Source: Felis catus
Lineage: Eukaryota
Length of the DNA: 64,000 nucleotides
Direction of reading: 5' to 3'
Assembly: GCF_018350175.1 (NCBI RefSeq)
Contig: NC_058368.1
Span: 6,696,001-6,760,000, forward strand
In this document: piece after piece, positions 1-64,000 of the stretch
Numbering within the stretch: position 1 is the first letter of the stretch
Layout of the letters: every line of letters starts with the position of its first letter
Notes under the pieces: generated by a model
Told to the model about the DNA's origin: nothing
What the model saw: the letters and a program-made list of their open reading frames with translations, nothing else
Database searches by the model: none
Made by a program: the position numbers and the translations under genes

Positions 1-1022
1 TGTGGTTGAAATTGAGCTGCTATCAGCTTAAAACGGACTGTTCTACCTATAAGATGTTTTGGGTGAGGCTCGTGGTAACCACAAAGCAAACACCTATAGC
101 AACGTTTCAGAGGATAAAGAGAAATTACAGAGGATAAAGAAAATTACCAATTCCCAGAGGTGGGCAGCAAGGGGGGAAAAAGGAACAATGGAACTACAAA
201 GGAACCAGAAAGGCATTTAAAAAAATGACGTTAGTAAGTCCTTACTTATCAATAATTACTCTAAATGTAAATGGATTGAATTCTCTGATCAAAAGGCACA
301 GTGTCTGGATGGATTAAAAAAAAAAAAAAAAAGACCCACCCATTCGCTGCCTAGAAGACTCACTTCAGCTTTAGGGACGAACACACTCTCAACACGAAGG
401 GATAGAAAAAGATATTCTATGCAAGTAGAAACCACAAGAATGCAGGGATAGCCATAGTTATGTCGGACTAAATAGAGTGTAACCAAAATGGTAACTGAGG
501 GAAAACGCAGATCATCGCATAATGATAAAGGGGCCAACTCATCAAGAAGATGTAACAGTTGTAAATGTATGCAAGCCAAAGTCAGGGCGCCTAAATGTGT
601 TAAGCAAATGCTAACAGATCGGAAGGGAGGAACAGAAGCAACAAAGTGGCAGAGGACTGCAATACCCCACTTTCAGCAATGGATACATCATCCAGACAGA
701 AAATAAACAAGGAAACATTGGGCTGGAGCCGTACTTTAGACCAAAGGGACCAAACACACATGTATATAACATTTCATCCAACAGCGGGAGGATACACATT
801 CTTCTCAAGTACACACGGAACATCCTCCAGCCACAAAACAAGTCTTAGCAAATTGAAGAAAACCGAAATCATACAAATATCTTTCCTGAACGTAATAGAA
901 TGAAACCAGAAATCAACAGCGAGAGCAAAACCGGAAAATTTAGAAACTGGTAGAAACTAAACAACACAGTCCTGAACCATAAGTTGAAGAAATCAAAAGA
1001 GAAATTGAAAAATCACAAAACA

Positions 1023-1157
1023 GGGGCGCCTGGGTGGCTCGGTCAGTTAAGCATCCAACTTTGGTTCAGGTCATGACCTCGCGGTTTGTGAGTTCGAGCC
1101 CCACATCAGGCTCTGTGCTGGCAGGTCAGAGCCTGAAGCTTGGTTCAGATTCTGTGT

Positions 1158-1191
<34 letters not shown>

Positions 1192-1255
1192 CTGCCACTC
1201 CCTCACTCACGCTCTGTCTCTCCCTCAAGAATAAATAAACATTCAAAAAATTTTT
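1023..1255 (+). mobile_element. Can-SINE with internal (TG)n
   Basis: GGGGCGCCTGGGTGGCTC head, AATAAA tail, TSD AAATCACAAAACA at 1010-1022 and 1256-1268. Confidence 0.95.
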
Positions 1256-1342
1256 AAATCACAAAACAAATAAAAATAAAAACATAACACACCAAAATAT
1301 ATGGCTTCCTGCAAAAGCAGTTCTTAGAAGTTTATAGCAATT

Positions 1343-1547
1343 GGGGCTCCTGGGTGGCTCAGTCGGTTGAGCATCTGACTTCGGCTCAAGTCGTGATGTC
1401 ATGGTTCACGAGTTCAAGCCCTGTGTCAGGCTCTGTGCTGACAGCTCAGACCCTCGAGCCTGCTTCCTATTCTGCATCTCCCTCGCTAGCACTGTGTCTT
1501 TCTCTGTCTCTCAAAAGTTAAAAAAAAATTTTTTTAATTAAAAAAAA
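1343..1547 (+). mobile_element. Can-SINE
   Basis: tRNA-derived head, CT-rich segment, A-rich tail. Confidence 0.93.
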
Positions 1548-1554
1548 GAAGTTA

Positions 1555-1770
1555 GGGGCGCCTGGGTGGCTCAGTCTGTTAAGCAGTCAACTTCGGCTCA
1601 GGTCATGATCTCACGGTCCGTGAGTTCGAGCCCCACGTCGGGCTCTGGGCTGACGGCTCAGAGCCTGGAGCCTGCTTCAGATTCTGTGTCTCCCTCTCTC
1701 TGCCCCTCCCCCGTTCATGCTCTGTCTCTGTCTCAAAAATAAATAAACGTTAAAAAAATTTTTTAAAAAA
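1555..1770 (+). mobile_element. Can-SINE (SINEC_Fc-like, young)
   Basis: Near-consensus felid SINE; flanks AAAAAAGAAGTTA / AAAAAGGAAGTTA. Confidence 0.95.
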
Positions 1771-2924
1771 GGAAGTTACAGTAATGAGTGCATAAATTAA
1801 GAACAAAGTAAGGACTCAAATGAAGAACCTAACTTTATACCTCAAAGAACTAGAAAAAGAACAAGCGAAGCCCAAAGTTATCAAAAGGAAAGAAATAACA
1901 AAATTCAAAGGAGAAATACGAGAAATAGAGAACGGAAAAAACAATAGACCGTCAAGGAAACTGATAGCTTGTTTTTTGAAAGGATACACAAAATTGGCAC
2001 ACTTTCGGTTAGACCGACAGGGCAAAAAAGGAAGACTCAAGTCAATGGATCAGAAATTTAAAAAGGAGAAACATTACAACTGATAGCACAGAAATACATA
2101 GGATCATAAGAGACTGCTGTGAGCAATTACATGCCAATAAATTGAATAGCCTAGAAGAAATGGAGAAATTCCCGGAAACATACAACCTACGAAGCCTGAA
2201 TCATGAAGAAATGGAAAATCCGAAGACACTAAGAACAAGTAAGCAGGTTGAATGAGGGATCAAAATCTCCCGGCCTAGAAAAGTTCGGGACCAGAAGGTT
2301 TCACTGGTGAATTCTACCAAATATTTAAGGAAGAATTAACATCAATCCTTCCCACGTTCCTCGGCAACATTGAAGAAGAGGGAGTACTCCCAAACTCATT
2401 TTCTAAGGCCAGCGTTACTCTGATATCAGAGCCACATAAGAACACTACAAGAAAAGAAACATACAGACCAACATCCCTGACGAATGAAAATGCAAACACT
2501 CCCGCCAATACATTCGCACGCCAAATTCAACAACACGTTAAAAGAATCACTCATCGTGATCAGGTGGGATTTATCCCTGAGATGGAAAGAAATAAACATG
2601 ATAGACCACGTCATAGAATGAAGTTGAAAATCACGTGATCGTCTCCATAGGTGCAGAAAAAACATTTGACAAAATACAACATCCTTTCATAATAAAGGCC
2701 TCAGCAAACACCATGAAGCCCATATACAACAAGCCCACAGTTCACACCACCCTCAGCAGCGAAAGGTTGAAAGCTTTTCCTGTAAGATCGGGAAAAAAGC
2801 AAGGGTCTCCACACCCGTCACTTACAACTAAGGAAATGTTGTACGTCCATTGAGATCTCATTTAAAAAAAAAAGATAAATGTAATTTGTAGGCAACCGTG
2901 GTTTTTTAGTACAAAAAAGAAAAA

Positions 2925-3146
2925 GAAAGCCGGTTAGTGGTTGGCAGGGCCTCAGAGAGACGGATGGGGGTTGGGGGGGTGGGGGGGGAGTAATGGCTAA
3001 AGGGTACATATGGTGTTTCTGTTTGGGGTGATGAAACCATGGCGGTGGGCTGCCCAGCTCTGCGAATATGCGAGAAGCCACTGGTTTGTACGCTTGAAGT
3101 ATGTGGATTGTGCGGTATATGAATTGTATGCCAATAAAGTAGTTAC
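2925..3146 (+). mobile_element. L1MB-like 3' end
   Basis: GGGTACA..GTTTCTGTTTGGGGTGATGAAA ... GAATTGTATGCCAATAAAG resembles an L1MB 3' UTR terminus. Confidence 0.75.
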
Positions 3147-3725
3147 GAAGACAAGGGGGAGGGGAGGGAGGGGGGCGGGGTAGTTCTTGCCCATTCTAGA
3201 CCTTCTCAAACTAGAGACAATTGGGGTGGGCATTCCACCCGCAGATTTGTCCTCCTCGTCTGCGTGGTGGGGTGGAAGCCTGGTTCCGGGGGAGTTAGCC
3301 TTCCTCCCTCCTGGGCAGTAGAGTCTGCGAGTGGCAAAGGGAACAAGGACTGGAATCTGCCATTGTGCCATTGCCCCTGTCACTGGAGGGTATGATTCTG
3401 ACTTCGGTCCTCAACAGCATGAATTACTTTTGACAGAGCATGACTTTTTCCACACCCCACCGCCACCCCCTTGACTAGAAATGGATCTAGACAATCCTGG
3501 GCACAGAAATTCTTTACTCTCACTCACTTGAGGGTGAAGTTGCTGTAGGTGTGAACAGCCACATTGTGATTGCCCACAAGACGGCAGCATTGTTATACTC
3601 TGATTCTAACGCACGGCCCTGCTCTAGGCTCTTCCCCAAGTACGGGAGATACACGCGGAATGGAGTCTAGTTTTTGGCCCCTCTGAAAACACATAAGCCT
3701 GAGTATTATTAGAATAAAGGAGGGT

Positions 3726-3927
3726 CTTTTTTAATGTCTATTTACTTTTGAGAGAGAGGCAGAGCGGGAACAGGACAGGGACAGAGAGGGACACACAGAA
3801 TCTGAAGCAGGCTCCAGGCTCTGAGCTGTCAGCACGGAGCCCGACGCGGGGCTCGAACCCAAGAACCTCGAGAACACAACCTGAGCTGAAGTCGGCCGCT
3901 TAACTGACTGGGTCACCCAACCACCCC
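3726..3927 (-). mobile_element. Can-SINE
   Basis: Reverse-complement SINE body and tail. Confidence 0.93.
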
Positions 3928-4197
3928 TTGAAACTAAATGAGTTTATTAAACTATCAGTTAGGAGAGAAAGAACTATGATTACTTAAAATTAAATGCTTT
4001 TCTTTATTAAACCACCTTATTTAAAAAGAAAGGGGGGGGGGAGTGACTTGTGAAATCAAGTTCCCCGCAAGAATAAAACCCAGATTTCATTCTGATAGTT
4101 GTTTTTAGATGGTATTGACCCGCCTGTCCCTTGGCACTTTGTCTTCCTGAAGAAGAAGGACCCCAAAATGAACTCATTTAGCCAAGAGCTAAACAGC

Positions 4198-4410
4198 AAC
4201 GTGGTGAAAGGCAGGAGCTCTGGGGACCAGAAGATCGGGACTTGAATTGCAGCCCCACCACCTCCTACCTGAGTGGTCTTCGCCTCCAGGTGCTTAATTT
4301 TCTCGTCTGTAGGAAAGAGAGAGTCTCCCGCCTCACTGAGTTGTCGTGGGGGATAAGTGGGGACTCGGAACAGTGGTGTCTAGCAGATAACATGTGGTCA
4401 ACAAATAACG
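4198..4410 (+). mobile_element. MIR relic
   Basis: Degenerate MIR core (TTTTCTCGTCTGTA..CCTCACTGAGTTGTCGTGGGGATAAGTG). Confidence 0.6.
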
Positions 4411-4459
4411 GACATTTACTCAGTAGATCTCCACTCTGGATGCTCACTAAACCTCCTGG

Positions 4460-5180
4460 GAAATGTTTACGAGTATGCATCGTTGCAACCTTATCCATAG
4501 CAGCCAAAAGATGGAAACACCCAAATGTCTATCAACAGATAAACGGATCAACAAACGGGATATAAGCATACGGCAGTATGATTCAGCCTTAAAATGGAAG
4601 GATATTTTGACACGTGCTACGGAGATGAACCTTGAAGACGTGACGCTAAGTGAAATAAGCCAGGCAGAAAAGCACAAATACTGTGTGATTCCACTCTTTT
4701 TTTTTATTATTTTTTTTCATGTTTATTTACTTCTGAGAGACAGAGACAGAGCACGAGCAGGGAGGGTCAGAGAGAGAGGGAGACACAGCATCCAAAGCAG
4801 GTTCCAGGCTCCGAGCTGTCGGCACAGACCCCGGCACGGGGCTCGAACTCGTGAACCGTGAGATCATGCCCTGAGCCAAAGTCGGACGCTTAACCCACGG
4901 AGCCACCCAGGCGCCCCTGTGTGATTCCACTCTTACAAGGTACCTGGAGTGGTCGAGTTCACAGAGACAGAAGGTAGAAAGGAAACAGGAGAACGAGGAA
5001 TTGGAACTTAATGGAGACGGAGATCCAGCTTTGCAAGGTCAGAAGAATTCAGGAGATGGATGGACGGTGGGGATGATCCCCAACCGTGTGAATGTACGTA
5101 ATGCCATAGAAGTGTACGTGTAAAAACGGTTAAAATGTAAATTTTACGTTGTCTGTGTTTCACCACAAGGTTTTAAAAGC
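4460..5180 (+). mobile_element. L1MB-like 3' fragment, split by a SINE
   Basis: AGCCAAAAGATGGAAACACCCAAATGTC, CTAAGTGAAATAAGCCAG and GGTTAAAATGTAAATTTTA are typical of L1MB 3' ends. Confidence 0.85.
4699..4917 (-). mobile_element. Can-SINE
   Basis: 17-bp TSD TGTGTGATTCCACTCTT at 4682-4698 and 4918-4934. Confidence 0.95.
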
Positions 5181-5413
5181 TAACGCTTACACATTTTCAA
5201 GAAACATGTTTAAAAAAAAAAAAGAAATTACCAAAAACAAGAGAAATCCACACTTCTGGGGTGGAACTCAGGCATCAGGGTAAAAGCTCCCCTAGGAATT
5301 CTGATGCTTTGGAAAGTCCTCAGATCGGATGGTCCTTGCCAGAGTGAAGCAGAGAAGGGACAGCCAGGGACAGCCTCTGGGAGTGGCTAGACTCTTCTCC
5401 AAACGACTCCTCT

Positions 5414-5430
5414 CCGCCCTCTGCTGGCGA
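5414..5430 (-). promoter_or_regulatory. Candidate CTCF site (reverse)
   Basis: Minus strand reads TCGCCAGCAGAGGGCGG, a full match to core CCASYAGRKGGCRS. Binding is not shown. Confidence 0.55.
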
Positions 5431-6474
5431 CTCGGGTTCTGACTCCCCTGGCCTCCCCGTTGCTAGGCAGCTAGGAGTCTGAGGCTGACAGGCGCTCAGG
5501 GCAAACACAAGGAGTCACCAAAATTTGGATAGTGGCCTTGAGGCCACAGGTGGTGAAAGCTTCCCTTAGGACTGAAATCTGGAAATGAGCCCGTTCGCCA
5601 GGCCTCGTCTTCCCCTCTGCAAGGCCTACTGTGGATGAAAACCAGTAGGTGCCGTCTAAAGGGTGGCTCGGCAGCCTGGACCTGGGAGTTTCCATGTCCC
5701 TGCGGGATGGTGCGAGCCGTCCTCTGCCCCAGGGGGACACAGGCCTCCCACGGAGCTCACCCTCTTGGTCTCTAGGTCCCGGAGCCATAAACTGACGCCT
5801 CCAAGCCTAGTGGCCTCCTGGGGCCCTGAAGAAGAGAGGTTAGCCCTGGGGTCAGGGTGACGTTTCTCGCCTGGGATTGCAATTACCCCAGAGTAGAGCG
5901 AGGCCCCAAGGAATGCAGGGCTGTGCGAGGAATCCTTCCGCAGGAGGTGAGCTTCGCCGCAGAGCAGCCGATGGGGCGTGCAGAACGGTGGGAGGAGGGG
6001 ACAGACCAGAAAGAAGTGCCTAATAATTCAAGAGTGACAGGGGCTACCCCCGGAGCCTCCCAGGGGTCTCTGCTGGGACTCTCACCTCCTGGCAAGTCTC
6101 CCTGCCACGTGAACCAGGTCGGAGTTGAGGCTGATGGGCAGAGTTCAAAGTTCCCTCCCAGATCCACCGGCATGCCCACACGCGCATAAACGCACACCCA
6201 TATCCACTCGCACCCGCGCAGGCGTGTATCCACACAGACACGCTCCACGAGCGGGAATCTATAGTCTTAACATATGCATTTGTATTATGCATGAATATGC
6301 ACCTTGGAGCAACTATGAAGCTATTCAAAACTAGCTCTGATTAGCTTGCGTTTTTATCCGGGAGCAGCAACGGTGTCACGGCTGCACAGAAACACCGCGA
6401 ACGGAAGCCGTCGGGGCTGGGTGGGGGGCGGGCCGGGGACGTCTGTACAAGATGCTCCGGGTACGTCTGGGCCC

Positions 6475-6845
6475 AGGCTATTGCTAATATGTAAACACCC
6501 AGCGCTGGAATTACCAGGAGGCAAAGGAGAAGGGAGCTCGTTAGATAAACCCTCTTGCTTACAGCCCCATTAGTTAATTAAATTATCACTTTACTGTGCC
6601 CAAAGCGAGCTGTAAGATTAATCCAAGTGTCACCAGCTTTATGGGGTCTGCGGGATCTTTACAAGCTTCCCCGGCTCCCAAGTGTCAAATTGGGGCTGTA
6701 TCGATAGATAAAGGGAAAATCAGCCTTGCAATTGCAGCCTTTCCCTCCGATATCTTTATACTGTGCTATAAAAGCCTATTATGCTTCATTTAAAGAGTGA
6801 AAATTGTTGACATCCCTTTTAGTTGCTAATCTTTAGGAAACACTG
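6475..6845. repeat. Ancient conserved-element copy A (MER121-like), putative enhancer
   Basis: Colinear similarity to 9884-10250; AT-rich and motif-dense. Family name is from recall only. Confidence 0.7.
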
Positions 6846-7295
6846 AGTGGCGTATTATTTGAAATGAATAACGCGCTCACTTTATTGGTGAGTGGTAAAA
6901 ATCTAATAGTTGGCAAAACAGCATGGTGTTTACTCTTCAAGATAGTTTATTAGCTTAAGCGTGGAGCGCATTCTCCCAGTCAACTCCAGCCCCCACCTGG
7001 GAGAGCTTGGCTTGGGTCACAGCACCCGAGGGGCCGTCTGGTCTGTTCCTGGCCTTCATTGTTCTCCTTTTTTGTTGTTGTTCTCTCGGTTCTTTCTTTC
7101 TCCCCTCCCTCCAGCCCCTCCCCAAAGGGCGCACATATTCATTTAACTGGAAAATATCCTGCGAGAGGCAAAAAAAAAAAAAAAAAAAAAAATGTTTGTC
7201 AAACGCTCAATTCTTAAAAGTCATAATTTGTCAAGGGCCACAGGCAGGGAGTTCAGGTTTGGGAGCAAGTCTGATGGGTCCGTGTGTCCATGCCG

Positions 7296-7297
<2 letters not shown>

Positions 7298-7335
<38 letters not shown>
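7298..7335. repeat. (CA)n microsatellite
   Basis: Direct dinucleotide run. Confidence 0.95.
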
Positions 7336-7336
<1 letters not shown>

Positions 7337-7899
7337 CAGGACTGGAGAGTAGAGGCTGGCCTACTGTGTGTCCCTCTACTCAGCTGTCTCCTGGCTGTCT
7401 CCTCACTCTCCTGGGAGCGCTAGAAAGGCCAAGGGCGGGGTCTTGCTCAGTTATATCCTTGGCGCAGAAGCACTGAATAAGCACCTACAGAATGCGGTGG
7501 TAAATGACTAGACTCTGAACCAGAGAAATAATTTTTGTTAGAACCTTTCGAGAACAGCCTTTTTTGTACTCATGGCACCAGAGCCTTTTTTCTCCAGGCC
7601 TCACCTGGGTTCCCAGACTGGTGATCTCCGTGCTTCCTCCTGGCCCAGGACCTCTGTGCTTCGATCGGTACGTACTTCACGCTGTGTGTCTATTTCTACA
7701 CACTCATAGCACACACATATGACACAGCTTGTCAGAGCAAAACACTCGACTATCCAAAGCAGGGGAGCACAGCTCTGGGTTCATTCATTAGCCCCTGACC
7801 CACCCTTCCTTTGTCAAGTACAACCACCTGTTTGTTGACAGACATAAAGCTATCTTGCCCACATCAGCCTTCACCTCTGCGGATATGGTTCCTGCTGTT

Positions 7900-8045
7900 C
7901 ACACTCCAGGGTCAGGTTCCCCAAGCTGAGTGGACACAGGTCTCTGCAAGGCGGCCCCTGGGGAGGGGCCCCAGGAAACAGCATTTTAACAAGCACACCA
8001 AGGAATTCCAAGTGTTCAAAATGACTTCGTCCAAACTGAGACCAC
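7900..8045. mobile_element. MER5-like hAT relic
   Basis: GGGGCCCCAGGAAACAGCATTTTAACAAGCAC resembles the MER5 core. Confidence 0.5.
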
Positions 8046-9883
8046 TTTTCTCCGGAAGCCCCATAAACACAGGCAGGATTTACGAGCTTGCTGTCAAGTT
8101 CCGCTTCGGGCTCAGAGCTCCCGGCAGGAAGGCCTTGGGCCCGAGGAAGCCTCTAGAGCCTTGGGGCCCGGCACACAACAGGACCCTCAATACTCAGTGC
8201 CACCCCCTGGAGTGGCCCGGCCTGCCCTTGAACTCGGGGACAAAATCACGCCAGTGTTGTGACACGCTGACGGGGTCTGGCCTGTCTCGCAGCCACTGGA
8301 GATTATGAAACAGCAAAGGGGAGTCAGGCCCCGAGTTCAAAAGGTGAGGCCTCCCAAAACAAGACCCCGCTGCTGGGCCTGCTGAACACTCAGGCCAAGA
8401 GAAGCTGCTTATCTCTTGAACTTTCAGCCTGCTAATTCCAACCAAGGTACATATCGCTTAGCTTTAGGCCATAAAAAGGAAAAAAAAAATCGTGTTTATC
8501 TGCTGCGGGCAAATCCAGTCTCTCCCAGATGACTCTTCTGTGGGACTATTTCCTTGTTCGTGTTCCCGTTTCTGCAGTCAAGGCCAGCCAAAGATCGAGG
8601 CTCGCCCAGGGGCCCGAGAACTTGGCCTTGTCAGGCAAGGCGGTCAGAGGGCCCTGGGCCCAGTTACCCGCAGCCTCGATTCAGGGTCACTGCCAAGGTC
8701 AGGGGCGGGTACGCAGAGGAGTATTGGCCCCCAGGGTCTCTGTTCCCTACATAATGGGGTGCTGGCTCGAAAGGCATTGGAAACATCTGAGTAAGTCCCT
8801 TGTTTAGGCACCTTGGGCCTCCGGGAGGTCCAGAAGGACTAATGCCTAAAGGGACCACCACCTGACTCTGGGTGGCACCCGGACCCCTGAGGGTAGCAGC
8901 CAGAGCCGAGACAGGCCAGGGCAAGGCCAGAGTCACAGAGCCCACCCCTGCCGCTAGCTGTTCCTCTTGGCCATGGTCACACATCCGGGTGCCAGCACTG
9001 CCTTGGAAGGGAGATGGGCTGGTGGCAAGAAGCAGATGTCACTTCATCCCAGTGGCCCCAGAGGGAAGGGACCCGATGGAGGCCGAGCCGGCTTCTGGCA
9101 GACTCACGGACTCTACGTTCGGGAGCTCCGCCCCGGCCCAGAGTGGATCCCAGGCCCGCAGGCCCGGCCCAGGCCTTGGCTCTCATACGATTTGTCTTTG
9201 ACTGAGACTCATTAGCCGGCGGACGTGTGGGAAGGGTCCTGTTCCTCTACTTATTCCTCAGCCCGACAGCCCCAGGGGCGCATCCTCAGAGAGGGTGGGC
9301 CCCGTGGCTGTGCTGCCCCAACACCAACCCGCTGAGCTCAGCCCTCGTGCCGCCCCCACCCTTGTCAAAGGCAGAAAAGACTTCTCCTGCCTCGTTCTGT
9401 GAAGGGAAACTCTTTGCTGGGACTGAGCCTCTCACATTCAGGCTACGTCCAGGGACCCTCCCTTTCAGCGAGGCACCTATGAGGAGTGTATGCGTCTTTC
9501 AGCTGCCTCCACCGATTCACAGTTTGGTAGTTTTATCGTCCTTAGGAGCAGCAATCTTTGGTCCCGTAAGACAGTCTCGTCAGAAAGCAGAGGCCCCGTA
9601 GGAGCTTCTTGGACAGCGTGGCATTCAAGGGCACCAGAAACGGTTTCAAAACACCCAGGGCTCCCCACTAAAGAGCTGGCGGGCCAGATCGGGCAATGGG
9701 CTGGAGGGAAGGCCCTGTTCCCTCGCACCTGCTCCTGGGTGGGGGACTTGCGTCACAGCCGCGCACTGGCAGTCGAGAAGGGAAGGGAGGGGACGGCCCG
9801 CAGAGATTCAGGGGGTACATTTGAGATGTCGTACCGTCTCCTCACTCAGCAGATAGCAGCATCCACTTGGGGCACTGATTCTG

Positions 9884-10250
9884 CCAGGGCATTAATGATG
9901 CTGTAAAATAATAAGGCTTGAGACCGCCCGCACGAGAGCGAGCACTTGATAAAAGGGAGATTTACAGCCACATCCATCAATTTAATTATCTTTTACTGGG
10001 GTTTAAACTTAGTGGTAATACTAATCTCTCTTCAGTGCGGTTTACGGGATCCATGGACACTTTACAATTGTCCTCTATCCAGAAGTGTCAAGTTATGGCC
10101 ATATTGATAAAACACTAGCATAAATGGGAGGTGAGACACCCCAGAACTACTTAATACGCTTTTTACTGCACCGTAAAAGCCTATTACTCTCTGATTTCAG
10201 GTGAAAATTTGTGGCCAATAATCTGAGTTGATAGTGTTTCGGAAACAATT
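9884..10250. repeat. Ancient conserved-element copy B (MER121-like), putative enhancer
   Basis: Colinear similarity to 6475-6845 at offset 3403-3405. Confidence 0.7.
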
Positions 10251-11834
10251 CCCCAGATAATAAAAGTTGCCTCCTTTGCCTTGTTCGACACCCCCACCCC
10301 AGCCCCAAGCCCGGGCCCAGCCTCCTCCACGGACTTGACCATAAAAAGCAGGGGCCACGGGGCCGAGGTGGGGCACGCGCAGCCCATCCACAGACTCTGC
10401 TCGCTCCTGGGGCCTGGGGCCAAGCGAGGCAGGTCTGGGGGGGCCTCTGGCGGCCACACGACAAAAGGAAACCACACTGCCCACGTCCTGTGCTGCTCAG
10501 CTCACCGGTTTCCTGCAGAGGAATAATTCCTGCCTTTGCAGGATGTGCTGCTCTACACTTTTCAGACAAGAAGAGGACAGTGTAGCCCAGGCCATTGGCC
10601 CCTAGAAACTGCCTCCTGGAACGTCCCTGGCCAACCGTGTGGCCACCGTGAAGGGATCTACCGCCAATATTGTGCTTCTGAGCCCAGTACCCCGCCCCCC
10701 CCCCCAAGGAACCACCTCGCTCACAGAAGTACCTCCGTTTCTTTCTAATCCGCTCCCTTGTGCTCTGAGGCCCATCAGGCTTCCCTAATGCCCTTGGAGT
10801 GGTGGTCAACTTGGGTTCTCCCTACGGAGAGCACAGCGTCAAAACCTTTGGTACTTTCTCACCCAACTTGCTTGGAACTAAGACCGTCGGGCATTCCAAG
10901 GCAGCCTGGGGCTCATTTCAAACAGGATCCCTGTGGGACAGGGGGACCGCATCAGAGAACCTTGCTGGTTCTGGATAGAAAGGGGAGGTGGCCTGTGTCC
11001 ACCTCTCAGCCCCTAGAACCCCCCCTCCCCTCCTCAGGGCCCTGCGTCACTCAGAGGCTCCCAGGGGCTGATTCAACCTGCACTGCCTCAAGCTCCAGGC
11101 AGGCGGCCTTGAGCCCACATGATGCTTTTGTCTCCTTAGAAGAAGCACCCCTTTTCTCAAAGATTTCAGCCCTGTGCCCCATGTGCAACTCTGATTGCCA
11201 GGACCCAGGCCGGAACTCAGCCCCAGTGGAACTGCTGACTCTAGACCATAGACACTGAGTTTCCCAGTGTAGAAAGTCCGGCTTGAAGTCCTTCCTCCAG
11301 ATCTGCCTTTCCCTCCCCACCCCCACCCAAGGTCACCTGCTTCCTGGTTCTACTTCTCTGCCTCCCTCCTGATCTGAATAGGGAATTGTGGCCCCAGGGA
11401 GGCAGGGACAGAGGGATAGGGGAGGCAGGGACAGAGCACACTGCAATCCCGCCAGCCAGCTCACGGAGGACACCCCCTCCCCCCGTGTCCTGGCTCCTAA
11501 GACAACAGCACCCACTGTCACCACGGCTCCTACAAACGCTCAGTCCTGTTGTGGGCACAAAACACTTTGGTAACCATGAACCCTAATACTTTCAAAACAG
11601 GGGGACTCGATCAACACAAATGAGATACTATCCTTGTGAATCAGAGATAGCCCGGGCTTGGAGGCCGAAGAAATCAGCACTGTGACCGTCGGAGTCACCG
11701 TTGTTTGATCTGCGCAGTGGAGCTGACCCCCTCCAAGAGACCTTACGAAGACCGCATGAGCGTGTAGTACCCATGGAAGCTCTTTGTAAACTGTACAGCG
11801 CTGTAACTATGACATCAGCAACAACTGTACCTAA

Positions 11835-12015
11835 CAGTTACTCACCACGCTAAGCATTTCGTATATATTAACTAACTCCTTTAAATAATCCCCCGAGCCC
11901 CACGAGGGAGGCCTTATTCTTGTCCCCGTCGTACTGATGCAGAAACGGAGGCTGGGAGAGGCTGATGGAAAAGGCAGAGGCGGCCAGCTCTAGTGTCCAG
12001 GCCCTTAACCGCGCA
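11835..12015 (-). mobile_element. MIR relic
   Basis: GTCCCCGTCGTACTGATGCAGAAACGGAGGCTGGGAGAGG is a reverse MIR core. Confidence 0.6.
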
Positions 12016-12768
12016 ACGCTGTGCCTGGAGTTGTGTGGGAGGGGCCGTGCAGCTGGGAAAACAGAAACGCGGTCAGGGTGGCCAGCTGGGCTTGTGGGTC
12101 GCAGGAACGCAGGGTCAGGCTGGCATATGACGCCATCAGGGAGAGGTGAGAGCCATTCCTCGACCAACGTGGCCTTCATAATCAAAGCACGGACACAGTA
12201 CTTTTCAAAGCTTCGGCTTTCCCCAAAGCTGAACCAACAGCATAACTAGATACGAGCCCAGGCTCCCCAAGTCCTGAAGCTGGTGTCGGGGAGCGTGAGG
12301 TGGGAGCTGCGAGGACCCAGCAAGGCAAGGTAAACTTGTCCGAGGCCACGTTGCACGTGAGAGGCACCTGAGGGACCAGAAGATGCCTCTACGCGTCTCC
12401 CAACTCGGGACCTGTTCCTCGCACCAGATCAGCCTTTGCAAGACGCGAGCTGCGTCCTGCATCAGAACTATCTGGGTGTCTGGGTTCAAATGTAGATTCC
12501 AAGGACACCTTCATTTGCTGCTGACCAGGAATCTGCATTTTAAACAAATCCCCCTTGTTCTCAAGGAGATGGCCTATGCCCGATGCTATCTCTGAAGGTC
12601 TGTTTTTGCTACACAGATGGGGGGACAGAGGGGCTGGGACTCTTTTTTTTTTTTTTTTAGATGTCGCACAAGAAAAGAGACTGAGACACCACAGTGAGTT
12701 AAATCTACCTCCTAGGCGTCACTGCTGCTTCTGAACTTCCAGATGTGACTTTTAAAACTGCCTTTCCT

Positions 12769-12965
12769 GGGCCGCCTGGGTGGCTCAGGCGGCTAAGCGT
12801 CCGACTCTTGGTTTCGGCTCAGGTCATGATCTCACGTTTCATGAGTTTGAGCCCCGCATCGGGCTCTGCACCGTCAGGGCAGATTCTCTCTCTCGCTCTC
12901 TCTGCCCCTCCTCTGTCTCTCAAAATCAATAAAAAATAAAAGTTTAAAAATATCAATAAAAAAGT
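12769..12965 (+). mobile_element. Can-SINE (older type)
   Basis: SINE head with CTCTTGGTTTCGGCTCAGG, CT segment, A tail. Confidence 0.92.
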
Positions 12966-15490
12966 AAATAAGACCCACCTCTCCTGTTTTACTTTTTTCC
13001 CCCAAATCCTTTTCCCTGTGTCTTTTCCCCTCTCTCTCCAGGCCTAACCCCATCCAGTCCAGATTGTTCAGTGCCTGTGACAAGCCCCCACTCCCCTTGA
13101 GAAGCATCTGCAAAACTTGGGTGTGCTTTTGTCCTTCCAAATGCAAGTTGGAAGATGGAATCTGGCCAGAGCCCGGGCCCGGAGCTGGGGAGGGGGTGAG
13201 CTCTTCAGCCTGGACCCGGGAGCAAAAGCCTGAGCCAGAGGTGGCTTGAGGCATTTCATGGAGCAACGGTCTGGATCACCATGCGTAGTTGGGGGCACAT
13301 GGCAGAATCCCTGACTAATGGTGGAAATACCACCACTACCACTCAATACTCCGCGAGTTTACAAATTTGAGGAAGGGGCGTAGCTATAATAAATTAGGCC
13401 CGCGCGACATTCTCACGTTCAGGGGAGTTAGAGAGCAAATGCGCTTAGAAGAGCGGTTGAATGATGAGACCCTGCCCTGAAGGAAGGCAGACTTATGGGC
13501 GCGGAGGGATGAAGGTAAGCAGATCTATCTTGACAAGTGTTCTCGGGATCTGCTGGACAACCTTCCAGAACAACGCGGATGACAAAGTAGCCCCCCTTCA
13601 TGTGTCGCCGGGGCCAACCATAATGAATTCAACAGCTGTCATGAATTGCCTGGATGTGTGCCTACCATTGCCAGGATAGACAGAGGTCTCAGGGCCCACC
13701 CACGTGACCCGACACCAATGGGGCAGCAAGGATCAGAAGGGCCGGGGAAGTTAGGGGGAAGGTGAGTAGCATGGGTATTGCTGGAAAATCAGAGAAACTT
13801 TTGACTCGGGAAAGAACTCTTCCCTCTGTTTCCAAACAAAAAAAAAAAAAAAAGAAAGAAAGAAAGAAAGAATTTTCTAGTGTTAAAAGAAGTATCCCAT
13901 TTCCAGTAATAATGACTAGAGATCAAAAGAACATCCTCAAAGATTGTCAAGGCAATTATAGCAGAATGTCAACAATGGCTGGGAATCAAGTCGAGACAAT
14001 TTCTCTACCTGAAAATATCAATGTTCTAGCGATGATTTCTTTGGCCATAAATTATTTTCGTGCACCCGGCTTTTCCTCTTTTCCGTTGTACGTATTTTAG
14101 AGACAGAGTCGCTCGGACGGGCGCAGATCGGAGCGCTCGGATAACTTCAATCTTTAAAACATACGTTTTTTTGTCCCACCCCCAAAATAACATATACATT
14201 TTTTTTTTAATTCTAAAATTGTTCAAGAGAATTAGTAGTTGGCTTTCAGGGGCAGGAATGGCTTGGGAGGTCCGGATGGCTCTACAAATGGTGCGGAGGA
14301 CTCCAGGCAAGGGAAGAAAACGGCGTCAGATCAAGCCCATGTTGTTTGCCCGTGTGCATGGAGGCAAGAAGTCAACTCGGGATTCCGCCCTATCTTATCC
14401 ACCCAATCTCATGAGGTGGTAAATCTGTCCTTTGATCTTGTCAACAATGTGGAAAGTTGGAGACAGCTGCCACCACCCCTCGTCAGCAGGGCCTCACCAT
14501 TCCCTCATAAAACATTTATGAAACCTGTAATAAACGGGTCTGATAAGGAAGAGGGCTCAAGATTTCAAAAGTCAGCAGCTCCACTGAAAATGCCCTCTCT
14601 ACCTCCAATGTTCCTTTATTTGAAGAGCAAACACAAACTATCAATTCCCACTGGCTGTAAAGTTTCTGAGTAAAGAGTTTCACCAAACCCTGAGATTAGC
14701 AGAATGTGTTTGGAGTCTTACCCATATTCAGAAACCACCTCCCTTCCCCTGCCCAAAATTCACTGCACTGATATGCGTGGGCACAGAGGGCTCGGGCAAG
14801 ACAAAGGCCTGGGCCGGAGGGATAATAAAAGCCCAGTCACGGAGAAATAGAGAGTCATTTGATGCAACAAAGTAAACTCATAGTCTATAATTGAGTTTAG
14901 AAAAAGGAGAGGAAGGAGTAGCGTTTTAGTAGCACATCATAAAATATGACTTTGGAAATATTTATTTTAACCTCTGTTTTATTTTCCGGGGAAATTAATT
15001 GAGCTCTCTGAGTTTAGCAGAAGTAGACAGAGTCCTAACTCTTCCCCTACTCTCCGCGAATTTTCTTCGTTGACTTTCTTGGGCAAGTGTCAGATGAGTT
15101 GAGCTGCTTAGGCCAGAGGCCTTCAAAGAATCAAGAAATAAAGAAAGCCACGAGAAAGAGAGGGAAATACGCTACACGTGGAGGAAACTCTTCAGGGGAA
15201 CACGATTTGCTTCGGGGCCGGGAGTGTTGTTTGACCCATAGGACAGGAGGGGGAAATGTATTTGTTGGATGAGGGACAGGTGAATGAAAGAAAGACTGAG
15301 CCATGGGACTGACTTTCGAGGAGAGGTAAACAGCACACTTGAGTGCAGAGAGAGAGAGAGACAGAGAGCAAGAGAGGCGGAAGCCCGCATACCACTGGAC
15401 ACATTTGTCTACCTTGTACCTTGCATTCAAGGTGAAACAGGTGACAGCACAAGGATATTTGAATTGATCAGATTTAAAAAACAATGTCCA

Positions 15491-15700
15491 GGGGCACCTG
15501 AGTAGCTCGGTCGGTTAAGCATCCAACTCTTGGTTTTGGCTCAGGTCATGATCTCATGGTTCGTGAGTTCCAGCCCCGTGTCAGGCTCTGTGCCGACAGT
15601 GGGGAGCCTGCTTGGGATTCTCTCTCTCTCTCTCTCTGTCTCTCTGTCTCTCTCTCCCTATCTCAAAAACAAATAAATCAATATCTTAAAAGAAAAAAAT
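15491..15700 (+). mobile_element. Can-SINE (older type)
   Basis: SINE head, (CT)n, AATAAA tail. Confidence 0.92.
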
Positions 15701-17089
15701 TTCCGGGTCTTTCTGTTTTTCTCCCCCGTGGACCATGATGAAGTGACGAGAAAGGAGAAGGCGGGCCCTCTGGGGGGCCTCCTGGACGAACCGCGCCGGG
15801 CTGAACAGCGCCTCAAAGAGAAGCATAGATCCCCGAGCTGGGAGAGAGAGACTTCCCCTTGGGCCCACCTCCTCAGCAGCCACCTGCTGGGAAGCTCGGC
15901 TCATTCTCCACGCTCGCTTCGTGGCTTAACGTAAAGTAAATTCTTACACAACCTTACACACGGGCCCTGGAGTGGTGTGAGTGTTCTGTGTGTCCTCTAC
16001 GTCGATTCCATGACACTTTCCTGTGGTCGGGAGGGTGGAGGTCACCTTGACCCAACCTTGTCAAGCCCCTGCCCCATCTCCGGGCACCTGGAGCTAATGA
16101 GAACGGCAGTCCAGGGCGTAGTGCTCAAGGATTCAGACCTAGAGGCCCTCTCACCCCCAGGATCAGTGTCGGTGCCTATTTAAGCCGTCCGGAACAACAG
16201 CCAGCAGCTGGGCTCCAGGGGCAGCTTCCGTATTCCGGTCACTGGCGGGGAGGGTACCTGGGCCGGCGGAAGAAATAGAGACGAGGCTCGGCTGTAGCTG
16301 AGGACCAACGATACGCAGCCGGCAGCGTCCGAAACAGCCCAGCGTGGCAGTCATCACCGCCGGTCCACTGTGGTCTGGCTAACGCTCACCGAGGTAGGCA
16401 GAAACGAACCGATCATCCTACCGTTCTGTTCAGGTTCAGATCTGAAGGGTCCCCAGATGCTTCCGGAACAAGGGACCAGAGCTGGATTTTCGCGGAGAAT
16501 TCTGCCCGAGTGAGCAGCGGTCTTTCACGAGGCCCCAGCAGACGTGTCCTCCCGTCTGCTGCTGTCTCCGGGCCCGAGAACTCCAGCGCCGTGAGCCACC
16601 ACCTCGGGGAGGAGAGGGGACTGGCCTCTCAGGGAGGGCTGTGTCGGGGAGAGGGGTAAGGAGGAGGCCGCCCCGCAGAACAGGGGCGCAGGGGCCCGCA
16701 GGACAGGGGGCGGCCCCAGCACTTTCCGCGAGTCCAGAGGCAGGGAAGCGCGATGGCGAAGGGCACGTTCTCTGTCACCTGCCCGCGCTCCCTGGCTGGC
16801 TCCCACACCGACTACCCTTGTGACCCGGAGCGTCAAACCCTGCGCGGTTAGCCATCATCGTCGTCATTTGGCCGGTACACTTGCTTCCTGGTGCTCAAAA
16901 TACATAGCTTCTGATCTGTATACACTTTTCACGCCCACAAAACACTTCGTGTGAAGCTGGGTTTTGCCCTGGAGGCTGGCATGTGATGCTCCTCCTGCCG
17001 ATTCTCATCCACTCGTACGTCTCCCGCCTCGATGCCTCAAAATTGCAACTCTCTTTCTTACGGTGTTGCCCATTTAATGGTCACAAAAA

Positions 17090-17245
17090 ACACATCAAGT
17101 GAGGGTACTTCCCCTCCATTTTACAGGTGGGGCAACAGAGGCCTAGCAATGTCTAGGGTTCCAGAGCATGGCTGGCCGGGGCTAGGAGCCAGGGATGGGG
17201 AACCAGGGTGTGAATCTTGTGTCCGAGGCTCCCAGCCCTGACCCT
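17090..17245 (-). mobile_element. MIR relic
   Basis: CTCCATTTTACAGGTGGGGCAACAGAGGC core. Confidence 0.6.
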
Positions 17246-17688
17246 GCTTGAATAGGACTGAGTGAGATGCACTGAGAAGGGCCGCACGATGGGAGGTCAG
17301 AGGCAGGGGCCGTGATGAGAGTAAGTAGATGCTGTTACAACGGGTTAGGCCGGGGCTGTCCTGGGAAAACCAGAACGCAGGGATGCCTCAGTTAGGGTAA
17401 CAAAGACCCCAGCCTGAGAATCCCAGGCCAAGGCCAAGGTGGGCAAAGCTGCCATGAGGTTATGGCATGTTCCTCTGTGTGGGTGAGCTGGGGACACGGA
17501 AGGGCTGCTGCCATTGACCCCCTGTGGTTTCCCGTCTTCAACCAAATACCCTACTCTGGGGCTCATTACCCAGCCCCAGTGTGTCACCCAAGGATCCCAG
17601 CACCCCCTGTCTTCCTTCCACACCCGTGTGGGAGTCCCCCATGCTGGCAAATGTTGCACCAAATGGCTTAAAAGTTGGGATGTTGGTA

Positions 17689-17905
17689 GGGTGCCTGGGT
17701 GGCTCGGTTGGTTAAGCATCACCTTTGGCTCAGGTCACGATCTTGTGCTCCGTGAGTTCAAACCCCACATCGGGCTCTGTGCTGACGGCTCGGAGCCTGG
17801 AGCCTGCTTCGGATGCTGTGCCTCCCTCTCTCTCTGCCCCTCCCGCTCTCTCGCTCTCTCGCTCTCTCTCTCTCAAACATAAATTAGCATAAAAAAATTT
17901 TTTTT
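17689..17905 (+). mobile_element. Can-SINE
   Basis: Degenerate TSD beginning AAAGTTGGGA on both sides. Confidence 0.94.
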
Positions 17906-17934
17906 AAAGTTGGGACACTGGGTATTTGTGGAGT

Positions 17935-18328
17935 GGAAAGGTAAAAGCAACCTAAATGTCCCCTGGCAGATAAATGGGTAAACAAATGGGTAAGCCACAC
18001 AGTGGAATATTCTTCAGCCTGAAAAACAGAGGACACTTTGAAACAGGCTACAGCACGGAGGAGCTGTAAGAAAAATAAGCCCGTCACGAAAAGACAAATA
18101 CTGTGCGGTTCCACTGATGCGAGGTCCCTACGGAAGTCAGATCCATAGAGACAGAAGGGAGGGTGGTGGCTGCCCGGGGGCGGTGGGCAGGGGTTTTGCC
18201 AAACGAAGAGTCCTGGAAATGGGTTGCACAACAGTATGGATGTCCTTCACCCTACTGGCCTGTATGCTTAAAAACGGATAGGCTGGGAAAGGCTATGTTA
18301 GGTGTGGTGTATCACAATTAAAAAAAAG
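17935..18328 (+). mobile_element. L1MB-like 3' end
   Basis: GCAACCTAAATGTCC, AAAAGACAAATACTGTG and terminal TATCACAATTAAAAAAAA. Confidence 0.82.
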
Positions 18329-18639
18329 TTTGAGGGTTGGGTGCCCGCACCCTCAGACACGGCAGGCTGCCATCCCCCACGTGCGGGGAGGAAGCTCAGT
18401 GTGCTCCCTCCCCCCCCACACCCCTCCGCCAGGCTGTGCCCTGAGGGGTTGCCCTGGCCTCCCCGCAACAGCTCAGGGGCAGGTGCAGGGCTGTGTCTGC
18501 CCAGAGGAAGGGCACCCTTCCCTAGTTTGGACAAAGATGCCATTGGTTCCCCCGACCCCGTGCCCAGCGGCTGTGTCTGCCCAGAGGGGTGCCTTCCCCC
18601 AATCCCACGGGCTCCGCGTGGGGTCAGGGGTGCCCTGCG

Positions 18640-18765
18640 TGTCTATTTCTCCCCTCACCTTGCTGGGAATCGCCCAGAGCGGGGACCATGCTTACTTTCC
18701 TTCCTATTCCCAGCTGCTCGCTCGGGGCCCTGCACACAGTCAGTGCTTAATAAATACTTGCGGAA
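18640..18765 (+). mobile_element. L2 3' end relic
   Basis: GCACACAGTCAGTGCTTAATAAATACTTG matches the L2 terminus. Confidence 0.65.
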
Positions 18766-20217
18766 AGGTGGAGAGAAGGAAGGCAGGGGAAGAAGGAGAG
18801 AGAGGGAAGTGGAGGAACGTGGATGTGTCTCAATGTCTAGTTTATGTGCATCTATAGGGCCCGAGAACCAAGGGGGTTCTTCTGGGGTCTCCGAACTTGC
18901 CGTGGATTACTGGGGTTTTATTTTATTGCTTAATGTGCCCTCCCTCATCTCACAACCCAGGATTCCGAGATCCGTGGCGGGCCGGAGGGGGATTCCACTT
19001 GCCCGGGACACTTCAGAGTCATGCTCTGACTGCACTGGGACGCAGCTGCCCCCATGGTCAGCGTTCACGACAAACGTCCAAGCGGCCGCAAGACCCTTGT
19101 CACCCTACTCCCACCGGGGCCCTTAGAGATGGCTATTCCTCCCTTGCTTCCCAACGGCTAGTGCAAAAAACTCAAAAGGCCCATCTCCGCGGAGATGATG
19201 CGCATTTCTCCTTCCCTCCTGCCTCCCACCCCTGCATCTCCTCCTCTCTCCCCTCCTGGGCCTCCCACATCTCTACAGCCCACCCTTGGTGGGCCCCATT
19301 ATCAGCAGAAACTGTTCCCAGGCGATAAAGCAGCTCAGGTCAGGCAGAGGGGAGCTTTGTGGACCTGCTGAGGCGAGGGGATTTTCCTAGCTCGGTCACC
19401 CTGCTGTTTGCCCACCTGTCACCTCAGCTCTGTGACAAGGCTGACATGAAAGGGGGGCGGAGGGCGCATTTTTGCCAGGAGAGGTAGTAGGCTGCTGGCT
19501 ATAAACACGCCCATTCAGTTTTAGATTGCAGCCCAGGGCTGGCCACAGGGCCCAGTCCCCGGTTAATTCGTAACCTGTGAGCACCACTCTTGAGGCAGGT
19601 GCAGAACCTTGGTTTCGCCCCGGATCTTTTCTTCCCACTCCCCCACATGGGGCCAAAAGTGAAGTCTTGGAGAGCGCCCCCGGGCCAGCCGCTGTGGCCC
19701 CTGGCCTGCCCCGGAAGGGTCTGCTCCCTCAGGCCTTGGTTCTCCAGCTGTGGCTGGGAGCGGTCCCCGGGCACGGGTATGGCTCAGGGCCCGTCCTCTG
19801 ACTCTGCAGGAGGACGGGGCATCAGGATCGAGCCTGGTGGCTCCGCGCTGCAGAAAAGAAAGGGCACCTTGAAGATTAAGGGGCGGTGGCGGAGAGCTGA
19901 GCCCCATCAGCTCATCGGCAGCTCCACGCACAGCCCCAGACATACTTCCTGGGGGAAAGGGGAGACGCCGGTTACCAGGGCAAACGGATCACACGGCTGC
20001 AAATCCAACTTTCGGAGTCTGTTTTCTTAGATACACAAAGAGTGAGAAGCCAAAGAAAGGAAAGCCAGGCAGATGTCTGGAAGCCAAGCGCGGCGTGCTG
20101 GGGTTGGGGTGCAGGCCATGAGAGCCACAGGGGAGGGCAGAGGGCTCTCTGATGCAATCCAGGGAGACCAGGTGCCAAGGGCTCCTCCTGGAGCGCCCAC
20201 CACCCACCCAGAGGCTG

Positions 20218-20236
20218 TGACCAGCAGGGGGCAGCA
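20218..20236 (+). promoter_or_regulatory. Candidate CTCF site (forward)
   Basis: TGACCAGCAGGGGGCAGC, full core match. Confidence 0.55.
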
Positions 20237-20974
20237 GAGAGCCCAGGGGCAGTAGGAGGCTAGGGGAGGGGGATGCTCCTGGCTTCTTTGGATAATTCCT
20301 GCCTGTCTTTCCTCGTGTCAATGGTCCACTTTCCCCTCCTTTTCCTCCTCTTCCTTGTTCCTTGTCGTCTGGTCGTCCTTTTAGGTTGTGCTGTCAGGGT
20401 GACAGCCAGACCCCCGAAAACCGTGTGCTTAGTCATCACAGCTGGGAAAACTGTCTCCCTAGAGAAGACCTCACTTGACATGGGCTCACCGAGAGCCTTT
20501 CTGAGAGCCCTGGGGGGGCCACGATCCCCGTAGACCACAGGCTCCTCACCTCAGGGCGACCAGCCAGGCACAGGATGGCTGGAACGGCCCCGTTGGCGTG
20601 AAAGAGCCCCACAGGCCGTCGTGATGAGCATCCTGCTGTCTACCGCCTGCCCCTTGGCTCCCAACAATCAAGGAAGAAGAGAAAATCAATGCCTTTCCTG
20701 TCAATCATGCCAGTAAGTGCTGCCAGGGCTTTGGAATCACATGAAAAAGCGAGAAGTTGCTACATATAATGGCGTGGGCACAGAAGCCATCGGGGGTTGT
20801 GTGTATATCACAGAGCAGTCCTTGGGAACAGTTGAAGAAATCGGCCACTTAGATGACACGTAATTGGTTGAAATGACAGGTTCCTAAAGGGCACCAGGTC
20901 CAGAGTGGACTTGGCTTGCGGGGCGGGGGGGGGGGGTGAAGGGTAGGGAGGGGGGTTTCCAGGAAACTGCGTCT

Positions 20975-21450
20975 TTGAAATATCACATGCACCCTGAAAA
21001 ACTCATGAATCACAAGATTAATTCTCACCACGTGAACCTGCCCGTGTACCCTGTACCCAGACTACAGGACGGAGCGTGGCCAGCTTCCCAGAAGTCCCTA
21101 GTGCCTGTTCCACTCATTCCCTCCCAAGGGGACCAAATACCACACGAGCTTTGCCTGCTGTTCAGTTTCGTCCACACGGCGCGTTCTCTTTTGTGCCTGC
21201 CCTCTCTCGTTCAACGTAACGCGTGCACGGTTCATCCGTGCGGTTGTATGTGCTTGTCATTCATTCAGTCCCCAGTGCTGAATGGTATGCCACAGTGGGA
21301 CCGTATCACAGCCTATGCACCCATTCCGCTGGTAGTGGGCGCAAGGGTTGTTGATGGTTTGGGCCATTACAGGCAAGATGTCTGTGTCGAGACTCGTAGA
21401 GGGCGTATGTCCACACACCTGTTGGGTACACAGGGACGTGAGGAACGAAC
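20975..21450 (-). mobile_element. Old L1 (L1ME-like) 3' fragment
   Basis: Reverse L1ME-like 3' UTR features (..GGTTCATCCGTGCGGTTGTATGT..); highly diverged. Confidence 0.6.
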
Positions 21451-24400
21451 TAGATGCGGGGGAATCTATAAGGCTCTTTTTCTCTCTGAGTTAGGCAGGC
21501 CATGAGTATGAGAAGGGAATGTTTGTACTGGCCTTTAAGGGAAGTGGGTATAAAATCCAGGCAAGAGGGAACATGCTACTGAAATGCAGGCTGATGGCTC
21601 GTAAAGTCTCACGGCCCCCCACTGGAGCCACGCAGGTAGCTGGTTGGCAGAAATTGTGTGGGTGTGGGAGCCGGGGCAGCACTGACTGGGGAGGGAGAGA
21701 GGCACTGGTGTCACTGGGCTGGCAGTGGGTCACTTCCCCCGTGGGACCCCCCTCCCACGAAGCAGGAAGCACAAGGAGGTCTGAGAATGACACCAACGCC
21801 CCCAGCCCTCACCTCCTGGGTCCTGGAGGCTGCGGGCATTAGTCTGCACCTCCCTCTCTGGCCTCCCACCCCCTTCCCAGACAACAAACGATTTCCCATT
21901 ACACTCCGGCTGGCTGGCCCTTCTCCCCCAGCGCACGCCCTGGGCATCGCCGGTGAACCTGAGATCAGCCGATCCCGATGGAAAGCATGGTCCTTTAAGA
22001 CCCTTGCACCCCGTGCAAGTTCCCATAAAGGTCCTCCTCGTTCTTTGTAAATGAAAAAGGAGCTAGTCTCCGGTAGGAAGGGCGCGTCCCTATGAAGATC
22101 AGGAGTCCTCGGAGGGTCAGAGGAAGGGGTGGGAGAAGAAGGAGAAAGAGGCAATGCTGGGGGCACATCGCAGACACAACCCCCTCTGGCCACCTTAAGG
22201 CTCAGCGCGAACGACAGCAGCCAGGTTGCAGGGCGTCCGCGGAGGTGGCATTCTCACACCCGGTGACAGCTGCCTGCTGGCGAAGTCAAAGCAGCTAAGG
22301 CCACTCTATCATGTCTCGTGTGTGTGAGCCCCGCGCCCAGTTGGAACCCGTCCGCTGAGCCGTAGTGGGGCATAAACACGGGGACAGCTGAGGCCACGCG
22401 CTCTCTGTTCCCAGCAGCTCCCACAAGACCATCGCTGAGTCAGCCCATGCTCTGCAGGTGGCCCTCCTCTAGGCCACACAGTGTGGCAGCGAGGCCAGCG
22501 CGGGGAGGGAGGGAGGGATGCTGAAGGATAGACCGTTCTGGAACCTTAAAAGCCAAGTCACAGGGCAAGGTGGGTTCTGAGGAAAATTGGGGCCTGATCT
22601 CACAGTGGGGTGCGGGGTCCCCGTCCCCTGGCGCTGTCCTGAGAGATCGGTTAGTCACACGGGCTCCACCATCCCTCGGCGGAGTGTGCCCAGATCCCCC
22701 GTGGGAACACGGGCCGTACAGCGTCTCTCGGGGAGACGCTCCCCCCAGTTTCTTCCCCATCAGCTGCGACCGCATCAGAGTCCTTGGGCTGTGGAGTTTA
22801 TGGGTCACAGAGGGGCCTTCTCTGCACTCACACTGCTGTAAAGCACCAGGCACACTGTCGCAGGACCCAGACTGTCCCCGTAAACAGCCGAGGTGATGCC
22901 GAGGCAGGCTTGTACCCAGCACCCCCCTTTCTCCAGGGAGGAAAGAGACGTTATCTAGCTCATCAAAGTGGGGCCTCTCAGCAAGAGCTCAGTTATTATT
23001 TAATGAGATCCTTAGCACCGGCAACCACAGGATTAATAAAAATTGAGGGTAATAAAAGAAATCACAGAGGAGGCTAATGCTATCAACTATGTAATAAAAG
23101 GGAGGAAGCAGGCTTCATCTGCAGTGACAAATCCTCTTTGTCTCGCAAAGCTCAGAAACAAGGCCCGGGAGGAAGGGACCACTGGGCAGCTTTAGAAGAA
23201 CGCTGGTCCCAGCAACCACGACTCAGGGGTGCCCTTGGCTGTGCAGGAGCTGGAAGGGCTCCCTTCCGAGTGAACTTGGCGGCGGAAGAGGGAAGGGTCG
23301 TCTGGTCTCGTCCACGCTTAGACCTTCCACACCCCCCACCTGGAGGACGATGCTTCTGTCTCTCCAGCTGGGTTCGTGGTGCCGCAGCCAAGGCCCTGGG
23401 GGTGACTGTTCCACGTCACCACTGCCGTGACGCGGCCGGGGGCACTGGGGCCCGGAGTCCGGCGGCCGGCCTCTCTGTGATCAACCCTGGTCACCCTTCC
23501 TCTTATCTGCTCACAGCAGCCAGGAGGACACCCACTGCACCAAGTGGGGCCCCAGCATCCGGCTCCGTTTCGTCAGATGTCCCGGAGCCTCCCCGGCGGG
23601 GGCTGTCCGGCCTCTCCAGAGGTCTACACAGCGGGGCCCAAGAAGAATGACAACAGCCAGCCGGTGGAGTGTGGGACGAGAGGCGGGGGGGAGCTGGAGG
23701 GTACGCCCGGGACACTCTTGCCCAGATCGGCCCTGGTCCCCTCTCTCGCCCTCATGCAGCAAGCCTTCGGGCCAAAGAGGTGCCAATTCCCGAACCCGGT
23801 GGTGGCACCTCCGAGTCCTGCCTCCTGCACGTGGGAGGGGGTGGGGGTGGGGAGCAGCTCCTGAGGTGCATCCAGGAGGGAAAAGAGGTCGCTGTGAAAC
23901 ACTATTGTCCTCTCGCCCTACACGTTACTAACCCTAATCCTAACCTGACTTCCCGGTGACACAAGTGTGGCACTGAGGCCTGCTTGGAGCTCAGTGTGAC
24001 CCACTGTGGCCTCCCTGTATTGGGGAAAGAGCCCTGTGCCCCCTGGAGCCATAGAAAAAGAGGTTGGCGGGCAGGGGGGAGGGGTTTTCCCAGCCCCAGC
24101 CTGGATGAACTAACCTCAAGGGCAACCCAGTTAAGTCAGAGGAAGGAAAATGCGGGTTCGCGCAGACCCCAGATCTGGCAGGGTCTAGGAAGTGGCCAAT
24201 TAGGGGAGGAGGCGGGAAAACAGACATGGGGGGAGCCGGCTGGGGGGGGGTGGTGGGAGCGGGAGGCATGGGCGGCGGTGTCTCTGTGGCTAAGGGGCAC
24301 GCATGAGATGGTTGGATGGGACAGACGGCCAGAGAGGCATATTCACTCGGCACGTTTTGTTGAGAGTGGCCCCCCTGTAAAGCCTGGGTGGTTCTGGGGG

Positions 24401-25945
24401 AGACATTTGGGCAGATGACTCTGAAACCCTCCCCAACTTTATTTAATCACTAAGGACTTTCTTGTGATTATCAGAAAGCTAGAAGGTGTTTCTGGGGAAA
24501 GTCAGCTTGCTTCCAAAACAATGCATTGAACACCCCCCCGCTTGTCTCAGCTCCTATGTGGACAGAGAGAGAGAGAGAGAGACCACGAAGAAAGAAAGGA
24601 CTTCACAACAGGATGCCCAGTCAGCCCCCTCGCCATTTGGACCCTGAGCAAAGAGTCCCCAAGGGGAGAAACACGGCCATGACTCAGCCTGGCCTCTTTG
24701 CAATTTCCGCCTCGGAGATTTCCCACTCCAGGCCTAGACTTCTGGTGTCCCAATTTCATTTCGGGGCTTTCTCCAAGAGGACAGGTGGGTGCTCCGTGCC
24801 GGGGCCTCTCAGCAGCCCGAGAAGGGCGGGGGGCTAACGACCCAGATGCCCCAGTTTCCCAAGAGGGGCCCGACTCCTGTATCCAGCAAGAGATGAACTA
24901 GAGCCAGCGGACTGCCTATCAGCCCGCAGTCCAAACACCAGCCAAGGCCCCTTGGCCAGTAATAAATCCAGCCGGCTGCAGAAACAGGTCAGAGAGCCCG
25001 AGGAATACAGCCCTGCCCGGGGAATGATTAACCAGCAGCGAGGGGCCCTGGAGGTCACAGTGATAATGAGAAAGTTTCCCTGAGCTATCTCAAGTGCAGA
25101 GGACCCGGGGAGGGGCCCTGGCTGGCGCCCTGACTCCTGGGCAAACGCTTCCTGCCCCATCCAGGGCGTGCTCTTTTCAGTGGCCAAACACTGCACCTCC
25201 CCAAGGGAATAGGGGAACTGACATCGCAACCCCCAGGCACTCGGCCCCCGGTAAAGTCCATGGCGAAGACGCCAATGAGAGCGTCTTCCTGGGAGGTGGC
25301 TTTTCCCCAAACCCGAGACTTGATAAGCCCTTCCAAGAAGAGGAGGCTTTAGCGCTTATCTTTATTGCCTGGCATGTCCTAAGACATGGAGGGCCGCTCT
25401 GCTTGAGTGAAACTCAGGAAGGATTTTCCGCGAGATTTTCTGCTCTCTTATTTTTTTCAGTATTTTGGCATCTTGCAGTGGAGTTCTCCAGCAAGCTTCT
25501 CCAAATGCGGGACTCGCGCCTCATTTCACCGAATGAGGATTGCTAAGCCCCTGCTACGGATCTATTGTGAGGCGCAGCACAGACTCCAAAAGAATTCTTT
25601 CACTGGGGAGGCAGGACCAACATAGAGAAAGAATAGTAATAATAAGCACTGTAAGGTGAGGGCTGTAGGGAGCCTCGGTGTTCTAGAAAATTCCCAGTGT
25701 CAGCTGGGAACCAATGGAGCCTCCCAGTTTTCAGATAGAAGTGAAAACACAAAGAAGGCGCGTGGTCGTCCGTTAGCAAGATGGCGCCAAGAGCTGGTAT
25801 CCCAGCTCTGGCTCCTGCACGTTCATGAAGCTACGCGGTGTGTTCTCATTCTCTGCCAGGGTCCCAGCTCGCAGACACTTTCACACTGTCATTCCTTTAT
25901 CTTCTCCACTTCCCTCCCTGAACTGGAGGTAATGATTAGTCATCG

Positions 25946-26291
25946 TTTTCTTTTCTTTTTTCTTTTCTTTGCTTTGCTTTTCTTTTCTTTTCCTTTTTCT
26001 TTTTCTTTTCCTTTTCTTTTCTTTTCTTTTTCTTTTCTTCTCTTTTCTTTTCCTTTCCTTTTCTTTTCTTTTTCTTTTTCTTTTCTTCTCTTTTCTTTTG
26101 CCTTTCTTCACTTTTCTTTTTCTTTTCTTTTCCTTTTCTTTTCTTTTCATTTCCTTTTCATTTTCTTTTCTTTTTCTTTTCTTTTTTCTTTTTCTTTTCT
26201 TTTTTCTTTTTCTTTTCTTTTCCTCTTTCTTTTTCTTTTTCTTTTCTTCTCTTTTCTTTTCCTTTCCTTTTTTTTTTTTTTTTTTTTTTTT
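25946..26291. repeat. (TTTTC)n polypyrimidine tract, an expanded SINE tail
   Basis: About 345 bp almost purely C/T, abutting a minus-strand SINE. Confidence 0.95.
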
Positions 26292-26480
26292 AGAGAGAGA
26301 GCCCATGTGCTTGGGTGTGAGAGCTGGGGAGGGGGCCGAGGTAAAAGCAGGGAGAATCTTAAGCAGGCTCCATTCTCAGCACAGAACCTGACGCGGGGCT
26401 CAGTTTCACGACCCTGGAATCATGACCTGAGCCAAAATCAAGAGTCGGGCGCTCCACTGACTGAGCCACCCAGGTGCCAC
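26292..26480 (-). mobile_element. Can-SINE (older type)
   Basis: Reverse head CTGAGCCACCCAGGTGCC and GACCTGAGCCAAAATCAAGAGTC. Confidence 0.92.
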
Positions 26481-26919
26481 TAGAATCGTCATTTCTACCT
26501 AACACTGAAGCCAGGAGACTCTTCCCACACTTTCCAAATTCCTCTTGTAGAAAAGAAGCCATGTATGGTTCCTTGAGAAACCTGGTACTGATTCGTAGCG
26601 ACACCCCCATCCCATATTAATTAAGGCTGTCCCACGATGTTATCAAATATTGACATCCTGCCTCAGTTGAGCAGGTAGCCATCGTGAAGTAAGACCGGTA
26701 CTCAGTTCTGGAATCTTCTTATTTCAAGAGGCCAATCACTGAGCAGTGTTCTTATATTCTTTCATTTGTTATCGGATTTACCAATAACTTCTGTTATGAC
26801 ACCACCCAGAGAAAACCGTTTCCCGTTCCAGTCAGTGTCTCTTGGCTAAGTCAGTTTTCTCATTTTTCAGAGGTATGTGATAATACTGATCTACTTTTAA
26901 ATATAATTTAAAATGTCCA

Positions 26920-27420
26920 CAACATTACATGCTTCTGGTGGAAATAACACCACCACCTGTAAAGTGAGTATTCTTAACGTTTATTTATTTTTGAGACAGA
27001 GAGAGACAGAGCATGAACGGGGGAGGGGCAGAGAGAGAGGGAGACACAGAACCGGAAGCAGGCTCCAGGCTCCTAGCCGTCAGCCCAGAGCCCGACTCGG
27101 GGCTCGAACTCACGGACCGTGAGATCGTGATCTGAGCTGAAGTCGGATGCTTAACCGGCTGAGCCACCCAGGCACCCCCTGTAAAGTGAGTATTCTTGAC
27201 AGACAGAGAAAGGAAGGAAAGAAATCAAGCCAAATCAAAGCTTATAGATCTAACTACTAGTTTATAGGAAATACAGGACTTGGGAAAAAATGTGAACATC
27301 AGGTTTGCACTGAGCAGAATCCAACAGTACGTCAGTTGATGCCTGGGTGATGTATACGAGGGTCATTGTATTGTTTGCTTTTATGAATGTGTGAAAAATT
27401 TATAACATAGGGTTAAAAAT
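26920..27420 (+). mobile_element. Old L1 (L1MC/ME-like) 3' UTR fragment, split by a SINE
   Basis: TAGATCTAACTACTAGTTTATAGGAAATACAG resembles an old L1 3' UTR. Confidence 0.5.
26976..27179 (-). mobile_element. Can-SINE (SINEC_Fc-like)
   Basis: Perfect 18-bp TSD TGTAAAGTGAGTATTCTT at 26958-26975 and 27180-27197. Confidence 0.96.
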
Positions 27421-27609
27421 ACGTACGAGTGTTTTGCACATACACATAAGCCCTCCTTTCCCTACAGACCGTGAACCAGCACAGTTCCTGGGCACGAGCG
27501 GTGAGTCACATCAAAGGCTGTGTCATCCTTCAACCGTCCCATCAGACTCCAAACCAAAGAGATGTAACATTGTTCTACGGAAACACGGAGTGTGGATAAT
27601 GTGGACAGA

Positions 27610-27745
27610 TGCAGTGGGTGATGCCAACCCGTGTTTTCAGGTCTGGGTTCTCGCTCTGACCCTGCTACTCACCAGCTTGAATGACTTAGGACAAATCACT
27701 TACCCTCTCTGAGAGCCAGTGTTTTCCTCCACCAAAAGATAACCA
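27610..27745 (+). mobile_element. MIR relic
   Basis: TGACTTAGGACAAATCACTTACCCTCTCTGAG core. Confidence 0.65.
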
Positions 27746-27939
27746 CGCATTCGACAAACACTTGCGGTGAACGTGAAAATGAGGTAGACCACAATCCCTA
27801 CCCCCAAGGCACAAGAACTGTGCACAAGGAATATATTATTCAAGGTTGGAAGGGAGAAGAAACATCCGAAATAATCCCTGCTCTCTGAATATCCGAGAAA
27901 ACTCCCTGGAATTCGCCAGCTCTTTAAAATTTGTAATTT

Positions 27940-28157
27940 GTGTTTTAATTTTTTCTTTTTAATATCTTTTTGAGACAGAGAGAAACAGAGCGTGAGCAGG
28001 GGAGGGGCAGAGAGAGAGAGAGACACAGAATCTGAAACAGGCTCCAGGCTCTGAGCTGTCGGCACAGAGCCCGACACGGGGCTCGAACTCACAAACCGCG
28101 AGATCATGACCTGAGCCGAAGTCGGACGCTCAACCGACTGAGCCACCCAGGCACCCC
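27940..28157 (-). mobile_element. Can-SINE
   Basis: TSD TTTAAAATTTGTAA on both sides. Confidence 0.95.
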
Positions 28158-30144
28158 TTTAAAATTTGTAACTGGATGAGATCTTTCCCTTCTCGTTCTA
28201 AAAGAAATAGGAATAACGACTAAAGTAAACTCGGTATTCTTTCTCGGAAACCCCAGGCTTCTCCAAATCCTCCCCCAAATCTGAGACTCTCTGAGAGTCC
28301 CGAATTTGCACTTTGATTGTCCCCTAGTCAAGTAAAGATGTTGAGGAGCTCTCCTCCCCGGGGCTCCCCACTCCTCGTCCCCAGCTCGGCTTGACCGCTG
28401 GCCGCGGGGCGCTGTGAACACCACCGGGCTCTCCTCCCCAGCGGGGCGCCGTGGGCATCCCTCATGCACCGTGGCAGCTCTGTACCCCAGGGCCACCAAG
28501 CCCCGCTTCCAGGAACTGCTGGACGGATGTAGAAATGCCCAAGGGAGTAGGTGAGGGACCACCCCGGGGTCTGTGTTGCTGCTGTCCTCAGGGCAACCCA
28601 GGCCTGGCCCTCCTTGCTGGTGCTGATCCCACAGCTGCCTGCCCAGCCCTCCACACTCACCAGACGCTCACGGGTCTGGCTTGCGCGCGATCCTCCCCAG
28701 TTTACCAAACCCCCAGATTTGTCAGCAAAGGCGGTTTCCTATTTTTTTAATTAAAAAAAAAAATTAAAAAAAAGTCTTCTGTCTTTAGAGTAACCAATTC
28801 ACCCAAACAGTAGGGGACCTGGTGTAAATGTCAAGAATTTCAGGTGCGGGAGAAACCGGCGCCCTGCCCTTCGCCTTCACAAAGGTCCAGGAGCAGAAAA
28901 GCGCTCACGGCCCTGATGGGTAAGCGGGCTCACTGCAGGGAGGTGGCCCCCGGGAAAAGTCCATTTTCGGGGGGAGCCTGGCCACTGCCCGGTCAGTGTC
29001 ACTCCCCAGCTCTCTTCCAGGAGTCCCTGCAAGGGTCGTGTGGGCGCCCCCTGGGCAGTGAGAGTGATGGGAAGAGGGACGGAGGAGCCCAACTCCCTTC
29101 CAAGTCCCGCCTTCCGGCGCCCGCCCTCGCTCTGCACTCCGCAGTCAGGCCTCGTCCCAAGGAACTCCTGGGGTGTCTCAGACCCCCGTGGGGCCAGCTC
29201 TGTGTTTTGCAACAGGGGATAATAAATATTTGCTCGAACAGTAGCACTAAAACTCAGGGCACCTATTTACTGACAACAAGCAGCCCGGCCACGCTTCTTG
29301 GGAAGGCCCCCAGGCGCCAAGCCCAGGGGACGCTCACGCTAACTGTCCTCAGGAGTGTGGCCGGAGGCCAGAAGAACAGGAAGGACTGAGCGTTCTCCCT
29401 CCCAGCCCACCCAGACGAGCCTTCTTTCCCACGGCGTCCTCACTCCGCCCGGACTCCAGATGGCACGGGGCCCTGAGTTTGCATCGACACGTGGGCATCG
29501 CCTTCGACCTGGTCTCAGAGCCACGCCTGGCATGGGGGGAGGCCAGGGCCCTGGGCCTCCGGAGAGACCTCCCGGTTTCGCACCCGGTGCGAGGAGCGGT
29601 TTTCACCTGGGTGATCGTTCAGTGGGTGCAGCAGGAACTGGCCGTTTGCTTTCGTGGGGGCCTCCTGGAGCAGCTGTTCAAACGTCCCCTGATCCCCGCC
29701 TCCTTCCGACACCCTGCTCCCCAACGTTCCCCCGCTGTCCCTTGTCTTCTCATACTTCGAGAAACCCTTTTTGAGGTTCAGACAGCAGGGTTGCCTCTCT
29801 TGCCTTTGTTTGCGATCCCAGTTTTCCACTCCTTGGTTTTTCCTGGGGTTTGGCCCCGGAGCCTTCATCAGCGGCCTGGAGGGCTGATGTGGGATGTGTT
29901 CCCTGTGGGGGGCCTCCGGAGCCTGGTGTCAGGCCGGGATCAGGTATCGTGGGACGGGGCCAGGAGACGAGATGCCCCAGGAGATGGAAGGGACGGAAGG
30001 GGTGCTGTCGGTACCTCACTTGACTCACCATCATTGCAGTGGGGAGAATCAGAAGTCGTGGGTTCCAGGCCCACAGAACCCAAGGCAGCAGCCAAGGAGG
30101 GTGAGAGGGGAAAGCCAGGCAGACGTGGTAGCCAGGTGGTCCCT

Positions 30145-30290
30145 AGATGTGTGAGCCCAGGCTGGCCATGAACCTCCCCGGGCTTCAGCCTCCTCATCCA
30201 TAAAATGGGATAACAATAGTCCCTATCTCATAGGGTTGGCCCAAGAATTAAATGAGTGTCTACAAAGCACTAAGACATACAGATTAACAT
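30145..30290 (+). mobile_element. MIR relic
   Basis: CCTCATCCATAAAATGGGATAACAATAGTCCCTATCTCATAGGGTTG...ATTAAATGAG. Confidence 0.8.
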
Positions 30291-30324
30291 AAGACTCTTA
30301 GGTTTGTTTAAAGGTATATTTCTG

Positions 30325-30522
30325 TTTTTAATGTTTACTTAGGGGGAGGGAGGGGAATAAGTGGGGGAGGGGCAGAGAGTGAGAGAGACGCAGAATCCGA
30401 AGGCGGCTCCAGGCTCCGAGCTGTCAACACAGAGCCCGACGCGGGGCTCGAACCCACAAACCGTGAGCTCGTGACCTGAGCCGAAGTCAGACGCTTGACC
30501 GACTGAGCCACCCAGGCGCCCC
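30325..30522 (-). mobile_element. Can-SINE
   Basis: TSD TGTTTAAAGGTAT on both sides. Confidence 0.95.
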
Positions 30523-31699
30523 TGTTTAAAGGTATTTCTCAAGCTCCTCCTCCTGCCAGAGGCATGGGGTGGGGAGAGGGGAAGGGGGGAAGGGAGAGTT
30601 AATTACTGACAGTATGTGATATGTCCCACAAACCTTCAGACTCCTCCTTTGGTCCCGAGGCTCTGGGCGGGGGTAGGTCCAGATAGTGTCCTGCTGCCTA
30701 TCTCGGTTTGGGTGAGCTCAGCTGATCGTCCTCAACAGGCCTCCTGCCCTCCCCTGGAAGGACATCCCTGCCCACGGGCCAGGCTGACCCTCCATCCCCT
30801 CTCTTTCTCCAATGAAATCCGACTAGATGAATAATATATATGTATTTTTTCTTCCTATCCACCAGTAAGGTCCTGAAAGCCATTTAGTGGTCGCGCCATT
30901 TTTACTTAAGTGTCTTGGGATAACAGTAGAAAGTGGAAAAGTTTATGAATTATCTGCAAATTTCCATCTTGCTGGTGGGGGTGGTGAGGGGCAGGGGAAA
31001 TGACTCCTAAACCGGGTAAAGGTTTCTGCTTCTCGGCTCTTTGGATAAAAGTGTGGAGTCAGCTTATCTGACCAGCGAGGCAGGAGGAGCTTGTCCGTTT
31101 TATGGATGGAGAGGTGAAGTCCTTTGCCCACAGTCACATCCTGCCGAGCTGCTGAGGCCCCAGGTCCTGGGCTCCGGGCCACCACGGCGCCCGCCCCATC
31201 GGCCACCTCGCCCTCTCCAGTCTGCCAGGAACGTGGCCATCACGTGTAACATCTCTCCTTGCTCTCCATAAATCAGCCCCTGCACCCCTCATGGTCTCCA
31301 TGACAAGGCGTGACAACAGTTTGGTCGCCGGAAAACCTTGTCATCAGTCTCTTGAGCCAAGAGCTGGCAAAACTGGGTTGCGATGGCCATCCTGCCCATA
31401 GTCAGTCCTGACTCCTGGGAAGCAGGAACGACCCAGAGGCATGAGGACTTGATCCGGAAGAGATCCCCCTATACCTGGCATGTGGAATCACCCACCTTCT
31501 GCCGGGGGCCCGGGGACTGGTGCTCAGCATGCTACAAGCTTTATTTTATGTAACTGGCACCTCAGACCCATGAGGTCGGTGCCCACGGTTCCACACCTTG
31601 TGGATGGAGACGTCTAGATCACATTAGAGCCCCCCACCCCATGCCCCGAGCTGTGGTTCTTACGGTCAGCCCGAGGGCTCACTAGGGACCAAGCCCCCC

Positions 31700-31860
31700 G
31701 TGACCACTGACCCCATTATATCCTCACCCAACCACCCTCCATGGGGGAGGTGCAGTGACTGTCCTCGTGTCAGGGAGGAAGCAGGGCTTGGGCAAGTGGC
31801 TGGCCCGAGGTCACAGGGCCAGGAAGTGGCAATGAAGGGTCCACACCACCCTGCTGCTTC
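31700..31860 (-). mobile_element. MIR relic
   Basis: AAGTGGCTGGCCCGAGGTCACAGGGCCAGGAAGTGGC. Confidence 0.6.
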
Positions 31861-32029
31861 CAGAGAGCCCCCGGCTACCGTGGCTCCTGCCTCTGCAGTT
31901 ACCAGAACACTCTTTCCCTCCTGCTCAATGAAGGCCGTGAGGAGGGCCAGTCAGGTCCCGGCCTCTGCAGGAAGCGGAGGCCAAAGAGGCCCGGGGCACT
32001 TGGAGAGGCAGGCTGCCTCCCTCAGCCCC

Positions 32030-32125
32030 CATGGAATGTAGAATTCCCGGGTCAGGTCTGGGAATCTGTGTTTTACAAGCTCTCCAGGCGATCCTTCTAA
32101 GCACCAGAGTTTGTGAGCTGGGCCA
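32030..32125. mobile_element. MER5A-like hAT relic
   Basis: GGGAATCTGTGTTTTACAAGCTCTCCAGGCGAT...AGAGTTTG. Confidence 0.6.
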
Positions 32126-35100
32126 TGGCTGTTTAAAGCGTCTTTCTGAACAGCCTCCAATGCCACCTGCTCCTGCTTGTTCGCTGCCTATCAAACATCA
32201 AAGCAGAAAAGGCCGGAGATGGGGCACAGGCACCCAAGACGTGAACGGGGGTGACCTCTGGAGGGTCAGCTGACAGGTGACACGTGCTTCTCCGTTGCTT
32301 TCAGGACACTGTTGGGCCCTTGAATGGCTCAAGAGAAGCCTGGATCGTTAGAAGCTCTGGCTTGTAGTGGACGAAAAAAACAGCTCGAGGATCGCACGGA
32401 AGGGTGTTCACAGCCAGAGCCACAGTCGCTCATCACAACCGGGTTCACAGGGCCCCGTGCACGTGCCCAGGAAGGAACTCTGGTCTCTTCTGTGTGTGAT
32501 GCTGAGAAACTATTTTGAGGGGGCAGAACCTGGTCTGAACGCATTGGTGCGTGTTTGGATTTTCTAACAACAGAGATCGAAAGATAAGGCCCCTGTTGGT
32601 GGGTCTGCTGCTGCCACGCGAGGGCTGGCTTTGGGTCCTGAGGACTGTGGGGGTGACGAGGGACTCCGCTTCGTGGCGGGGGCGGGGGGGCATTTATGTT
32701 TCTTCTTCAGCAAGTCTTAAGAAAGCCCTACTCCCGCCCGCCATCATTCGAGGGCTCTCTTCATGGAGCAGGGAGTGGGTGAAGTGAAATTTGGAGGTCT
32801 GTTCCCGGGTTTAAGCCCGTGCCGTGCTGCCCCAGACCCAGAACAGGAAGACGACAGCCCTTGCTCACGAACGGGGCGACGGGCCCGGTGAGGTCACGAT
32901 GTGGTGGCTCACCAGCCTTTGGGAGCTTCTCCAAGGCTACTCGATAAGGCCGGGTCAACGTCCACGTCGACAGTTGGGGCTGTCATAAAGTGAGGTTGAC
33001 TGATGGCCCAAGAACACGCGTGACACTGGCTCCTCTGTGGCGGGCGGGGCGGGGGGGGGTTGTCTCTGGCCACCTCTCTGGCACGGAGAAGACACATGTG
33101 CTCCCTGAACCACACCAGTCAGAGTCTCACCCTCAGGATCTCATGGTGACTGTTGGCTTAGACTAAGGAAGCAGAGCTCTGCAGGACTTGAGGCGACACT
33201 CATCCTGACCCTGGGGCGCGAGTGGGGTATCTGCTCACGTGGGGTGAACAGAGTCAGCGTAGATACCAGGCTCTGAAGGGAAGTGAGGGCCCTCCCCCAG
33301 GCTGTCCCCTGCAGCCCTGCTCACTGGCAGGGGGCAACTTCTCAGAGCACGCCATTGGTTGGGGCGGGGGGGGGGGGGGGGGCTCACAATCCATTGCCCG
33401 AACTCCCTTGGCTTGCCAGTTTTTTCCTATTGGCAGCCACATTCCAGTGAGGAAGTCAGCTTTCTAGAACTTTCCAACTCCGCTCCCACTCTCCTCCGCT
33501 TCCCCTCCGCGGTGCCCCACCGCAGGGAGCCTGGGGGAGGGGAGGGAAGGCAGAACAGGCCTCCTGCTTGCTCCCTAGAAGTCATCACCAGCTTTTTTTT
33601 CTTGTCGAGAAGGGGGGAGCCGGCGAGCTCAGAAGGGGTGACCAGATGGGCTGCGAGCAGCAGGCCTGGACGGGACCCAGTCACCCCCGCTGTTGCTGCG
33701 GGCCATACGCAGCGTCTCAGAGTTACCCTGAGTTATGACAGCAGAACTCCTGCCAGGCAGGGGCCATACCGGGCGTCCTAGGCAAAGACCCTCGCCTACG
33801 CCGGGGAGATCTCCTCCCACCCAACTCCTAATTTGCATGATAGCCAAGGAGAAAGAGCTCTGTGCTCTGAAGCCCAGAGATAGCAATAAAATGGAGCGAG
33901 ATAAAAATCTGGAGGAAATGTGGTTTCCTCTGATGTGTTTTTCACCTTACAAACTGCCACATAAACAGAGCACACATAGCCCCGAGGTGTTTTATTGCGC
34001 CTCTCGTGTGTGCTTCCTGAAGATGTTTCCCTGCATATCCCAGCTTCCCTAATTTAGCTAAAGCTGCCGAGGTAAAACGAAGCTGGACCATCTGTCCTCA
34101 CGCCAACCTGGGAGCCGCGTGACCGTGTCACCTGTGCTTCCGGGAATCGCAGCCCTTCGGAGCTGGCGAGGGGACTCTGGGGCCAGCGGGTGGCGGCCAG
34201 CTCCTGTCCCTGGCTGGAGGGACGCCGCTCGTCCTGGTTTTGGCGACTGGGAGTGCATCGTTTCCACGTTGTACCTGCTGATTTTGAGGAAACGTATTCC
34301 ACCCAGTGGAGTTCGGTGGCTCTCAGACTTACGTGCACATTGGAATGATCCTGCAGGATTGTGGAACCAGAACCTCTTCGGTGCGCTTTCTGAGAGCTTT
34401 AAGGGGATCTCAAAGGTAACTTTGGTTGGACGCGATCTTTACCTCTCGCGCTCATGTCAGAAATGAACCCACATGCAGATAGATGCCCCTCCCGCCCAAG
34501 GGATTCGCGGAACGGCTGAGTGTGAAGTCTCTCCTCGATCCGCTCTCCTGGGCCATACGAGGCCCCCCACGCCTGGACTGTCCATCTTGCGTTTTCTTCT
34601 ACCTCCGGCGTCAAATGCAGAGGAGGGGGAGAAAAAAAAAGCAAAGAAAAGAGCAGCAGGATTCTCATGCCCTTAGATTCAGGGGATTCTTTTTCTTTCT
34701 ACACCTTGCATAAATAGCTCGACGTCAAAAAATAAGACATCACTGTGCAACTTAAAAAAAGAAGAAGGAAGGAAAGGAAACCCTCGACGCGGGAACCGTG
34801 TCCTGGGTGCCACTCAGTCTGAGGCTGCCCGTCCTCTGGCAGTTTGAAGCGTCCCAGCTTGCTGATAACCAGAAATGAGTAAGTGCAGCAGCCACTCCGA
34901 GTGTCACCCTGAAGCACCCATAAAGAGCCCAGGACTTCTGTCCCCGGCGTAGTCTCGCGGCCAGCGTGCTGGCGAAGGGAAGTTTACGTTACGTGTCCTC
35001 GGGCCACAAAGTGGTCCTGCTCCGTGATCCTGCTCAGTTTAACCAGCATCCTGTCCTCCTAACTTGGGCTGCTTGGCCCTCGAGGCCAGGCCGGCTGCCA

Positions 35101-35440
35101 GGCCTTCCAAGTCCTGGAAAAGGGAATTCGGGAACCGACGATGTTCTCCACCCGGTTTTCCCAAAGCCCAGCCCCACAAACACCGCGTCAGAAGCTAAGT
35201 TGTCGGTGTCTCGGACGATCTCGGGTTCTGAGTGGAACCCTCTCAACCCGCCCCCGCGGGGAAGGAGGGCCTGAGCACTTCCTGGGAAGTGAGAGCCCTC
35301 TAGAGAGACTCACAGCAGTCAGAACCCCGGGAAGGCAGCCACAGCTAGATGAGCCCGGCCGATACGGAATCGCTGCCATTTTAAAAAGTGATGCCGAGGC
35401 GGAGATTTTTGAAAAGTAATTTTCGAGTAAAGGACCCCGG

Positions 35441-35650
35441 GGGGCGCCGGGGTGGCTCAGGAGGTTTAGCATCGGACTTCGGCTCTGGTCGTGATCTCAC
35501 AGGTCGCGAGTTCAAGCCCCACGCTGGGCTCTGCGCTGACAGTGTGGAGCCTACTTGGGTTTGTCTCTCTCTCCCTCTCTCGCTGCCCCTTCCCTCCTTG
35601 TCCACTCTCTCTGTCTCTCAAAATAAATAAACAAACTTAAAAAAAAAATT
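35441..35650 (+). mobile_element. Can-SINE
   Basis: TSD TAAAGGACCC. Confidence 0.94.
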
Positions 35651-35904
35651 AAAGGACCCAAATGAGATGCCGTCATAACTCCTTGCTCCTCCCCTCTTCC
35701 CCCACCCCCTCCTGGCTGACACACCCCCCGCTCAGGCCCCAGCACTTGTGCACATGGGTCTGCCCAGCTGACCTTCCCTTCAGAGCACAGGCTCCTGGAG
35801 AGCCCAGATGACCCTGTGGCTGCACTTTGTCCCATGATGCTAGCAAACGGCCACGGAGGACCCTGCTCGGTGATAATCACGACTACATGTTGCTTTCTTT
35901 CTTT

Positions 35905-36250
35905 GTTTCTTTTTGGTATCATTTACAGATAGTAAAATGCATAAACCTTGGGAGAACTTTCGCATCTGTACACAGCTGTGCAACCACCAGCCAGATGGAG
36001 ACAGAGGGCACCTGCAGTCCCCTAGAGGCTCCCAGGCCACCTCCCTGTGCCCAGCCAAGCCCACCCGTGCCCCCTGACCAGAGGGAAGCCGTACCCTAAT
36101 GTCTAGATTCGTGTGGTCTGGTTGTGAACGTTGTGTGAATAGAATCACACACGAGGGGCTCTAGGCGTCTGGCTTTCAACTCTGTCTGTGATATTCATCC
36201 ATGTTGATGTGTGTAGCTGCGATTGATTCTTTTCATGGAAGACTGATTCT
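35905..36250 (-). mobile_element. Old L1 (L1ME-like) 3' fragment
   Basis: AGTAAAATGCATAAACCTT...GATATTCATCCATGTTGATGTGTGTAGC. Confidence 0.65.
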
Positions 36251-36804
36251 TTTTTTTTTTTTTTTTTAACGAATGAGCGTTGGTCCTTGTACCGCTCTCC
36301 CCTCTCCTTCTCCATTCAAGTCTGTGTGTGCACCTGTCCTCACCAAATGATCTCGTAGAGGGAAATGTCGGTTACATGAATCCATGTTGCTGTAGAGAAA
36401 ATAAGTGTGAATACGTCCCCCCTCCCTCCACAGACGTCTACCTGTCCCACTCCCCACCGAGCCCTGTCCCTCAAAGGCTGTGGTGACGATCATGTTCAGA
36501 TAAGGGTCTCGCCACAGCTCCAGGAATCTAAGACATTGCAATAAGTTCCTGGAGAGCTTTTGGAAACGCCTTCCCTGAAGGAGTTGAATGACTGGAGAGG
36601 AACCAAGCTGGTCGTAGGGTCTGGAGGAAGTGTTGTGTTTAGGTCTCACATCATCAGAACACTCAGCTCTGTTCCGGAGCGTGTTCCAGAACGGAGAGGG
36701 ATGCTGCAGCTTGATGTTGGAAAGCGAATAAGAGGTAACGCAGTGCAAAAAAAGAGACCGGGAAAAGAAGTTCCCTGGGCAGACTGCAAAGAGAGGTCGA
36801 TGGT

Positions 36805-37015
36805 GGGGCGCCTGGGTGGCTCAGGCAGCTAAGCGTCCTACTTCGGCTCAGGTCATGATCTCGCGGTTTGTGGGTTCGAGCCCTGTGTTGGGCTCTGTGC
36901 TGGCAGCTCAGAGCCTGGAGGCTGCCTCGGATTCTGTGTGTCTGTCTCTTTCTGCCCTTCCCCACTTGTGCTCTCTCTCTTTCTCTCAAAAGGAAATAAA
37001 CATTTCAAAAAAAAA
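36805..37015 (+). mobile_element. Can-SINE
   Basis: TSD AGAGGTC(G/A)ATGGT. Confidence 0.95.
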
Positions 37016-37226
37016 AGAGGTCAATGGTAAATCAAGAGAAGGAAAGGTGGGCAAGTCTTTCTGGTTCTCAGAATCCAGGGGAAGGAAAGGACCAGATATG
37101 AGAAGTGGCTGGTAACAGGGAGAAACTTGATTTTTTTTTTTAATTAAAAGCAGTCACGGGTACTGTAGATTTGTGTGTATGTGCAAGTTAGGATACAAAA
37201 ATGTAACAAACCTGTAACTACAAGTG

Positions 37227-37243
37227 TGACCAGTAGATGTCAG
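37227..37243 (+). promoter_or_regulatory. Candidate CTCF site (forward)
   Basis: TGACCAGTAGATGTCAG, one departure from the core consensus. Confidence 0.4.
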
Positions 37244-37578
37244 GCTAAGCCAATCTATTCTCTGAGGCAAAGCCACCGGGCTGATTACTTCTCGAAGCCC
37301 AGACTTGCACAGCGATTCAGAGAAGGGGTGACCCCCCTCCCCCTCCCCCATTGTGGAATGAGGCAAATCTGTCATTACTCCAACATTCTAATGAGCAAAC
37401 GGCCCTGTAGGAATCGCACCTCCTTTTCTCAGCTTTCTACTTTTCTTCTCTTATCCCCAGCTGGATACTGGATATGGGGACAAACAGATACTGGAAACTG
37501 GGAAGGCTACAGCTAAGTTAGAATAACAGTAATCGCTTGAGAGGTGGTGCTTTTGAGACTTAAAAAAAAAAAAAGGTT

Positions 37579-37718
37579 GGGGCACCTGGGTGCCTCTGTC
37601 TGTTAAGCATCCTACTCGGGATTTCAACTCAGGTCAGGATCTCACAGTTCGTGAGTTCAAGCCTCAAACTGGGCCCTGCCCTGACAGCACGGAGCCTGCT
37701 TGGGATTCTCTCTCTCTT

Positions 37719-37752
<34 letters not shown>

Positions 37753-37830
37753 CCTCTCTGTCTCTGCCCCTCCCCTGCTCGTGCTCACTTTCTCTCTCTT
37801 TCAAAATAAACTTTAAAAGAAAAAAAAAAA
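37579..37830 (+). mobile_element. Can-SINE (older type)
   Basis: SINE head, long CT/CTGTCT segment, A tail. Confidence 0.92.
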
Positions 37831-38432
37831 AGCTAAGAAAAGTAAACCGTGGGACACTATCTTTGCAGCGAGAAAGTCCCAAACTGCTAAGATATTACCT
37901 TCACTGTATCATCGGAAAACATTTACTTGAGATCCCTCTGTGTCCTAGGGACTGTCCTCTGTGCTGGAGAATATGAAGTATAAAGGCCACCGGAGGCATG
38001 TTTCTGCCTTCTGGCTATGAGTTCCTCACTCATGATTTCCCTGAGTGTCTGGATCACGGACATTCACGATTGGGTGGCTCCCTTGCACCCGGGACTGTGC
38101 TCGACAAATGGGTATTGCTCCTGCATATGTGAGAACAGCTGGCAAGTGGGGGGTACGGCCCCGAATCCAGGATTACAAGATTCACTGCCGAAGTGTGCAG
38201 TTCGGGCCCCCAAAGCTTTCCCCGTGCGCTAGACCCAGGCTCCCGTGACGTCTATACCGCTTCCCGAGCGCATCCTCGCTCCTGGCTCTGTGATGACTCG
38301 GGCGTGCATTCCCTCTCTCAGGTTCCACAACAGTCCAGGGAGGCCGTTATTAGAATTCTCCCCATTTACAGAGTTAAAAAGTGAGGCTTGAAGAGCTTCA
38401 ATCTGTCCAGTTACAAAACCATCGCATCTGTC

Positions 38433-38570
38433 CTTTTTTTTTTTTTTTTAAGGAGGCTCCACACCACGCAGGGTGTGAACTCACCGGGCTTGAACTCACG
38501 ACCCTGAAATCAAGACGTGAGTTGAGATCAAGAATCAGATGCTTAACTAATTGAGCCCCCCAGGCACCCC
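38433..38570 (-). mobile_element. Short Can-SINE lacking the CT segment, next to a MIR relic
   Basis: Reverse head TGAGCCCCCCAGGCACCCC and T tract. MIR core CCCATTTACAGAG..GTGAGGCTT lies just upstream. Confidence 0.85.
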
Positions 38571-39319
38571 TGATTTTGTCTTATAAATAAGACCACGGCA
38601 GCAGATTCTGTCGAGTGCCTCATGTTGCGTAAGTCATGGGGTCAGCGGTGACCGATGGCGTCAGCCCCTCCCCTGAAACCACCCGCTCTGCGTTTTGGGG
38701 AAACATCCCCGGATTGTGCACTGCTTACAATCTCGAGGATTCCCAGAGATGATCAACCGAAAAGAACACTCTTCAACCAAAGCTCTGATAACAAGCCAAC
38801 GGTCAGACCTTAGGTGTCACCTAAGATCTCAGCTCAAGGCTGAAGTATTTGTAATGAAGCCCCTTTGAAACATGGGCGTCCTCTCGTATTTTCCTCCCCA
38901 TCTCATGTAACTGTGCTTAGCTCTTTCTTGCTCTCAACCTTTGTTTTCCCTTCCTTCACCTCTTCTGAGCAAAGGTGCTCAGCGAACCCCGGGAGGTCGC
39001 CGGCAGTGACACAGAGCTCACCCTCTGCTTTCTGAGAACTGATGATGCCCGGGACGTGAAAACGGACCCACGGGGCCAGTGGCTTTGCACAGTGGCTCAT
39101 TCGATGCCCGTGGACACCACAGCCCTGGAGGACGGCGTGGGCACGTTCTTAGACGGCCTCTCCTGCGTGCCCCACCTGCTCCTTGAATCAGCCTGCAGTT
39201 ATAAGACGAGGCCACTGAGACCTCTGAGCATCAAGTTCACATTTCATTATGAGTCACAAGGAATGCTTAGAGGCAAGGAATGGGCTGTCTTCCTGTGTGG
39301 TGAATCGAAAGACGTCGCA

Positions 39320-39480
39320 AGGTGTTGCAGTTAAGAGCGGGACTCCAGATCCGGAACGTCTGCGACGCCTTCTCGGGTCTGCCCCTTGAAGCTGTGTGAC
39401 CTTGCACAGATCGCCCAACCTCTCTGCGTGCCTCAGCTTTCTCGACTTGAATTTTCAACCAACACCATACCTTATTCACG
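39320..39480 (+). mobile_element. MIR relic
   Basis: GCTGTGTGACCTTGCACAG..AACCTCTCTGCGTGCCTCAGCTTTCTC. Confidence 0.7.
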
Positions 39481-40574
39481 TAACGCCGATACAAACCTGT
39501 TGACTCCTGCTTTGAGCTCAGGAACCGTGGCTCCCGGAGAGCGACGGCTGATGGAAATACACATTTCACAGCACAGACTGAATATTGCATCTTGAGCTGA
39601 ACCCACTTCACTAACTCAGAGAAGGCCCCCTTTCCTTCACCTCCAAGGAGAGGAGCCGTCTTTTGTCCTCTTGGGACCCTGTCACTTCTTGGATCCGGGC
39701 TGCCTATCCGCCATCAAGGTCACTGGCCTTGTTGGCCCCATTTCTAACAATCTCCGTATTCTGGCTGCTCTTAATTTCTTCCAGTAAACGCCCTGGCCCT
39801 TGTTGTAGCTTCAATTTAGTTCAAGTCAATAAACATGTATTTAGCACCTACTAGCCCAAAGCACTAAGAGTGATGCAGAGGTTCCTGTCCTCGCTCTCAG
39901 GTGACGTGCACACCTGGCACGTCGAGTGACCATGTAAACGGACCAAGCTCTGGCTGGAACCCAAAGTTCTGTGGGTGAAAAGGTGCGGGGGAGGAATTCG
40001 AGGTGGCCTCACGGAGGAGGGGACCCTTGAGCCAAGCTGTAAGTGGTGACAGTCCCTCGAGGAGAGGCTGTTGGGGAAGGTCGTCAAGAAGCCATGACTG
40101 CCTGCTGACCCGTGAGCTGGACCCAGGCCATCACAGGCTCCTCACTCCGTCCCCTGTCCTTGGAATGTGGTTCCGGCTGCGTTTCCTGCTCCCAGAGGTG
40201 CCCCAAAGACGTGGCCTTGAGATAGTGATGTGACGCCAAGAACACTGACGCGGCATGCATGACTGAACCCAGAGAGGGCCTCTCTCTGGGTAAACTTTTA
40301 ACATCGGCCGTGGAGTTGCTGCTGTTCGAGACAAGCATCATACGTGAATTCCCTTTGTTCATGACAACTGTCACCTACCAATCTGGAATGGCCTGCCTCT
40401 TTCCACGACCTCCCCCTGCCTTCCGAGTACAGGGCCAGCTCCAGATTTGAGCCCGAGAGCTCCCCAAGGGGGTGGCGGACCAACCGAGGTGCAGGCTCCA
40501 AGCTTTGAAAGTGCAAGGTGTCCATTCATTCGTTCGTTCGTGCAACAATCATTCATGAAGTGCTTACCCCGTCC

Positions 40575-40770
40575 GGGTGTTGGGCTTGAATCCCCGCTCC
40601 GCCACCGACTAAACAACGACCCGAGATGGTCCGCTCAACCTCTCGGTGCCCCAGTCTCCTCAAGTATAAAATGACACAGCACAATAACACCCATGTCGTC
40701 GACTGAGTGCCCTTGGAACGGCACCTGCTGTGGTAAGTGCTCGGTAACGGCTTAGTAACACTGTTGTCAT
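40575..40770 (+). mobile_element. MIR relic
   Basis: AACCTCTCGGTGCCCCAGTCTCCTCAAGTATAAAATG...GTAAGTGCTC. Confidence 0.6.
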
Positions 40771-41849
40771 CGATACGTGTTGGCAGTTGCCTTAGATACG
40801 CCCTCTCCCATCGAGAGGCTCACGAATATTGCTAGAGCAGCAGAGACACCAACAAGCAGTTACACTCCGCGTGCTCTCCCGGGAGAGACACCCAGTGACT
40901 CCTTTTGGCGTGACCCCCGCCAAAGGCTCGCAAATGAAAACGTCTTCGCGGGTTCCTGGCTTTCTCATAAAGGACATGAATGACATCTACCGGGCATTTC
41001 GGAGGCAGCCGGGGGGGGGGCCTGCCCGCTGACCCCCCCCCCACAGGGATTCAAATCACCCCCTTCGTTTGCTCACTCGTCCTCCGAACACAATAGACGC
41101 CGCAGGTCCACATCCGGACGCGGGGGCCTCCACATTTATTTCTTTTTGAAGGACCGAGGGCAGAGGGTGAGAGAGGCAGATGGGAAGGGCAGTTATAATA
41201 GAGAATGGCCGAAATGGAAGCGAGGGCGCGTTAGGACAAGTTGCAGTGGCAGCTGACTCCTCGTGTGATGCCCCGCATGGGAGCGTGTGGCTGCCATTCA
41301 CGCATTCGTCCTCCCGTTGAATGTTGGGCCCCACCCTGGACCCTCTTCTCTTGTCTTCTGCCCGCCTCCCTCCCACCCCATCCATTGTCGTTGTCACTGC
41401 ATTTATCATTAAGTCCAGATCCATCTATGAAGCTCCACGGGAATATTAGGGTCACCCCCAAGGCCACATGTCCCAGATGGCATGGCTTTGCCATGGGAGC
41501 CTGGGGCTCCTTCTCCGCCGTTCCCAGCTACCCAAGCTGGAGACCCGGGCCTCCTCCCCGCCTCGGCTACCCCTGCCTTCCTCAGTGGCCGGTCAACGTC
41601 AGCCCCTCCTTCCTGCACCCCCACCCTCGCTGAGCGCTCCCCTCTTTACCCCCCACCCCCCACCCCCAACACCCACGTTTGGCCTCCTTCACCTTCTCTA
41701 CAGGATCTTGGGCAACCACACATTCTCCCACGCTTCCCTGCCCATATTTTCCCTTCATTCCAATTGGATTTATCTTCTTTTTGTCCTGTTGCAAACACCT
41801 GTCAGTCACTCTGGGGACTGGGTACGTCCCCTTGTGCCATCACTAAGGT

Positions 41850-42015
41850 CCTCGATCTTCCCAGAGAGCCTGGGAGGTGGTAGGGTGGGTGGTGTTAGCA
41901 CCCTGTCACAGACGAGGAAACTGAGGCTGGCAGGTGGAGTAGGCCACCTACCAATGGCTCAGTAACCGAGCAGAGCAGGAAACCCGGCTGCCTGCTTGTC
42001 ACTTGGGCGCAGCAC
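41850..42015 (-). mobile_element. MIR relic
   Basis: ACAGACGAGGAAACTGAGGCT core. Confidence 0.7.
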
Positions 42016-42484
42016 TCGGCACCCCGTCCCACCCCCGTGTCCCAGCCCCCTCTGGGGAAACGGTGCCCCTGCTCTCCACTTTATTATCTGTTGAGTTAAG
42101 AACAAGAGGAAGCCACCTCCTTTTCTCATAGCATAAGTGGGGCTCGGGTAGACAAAGCGGAAATATGTAACTAGAATAAAATAACCAAGCGCCCCCACCC
42201 CAGGTCTTTCACACTGTGGGGTTTATGGGAATAATCGCTCTCCCCAAACTTGAACCTTGTTGCCGGTCCCGTTTGAACATTTCTCTGGGCTCATTCCCCC
42301 CCGTGTGACAGAGAAAAGAAACCAGGGTCTGTGGTTGAAACAAGGCCCGAGCAATAACCCAGTTACGTGAAGCAGATTAGCTGGGCTCTCCACCTCTGCC
42401 CCCTCCAGCGAGGGGGTCTGCCCCGGTCCCTCTCCTGCCCTGGACTCGGGCCAGCTGACAGGGACCAGCGCCCCAACGCCTGGG

Positions 42485-43009
42485 ACTCCTCTCCCGCGGT
42501 CCGTGGAGCCCAGAGGCCTGGGGACAGATTCGGGATGTCTGGGAGCTTGGGTGCAGGAAAAAACTGTGCCTTTGTATCGACTTATCTCTAACCACAACTT
42601 CACGGGTCCTTACGTGATGAGGGGAACCAGTGCCAGGCACGCAACGGCAGCAGGAACAGACGTGGCCGTGTCGCTGTCGCCAGTAGAAGTCAGTCATTTA
42701 CGCGTCGCATTATAAATGTCGCAGGTGGCTCAAAACATCATTCGCATGCAGCATCTTCCCTCAAAACTAGGATCGCTTGTAGGCCCGCTGCCAAAGTGTG
42801 CCATTTAATACGCCGATAAAGAAGCACACGTATGTGCCGTGTCATAGATTTGTTTTAAAAACATCTTTACAACTACAGCTTAATAGAATTAGCTTGCTTT
42901 GTCATCCCGTGCATTGCGTCTTCTGCATGCAAATTCGTCATCGCGGAAGGGGCCCGTGGGCATCACCGGGCTGTCAAACAGGCCTGCGGCACAAGAGTTG
43001 AGACCCCTG
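42485..43009 (+). mobile_element. hAT-Charlie non-autonomous DNA transposon relic (Charlie4a-like)
   Basis: Colinear with the recalled consensus (ATAAAGAAGCACA, GAAGGGGCCCGTGGGCATCACC) and ends GTTGAGACCCCTG. Confidence 0.7.
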
Positions 43010-43188
43010 CTTGGAGCCCCTCCAACCTGGCATCCCGCTGGGAACCCTTCTCTGTGCCTGACTCTATCCTGCCTTGATTTGTTGTCTCTTAAAGTGTCAT
43101 CGTGGGCAGAATGAGGTGAACTTTCAAAAGTGGGGGGGTCCCCCTTCTGGCTGCATAACATGGCCGGGGATCTCTGGGGGAGAGCCCC

Positions 43189-43392
43189 CTTTTTAAAGTT
43201 TATTTATTTTGAGAGAGACAGAGACGGCGTGAGTGGGAGAGGGGCAGAGAGACAGAGAAAGAGAATCCCAAACAGGCTCCGTGCTGCCAGCACCGAGCCC
43301 GATATGGGGCTCGAACCCACGAAACCACAAGATGATGACCCAAGGCAAAACCAAGAGTCAGACACTACACAGGCTGAGCCACCAAGGTGCCC
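43189..43392 (-). mobile_element. Can-SINE (older type)
   Basis: Reverse SINE body ending GAGCCACCAAGGTGCCC. Confidence 0.92.
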
Positions 43393-44749
43393 TGGGGGAC
43401 AGCCCCCTTTTTTGATTCTGCAAGAGGTGACTTTGGTGGTGACAGGGCTCAGCATGTCGAAGTCGAGTCCTGGGGAGACTGGGCCACCTCCTGGAACCTC
43501 AGGGGTCCTCGGTGAGGTCTGGGGTCGCAAAAGACGGCTGGAAAAAGTCTCTGGAATCAGCAAAACTTCAGATAACTTTGAAGGCCTGTCCCCGTGACTT
43601 GTACCAGCCCCAAGTGTTGCCTTAAGCCTGTGGGATGCTGCGTGCCGTCCCACTGAGGGAAGAAATTCCCACCCCTAGCCCATTCGCGGGGTTGAGGAGT
43701 TAGGACAAACAGGTGCATGTTCCAACAGGCATGTGTCCCTGTCCCCTCCCCTCTCCAAACAAGCACACGCCCTGCCATCTGGGAGCCCTGGCCAGCAGGC
43801 AAAGACCCTGGGTGCAGAGCCTCATCTTGTGGGCTGGCCTGCGTCCCTCGGAAAGGAGTGCTCGACATGTGCCTCAGTGGCCACTGCCTGGGTGTGCATC
43901 CCAAGATGCTACAGCTAGCTGGTTCCCAGGGACCAATGGCTCCACCAAGGTGGGCCTTCCCAATGGACTCAAACCCCGTTCCTAAAACTCATCTAGCTTC
44001 TCCTAGAGATTCTAGAGGATTCCCAATACACTTGGGTATCATTTGTTAGTTTTAACACACGGTCAAGGGTGTAGAGGAGGGCATGGCACTCCATCGCTTC
44101 TCCATAATGTCACCAATACTCAGAGCCCGCCCACGAAGCAAGCGACCTAAACCCCTCAAGCACGTTGCGTCAGTTAGCAACGCAGATTGCATTCCGGGCT
44201 GTGTCGGGACTTAAGACCGCAAGGATCGGAACACCAGGGAAATGTACCAGGTGAGAAAGGACTACAGAGCAGCCCTTGGTGGGTCCTTCCAGCTTTGTTC
44301 AGGTCGAAGTGACTGCACCTGTCAGCCGCCATGCCGATTCATCGAGGGGGGGGGGGAGCTATTTCGAGACCTCCTGTCAGCTCGGGAAGCTTCACCTTTG
44401 CTAATTGTGAGGTTTGGATGTGGGGACAGTTTCTGACCGGGTGATATTTCCTTCCGTCTTCAGATGGATTGAATTAGACAGCCGAAGGCTGGAGCTAAGG
44501 TTCCTGGCAAATCGCCCCGTCTCTGGCGTGTTCCCAGGGCAACAGGCCCGGGGGACGTGACGCTGGCGGGAGAGCGGGCCCCACCCGCCTGTCGGGGCGG
44601 GTGTCCGGGAGACTGACTCACCTTCCGCCCCTGAGTGAGGCAGGTGCACCTCCAGGAGGGCTTTGGAGGCAAGACAGGATGCCCGCGGTGGTCTTCAGAC
44701 ACAGAAAATGTGACTCTTCCAAAGGAGCGGCTTCGAGACTCTGGGAAAT

Positions 44750-45640
44750 CCTGTTCAGTAAGGCAGCACATACATGTGCTGAGTGCCTACTGTGTGCGAG
44801 ACACCGTACAAAGCCCAGTATCATCCGGGTGATCCGAGGCGGGTTCCGCTCTAGGGACGAAGCAGCAAAGCAGACGTGGTCCTCGCTCTGGGGGATCCTA
44901 CATCCTCACGGAGGAGACAGAGGAGAAGTAAAGTAACAATCACGAAACAAGGTCATCTGAACCATGGCAAACGCCATAGAGGAGGTAAACCAAGAGGGGC
45001 GGCTCGGTCGGTTAAGCGTCCAACTTCAGCTCAGGTCACGATCTCGCGGTCCGTGAGTTCGAGCCCCGCGTCAGGCTCTGTGCTGACAGCTCGGAGCCTG
45101 GAACCTGCTTCGGATTCTGTGCCTCCTTCTCGCTCTCTCTGCCCCTCCCCCATTCTGTCCCTCTCTCTCTCTCTCTCTCTCTGTCTCAAAAATAAACACT
45201 TTAAAAAATCTTAAAAAAAAAAAAAGAAAGAAAGAAAGAAACCAAGAAACAGGATCAGCCTTGCCTGGTTGTGGAGGAGGGCTCCGAGTGCTGTGACACT
45301 CAATAGAGAGGCCTCTCTGAGTAGACAGTGTAGGCCGGTTCTGAATGACGAGAAAGGACCGATCCTGGGAAGACTGGGGGAAAGTCTCGGGCTGTGGGGT
45401 CAGCAAGTGCAAAGGCCCGGCGGTGGGAGGACGGAGCGGCGGCTACCAGTGCAGCTGCAAGGCAGAGAGCAAGCCAGACGAGCTCCAATACAAGCAGAGC
45501 CCAAGGCCAGGGAGACCCCGACAGGGGGCTCGCCTCGTATTCTTGATGTGATGGGAAACCACAGGAGGGTTCAAGCAACGAACTGACACCATCTGACTAG
45601 CTTTTTTGAAAAAATCCGTCCGGCTGCGGTACAGAGGCTC
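44750..45640 (-). mobile_element. L2 relic interrupted by a SINE
   Basis: TGAGTGCCTACTGTGTGC, CAGCAAGTGCAAAGGCCC and GATGGGAAACCACAGGAGGGTT are reverse L2 motifs. Confidence 0.75.
44996..45238 (+). mobile_element. Can-SINE
   Basis: TSD AAACCAAGA; short deletion in the head. Confidence 0.94.
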
Positions 45641-47939
45641 CAGGCATGGCCATGCTGTTGAGACTTGGCTGGGCTCCAGCCACCGCTCTTCAGTCATCGG
45701 ACTGGTCGAGGTCACCGAACGGGTCCCTTGCGCCTCTGCTGTAGGGTCTTCACGTGTGAACTGCGGGGGTGAATCTGGCTGGGTCACAAGGGAGAGTTGA
45801 TCTTATAAACTGGGGAACCCGGCCGGAAGAGCCTGGTGATTAATGCGGACCCCGTCACCTCTGCCCCTGTGGCTCGCCCAGAGTCGGGTAGACAGTGGGC
45901 GGGACGCTGGGGGGCAATGCTTCCCTCGGGCCCCTGTGTCCTCGATGGGGGTGACAAGAACCGCGGGCCCACCGGCACTGTTTACCCTAAGGGGCTCCCC
46001 TTCCTGGCCGATCTCATCAACCCCTTTACCAGTGGCCTTCACGCCCTTGCCCGCTGTCCCCTCCCCCCGGAACCCCAGCCCTAGGCCCGGCTGCCTCCTA
46101 GGCTGCTCGCAGGTGGCTGAGCTGTGCTGGAGGAAGCCCACAGACTCCGAAGGTCACAGTAAATCCACGGCTGCAGGCTCACCTGGCCCTCAGCCCTGCC
46201 CCTCCCCCCAGCCATCGTCGGTTTCTCAGAGCAGAGCAGGCGTCCTCCAGCAGAGGACGTGTGTCCTCCGACCACACAGACTGTCCTTCAGGTGTGGAAA
46301 AGCTCTCCAAGGCCAGAGCTGGCCCATGTGGCCCTCACGTGGGGCTCCCTCAGCCACGGCTGGCACGACGGGTGGTCCCGCCACTCAGGGAGCAAACAAC
46401 TCAAATCGAGACTTACGTGTTCCCAAGTAGAATCTGAGGGCTCGGGGAAAGCACTTGGAGAGGTTGTTTGTCCTTCCGCGGGGACATTCTGTCTTCAGCA
46501 GACAGGGGCTCTTCCCCCCAACCTTGGGGTGTGGGGGTGGGGCCGGGGTAGGGGGTGGGGGGGTGGGGGGTTGGGGCAGGGCAGGGAACAGGAAGGTGGG
46601 AAATCAAAATTCACCTAGGAGCTTTCCAGCCAAAACTGCCTTCAGGCCACTGATTGTCAATATGAAATATTGTGAATACTACCTCTTTCAGAAATCTACA
46701 TCCGAGAAAGGTCCGGGCCAGCACTTGCGATATCAATAACCCAGAAGGGGAGCCTCCTCTAGATGCTGAAGGGGCAAGGCTGACCTGAATGTTCTGAGTA
46801 TGCCAGGAGCCTCTGTCCCAGAAGCTTCTTCCTCAAGACGAGCCCTTCCCTGGGCGCCCCTTACTTACCTCCGCCCCCTGGCCAACTCTCTCCCTGCGGG
46901 CCCGTCCAGTCGCCAACCTCAGGCCTCTGCCCGTGTCATTCCTCTCCCTTCTGTGTAGACCAGGGACGATATTTGCCCGCCAGACCACACACTGCACGTC
47001 CAACCACCTGGGCAGGGAGCGTGCAGAAAAGACAGACCTCAGTGCCAAGCCAGACCTGGGGTCCAATTCGGGTGTCTCCAGTGGCTAGCTTCGGACGTAT
47101 CACGAAACGCTTCCAAGCATCAGTTTCATCATCTCTGAAATGGGTATAACCACTTCAGCCGCAGATCCTTGGCTGAACGTAACAGAAATCCATTTAAACT
47201 GACTTGAGGGGAAAAAATAAAAAAGTATTGAGGGGATTCGTGGAGGTGAGGGACGATCGAGGAGGGTGCCAATAATGGGCCATCACAGCACCTGGCACAC
47301 GGTAAGTTTCAGTGACTATCAGCAGCGATTATTAATAATAGCTTGCACCCTATCCCAGTGTCTGTACCTGAAAAGCAAAGGTGATGAACAGAGATAGAGA
47401 TTTTCTCACATTCATGAACTTGGTACCTGTTCTGTTAGCATCCTGAATAGTTCTACTTATTCCGTAGAATTTTCCAGGCCCGGTGAGGGACTTCTATCTC
47501 ATTTGTGTCATTTTTTTCCAACCAGGTCTTAATTTCTTTCTTATACGCTCTGCAGCAGGGGCAGAAGACATCACGGCTGAGCTACAGAGAGAGGGGAGCT
47601 GGGTGGGGGGGAGGGAGGGTGTCCTCAAGCTCCACCCACTTCCTCCCCACCGGCCCCAGGAGACCAAGCCATGGGGTCGTGACGCTCCATCTACGTGAGG
47701 GGAGCCCAGAGGGCATGGTGACCTCCAGGACATGGCCCACGCCCCCCCCCACGTTTGCCATCCCTACGGGTTCCCGTAAGGGCTCGACAGACTTCCCAGA
47801 TGTCCCCCGCTCTCTCTGCTCTGCGGGTGGTTGTTCTCCAGGGTTCTCAGGCTAGCGTGCCACAAAGCCAGCCGCCTCAACTGCAAAATATTCAATCAAG
47901 CACGATATGATCAGGCTCAGTCACACAGACAGACCCACT

Positions 47940-48050
47940 GCGTGGTGTTTAGTCAGAACCTTGGAATCTGCAAGAGCCAACTTGAAATCCAGACTCCGTC
48001 CTTAACTGGTTGAGTCGTGTGGCTGAGGGCCAATTGTGCACAATCCCTTT
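47940..48050 (+). mobile_element. MIR 5' half
   Basis: CGTGGTG...CTTGAAATCCAGACTCCG...GTGTGGC; appears to continue at about 49935. Confidence 0.55.
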
Positions 48051-48686
48051 TTCCCCTCAATTTTTTTTATTATGGTAAAATACCTCTGACATAAAATTTA
48101 CCACTTGAATTCTTTTTAAGGGCACAGTTCAGTGGCCTTATACACCACCCAGACATCCCCACCGTCCATCTCCAACCACCCACCGTCCTACTCTCTGTCT
48201 CTGTGAATCTGACTACTCTCAGTCCCTTCTTTAAATGGGACACGATTGGCCCAATCTTTACACGGTTGGCCCTTCCGTGCCTGGTTGAGTTTACTTCGCC
48301 TGACGTCTTCAAGGTTTATCCCTGTTGCAGCCTGTGCTGGAATTTCCTTCTCCTTGAAGACTGAATAATATTCCAGGGTGTGGCCCGCCACATTGGCTTC
48401 TTGGACACTTGGGTAGCTGGCACCTTCTAACTATTGCGAATAACGCTGCTGTGAACATGAGTGTGCAAATGTCTTCCGAGATCCTGCCCGATCTTTTTGA
48501 TACATATCCAGAAGTGGAAATGCTGGATCTCATGGTAAGTCTCTATTTAATTGCGTGAGGAACTACCAAGTGATTTTCCACAGTGGCTGGAGTGCGTGCC
48601 CACCAACAGCGCACCGTGTTTCAACTTCTCCACATCTTCGTCTATATTTGCTACTTTCTCTTGTCGTTGTCACTGGTTTGTTTTTG

Positions 48687-48937
48687 TTTTTGTTTTTTAA
48701 GTCCCTTACATTCATTTTATTTATTTATTTTTTTAACGTTTATTTATTTTTGAGACAGAGAGAGACAGAGCTTGAATGGGGGAGGGGCAGAGACAGAGGG
48801 AGACACAGAATCAGAAGCAGGCTCCAGGCTCTGAGCTGTCAGCCCAGAGCCCGACGCGGGGCTCGAACTCACGGACCGCGAGATCGTGACCTGAGCTGAA
48901 GTCGGACGCTCAACCGACTGAGCCACCCAGGCGCCCC
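48687..48937 (-). mobile_element. Can-SINE (SINEC_Fc-like) with an extra 3' tag
   Basis: TSD GGTTTGTTTTTG at 48675-48686 and 48938-48949. Confidence 0.95.
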
Positions 48938-49705
48938 GGTTTGTTTTTGATAATAGCCACCCCTCCCAGGTATGAAGTGTTATCTCATTGTGGTTTTGAT
49001 CTGCATTTGCTTACTGATTTGTGGTTTTGATCGTGCATCTTTTCATGTGCACAACAGCCCTTTGAACACCCTCCTTGGAGAGACGCGTCCACACAAGTCC
49101 TTTGTCCGTTTATGACCCGGGTTGTTCGGGTTTTGTTGTTGTATTTTGGTTGCATATATGTTCTGGACACTAGTCCCTTATCAGCTATGATTTGCAAATA
49201 TTTTCTCCCATTTTATGGGTTGCCTTATGACTCCGTTGAGAGTGTCTTTCGATGCACACATTTTTTTTTTCATTTTCACAAAGTCCGATTTGTATGTTTC
49301 TTTACCTGTGGCTTTGGGGGTCGTGTCCAGGAACCCGTAACCAAATCCAGTGTCACAAAGCTTTTATCCTGTTTTCTTCTCAAGGTTTTATAGTTTTAGC
49401 TTTTATGTTTAGGTCCTTGATCCATTTTGAGTCAGTTTTCGTACATGGTGTTAGGTGAGGGCCCAGCTTCATTCTTCTGCAGGCGGCTGCGTTTGTTGAG
49501 AAGCTGGTCTTTTCTCCCACTGCGTGTCTCTTGGCTCCCTTGTCAAAAGTCATGTGACCAAAAATGCAAGCGTTTGTCTCTGGGCTCTCTATTCTATTGT
49601 ATTTGTCGATATATCTACCTTTGGACGGTACCATAGTGTTTTCTTTACTGGAGCTTTGTAGTCCTCCAATTTTGTTCTTTTTCAAGATTGCTTCGGCTAT
49701 ATAGT

Positions 49706-49910
49706 ATTTTTTTAATGTTTTTATTTATTTTAGAGACACAGAGGACAAGTAGGGGAGGGGCAGAGAGAGAGGGAGACACAGAATCGGAAGCAGGCTCCAG
49801 GCTCCGAGCCGTCAGCCCAGAGCCCGACGCGGGGCTCGAACTCACGGACCGCGAGATCATGACCTGAGCCGAAGTCGGACACTCAACCGACTGAGCCAGC
49901 CAGGCGCCCC
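49706..49910 (-). mobile_element. Can-SINE (SINEC_Fc-like)
   Basis: TSD GGCTAT(AT/CC)AGTATT. Confidence 0.95.
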
Positions 49911-49934
49911 TGGCTATCCAGTATTGAGAGTCCG

Positions 49935-50065
49935 AACTTCGCCACTTGTAAAATGGGGGTGATACTTACATCTGCCTCACGGGATCCCGTTTGTGTGTGT
50001 GTGCGAGATAAGGCATAGAAAGCACTTAGCACTTAGCATGGAATATAGTAAATCCTATATTAACA
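49935..50065 (+). mobile_element. MIR 3' half
   Basis: TGTAAAATGGGGGTGATA..CTGCCTCACGGG..AAAGCACTTAGCAC. Confidence 0.7.
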
Positions 50066-50909
50066 TTTTCCATTAATACAAAATGATGGAAAAATTCCTC
50101 GGATGAGTTATGGCCCCTCCCAAAGTAACGGCTGTGGGTACTTGCGTGTGCCGCCCGCGTCTTCGGGAGGACTACGCCAGGCTCTCAGTACGTGTGGGCC
50201 GTGCCTCAGCATGAACAACTTTAGACGGGAGTCGTCAAGCCGGTGTTCAAACCACGGCTTTGCCACACAACAGCCTCCGTGACCTGGGGAGGAGACGCCC
50301 CACCTCCCTGAGAGAAGGATCCAAACTCAGAGTCTTTTAGGCTGGTGTGAAATGTACATGCTGCGTGTGAAACTCCCAGCCCCGCGCATCGCGCGCCTAG
50401 GAGGCACCAAATAAATTCTTTATTCCTGCTTCTCCATTTCTTCTCTCTCGTTTCATCCCTGCTCTGGACAGCGCATTTCCCGGCTCTTCCTGGGAAAAGG
50501 GTACCCGCCACGGTCTCTGACACGAAGGAATTAACTATCTCTTTCAAGAAACAAGAAATACCTGTTTGCCCAAAATGGGGACAAAGAATGCCAGATCCCA
50601 CTGTCGGGAAAGCCCTGAGTCCATAGCGCTCGAGGTACTGTTAGGTCTGAGTCACCACGCCAGGTGGCTCTGCCAGTCCCAGAAGGCAGCGGTGCTCTAC
50701 GGACGGGTGCAGCACAACCCAGGAGGTTATTTCTGTACTTTTCTGTATTCATCAGGAAATATTAACTGAACGTCCACCCCCCAGGCTTGTGCCCACCACC
50801 ACTGCCGGTCTCCGGGGAAGAAAGATGAAAATTCGCAGCAGTACACACAATGAAGATGCAGCCTCGATTCGCCTCTGTTTCCTGAACTCCCTTCAGAAAC
50901 CGCGCTACA

Positions 50910-51140
50910 GGGGCGCCTGTGTGGCTCTGTCGGTTAGGTGACCGACTTCGGCTCAGGTCGTGATCTCGCGGTTCGTGGGTTCGAGCCCCGCATCGGGCTC
51001 TGGGCTGACGGCTCGGAGCCTGGAGCCAGCTTCCGATTCTGTGTCTCGCTCTCTCTCTGCCCCTCCCCTGCTCATGCTCTGTCTCTCTCGGTCTCAAAAA
51101 TAAATAAACGTAAAAAAAAAAAAAGAAAGAAAGAAAGAAA
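50910..51140 (+). mobile_element. Can-SINE (SINEC_Fc-like)
   Basis: TSD AGAAACCGCGCTA / AGAAACTGCACTA, differing by two CpG transitions. Confidence 0.95.
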
Positions 51141-52568
51141 GAAAGAAACTGCACTAGAAACAGAAAGAAATTCCCAGTGAATTAAGTCTAAGTGACAGAG
51201 CGACATCTGCCAAGCACGTTCCTATCGTGTCCGGGACCCCGCTGCAGGTGCAAATTGACGGGGAAAACGCTGAACTCCCTGCCGTAGGGCTGGGTGTGAG
51301 GTGGACTGTGGAGTGATCCCAGGACGTGGGCTGGCGTGCGGTTTCCTCCTGTCTGCTGCCCAAATGCTAGACTAGGAAAATACCATCAAAATGTGCCAGT
51401 GAGAGTTCAAGGTCAAGGGCCAGGCTCAAGGTCCTTCTTTACGTGTCCTTGTCGCTTGCTCTACCCAAGTGCTCATCTGTGTGAAAAAATGTGCGATTGC
51501 TGCTTTGGGAAACACATCTCCTGATTCTGACATCAAAGGACATGTTGGGTGCCTTGCTTGGCTTCAAAGGTGAAGCCAATAAACATGGGTGATGTATGCA
51601 TCGTGGACAGAAATAATGCTCCCCGGAGCCTCTTTGTCCTCATTGCTGGCTGGTAAACTTTGTACTACACCTTGAAAAAAGGTGAACAGAGGCGCTCTGT
51701 TAAATGGATTCAAAAGCATCCTAAGTGTGAGATCATTGATAAGTTCTCGTACATAATATTTTAAGACAAAGCGATGAAATCATGAAGAAAAGCACTTCAA
51801 ATTTCAGGTTTTCCTCTCCACGGAGATTTGTTTTCCCACTGCTGGCAGCTGACATCCTTGTTTACCCTGAGTGTGGTAGGATTCATCATTCCCTGGGAAT
51901 GTGACGCGAGGTTTTCCCAGCACCAGCCCTCCCTCAGACAGGAGGAGGCTGGAAAACAGAGCAGGCAAGAGTTCATTCCGAAAATCAGTCTTGAAACAGG
52001 GATTAAAACCTAGACCTTCAGGTTATTCCAAATTGGTGAGGAAAAAGCTATTTACAGGCTGCAGTTAACCTCTGCTTTCCATCAGATGCTTCAAAATATA
52101 ACTGCTGTTTCAGATATATTGACATATCAGCACACTTAAAGTTATAAGTTTTTACCTACCAAACAGAAAAAACAGTGTTTAGGAATCATTTTTGGAAGCT
52201 CTAGAGAATTCTGCAAAGCGGTAGGATTTTTAGCTGCAGGATGAGACAGCCCTGGTTCTGTTCTGCTCCTTACGTACCAGCTTCCGCCCAGACAGGACCC
52301 ACAGATGTTTCATCCAGTCACACCAGCATGTGTGGAGAGTGAACATGGTCTCCACGGCCAAGAAAGACAATAAGCAACAAAGTATGAACCAGTCCGGGCA
52401 CCTGGACTCTGACCATTCCGTCCCCGGAAAGAAGACCAGTCCCCTCCTGTATCTCGGTTCCTTTTCTCTGATCCTGAGTTACCAGGTCTAAGTCTGAGAC
52501 CTTCCAAGATAAACAGAACCAGAGAGGTGCGTGGACAATGATGTAGACAGTGGCCCAAAAATGTTTTA

Positions 52569-52782
52569 GGGGCGCCTGGGTGGCTCAGTCAGGTAAGCGT
52601 CGGACTGTTGGCTTCGGCTCAGGTCATGATCTCAGAGTTCACGAGGTTGAGCCCCCCTCTCAGCGTGGGGCCAGTTGGGATTCTCTCTTGCATCCTCTCT
52701 CGGCCTCTCCCCTGCTCTCGCTCTCTCAAGATAAATTAACTGATTAAGAAAAAAAGACTAAAGAAATGTTTTAAAATGAAAA
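52569..52782 (+). mobile_element. Can-SINE with an internal deletion
   Basis: TSD AAATGTTTTA. Confidence 0.9.
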
Positions 52783-53437
52783 AGCAATTTGCATACCGTC
52801 ATAGAGTGTGGGTTTCTTTCTGCACAATGCTTATATGTTGTTACTGTATGCATCTGTGTATATTTAGAGTAAATTCTGGAAGAATATTGCCATAATGTAA
52901 CACAAGATTATTGTAAGAAAGTGAAGAAGAGCTTAAATTCTACTTTACTTTGATATTACATTGTTGATAATAAGTGTGTATTCTGAAGTCAGAAAAAATT
53001 ATTTTACTTTTAAGGAACAAACATGCAACATAAGTTCAAAGCTATCATTTCTACACATAATCAGACATATTTTATTAATGGCAGAATGAGAGACTAAAAA
53101 TAAGACTGTCTTTGCCCAGAGAAGTACGATCAAGGCCCCCATATCCCCATTTTTATGCCCCAAAGAATATAGGATAGTGAACAGGATCCGAATCATTTTT
53201 TTAGCTTTGACAGGAAGGCACTGAGCACATGAGGCAGAAGAGTTGAATAAATCCAATGTGGAAAATTACAAACCTGACCAGAATTCGTATCAGGGTTTCC
53301 AGTTAGTGCGAAGGTCAAGGCTGAACCCCAGCTCATTTTCCTCTTCTTTTTCCAAATAATATTGCGTAAAGTTACATTCTACTTTGTCATTCAGTTGCAA
53401 ATAGTAAGCGTTTCCCGACATTGTTAAAAATTCTCCA

Positions 53438-54148
53438 GCAATGAGTGTTGGGAAAGATGTGGAGAAAAAGGAACCCTCGCGTGTTGCTAGTGGGGCAGCT
53501 GTCGTGGACGAGAGTATGGAGGTTTTGCAAAATGTGAAAAATAAAAAGACCATGGGATCCAGTAATTCCACTACTGGGTATTTACCCAAAGAATATGAAA
53601 ACACTAATTTGAAAAGATACATGCAGGGGCGCCCGGGTGGCTCAGTCGGTTGAGCGTCCAACTTCAGCTCAGGTCATGATCTCGCGGCTCATGAGTTCAA
53701 GCCCTGTGTCGGGCTCTGTGCGGACAGCTCAGGGCCTGGAGCCTGCTTCCGATTCTGTGTCTCCCTCTCTCTCTGCCCCTCCCCCATTCTCTCTCTCTCT
53801 CTCAAAGATATATACACCCCTATGTCTATTGCAGCATTATTTACAATAGCCGAATTATGGAAGTGTCCAACCATAGATGAATGGATAAAGAAGATGTGGT
53901 ACCTATGTAGAATGGAAAATTAGCCATAAAAAAAGGAGATCTTGCCATTTGCAACATGGATGGATCTAGAGAGTATAACGCTGGGCGAAATAAGCCCGTC
54001 AGAGAAAGGCAAATACCATATGACTTCACTCATATGTAGAATTTAAGAAACAAAACAAACAAAGAAAAAAAAAAGAGACAAGGGGAAAAAAAACAGACTC
54101 TTAAACATAGAGAACAAACTGATGGTTACCAGTGGGGAGGTGGGGACA
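53438..54148 (+). mobile_element. Carnivore-type L1 3' fragment, split by a SINE
   Basis: GATGTGGAGAAAAAGGAACCCTC, GATCCAGTAATTCCACTACTGGGTATTTACCC and GAGAACAAACTGATGGTTACCAG. Confidence 0.9.
53626..53803 (+). mobile_element. Can-SINE lacking its AATAAA/poly-A tail
   Basis: TSD AAAGATACATGCA / AAAGATATATACA. Confidence 0.93.
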
Positions 54149-54528
54149 AAAAGAGGAAAATAATTCTTCAGAAACAGACTTTAGTAGCCATGTAATCAAC
54201 AACCATAATAGCTATGTAATAAACTTTATCTTGATTGATTTGGCCATGTGCCTATCGTTAGCCTTTTAGGTCTTTCATTAGCTATTAGAGAGAATCATGA
54301 TTTATCAATTCATTAATTGACTAATTTAAGGAATCATCTTTGCTCACTTCCCATAGACTAGTCACTGCGCAAGGCACTGGGGACACGACATCAACAGAGC
54401 AGTCTCCTGACTGATGGAGTTCGTGGCCTGGTTGCAAAGCATTAACCGACCAAAGGCCTGCACTGCTGTCCTGACCACTTTGCTGAGGAAGCGGAGTTTG
54501 ATGACAGGTTATAATTGGGAACCTGATT

Positions 54529-55175
54529 GCCCTCAGCTGAATTGTGTCCCCCCCCCCACACACACACACGCGTACGCTGATGTCCTGTCCCCTAGTCCCA
54601 CAGAACGGAATTCTAATTTGGAAATAAGATCATCGCGGAGGTAATTGAGACGAGGTCGTTTGGGTGGGGCCCTGATCCAATAGGATGGTGTGCTTAGAAA
54701 AAGGGGACATTTAGGGGCGCCTGGGTGGCGCAGTCGGTTAAGCGTCCGACTTCAGCCAGGTCACGGTCTCGCGGTCCGTGAGTTCGAGCCCCGCGTCAGG
54801 CTCTGGGCTGATGGCTCAGAGCCTGGAGCCTGTTTCCCATTCTGTGTCTCCCTCTCTCTCTGCCCCTCCCCTGTTCATGCTCTGTCTCTCTCTGTCCTAA
54901 AAATAAATAAACGTTGAAAAAAAAAATTTTTTTTTAAAAAGAAAAAGGGGACATTTGGATGCAGAGACACACAGGGGGAACGCCACACGAACACGAAGAT
55001 GACCACTTCCAAGCCAAGGAGAGGGAACTGTAGCCGACTCTCCCTCACGGCCTTCAGAAGGAACCACCCCTTCCGGTACCTTGACTGAAGACTTCTGGCC
55101 TCCAGAACTGGAGACAGTAGGGTTCCGCTGTTTAAGCCACCAGGTCTGTGGCACTTTGTTAGGGTAGCCCTAGAG
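54529..55175 (+). mobile_element. MaLR solo LTR (MLT1B-like), split by a SINE
   Basis: CTGAATTGTGTCCCCC, GGGCCCTGATCCAATA, GACTTCTGGCCTCCAGAACTG and TTTAAGCCACC. Confidence 0.85.
54714..54939 (+). mobile_element. Can-SINE (young SINEC_Fc-like)
   Basis: Perfect 17-bp TSD AGAAAAAGGGGACATTT at 54696-54712 and 54940-54956. Confidence 0.96.
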
Positions 55176-55377
55176 GGAGGCTTCTCGGAGGAAGTGACAT
55201 TTAGCTGTGACCCGACAAGGATAGAGGAAAGGAGAATGTGTCAAAATTAAGATGAGGGGCTTTACCGGCATTGGATGTTGGGGTGTATTATTTGGTCAAC
55301 AAGCAGGGAAGTGATGTGATCAGAGTGGTCCTTTTGTAGTCCAAGGTCCATGGAAGATAAGGGAAAGCACTCTGGCT

Positions 55378-55609
55378 GTTTTTTTGTTTTGTTTTAATTT
55401 TTTTTTTTTTAAGGTTCATTTATTTCTGAGAGAGAGACAGAGTAGAAGCAGGGGAGGGACAGAGAGAGAGGGAGACACAGAATCTGAAGTAGGCTCCAGG
55501 CTCCAAGCTGTCAGCACAGAGCCTGATGCGGGGCTCGAACTCACAGACCGCGAGATCACGACCTGAGCTGAAGTTGGACGCCCAACCGACTGAGCCACCC
55601 AGGTGCCCC
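55378..55609 (-). mobile_element. Can-SINE
   Basis: Reverse body; flanks AGCACTCTG / AGCACCCTG. Confidence 0.94.
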
Positions 55610-56269
55610 AGCACCCTGTTTTAAGCAGAAAGGAATCTAACCCAGGGAACTAGTTGCTCACAGATTATTGGAAGGGCTGGAGGAACAGCCTGGAGACTGG
55701 GCCCAGAGGAGGGATTCCTAGACCATCACCACAGAGCTTACCTGCCAGGGGAGCCCCTGCCTGTATTGCAGTCAGGGATCTGAGGGGCCAGGAAGGTGGG
55801 GCTGCGGCTGCTGCCTTCGAACACTCCAGGGGGGCAGCAATCCCATGTTCACGGCTTCGACCGTAGCTGCAGGGTCGACACTGCACCTCCTAGACCCACG
55901 CCTGTCTCTCCCTGGCTCGCTCCGCGCTGACCCACATGGTCCACCTGCAAATTTGACTTAAGCTGAGCCTCGACTTCCTCTGGAAGCCAAGATGCATGGG
56001 GTCTGGGAAATCGGGTGTTCAACTGTCCAGCCTCTGCAGGAGAGGAACGTACGGTGGGAGGAGGGTGGGACACGTGTCAAATACGCCAAAGTACTGCATC
56101 TTCTTTAAAAGATCCTCTGGCTGTCGTGTAGAAAATGGATCAGCAGGGGCAAAGGGGGAGGCGGGAGGCCAAGAGGAGGGCAGCGCCAGTGGTCAGGTGA
56201 GAGGCGACGGGCGGTCAGGTTACAAGGGCAGAGTGGGATGGCGGCACGAGGTCTAGGCCTCCTGACAGT

Positions 56270-56680
56270 CACATCCACGGGACGTGCTCTGGTCCGCTAG
56301 CCCTGCCTTCTCCTCTGGCCACATCTCTCTCTTGCCCTGATCTCTCCGTTCTTCCAGCTCCTTGAGCAGTATAAGCTTGCCCCTACCGTAGGGCCTTTGC
56401 ACAAGCTGTTTCCCCCACCTGGGCTGCACTGGGCTTTTGCATGACTGATTCCTTCTTATCAAAGCCCAGATTGAATCCTACACCCTCAGAGAGGCCTCCT
56501 CTGACCACCCATGCTCCGGCCCGTCTACACATCACATTGCCTGTTTGATTTTTTTTTAAGCATTGAAGGCTATGTGGTATGTTCTTGTGTGTGTGCCCTC
56601 TGAGCGGAGCCCCCATATGTCCCCTCATCTCTGTGTCTTCTGTGCCCAGAACGGTGCCTGGTATGCAGGTGACATTCACA
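56270..56680 (+). mobile_element. L2 relic
   Basis: GGGCCTTTGCACAAGCTGTTTCCC, CTCAGAGAGGCCTCCTCTGACCACCC and AGAACGGTGCCTGGTATGCAGG. Confidence 0.75.
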
Positions 56681-56859
56681 GGGGGCAACGGGATATGGGA
56701 GATGAGAGAGGGAAGAGCCAGGGTTCACACTCAGGTTGCTGGGCCGGACAACTGTGCAGATGACGCTGTCACCGAGATCTGAAGCAAAACGGGGACAGTG
56801 TTTGGGGAGAAGAAGAGCACGGAATTGAAGTTTTTGATATTTTAAGTTTGAAAAGCCTA

Positions 56860-57514
56860 CGTGGTAGACAGAGCAATGCCCCCCCACCATGGTGTCCACA
56901 TCCTAATCTGCAGAATCTATAACTCTGTGACCTTACACAGCAAAGATGCTCTGCAGGTGTGATTAAGGGCCTAGAGGGGCGCCTGGGTGGCTCAGTGGGT
57001 TAAGCATCCGACTTCAGCTCAGGTCACGATCTCACGGTTGGTGAGTTAGAGCCCCGTGTCAGGCTCTGTGTGGACAGCTCAGAGCCTGGAGCCTGCTTTG
57101 GATTCTGTGTCTCCCTCTCTCTGCTTCTCTCTCTCTCTCAAAAATAAACTTTAAAAAAAAATTTTTTTAAGTTAAAGACCTAGAGATGGGGATATCACCC
57201 AGGTGAGCCCAATGTAACCCAAAGATTCTTCTAAGAGGGAGGCAAGAAACTCATAGATAAACAAGGAGCTGTAGCCGCAGAAGCAGAGGTCGGAGCGACA
57301 GGAGGAAGTGGCAGGAGCTAGGAACACAGGCAGCCTCTGGAAGCTGGGAAGACACGGAAACAGATCCTCCCCTGAAGCCGCCAGAAGGATCCCGCGCTGC
57401 CAACGCCTTGATTTTAGACTTCCGACCTCCAGAACTGCAAGATAGTAAACCTGCGTTGTTTTAAGCCACTAAATTTGTGAGAATTTGTCACAGCGGCAAG
57501 AGAAAACGAAAACA
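56860..57514 (+). mobile_element. MaLR solo LTR (MLT1D-like) inside an L2 relic, split by a SINE
   Basis: GTGGTAGACAGA start, GTTGTTTTAAGCCACTAAATTTGTG..AAAACA end, 5-bp TSD GCCTA/GCCTG. Confidence 0.88.
56976..57170 (+). mobile_element. Can-SINE
   Basis: TSD TTAAGGGCCTAGA / TTAAAGACCTAGA. Confidence 0.95.
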
Positions 57515-57729
57515 GCCTGTAAAACACTCAATGTAGAGATGTCGAGTAGACAGTAAATAAATCTTTGTTTGCATCTCTGATTCTTTTCAGCAGTAGGAGA
57601 GTGAATCAAAGAGGTATTGTCCCATTCCGTCTTTTACATCCTCAGATACGTCATTAAACTCCTTTACCGACACGTCGTGCCAATGAGCTCTCTCATCAGG
57701 TATAGACAAGAAAGCCATCTCACCACACA

Positions 57730-57877
57730 TCATTATGTTTGCAAATCTGATAATCAAATCATAATAATAGCGTCATTCTGGTTTGCATTTCCTTTAACTG
57801 TTAGCGAAGCGAAACATTATTCATATCTTTATTAGCTGATGGTAATTTCCTCCTCTGAAAATTACCTATTTCATCTT
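57730..57877 (-). mobile_element. Old L1 fragment
   Basis: GTTTGCATTTCCTT...TTTCCTCCTCTGAAAATTACCTATT resembles a reverse L1 ORF2 3' region. Confidence 0.55.
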
Positions 57878-59429
57878 TTATTAGTTAGGATGACTTCATC
57901 CCAAGTAACAGAATACCTAACCTAAAAGTGGCTGAAACAACATAAGGTTCTTTAAAAATCTCGCATCGCCAACAGTCCGGGGTAGGCTGTTGGAACCTGG
58001 GTTGCACTTAAGGCGACCTGTGGGCTGTGGTCAAATGTTCCGCTTTCCGTAGCCCCCTCTGGACCATCTGCAGGGATCTGCCCCCAGTTCAAATTGCTTG
58101 GGCTTCTACAGCTACAGAAAAGATCGTCCACACATGTGTTTATTTCACCCCGGAAATGCCTGAAGGTCCTTCCCATAGGGGCGGGCACCTCCACTAGCCT
58201 GGAAGTTCCTTGGGAATCAGGATCGCATCCCCTACTCCGGGATCTCCCAAGCACCGAATCCTGGAGAGGCTTTTCCACCGTGGCACCATTTGCTATTATG
58301 ATAAAATTTCTTTGGTACCTTTTTACCCACTCACCATATCCTCGTACACACACTTTTTCATCTGTCAGTCTGTTGGGAAGCTGCCCGCAAAGCACCAGGG
58401 CCTCGAGGTCGGTTCCCAGGGCCCCACATCACACCTGGTCCCCGTGTCAGGGCTGGAAGATTCCTACAGCCTCTTGGGAGCTGGTGCGGAACAGGAACCC
58501 GGCCCGCTCCTTCATCCCCAACCAGCACACGGATGTTTTCTCTTCTTCGTCAGTCATTTGGGGCCGGTCTGACCTTTGAGTGTTTGTGATTCCAGAATAT
58601 TGGATGCCTGCCCGATCAACCTCAGATTACAAATCGGAATTCTCTGCCTCGTTGGAGTTGTTCTGCTCCCAAACAGAAGCTTTCCCAGGTCCTTTGACCT
58701 GGAGGCAGTGATTTTTTAAGCGATGGTGGACAAAGAGCATCTTTGAGACCCCTGTGTCGAACACGGTAGTTTCCTAGCTGGAACCTGTACGGAACATTTG
58801 TTCTCTGCCGCATGGATATTTGCAGTTCTGGGGACCAGTACCGGAAGATACATACAACTCCTTCGGTTAGGTTTTCCGTTAAACATTGGTGAGAAATGTT
58901 TAACAAGAACCAGTGACGAAAAGATAGATGGGTCTGGCGTTGTTGTTTAAGAGGGCAAGCCTTGGATGTCGCTCTCGCCTTCTGCTTTCGTCCTCTCCCC
59001 TGCGCCCTGGATCCAGAAGCCCGGTGGTCTGTGTATGGCTCCCATCAAATGGATGTTCGAGGTGGTCAACTCGGCAGTTCCGATCTTGGTAAGAAGCCAC
59101 CACGGATGAATTTAGCTGCCAAAACTCACGTCCTCCCAGCCGCATCCTCACCAAACCAGTCCCCAAACTTTGATGATTGTCTCCTCAGTGGCTCTCGGGT
59201 CTGTGCCCTCCACTCCATTCCTATCAATATGGCCCTAGGTAACTCTCCCTTCCTGTTACACTGGGATTACTACACAGGGTCCCCATCTGTCTCTCTCTCT
59301 CTCTCTCTCTCTCTCCTGACTGTTCTCGTGACTACTGAGGAAGGGACTGTGATATAGAACCATCTGTCTCCCAACCTCAACGGCACCCTCAGCACCCCTG
59401 GGTGCAAGGCTAGTTCTCAGCATTTTAAA

Positions 59430-59954
59430 TGTAGGTTTTATTATTATTCAGGCATTGTCAGGCCGACAGATGGGGGATGGCCGCCGCCGAAAAGACATTC
59501 TGTTAGTCACAGTTTCCAAGAGCAGGGGGCATGCCACACCAAGCGGGGAGGCCCTGGGTCACTCTGGATGCAAAGGGCAAAGGCAAAATGTGGGCAGGAG
59601 ACTTTACTGCGGTTTCTGGGAGAAGGAACAGTTGAGGCAGGGCAAAGGATCGGCTGGTTTGAGTCCTTTCAGCAGGCTCTGGGGGCCTAGGGCTGCCCCT
59701 ACTTGTCTGGTCCCTGGCCCTGGGGAGATTAGAGCAGGTGGCTGGGGGTCTTGAGAGTGAGCACTGTTAAAAGAGGTGGTGAGGTGTGCGGGGGCTCTAG
59801 ATTGGGTGGTTTGTGCGCAAAAAGTGAGCTCCTGGGCCTGTCTTTTGCTTTCCCTACGAATTAGCTAACACTGGGAGGGGTAGTCCCTCTCTGGTCAGCA
59901 GGGCTCTAGACGCCAAAACATCATGTGCAGACACCAGAAAGTGTGGTTAGTACA
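59430..59954. mobile_element. ERVL-type solo LTR (MER76-like)
   Basis: TG...CA termini; GTCACAGTTTCCAAGAGCAGGGGGCATGCCAC and GGGAGGGGTAGTCCCTC..GGTCAGCA resemble the recalled consensus. Confidence 0.65.
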
Positions 59955-60115
59955 GCCTAGAGTGCTCCTCCCTTCATTGTTGGCATAACTGATGGGCAGC
60001 ATGTCACGGCATAAGGCTCCAGAGGTTTCCATGTGGCCTCAGGTCAGCCAGGAAGCTTCCCTGAGCCTTGGTTCCCCATCTGTGGAGGTTCACGGGACGA
60101 GATGTGGGTGATGCT

Positions 60116-60348
60116 GGGGCACCTGGGTGGCTCGGTCGGTTGAGCATCCGACTCTGGCTCAGGTCTTGATCTCCCAGTTCGGGAGTTCGAGCCCCGCGTC
60201 GGGCTCTGTGCTGACAGCTCGGAGCCTGGAGCCTGCTTCGGATTCTGTGTCTCCCTCTCTCTCTGCCCCTCCCCCACTCATGCTCCGTCTCTCTCTCTCT
60301 CTCTCTCTGTGTGTGTCAAAAATTAATAAACATTAAAAAAAAAAAAAA
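60116..60348 (+). mobile_element. Can-SINE inside a MIR relic
   Basis: TSD AGATGTGGGTGATG / AGATGTGGGCGACG. Confidence 0.95.
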
Positions 60349-61714
60349 GATGTGGGCGACGTGGCCAGCACTCTTCTCGGTCTGTAATCGGCTCCGAGTG
60401 GATGTCAGTTTCCTCCTCTCCTGCCTTGTTTTTCCCAGAGACAGCTCAGTGTCCCTTCCTCACGACGTTCTCTGACCCCTCGGCCTGCGTCATTTGCTCC
60501 CCTCAAGCCCTGTGAGCACCTGTATTTCAGCACCTGTCCCCCTTGATCGGATGTGTCTATCCGTCTGTCTGGACGGGTCACTCTCTCGGGGCAGCAACGT
60601 GTCATCCAGATCTGAATCCCGACCACCCACCACAGGCCCCTAAGCTCCTGGCCACAAGGGCTTGCTCAGCAGACGTTTGGAAGGTAAGTGAATTCATCAT
60701 GGCTTTGTCTGCTGCCTCCCAAAGGAATGTTCCATGCGGGCCCCTCTGCGGTCAGACACTCGTGCTGCCGCATCCTGAGCCCCCGTACTTTCCTCTGCTC
60801 AAAGCCAGGCCAAGCCATTAGCACACTGGCACATCGGGCCAGGCAGGCACCAGCTGGAGGGGTGCAGCTCAGCTCAGGAGTTGATTTCCCAAGGGTACCC
60901 TCACATGTGTGCCCGCCACGTATGGCCCGAGTCTCCCGCTAATGAGGGGCAGGCACGGGCCCCGCCGTCCCCCCACCTCTGCCTCGCCCGTCGGGTCCCC
61001 CGGCTGCAGCCCGGACTCTGGCTCCGCTCGCACCCCTGGGAGCCCGCGCCTCGCCGGGGCCCCCACGCTGGGCCCAGCTTCAAGCCAGGCCGCTTCTGCT
61101 AAAAACCTCAGCTCACAAAAAACGGATGGCATTGACGCTGGCAAGGGAGACGGGGCACATTTCTCATCAGTGCTTCACAGGAAAGTGTCAGGAAATGCAC
61201 TGAGGCTCTCACCGCATAACTAGCAGACTGCTGTCCCGGCCCTGTCCTCATTAGGTTTTGTTACCCCTCCACTCGGCTTTCGAGAATGACAGCCGAATGA
61301 CAGCAGAGCCCCGAACAGCTTGGTGGCACTCACAGGCGCGGGCAGGCCGAGCGCGTTCGGCTCCGGGAGCCCTTCTCTGTGGGGTCTTCCGCTGGCTCAG
61401 CTGCCAGCTGGTTGCCTGGTGACATTTGTTCCGGGGAAAGAGAGCAGCTGCTTCTGACGTGTGCGCTCCCTGGAGGGCGCGGGGGAGGGACAGGAGGGTG
61501 ATACAGCTGCTGGGCCAGCAGGCCCCCTAATTCCCTCATCCCGCCCGGGCTGCAGGCCTTGTCAGCGCCTTGAAGGCCCGGAGCCCCGGGGGGAGCGGGA
61601 CACGGCGGCGAGCAGCAGGCCAGCAAAGCACGCTTCGTTCCATCTTCCAGAAACTTCTTCAGCGGTTGTGCCAGACAGAGGAGAGGTGTGGAGGGTACAA
61701 AGAATAAAAAAAAA

Positions 61715-61757
<43 letters not shown>

Positions 61758-62279
61758 CCTCAAGGCTGAATTGAGGACTCAGGTAAGCAGACACGCAAAG
61801 AAAAGGCGTGACACTAACCGCTCTAGGAAGTGCTCCTGATTCAACCCGGAGGGAGTCAGGTGGGCTTCCTGGTGGAGGTGATGCCTTTGCTGAGTCTTGA
61901 AGGAGACATGTTAGCCTGTGAATAAGTGGGAGGGGGAGAGACAGACCAGATTGTCCAAAAGAACAAGCAAGAGAGAAGGGGGCACCCCATGGCCAGAAAA
62001 CCGCACGAGCCAAAGAGTCACAAACCTCAGTCGGTAGATCCCAATGAGGTCGCAGCAACTATCTTAAGTGTTCAGATGTGAGAAAAATAACACCCAGCTA
62101 AAAGTGACTCGAGCCAGGGTTTTTCAGACTGCAGTATGCATGCAAATCACCAGGGATCTCGTGAAAATGAAGATACTGATAAAAAAATAAAACATACAAA
62201 AAATGTTTTTTTTCAAAAAATGAAGACACTGCTTGAGAAGATCTGGGGTGGAGGCTAGTTCATTAGAAATGCAGAATAT

Positions 62280-62475
62280 GGGGTGTCCGGGTGGCTCAGT
62301 CGGTTAAGCGTCCGACTTCGGCTCAGGTCATGATCTCACGGTTTGTGAGTTCGAGCCCCACATCGGGCTCTGTGCTGACAGCTCAGAGCCTGGAGCCTAT
62401 TTCGGATTCTGTGTCTCCCTCTCTCTCTGCCCCTATCCCGCTCATGCTCTGTCTTTCCCTGTTTCTCAAAACTAA
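62280..62475 (+). mobile_element. Can-SINE (SINEC_Fc-like)
   Basis: Near-consensus body. Confidence 0.95.
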
Positions 62476-62478
62476 ATG

Positions 62479-62481
62479 AAA

Positions 62482-62554
<73 letters not shown>

Positions 62555-62615
62555 AAAGGAGGAAGAAGGAAAGAGAGAAAGAAAGAGAGGAAGGAAGGAA
62601 GGAAGAAAGAGAGGA

Positions 62616-62655
<40 letters not shown>

Positions 62656-62760
62656 GAGGGAGGAAGAAAGGAAGGAAGGAAGGAAGGAAGGAAGAAAGAA
62701 AAGGAGGAAGAAGGAAAGAGAGGAAGAAAGAGAGGAAGGAAGGAAGGAAGAAAGAGAGGA

Positions 62761-62836
<76 letters not shown>

Positions 62837-62838
62837 AA
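62479..62838. repeat. (GAAA)n/(GGAA)n polypurine tract
   Basis: About 360 bp of purines following the SINE tail. Confidence 0.96.
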
Positions 62839-62956
62839 TGCCTGAGTGGCTTAGTCAGTTGAGTATCTGACTCTTGATTTCAGTTCGGGTGGTGATCTCA
62901 GGGTCGTGGAATCAAGCCCATCGTCAGGCTCCCCCTGAGTGCAGAGCCTGCTTGAG

Positions 62957-62992
<36 letters not shown>

Positions 62993-63050
62993 TGTCCCTC
63001 TCCCCCACCCACACTCTCTCTTTCTCTCTCTCAAATCAAAAAAAGAAAAA
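62839..63050 (+). mobile_element. Can-SINE (older type), first bases missing
   Basis: TGCCTGAGTGGCTTAGTCAGTTGAG..CTCTTGATTTCAG, (CT)n, A tail. Confidence 0.9.
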
Positions 63051-63129
63051 AGAAATGCAGAATGTAATTGATAATATAATCAATATGAGCTGTGGGCCAC
63101 ACTTTAGGTAGCAAGAATTACTACCTAGG

Positions 63130-63385
63130 GGAAATCTCATCACGCAGAGCAAGGTATCTGGACCGGGTGGTTCTGTGCTGGGTGTGGTGGCTCAACGAGG
63201 TCACCAAGGGCTCAGACTTTTCTGTCTTTCTTTCATGCTGTCCTCATCTTACATTCTGACGATCAAAAGTTGGCTGTTACAGCTCCAGACATTCATCTTC
63301 CCATAACAGACTCAAAGACGCAACAAAGGGTGTCTCTCCTCACGGGGCTTTCTTTCCACCAGGGGGAGAAAAATCTCTCCCAGAA
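63130..63385 (-). mobile_element. Old MaLR LTR relic (MLT1J/K-like)
   Basis: GGCTCAACGAGGTCACCAAGG and AAGTTGGCTGTTACAGCTCCAGACAT. Confidence 0.55.
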
Positions 63386-63479
63386 TATTAATCACATCAT
63401 ATTAATTATATTCTATTAAGTATAGAATATTTATTCTATTTATTTATTATATTACATTTTTCTCCCAGAATATGTATAT

Positions 63480-63984
63480 ATTATATGTACATAAAGAGAG
63501 AGAGAGATTCCCCAATCTACCTATCTAGCAAGAGAGACAGATTGAGAGAGAGAGAGATTATAAGGAATTGGCTCAGACAATCACAGAACCTTCCCAGTGC
63601 CAACGTCTGCAGAAGCTGGAAACTCAAGAGAGCCAATGGTGTCGTTCCAGCTCAAGTCCAAAGTCCTGAGAACCAAGGAAGTCAATGGTGCAAGTTTTGG
63701 TTCGAAGGCCAGCCGGGCTCTTAAACCCAAGAAGAGCCAATGTTGCGGTTCAAGTCAGAAAGCAGGAAAAAGCCAACGTTCAAGTTCAAGTCAGCCCTTG
63801 GTTTCCATCTGGCCTCCAGTTGATGGAATGAGGTTCGCCCGCATTAGGGAGAGCCGTCTCTTTTCCTTAGTCTATGGATTTAAATGTTTATCTCTTTCAA
63901 AAACACCATTATAGAGTAACGTTTGGCCAAATACCTGGGGGCCCCATGGCCCAGGCAAGTTGACACATAAAATTAACCATCCCA
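63480..63984 (-). mobile_element. MLT2-like (ERVL) LTR
   Basis: ATTATAAGGAATTGGCTCA...GGCCCAGGCAAGTTGACACATAAAATTAACCATC is typical of MLT2 in reverse. Confidence 0.85.
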
Positions 63985-64000
63985 CCCCCCGGCAGTCCCT

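Follow-up and report, generated by a model that had tools for sequence, protein, structure and literature searches.

Two old non-coding copies 3.4 kb apart in a SINE-rich mammalian window, possibly the paired LTRs of one decayed retrotransposon

Two similar non-coding segments lying 3.4 kb apart on the same strand raise the question of whether they are relics of a single mobile element or regulatory modules whose motif blocks and spacing have been held in place by selection. The window, meaning the whole 64-kb stretch that was analyzed, consists of mammalian non-coding DNA in which tRNA-derived SINEs abound. Within it, blastn aligned copy A (6559-6842, + strand, 40% GC) with copy B (9962-10247, + strand, 38% GC) at 183/293 identities (62%, E 9e-18), and the pair reached a Smith-Waterman score of 51 vs. 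10.7 +/- 1.3 (maximum 16) in 500 dinucleotide shuffles, giving a z of about 30. These results bore out the colinear, same-strand similarity at offsets of 3403 to 3405 that a sequence-only reading of this DNA had described, the shuffle comparison being a check that it had itself proposed; its four hand counts of matches (23/29, 45/69, 23/28 and 18/22) were all correct, and GTGAAAATT was found where it had placed this word, at 6797 and 10201, the sole two occurrences in 64 kb. At offset 3403, 90/151 positions matched across 6559-6709 of copy A, and at offset 3405, 59/93 matched across 6750-6842, as compared with a background for unrelated offsets of 25% +/- 3.5% (maximum 36%). Net offset drift thus amounted to 2 bp over 284 bp, with a single offset valid for 151 bp. 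Spacers between shared blocks measured 50/50, 47/49, 15/14 and 15/16 bp, in line with the earlier remark that they had diverged in sequence at nearly constant length; the scrambled middle segment of A (6710-6749, + strand) is a case in point, matching B at chance level (7-14/40 at every offset tried) with hardly any change in length (47 vs. 49 bp separate the blocks). The longest word common to both copies, TAAAAGCCTATTA (6769-6781 and 10174-10186, + strand), trails a TATA-like box. A and B are genuine old non-coding copies of one another.

The limits of the unit proved to be narrower than had been claimed. The sequence-only reading described two paralogous elements of ~370 bp starting at 6475 and 9884; the paralogy stood and the length did not, since the first ~85 bases (6475-6558) align at chance level, leaving a unit of ~285 bp. 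Comparing 6400-6558 with 9803-9961 yielded a score of 8, a value matched by 820/1000 shuffles. Its observation that the flanks are dissimilar held, with flank scores equalled by shuffles in 820/1000 and 547/1000 trials, and for larger flanks of A vs. B the observed score was reached by 78/300 and 187/300 shuffles. Similarity between the copies therefore ends abruptly on both sides of the ~285-bp unit, and no other colinear block was found across 3000-13500 at offsets of 3250-3560. An upstream extension (6360-6540 vs. 9630-9800), beaten by 6/300 shuffles under +5/-4 scoring, was non-colinear and GC-rich and was set aside. With respect to copy number, no third copy was detected in the 64-kb window, the best unrelated 370-bp window scoring 16, and the next nhmmer match over the window beyond A and B had an E of 3.9. 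A metagenome pattern scan with the best shared block returned 2 loci, both attributable to chance and with dissimilar flanks, and a protein-space search with the 67-aa open frame of copy B, serving as a proxy for orthologous DNA, gave zero candidates. The pair sits in a SINE-free interval (4918-12769), which is unremarkable because another such interval (17899-26269) is equally long.

We consider about evenly poised the proposal, the best of the readings weighed here, that A and B are the two LTRs of a single ancient, decayed LTR retrotransposon. Reverse transcription makes the two LTRs of an element identical. In each LTR, U3 holds the element's own enhancer and promoter, with factor-binding words in clusters and a TATA box, and R and U5 come next; plus-strand DNA synthesis is primed by a polypurine tract located directly 5' of the 3' LTR. 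Several features of the locus recall this plan. A, as the candidate 5' LTR and upstream copy, and B, as the candidate 3' LTR and downstream copy, have the same orientation and lie 3.1 kb apart, as in a provirus-like element, with similarity stopping at the repeat edges. Both are AT-rich islands (38-40% GC) within surroundings of 50-58% GC, as inserted DNA would be. A polypurine-tract-like run, AAAAGGGAGA (9951-9960, + strand), ends 1 bp ahead of B; it precedes B only, the matching place upstream of A carrying CCCTCTTGC instead. Over 64 kb, the + strand has just 13 purine runs that contain AAA..GGG and reach 10 nt or more, and such a run would end 0-3 nt upstream of 0.08% of window positions by chance, a figure to be read with the tract having been sought post hoc as one among about four hallmarks. 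Both copies terminate in CA (...GGAAACA), and TG is present in A alone, at 6556-6557, 2-3 bp before the aligned start. A candidate short terminal inverted repeat, TGCTTAC vs. TGTTTCC as the reverse complement of the end, matched at 5/7 in A and 4/7 in B on a post hoc reading by eye. The TATA-like box, TATAAAAG in A (6767-6774, + strand) with the counterpart CGTAAAAG in B (10172-10179), sits some 70 bp before the 3' end of the copies, on the strand of the purine tract.

The direct repeat, sharp limits, purine tract, CA ends and TATA-like box are all present, and we surmise that they add up to an LTR element. Such an element would lie wholly on the + strand: its 5' LTR would span about 6556-6842, the interior would take up 6843-9950, the polypurine tract would occupy 9951-9960, and the 3' LTR would cover about 9959-10247. 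The two LTRs would have drifted after insertion to 62% identity, any coding remnant of the interior would have decayed past recognition, and what looked like motif blocks with fixed spacing would be the residue of the LTR's own regulatory layout. The sequence-only reading had overlooked this LTR-type layout.

Other hallmarks of an LTR element gave negative or weak results. We take TGGCG, located 6 nt past the end of A, to be a weak match at the expected start of a primer-binding site; by eye, nothing beyond TGGCG after A matches tRNA-complementary motifs. The best candidate for a target-site duplication was 3/4, equalled by 2163/3000 random position pairs; decay is expected at such an age. A clean TG start at the aligned boundary was absent from both copies, and no poly(A) signal was found inside them. 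The interior (6843-9950, + strand; 3.1 kb), which is GC-rich and includes a run of A (7170-7192) and a CA repeat (about 7300-7336), contained neither a SINE nor a protein-family remnant and did not resemble the 3 kb past copy B. None of its 68 ORFs (30 aa or longer) matched gag, protease, RT, RNase H or integrase families (0/68). Non-autonomous LTR elements such as MaLRs are expected to be without gag/pol remnants. A further point against the LTR proposal is the word GATAAA, found outside the aligned unit at 6544-6549 and 9948-9953 (+ strand, offset 3404), 9-10 bp upstream of both copies, which would be unexpected if the flank of A were host DNA and that of B the interior; its presence at both upstream edges argues slightly for homology extending past an LTR-type boundary.

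This shared GATAAA, directly upstream of both copies, is among the observations favoring a different origin, namely that A and B are paralogous enhancers, silencers or factor platforms derived from an old local duplication unrelated to any transposable element, with purifying selection on blocks and spacing and decay of the neutral parts. Their AT-rich content, with homeodomain-like, GATA-like and TTTAY words, would also suit such modules; the words in the shared blocks may resemble HOX/CDX, MEIS, CUT and GATA sites. We nevertheless find this origin rather doubtful. A tandem duplication of 3.4 kb is disfavored because, at an age of 62% identity, neutral parts would still align, as do other old repeats of the window at 63-66%. 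The window has a high GC content and a dense load of SINEs (28 copies), and shows no developmental gene, no homeodomain motif and no Pfam family at cut-off in its 300 longest stop-to-stop ORFs (at least 81 aa), the best sub-threshold matches being DUF7735 (18.4 bits), DUF4519 (20.2) and Thi_PPkinase_C (19.6) as compared with cut-offs of 27. Both of the positions taken as degenerate (ATCGAT/ATTGAT and TTTATGG/TTTACGG) are CpG-to-TpG, the commonest neutral change, and the purine tract at the edge of B is left unexplained. Prior odds are also poor, given that PMC3531063 reports a human paralogue for just 464/4351 ultraconserved elements, mostly arising from whole-genome duplication and not from duplication in cis. 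An LTR-type layout, with a polypurine tract adjoining the downstream copy, CA ends and a TATA-like box, would account for the pair more simply than enhancer duplication does.

The strongest observations in favor of a duplicated module concern the distribution of matches and their spacing. Matches between A and B were clustered (runs test z -3.33, permutation p 0.0002) and their variance in 10-bp bins was elevated (permutation p 0.005); among repeat-pair controls in the window, 1/102 was as clustered and 3/102 as over-dispersed. SINE-type pairs with drift as small, or with an ungapped block as long, numbered 0/61. In neutral simulations, alignment over at least 270 bp with drift of at most 3 was seen in 0/1500 runs at 0.1 indel events per substitution and in 18/1500 at 0.05. 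Consistent with these simulations, an ungapped stretch of 151 bp would be improbable under the neutral human-mouse indel probability of 0.0446-0.0607 per site stated in PMC1326222, our arithmetic on these rates placing it at 1e-3 to 8e-5. Clustering, kept spacing and simulations fit constraint better than plain decay. The indel argument for selection is weakened because the pair was picked for aligning, and two other comparisons stand against it. An old pair at 55019-55159 and 57346-57488 (66% identity), presumed neutral and the sole age-matched control in the window, had 2 indel events in about 155 bp, a density like that of A and B, and cheap-gap alignment gave 3.75 gap openings per 100 columns for A and B vs. 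3.59 in controls. The existence of this second same-strand old pair, 2.3 kb apart, also implies that such relics are common in the window. With regard to the earlier suggestion of selection on a rigid architecture, the block pattern and kept spacing are indeed unusual (1/102 and 0/61), but selection as such does not follow, as the indel density is similar to that of the old pair and the cheap-gap rate equals that of controls. Nonetheless, match clustering and spacing relative to window controls leave room for selection on both copies, and we tentatively entertain the possibility that the two have been kept as matched, spacing-constrained factor-binding modules, either as co-opted LTRs or as a cis-duplicated enhancer. 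On this selection reading, binding-site blocks may be preserved, with spacers free in sequence and fixed in length.

Several functional or transposon-type assignments were considered and set aside. A coding reading found no homeodomain motif, no Pfam family at cut-off among the 300 longest ORFs, no match for the 8 ORFs of copy B and no codon periodicity; a structured non-coding RNA found no Rfam match at gathering thresholds and a weak RNAalifold consensus; and a DNA-transposon origin via terminal inverted repeats found none common to both copies. It was also conceivable that A and B are duplicated promoter/first-exon units of unannotated non-coding transcripts, starting past the TATA-like box, with the GTGAGT donor at 6889 closing the exon in A. 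For A, this proposal draws on TATAAAAG at 6767-6774, on the strong donor-like TTG|GTGAGT at 6889 and on an acceptor-like pyrimidine tract with CAG at the 5' edge, but copy B has no donor, no acceptor tract and no clean TATA. Differences between the copies were without codon periodicity (17/18/21), Rfam was empty at gathering thresholds with copy B matching only at E of at least 3, and the RNAalifold consensus reached -20 kcal/mol for 293 columns. Based on these results, we regard promoter/exon units as very improbable.

Lastly, A and B might be independent copies of a dispersed ancient repeat, either a short non-autonomous element such as MER121 or another low-copy Dfam family, that came to lie 3.4 kb apart by chance, whether neutral or exapted. 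The resemblance to MER121 was a suggestion of the sequence-only reading, and the family itself is reported to have been described by Kamal, Xie and Lander in 2006. In favor of a dispersed repeat, both copies are "full length", with an identical sharp start and end, as in short mobile elements. MER121 is moreover a known family whose substitution rates are reduced; PMC2689173 gives 865 blocks for it and counts it with the repeat classes that are likely under purifying selection, and PMC5753468 lists it among hAT-type elements and CNE families. Against it are the lack of a third copy in 64 kb and the rarity with which two of the roughly 900 genomic copies of such a family would fall within 3.4 kb in the same orientation. 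In addition, A and B share no terminal inverted repeats and lack both an A-rich tail and a pol III box, and no transposase remnant was seen among the 8 ORFs of copy B; the purine tract is again left unexplained. We thus deem a dispersed repeat decidedly unlikely.

The consequences differ among these readings. If A and B are a decayed LTR pair, the locus belongs to ordinary genome archaeology and its "motif architecture" would be a fossil retroelement promoter. If both copies are constrained across mammals, they would constitute a natural side-by-side pair of paralogous regulatory modules, in which selection on binding words could be separated from selection on spacing, and they might represent co-option of both LTRs of one element. 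More generally, for sharply bounded same-strand pairs separated by a few kb in mammalian DNA, LTR hallmarks and a repeat library should be checked first.

When compared with known systems, A and B resemble UCNE paralogues, as described in PMC3531063, in that only a short core is alike and the flanks do not align. According to the same text, UCNE paralogues occupy mostly separate loci beside paralogous developmental genes as a result of whole-genome duplication, unlike A and B, which are separated by 3.4 kb of a GC-rich region dense in SINEs where no developmental gene was seen. The 151 bp without length change at about 40% substitution, past the neutral geometric expectation, recall the indel-purified segments of Lunter, Ponting and Hein 2006 (PMC1326222), which compares orthologues genome-wide, while here a single paralogous pair was chosen for aligning, with the attendant ascertainment bias. 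Similar to MER121, A and B form an old non-coding unit, a few hundred bp long, whose paralogous copies are preserved in blocks; MER121 is, however, dispersed, with 865 blocks in PMC2689173, as opposed to two adjacent same-strand copies here with no other in 64 kb. Compared with other repeat pairs of the window, match clustering and spacing in A and B are more orderly. Unlike ancient mammalian LTR relics that retain both LTRs, of the ERVL-MaLR type and similar, A and B are without a recognizable primer-binding site, target duplication, pol/gag remnant or clean TG start. Like such relics, they are direct repeats of a few hundred bp around a non-coding interior of a few kb, with a purine tract adjoining the 3' repeat, a CA end and a TATA-like box near the 3' end, and their identity of 62% is comparable with the 63-66% seen in other old repeats of the window.

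A same-strand blastn comparison aligned copy A (6559-6842), the upstream of the two repeats, with copy B (9962-10247) at 183/293 identities (E 9e-18). The sequence-only reading had described a paralogous pair of ~370 bp at 6475-6845 and 9884-10250; the repeat itself is real, as local alignment of these two segments scored 51 vs. 10.7 +/- 1.3 (maximum 16) for 500 dinucleotide shuffles, but its length is ~285 bp and not ~370 bp. All four of its hand counts, its positions for GTGAAAATT and its spacer lengths were exact, while its first part, 6475-6558, had a score equaled by 820 of 1000 shuffles. Similarity between the downstream flanks was no better than in shuffles (547/1000; 187/300 for larger flanks), and scanning diagonals across 3000-13500 at offsets 3250-3560 yielded the A/B blocks, one G-rich low-complexity match and nothing else; the repeat unit is thus ~285 bp with abrupt edges. 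None of the other 370-bp pieces of the window, on either strand, scored above 16 against copy A, a two-sequence profile found no third copy in the window (next match E 3.9), and metagenome and protein-space look-ups were empty or gave chance matches. Just outside the unit, the two copies have GATAAA in common, 9-10 bp upstream, and between this motif and the repeat start A carries CCCTCT (6550-6555) and B GGGAGA (9955-9960), six consecutive base-by-base complements that are not reversed; we know of no mechanism for such a change, and it is probably due to chance. One CpG-island-like window (6001-6500) lies directly upstream of copy A.

Internally, 6559-6709 matches at offset 3403 (90/151) and 6750-6842 at offset 3405 (59/93, with a short 3404 stretch around 6797), and no offset lifts the scrambled middle, 6710-6749, above chance level. 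Both copies have 38-40% GC vs. 50-58% in their surroundings, and transitions account for 45 of the 95 differences. The RNAalifold consensus of the pair was weak (-20 kcal/mol), Rfam matched copy B only at E >= 3, and we found no inverted terminal repeats common to A and B. The differences lack periodicity by codon position (17/18/21), and copy B's eight short ORFs matched no Pfam family. We consider it highly improbable that the copies are duplicated promoter or exon units.

We excluded a tandem duplication of 3.4 kb with the young age that 62% identity would mean under neutrality, since neutral old repeats of the window still align at 63-66% and nothing outside the 285 bp is alignable; therefore, either the unit alone was copied, as mobile elements behave, or a much older duplication occurred in which only the unit was constrained. 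We surmise that A and B may be the 5' and 3' LTRs of one LTR element read on the plus strand. Consistent with this, they are direct repeats 3.1 kb apart, both end in CA, a TATA-like box is located ~70 bp from the 3' end, and a TG 2-3 bp ahead of the start of A yields a weak 7-nt inverted repeat. In addition, the purine run AAAAGGGAGA stops 1 bp short of copy B, with no counterpart before A; 13 runs of this kind occur on the plus strand of the 64 kb and one abuts 0.08% of positions, a figure for a feature sought after the fact as one among about four hallmarks. On the other side, the search for a primer-binding site gave nothing past TGGCG, no target duplication was found for the pair (2163 of 3000 random pairs equaled the best candidate), the 68 interior ORFs held no gag/pol remnants, the copies contain no internal poly(A) signal, and the GATAAA upstream of both copies counts slightly against an LTR edge at that point. 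A 59-aa open frame at 7604-7780 (minus strand) gave a sub-threshold zf_RING-like Pfam match (23.5 bits; cut-off 27), which falls in Cys-rich low complexity next to TG/CA-rich DNA and is probably spurious.

Mammalian genomes abound in full-length relics of old LTR elements, and another seems to be present in the window: a second plus-strand pair, C/D (55019-55159 and 57346-57488), is 2.3 kb apart with 66% identity and 2 one-base indels in ~155 bp. C/D presumably resembles the 3' portion of LTRs of the MaLR (MLT1) type, and its copies may be the two LTRs of a further decayed element into which two SINEs have inserted between them. Conserved elements duplicated in cis, on the other hand, are rare: PMC3531063 gives 464 of 4351 UCNEs with any paralogue, mostly from whole-genome duplication. 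Based on these considerations, we give an LTR origin of A/B about an even chance.

Duplication of a regulatory module not derived from a transposable element is an unlikely origin in our estimate. As regards constraint, matches between A and B fall into clusters: in permutation tests that left out the scrambled middle, p was 0.0002 for runs and 0.005 for 10-bp variance; among 102 other repeat pairs of the window aligned identically, 1 was as clustered and 3 as over-dispersed. Against 61 window pairs whose BLAST identity was 58-68%, almost all of them SINE copies, offset drift was 4 vs. a control minimum of 7 (0/61 as small) and the longest ungapped block 153 vs. a maximum of 107 (0/61 as long); identity in aligned columns was lower than in all 61 controls, yet spacing was best kept. 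From the neutral human-mouse indel probability of 0.0446-0.0607 per site given in PMC1326222, we calculate a probability of 1e-3 to 8e-5 for the ungapped 151-bp segment. Neutral simulations were aligned in the same way: with 0.1 indel events per substitution, 0/1500 runs aligned over >=270 bp with drift <=3, and with 0.05, 18/1500 did. Arguing against constraint, a cheap-gap alignment gave 3.75 gap openings per 100 columns vs. 3.59 in controls, whose SINE indel counts are inflated by unstable low-complexity parts and subfamily differences; C/D, the only age-matched non-SINE pair with an old-LTR look, has the same indel density as A/B; pairs get noticed by aligning, which biases toward few indels; and the two "degenerate" motif positions that the sequence-only reading lists are each a CpG/TpG difference. 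These data are suggestive of constraint, short of establishing it. That both copies are under selection today, whatever their origin, is possible and rather doubtful; our other gradings concern origin and not present selection.

Among other old repeats, four fragments of one older family (4483-4696, 17937-18115 and 53829-54031, plus strand; 48278-48370, minus strand; 63-73% pairwise identity) presumably resemble the 3' end of L1 ORF2. A search of the window with 11780-11960, which resembles a MIR element in reverse orientation, returned a single weak 30-nt partner, showing that neutral repeats of MIR age align poorly pairwise in the window.

With no homeodomain signature in six frames and no Pfam family at the curated cut-off among the 300 longest stop-to-stop ORFs of >=81 aa, the window is mammalian non-coding DNA, GC-rich and SINE-dense; no coding sequence was found in it. 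It has 0 N, 42-60% GC across 2-kb bins and a CpG observed/expected ratio of 0.51. A ~200-bp tRNA-derived SINE, presumably of the carnivore CanSINE type by its head and tail, has 28 copies (e.g., 26971-27178 and 48727-48937) at 66-90% identity to that at 1554-1760; the tRNA-like head of one (tRNA, 30433-30517, minus strand) was the sole Rfam match of the window at gathering level. CpG-island-like 500-bp windows (GC > 0.55, CpG o/e > 0.65) with no recognizable gene occur at 16001-17000 and scattered at 28001, 32501, 34001-35500, 40251-41250, 42251 and 44501, and a long low-complexity TTC/CTT-type tract at 25900-26300 (plus strand) reads as a 285-aa open frame rich in F/S/L.

Being GC-rich and SINE-dense, the window differs from the AT-rich gene deserts typical of developmental enhancer clusters. 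As for MER121, which the pair had been said to resemble, PMC2689173 and PMC5753468 describe a dispersed family of 865 blocks with reduced substitution rates and group it with hAT-type elements, respectively. It is distinctly unlikely that A and B arose as independent copies of some old dispersed family, whether MER121 or another: compared by description, the two copies are adjacent and on the same strand with no other in 64 kb, and do not look like chance neighbors from a family of MER121's size.
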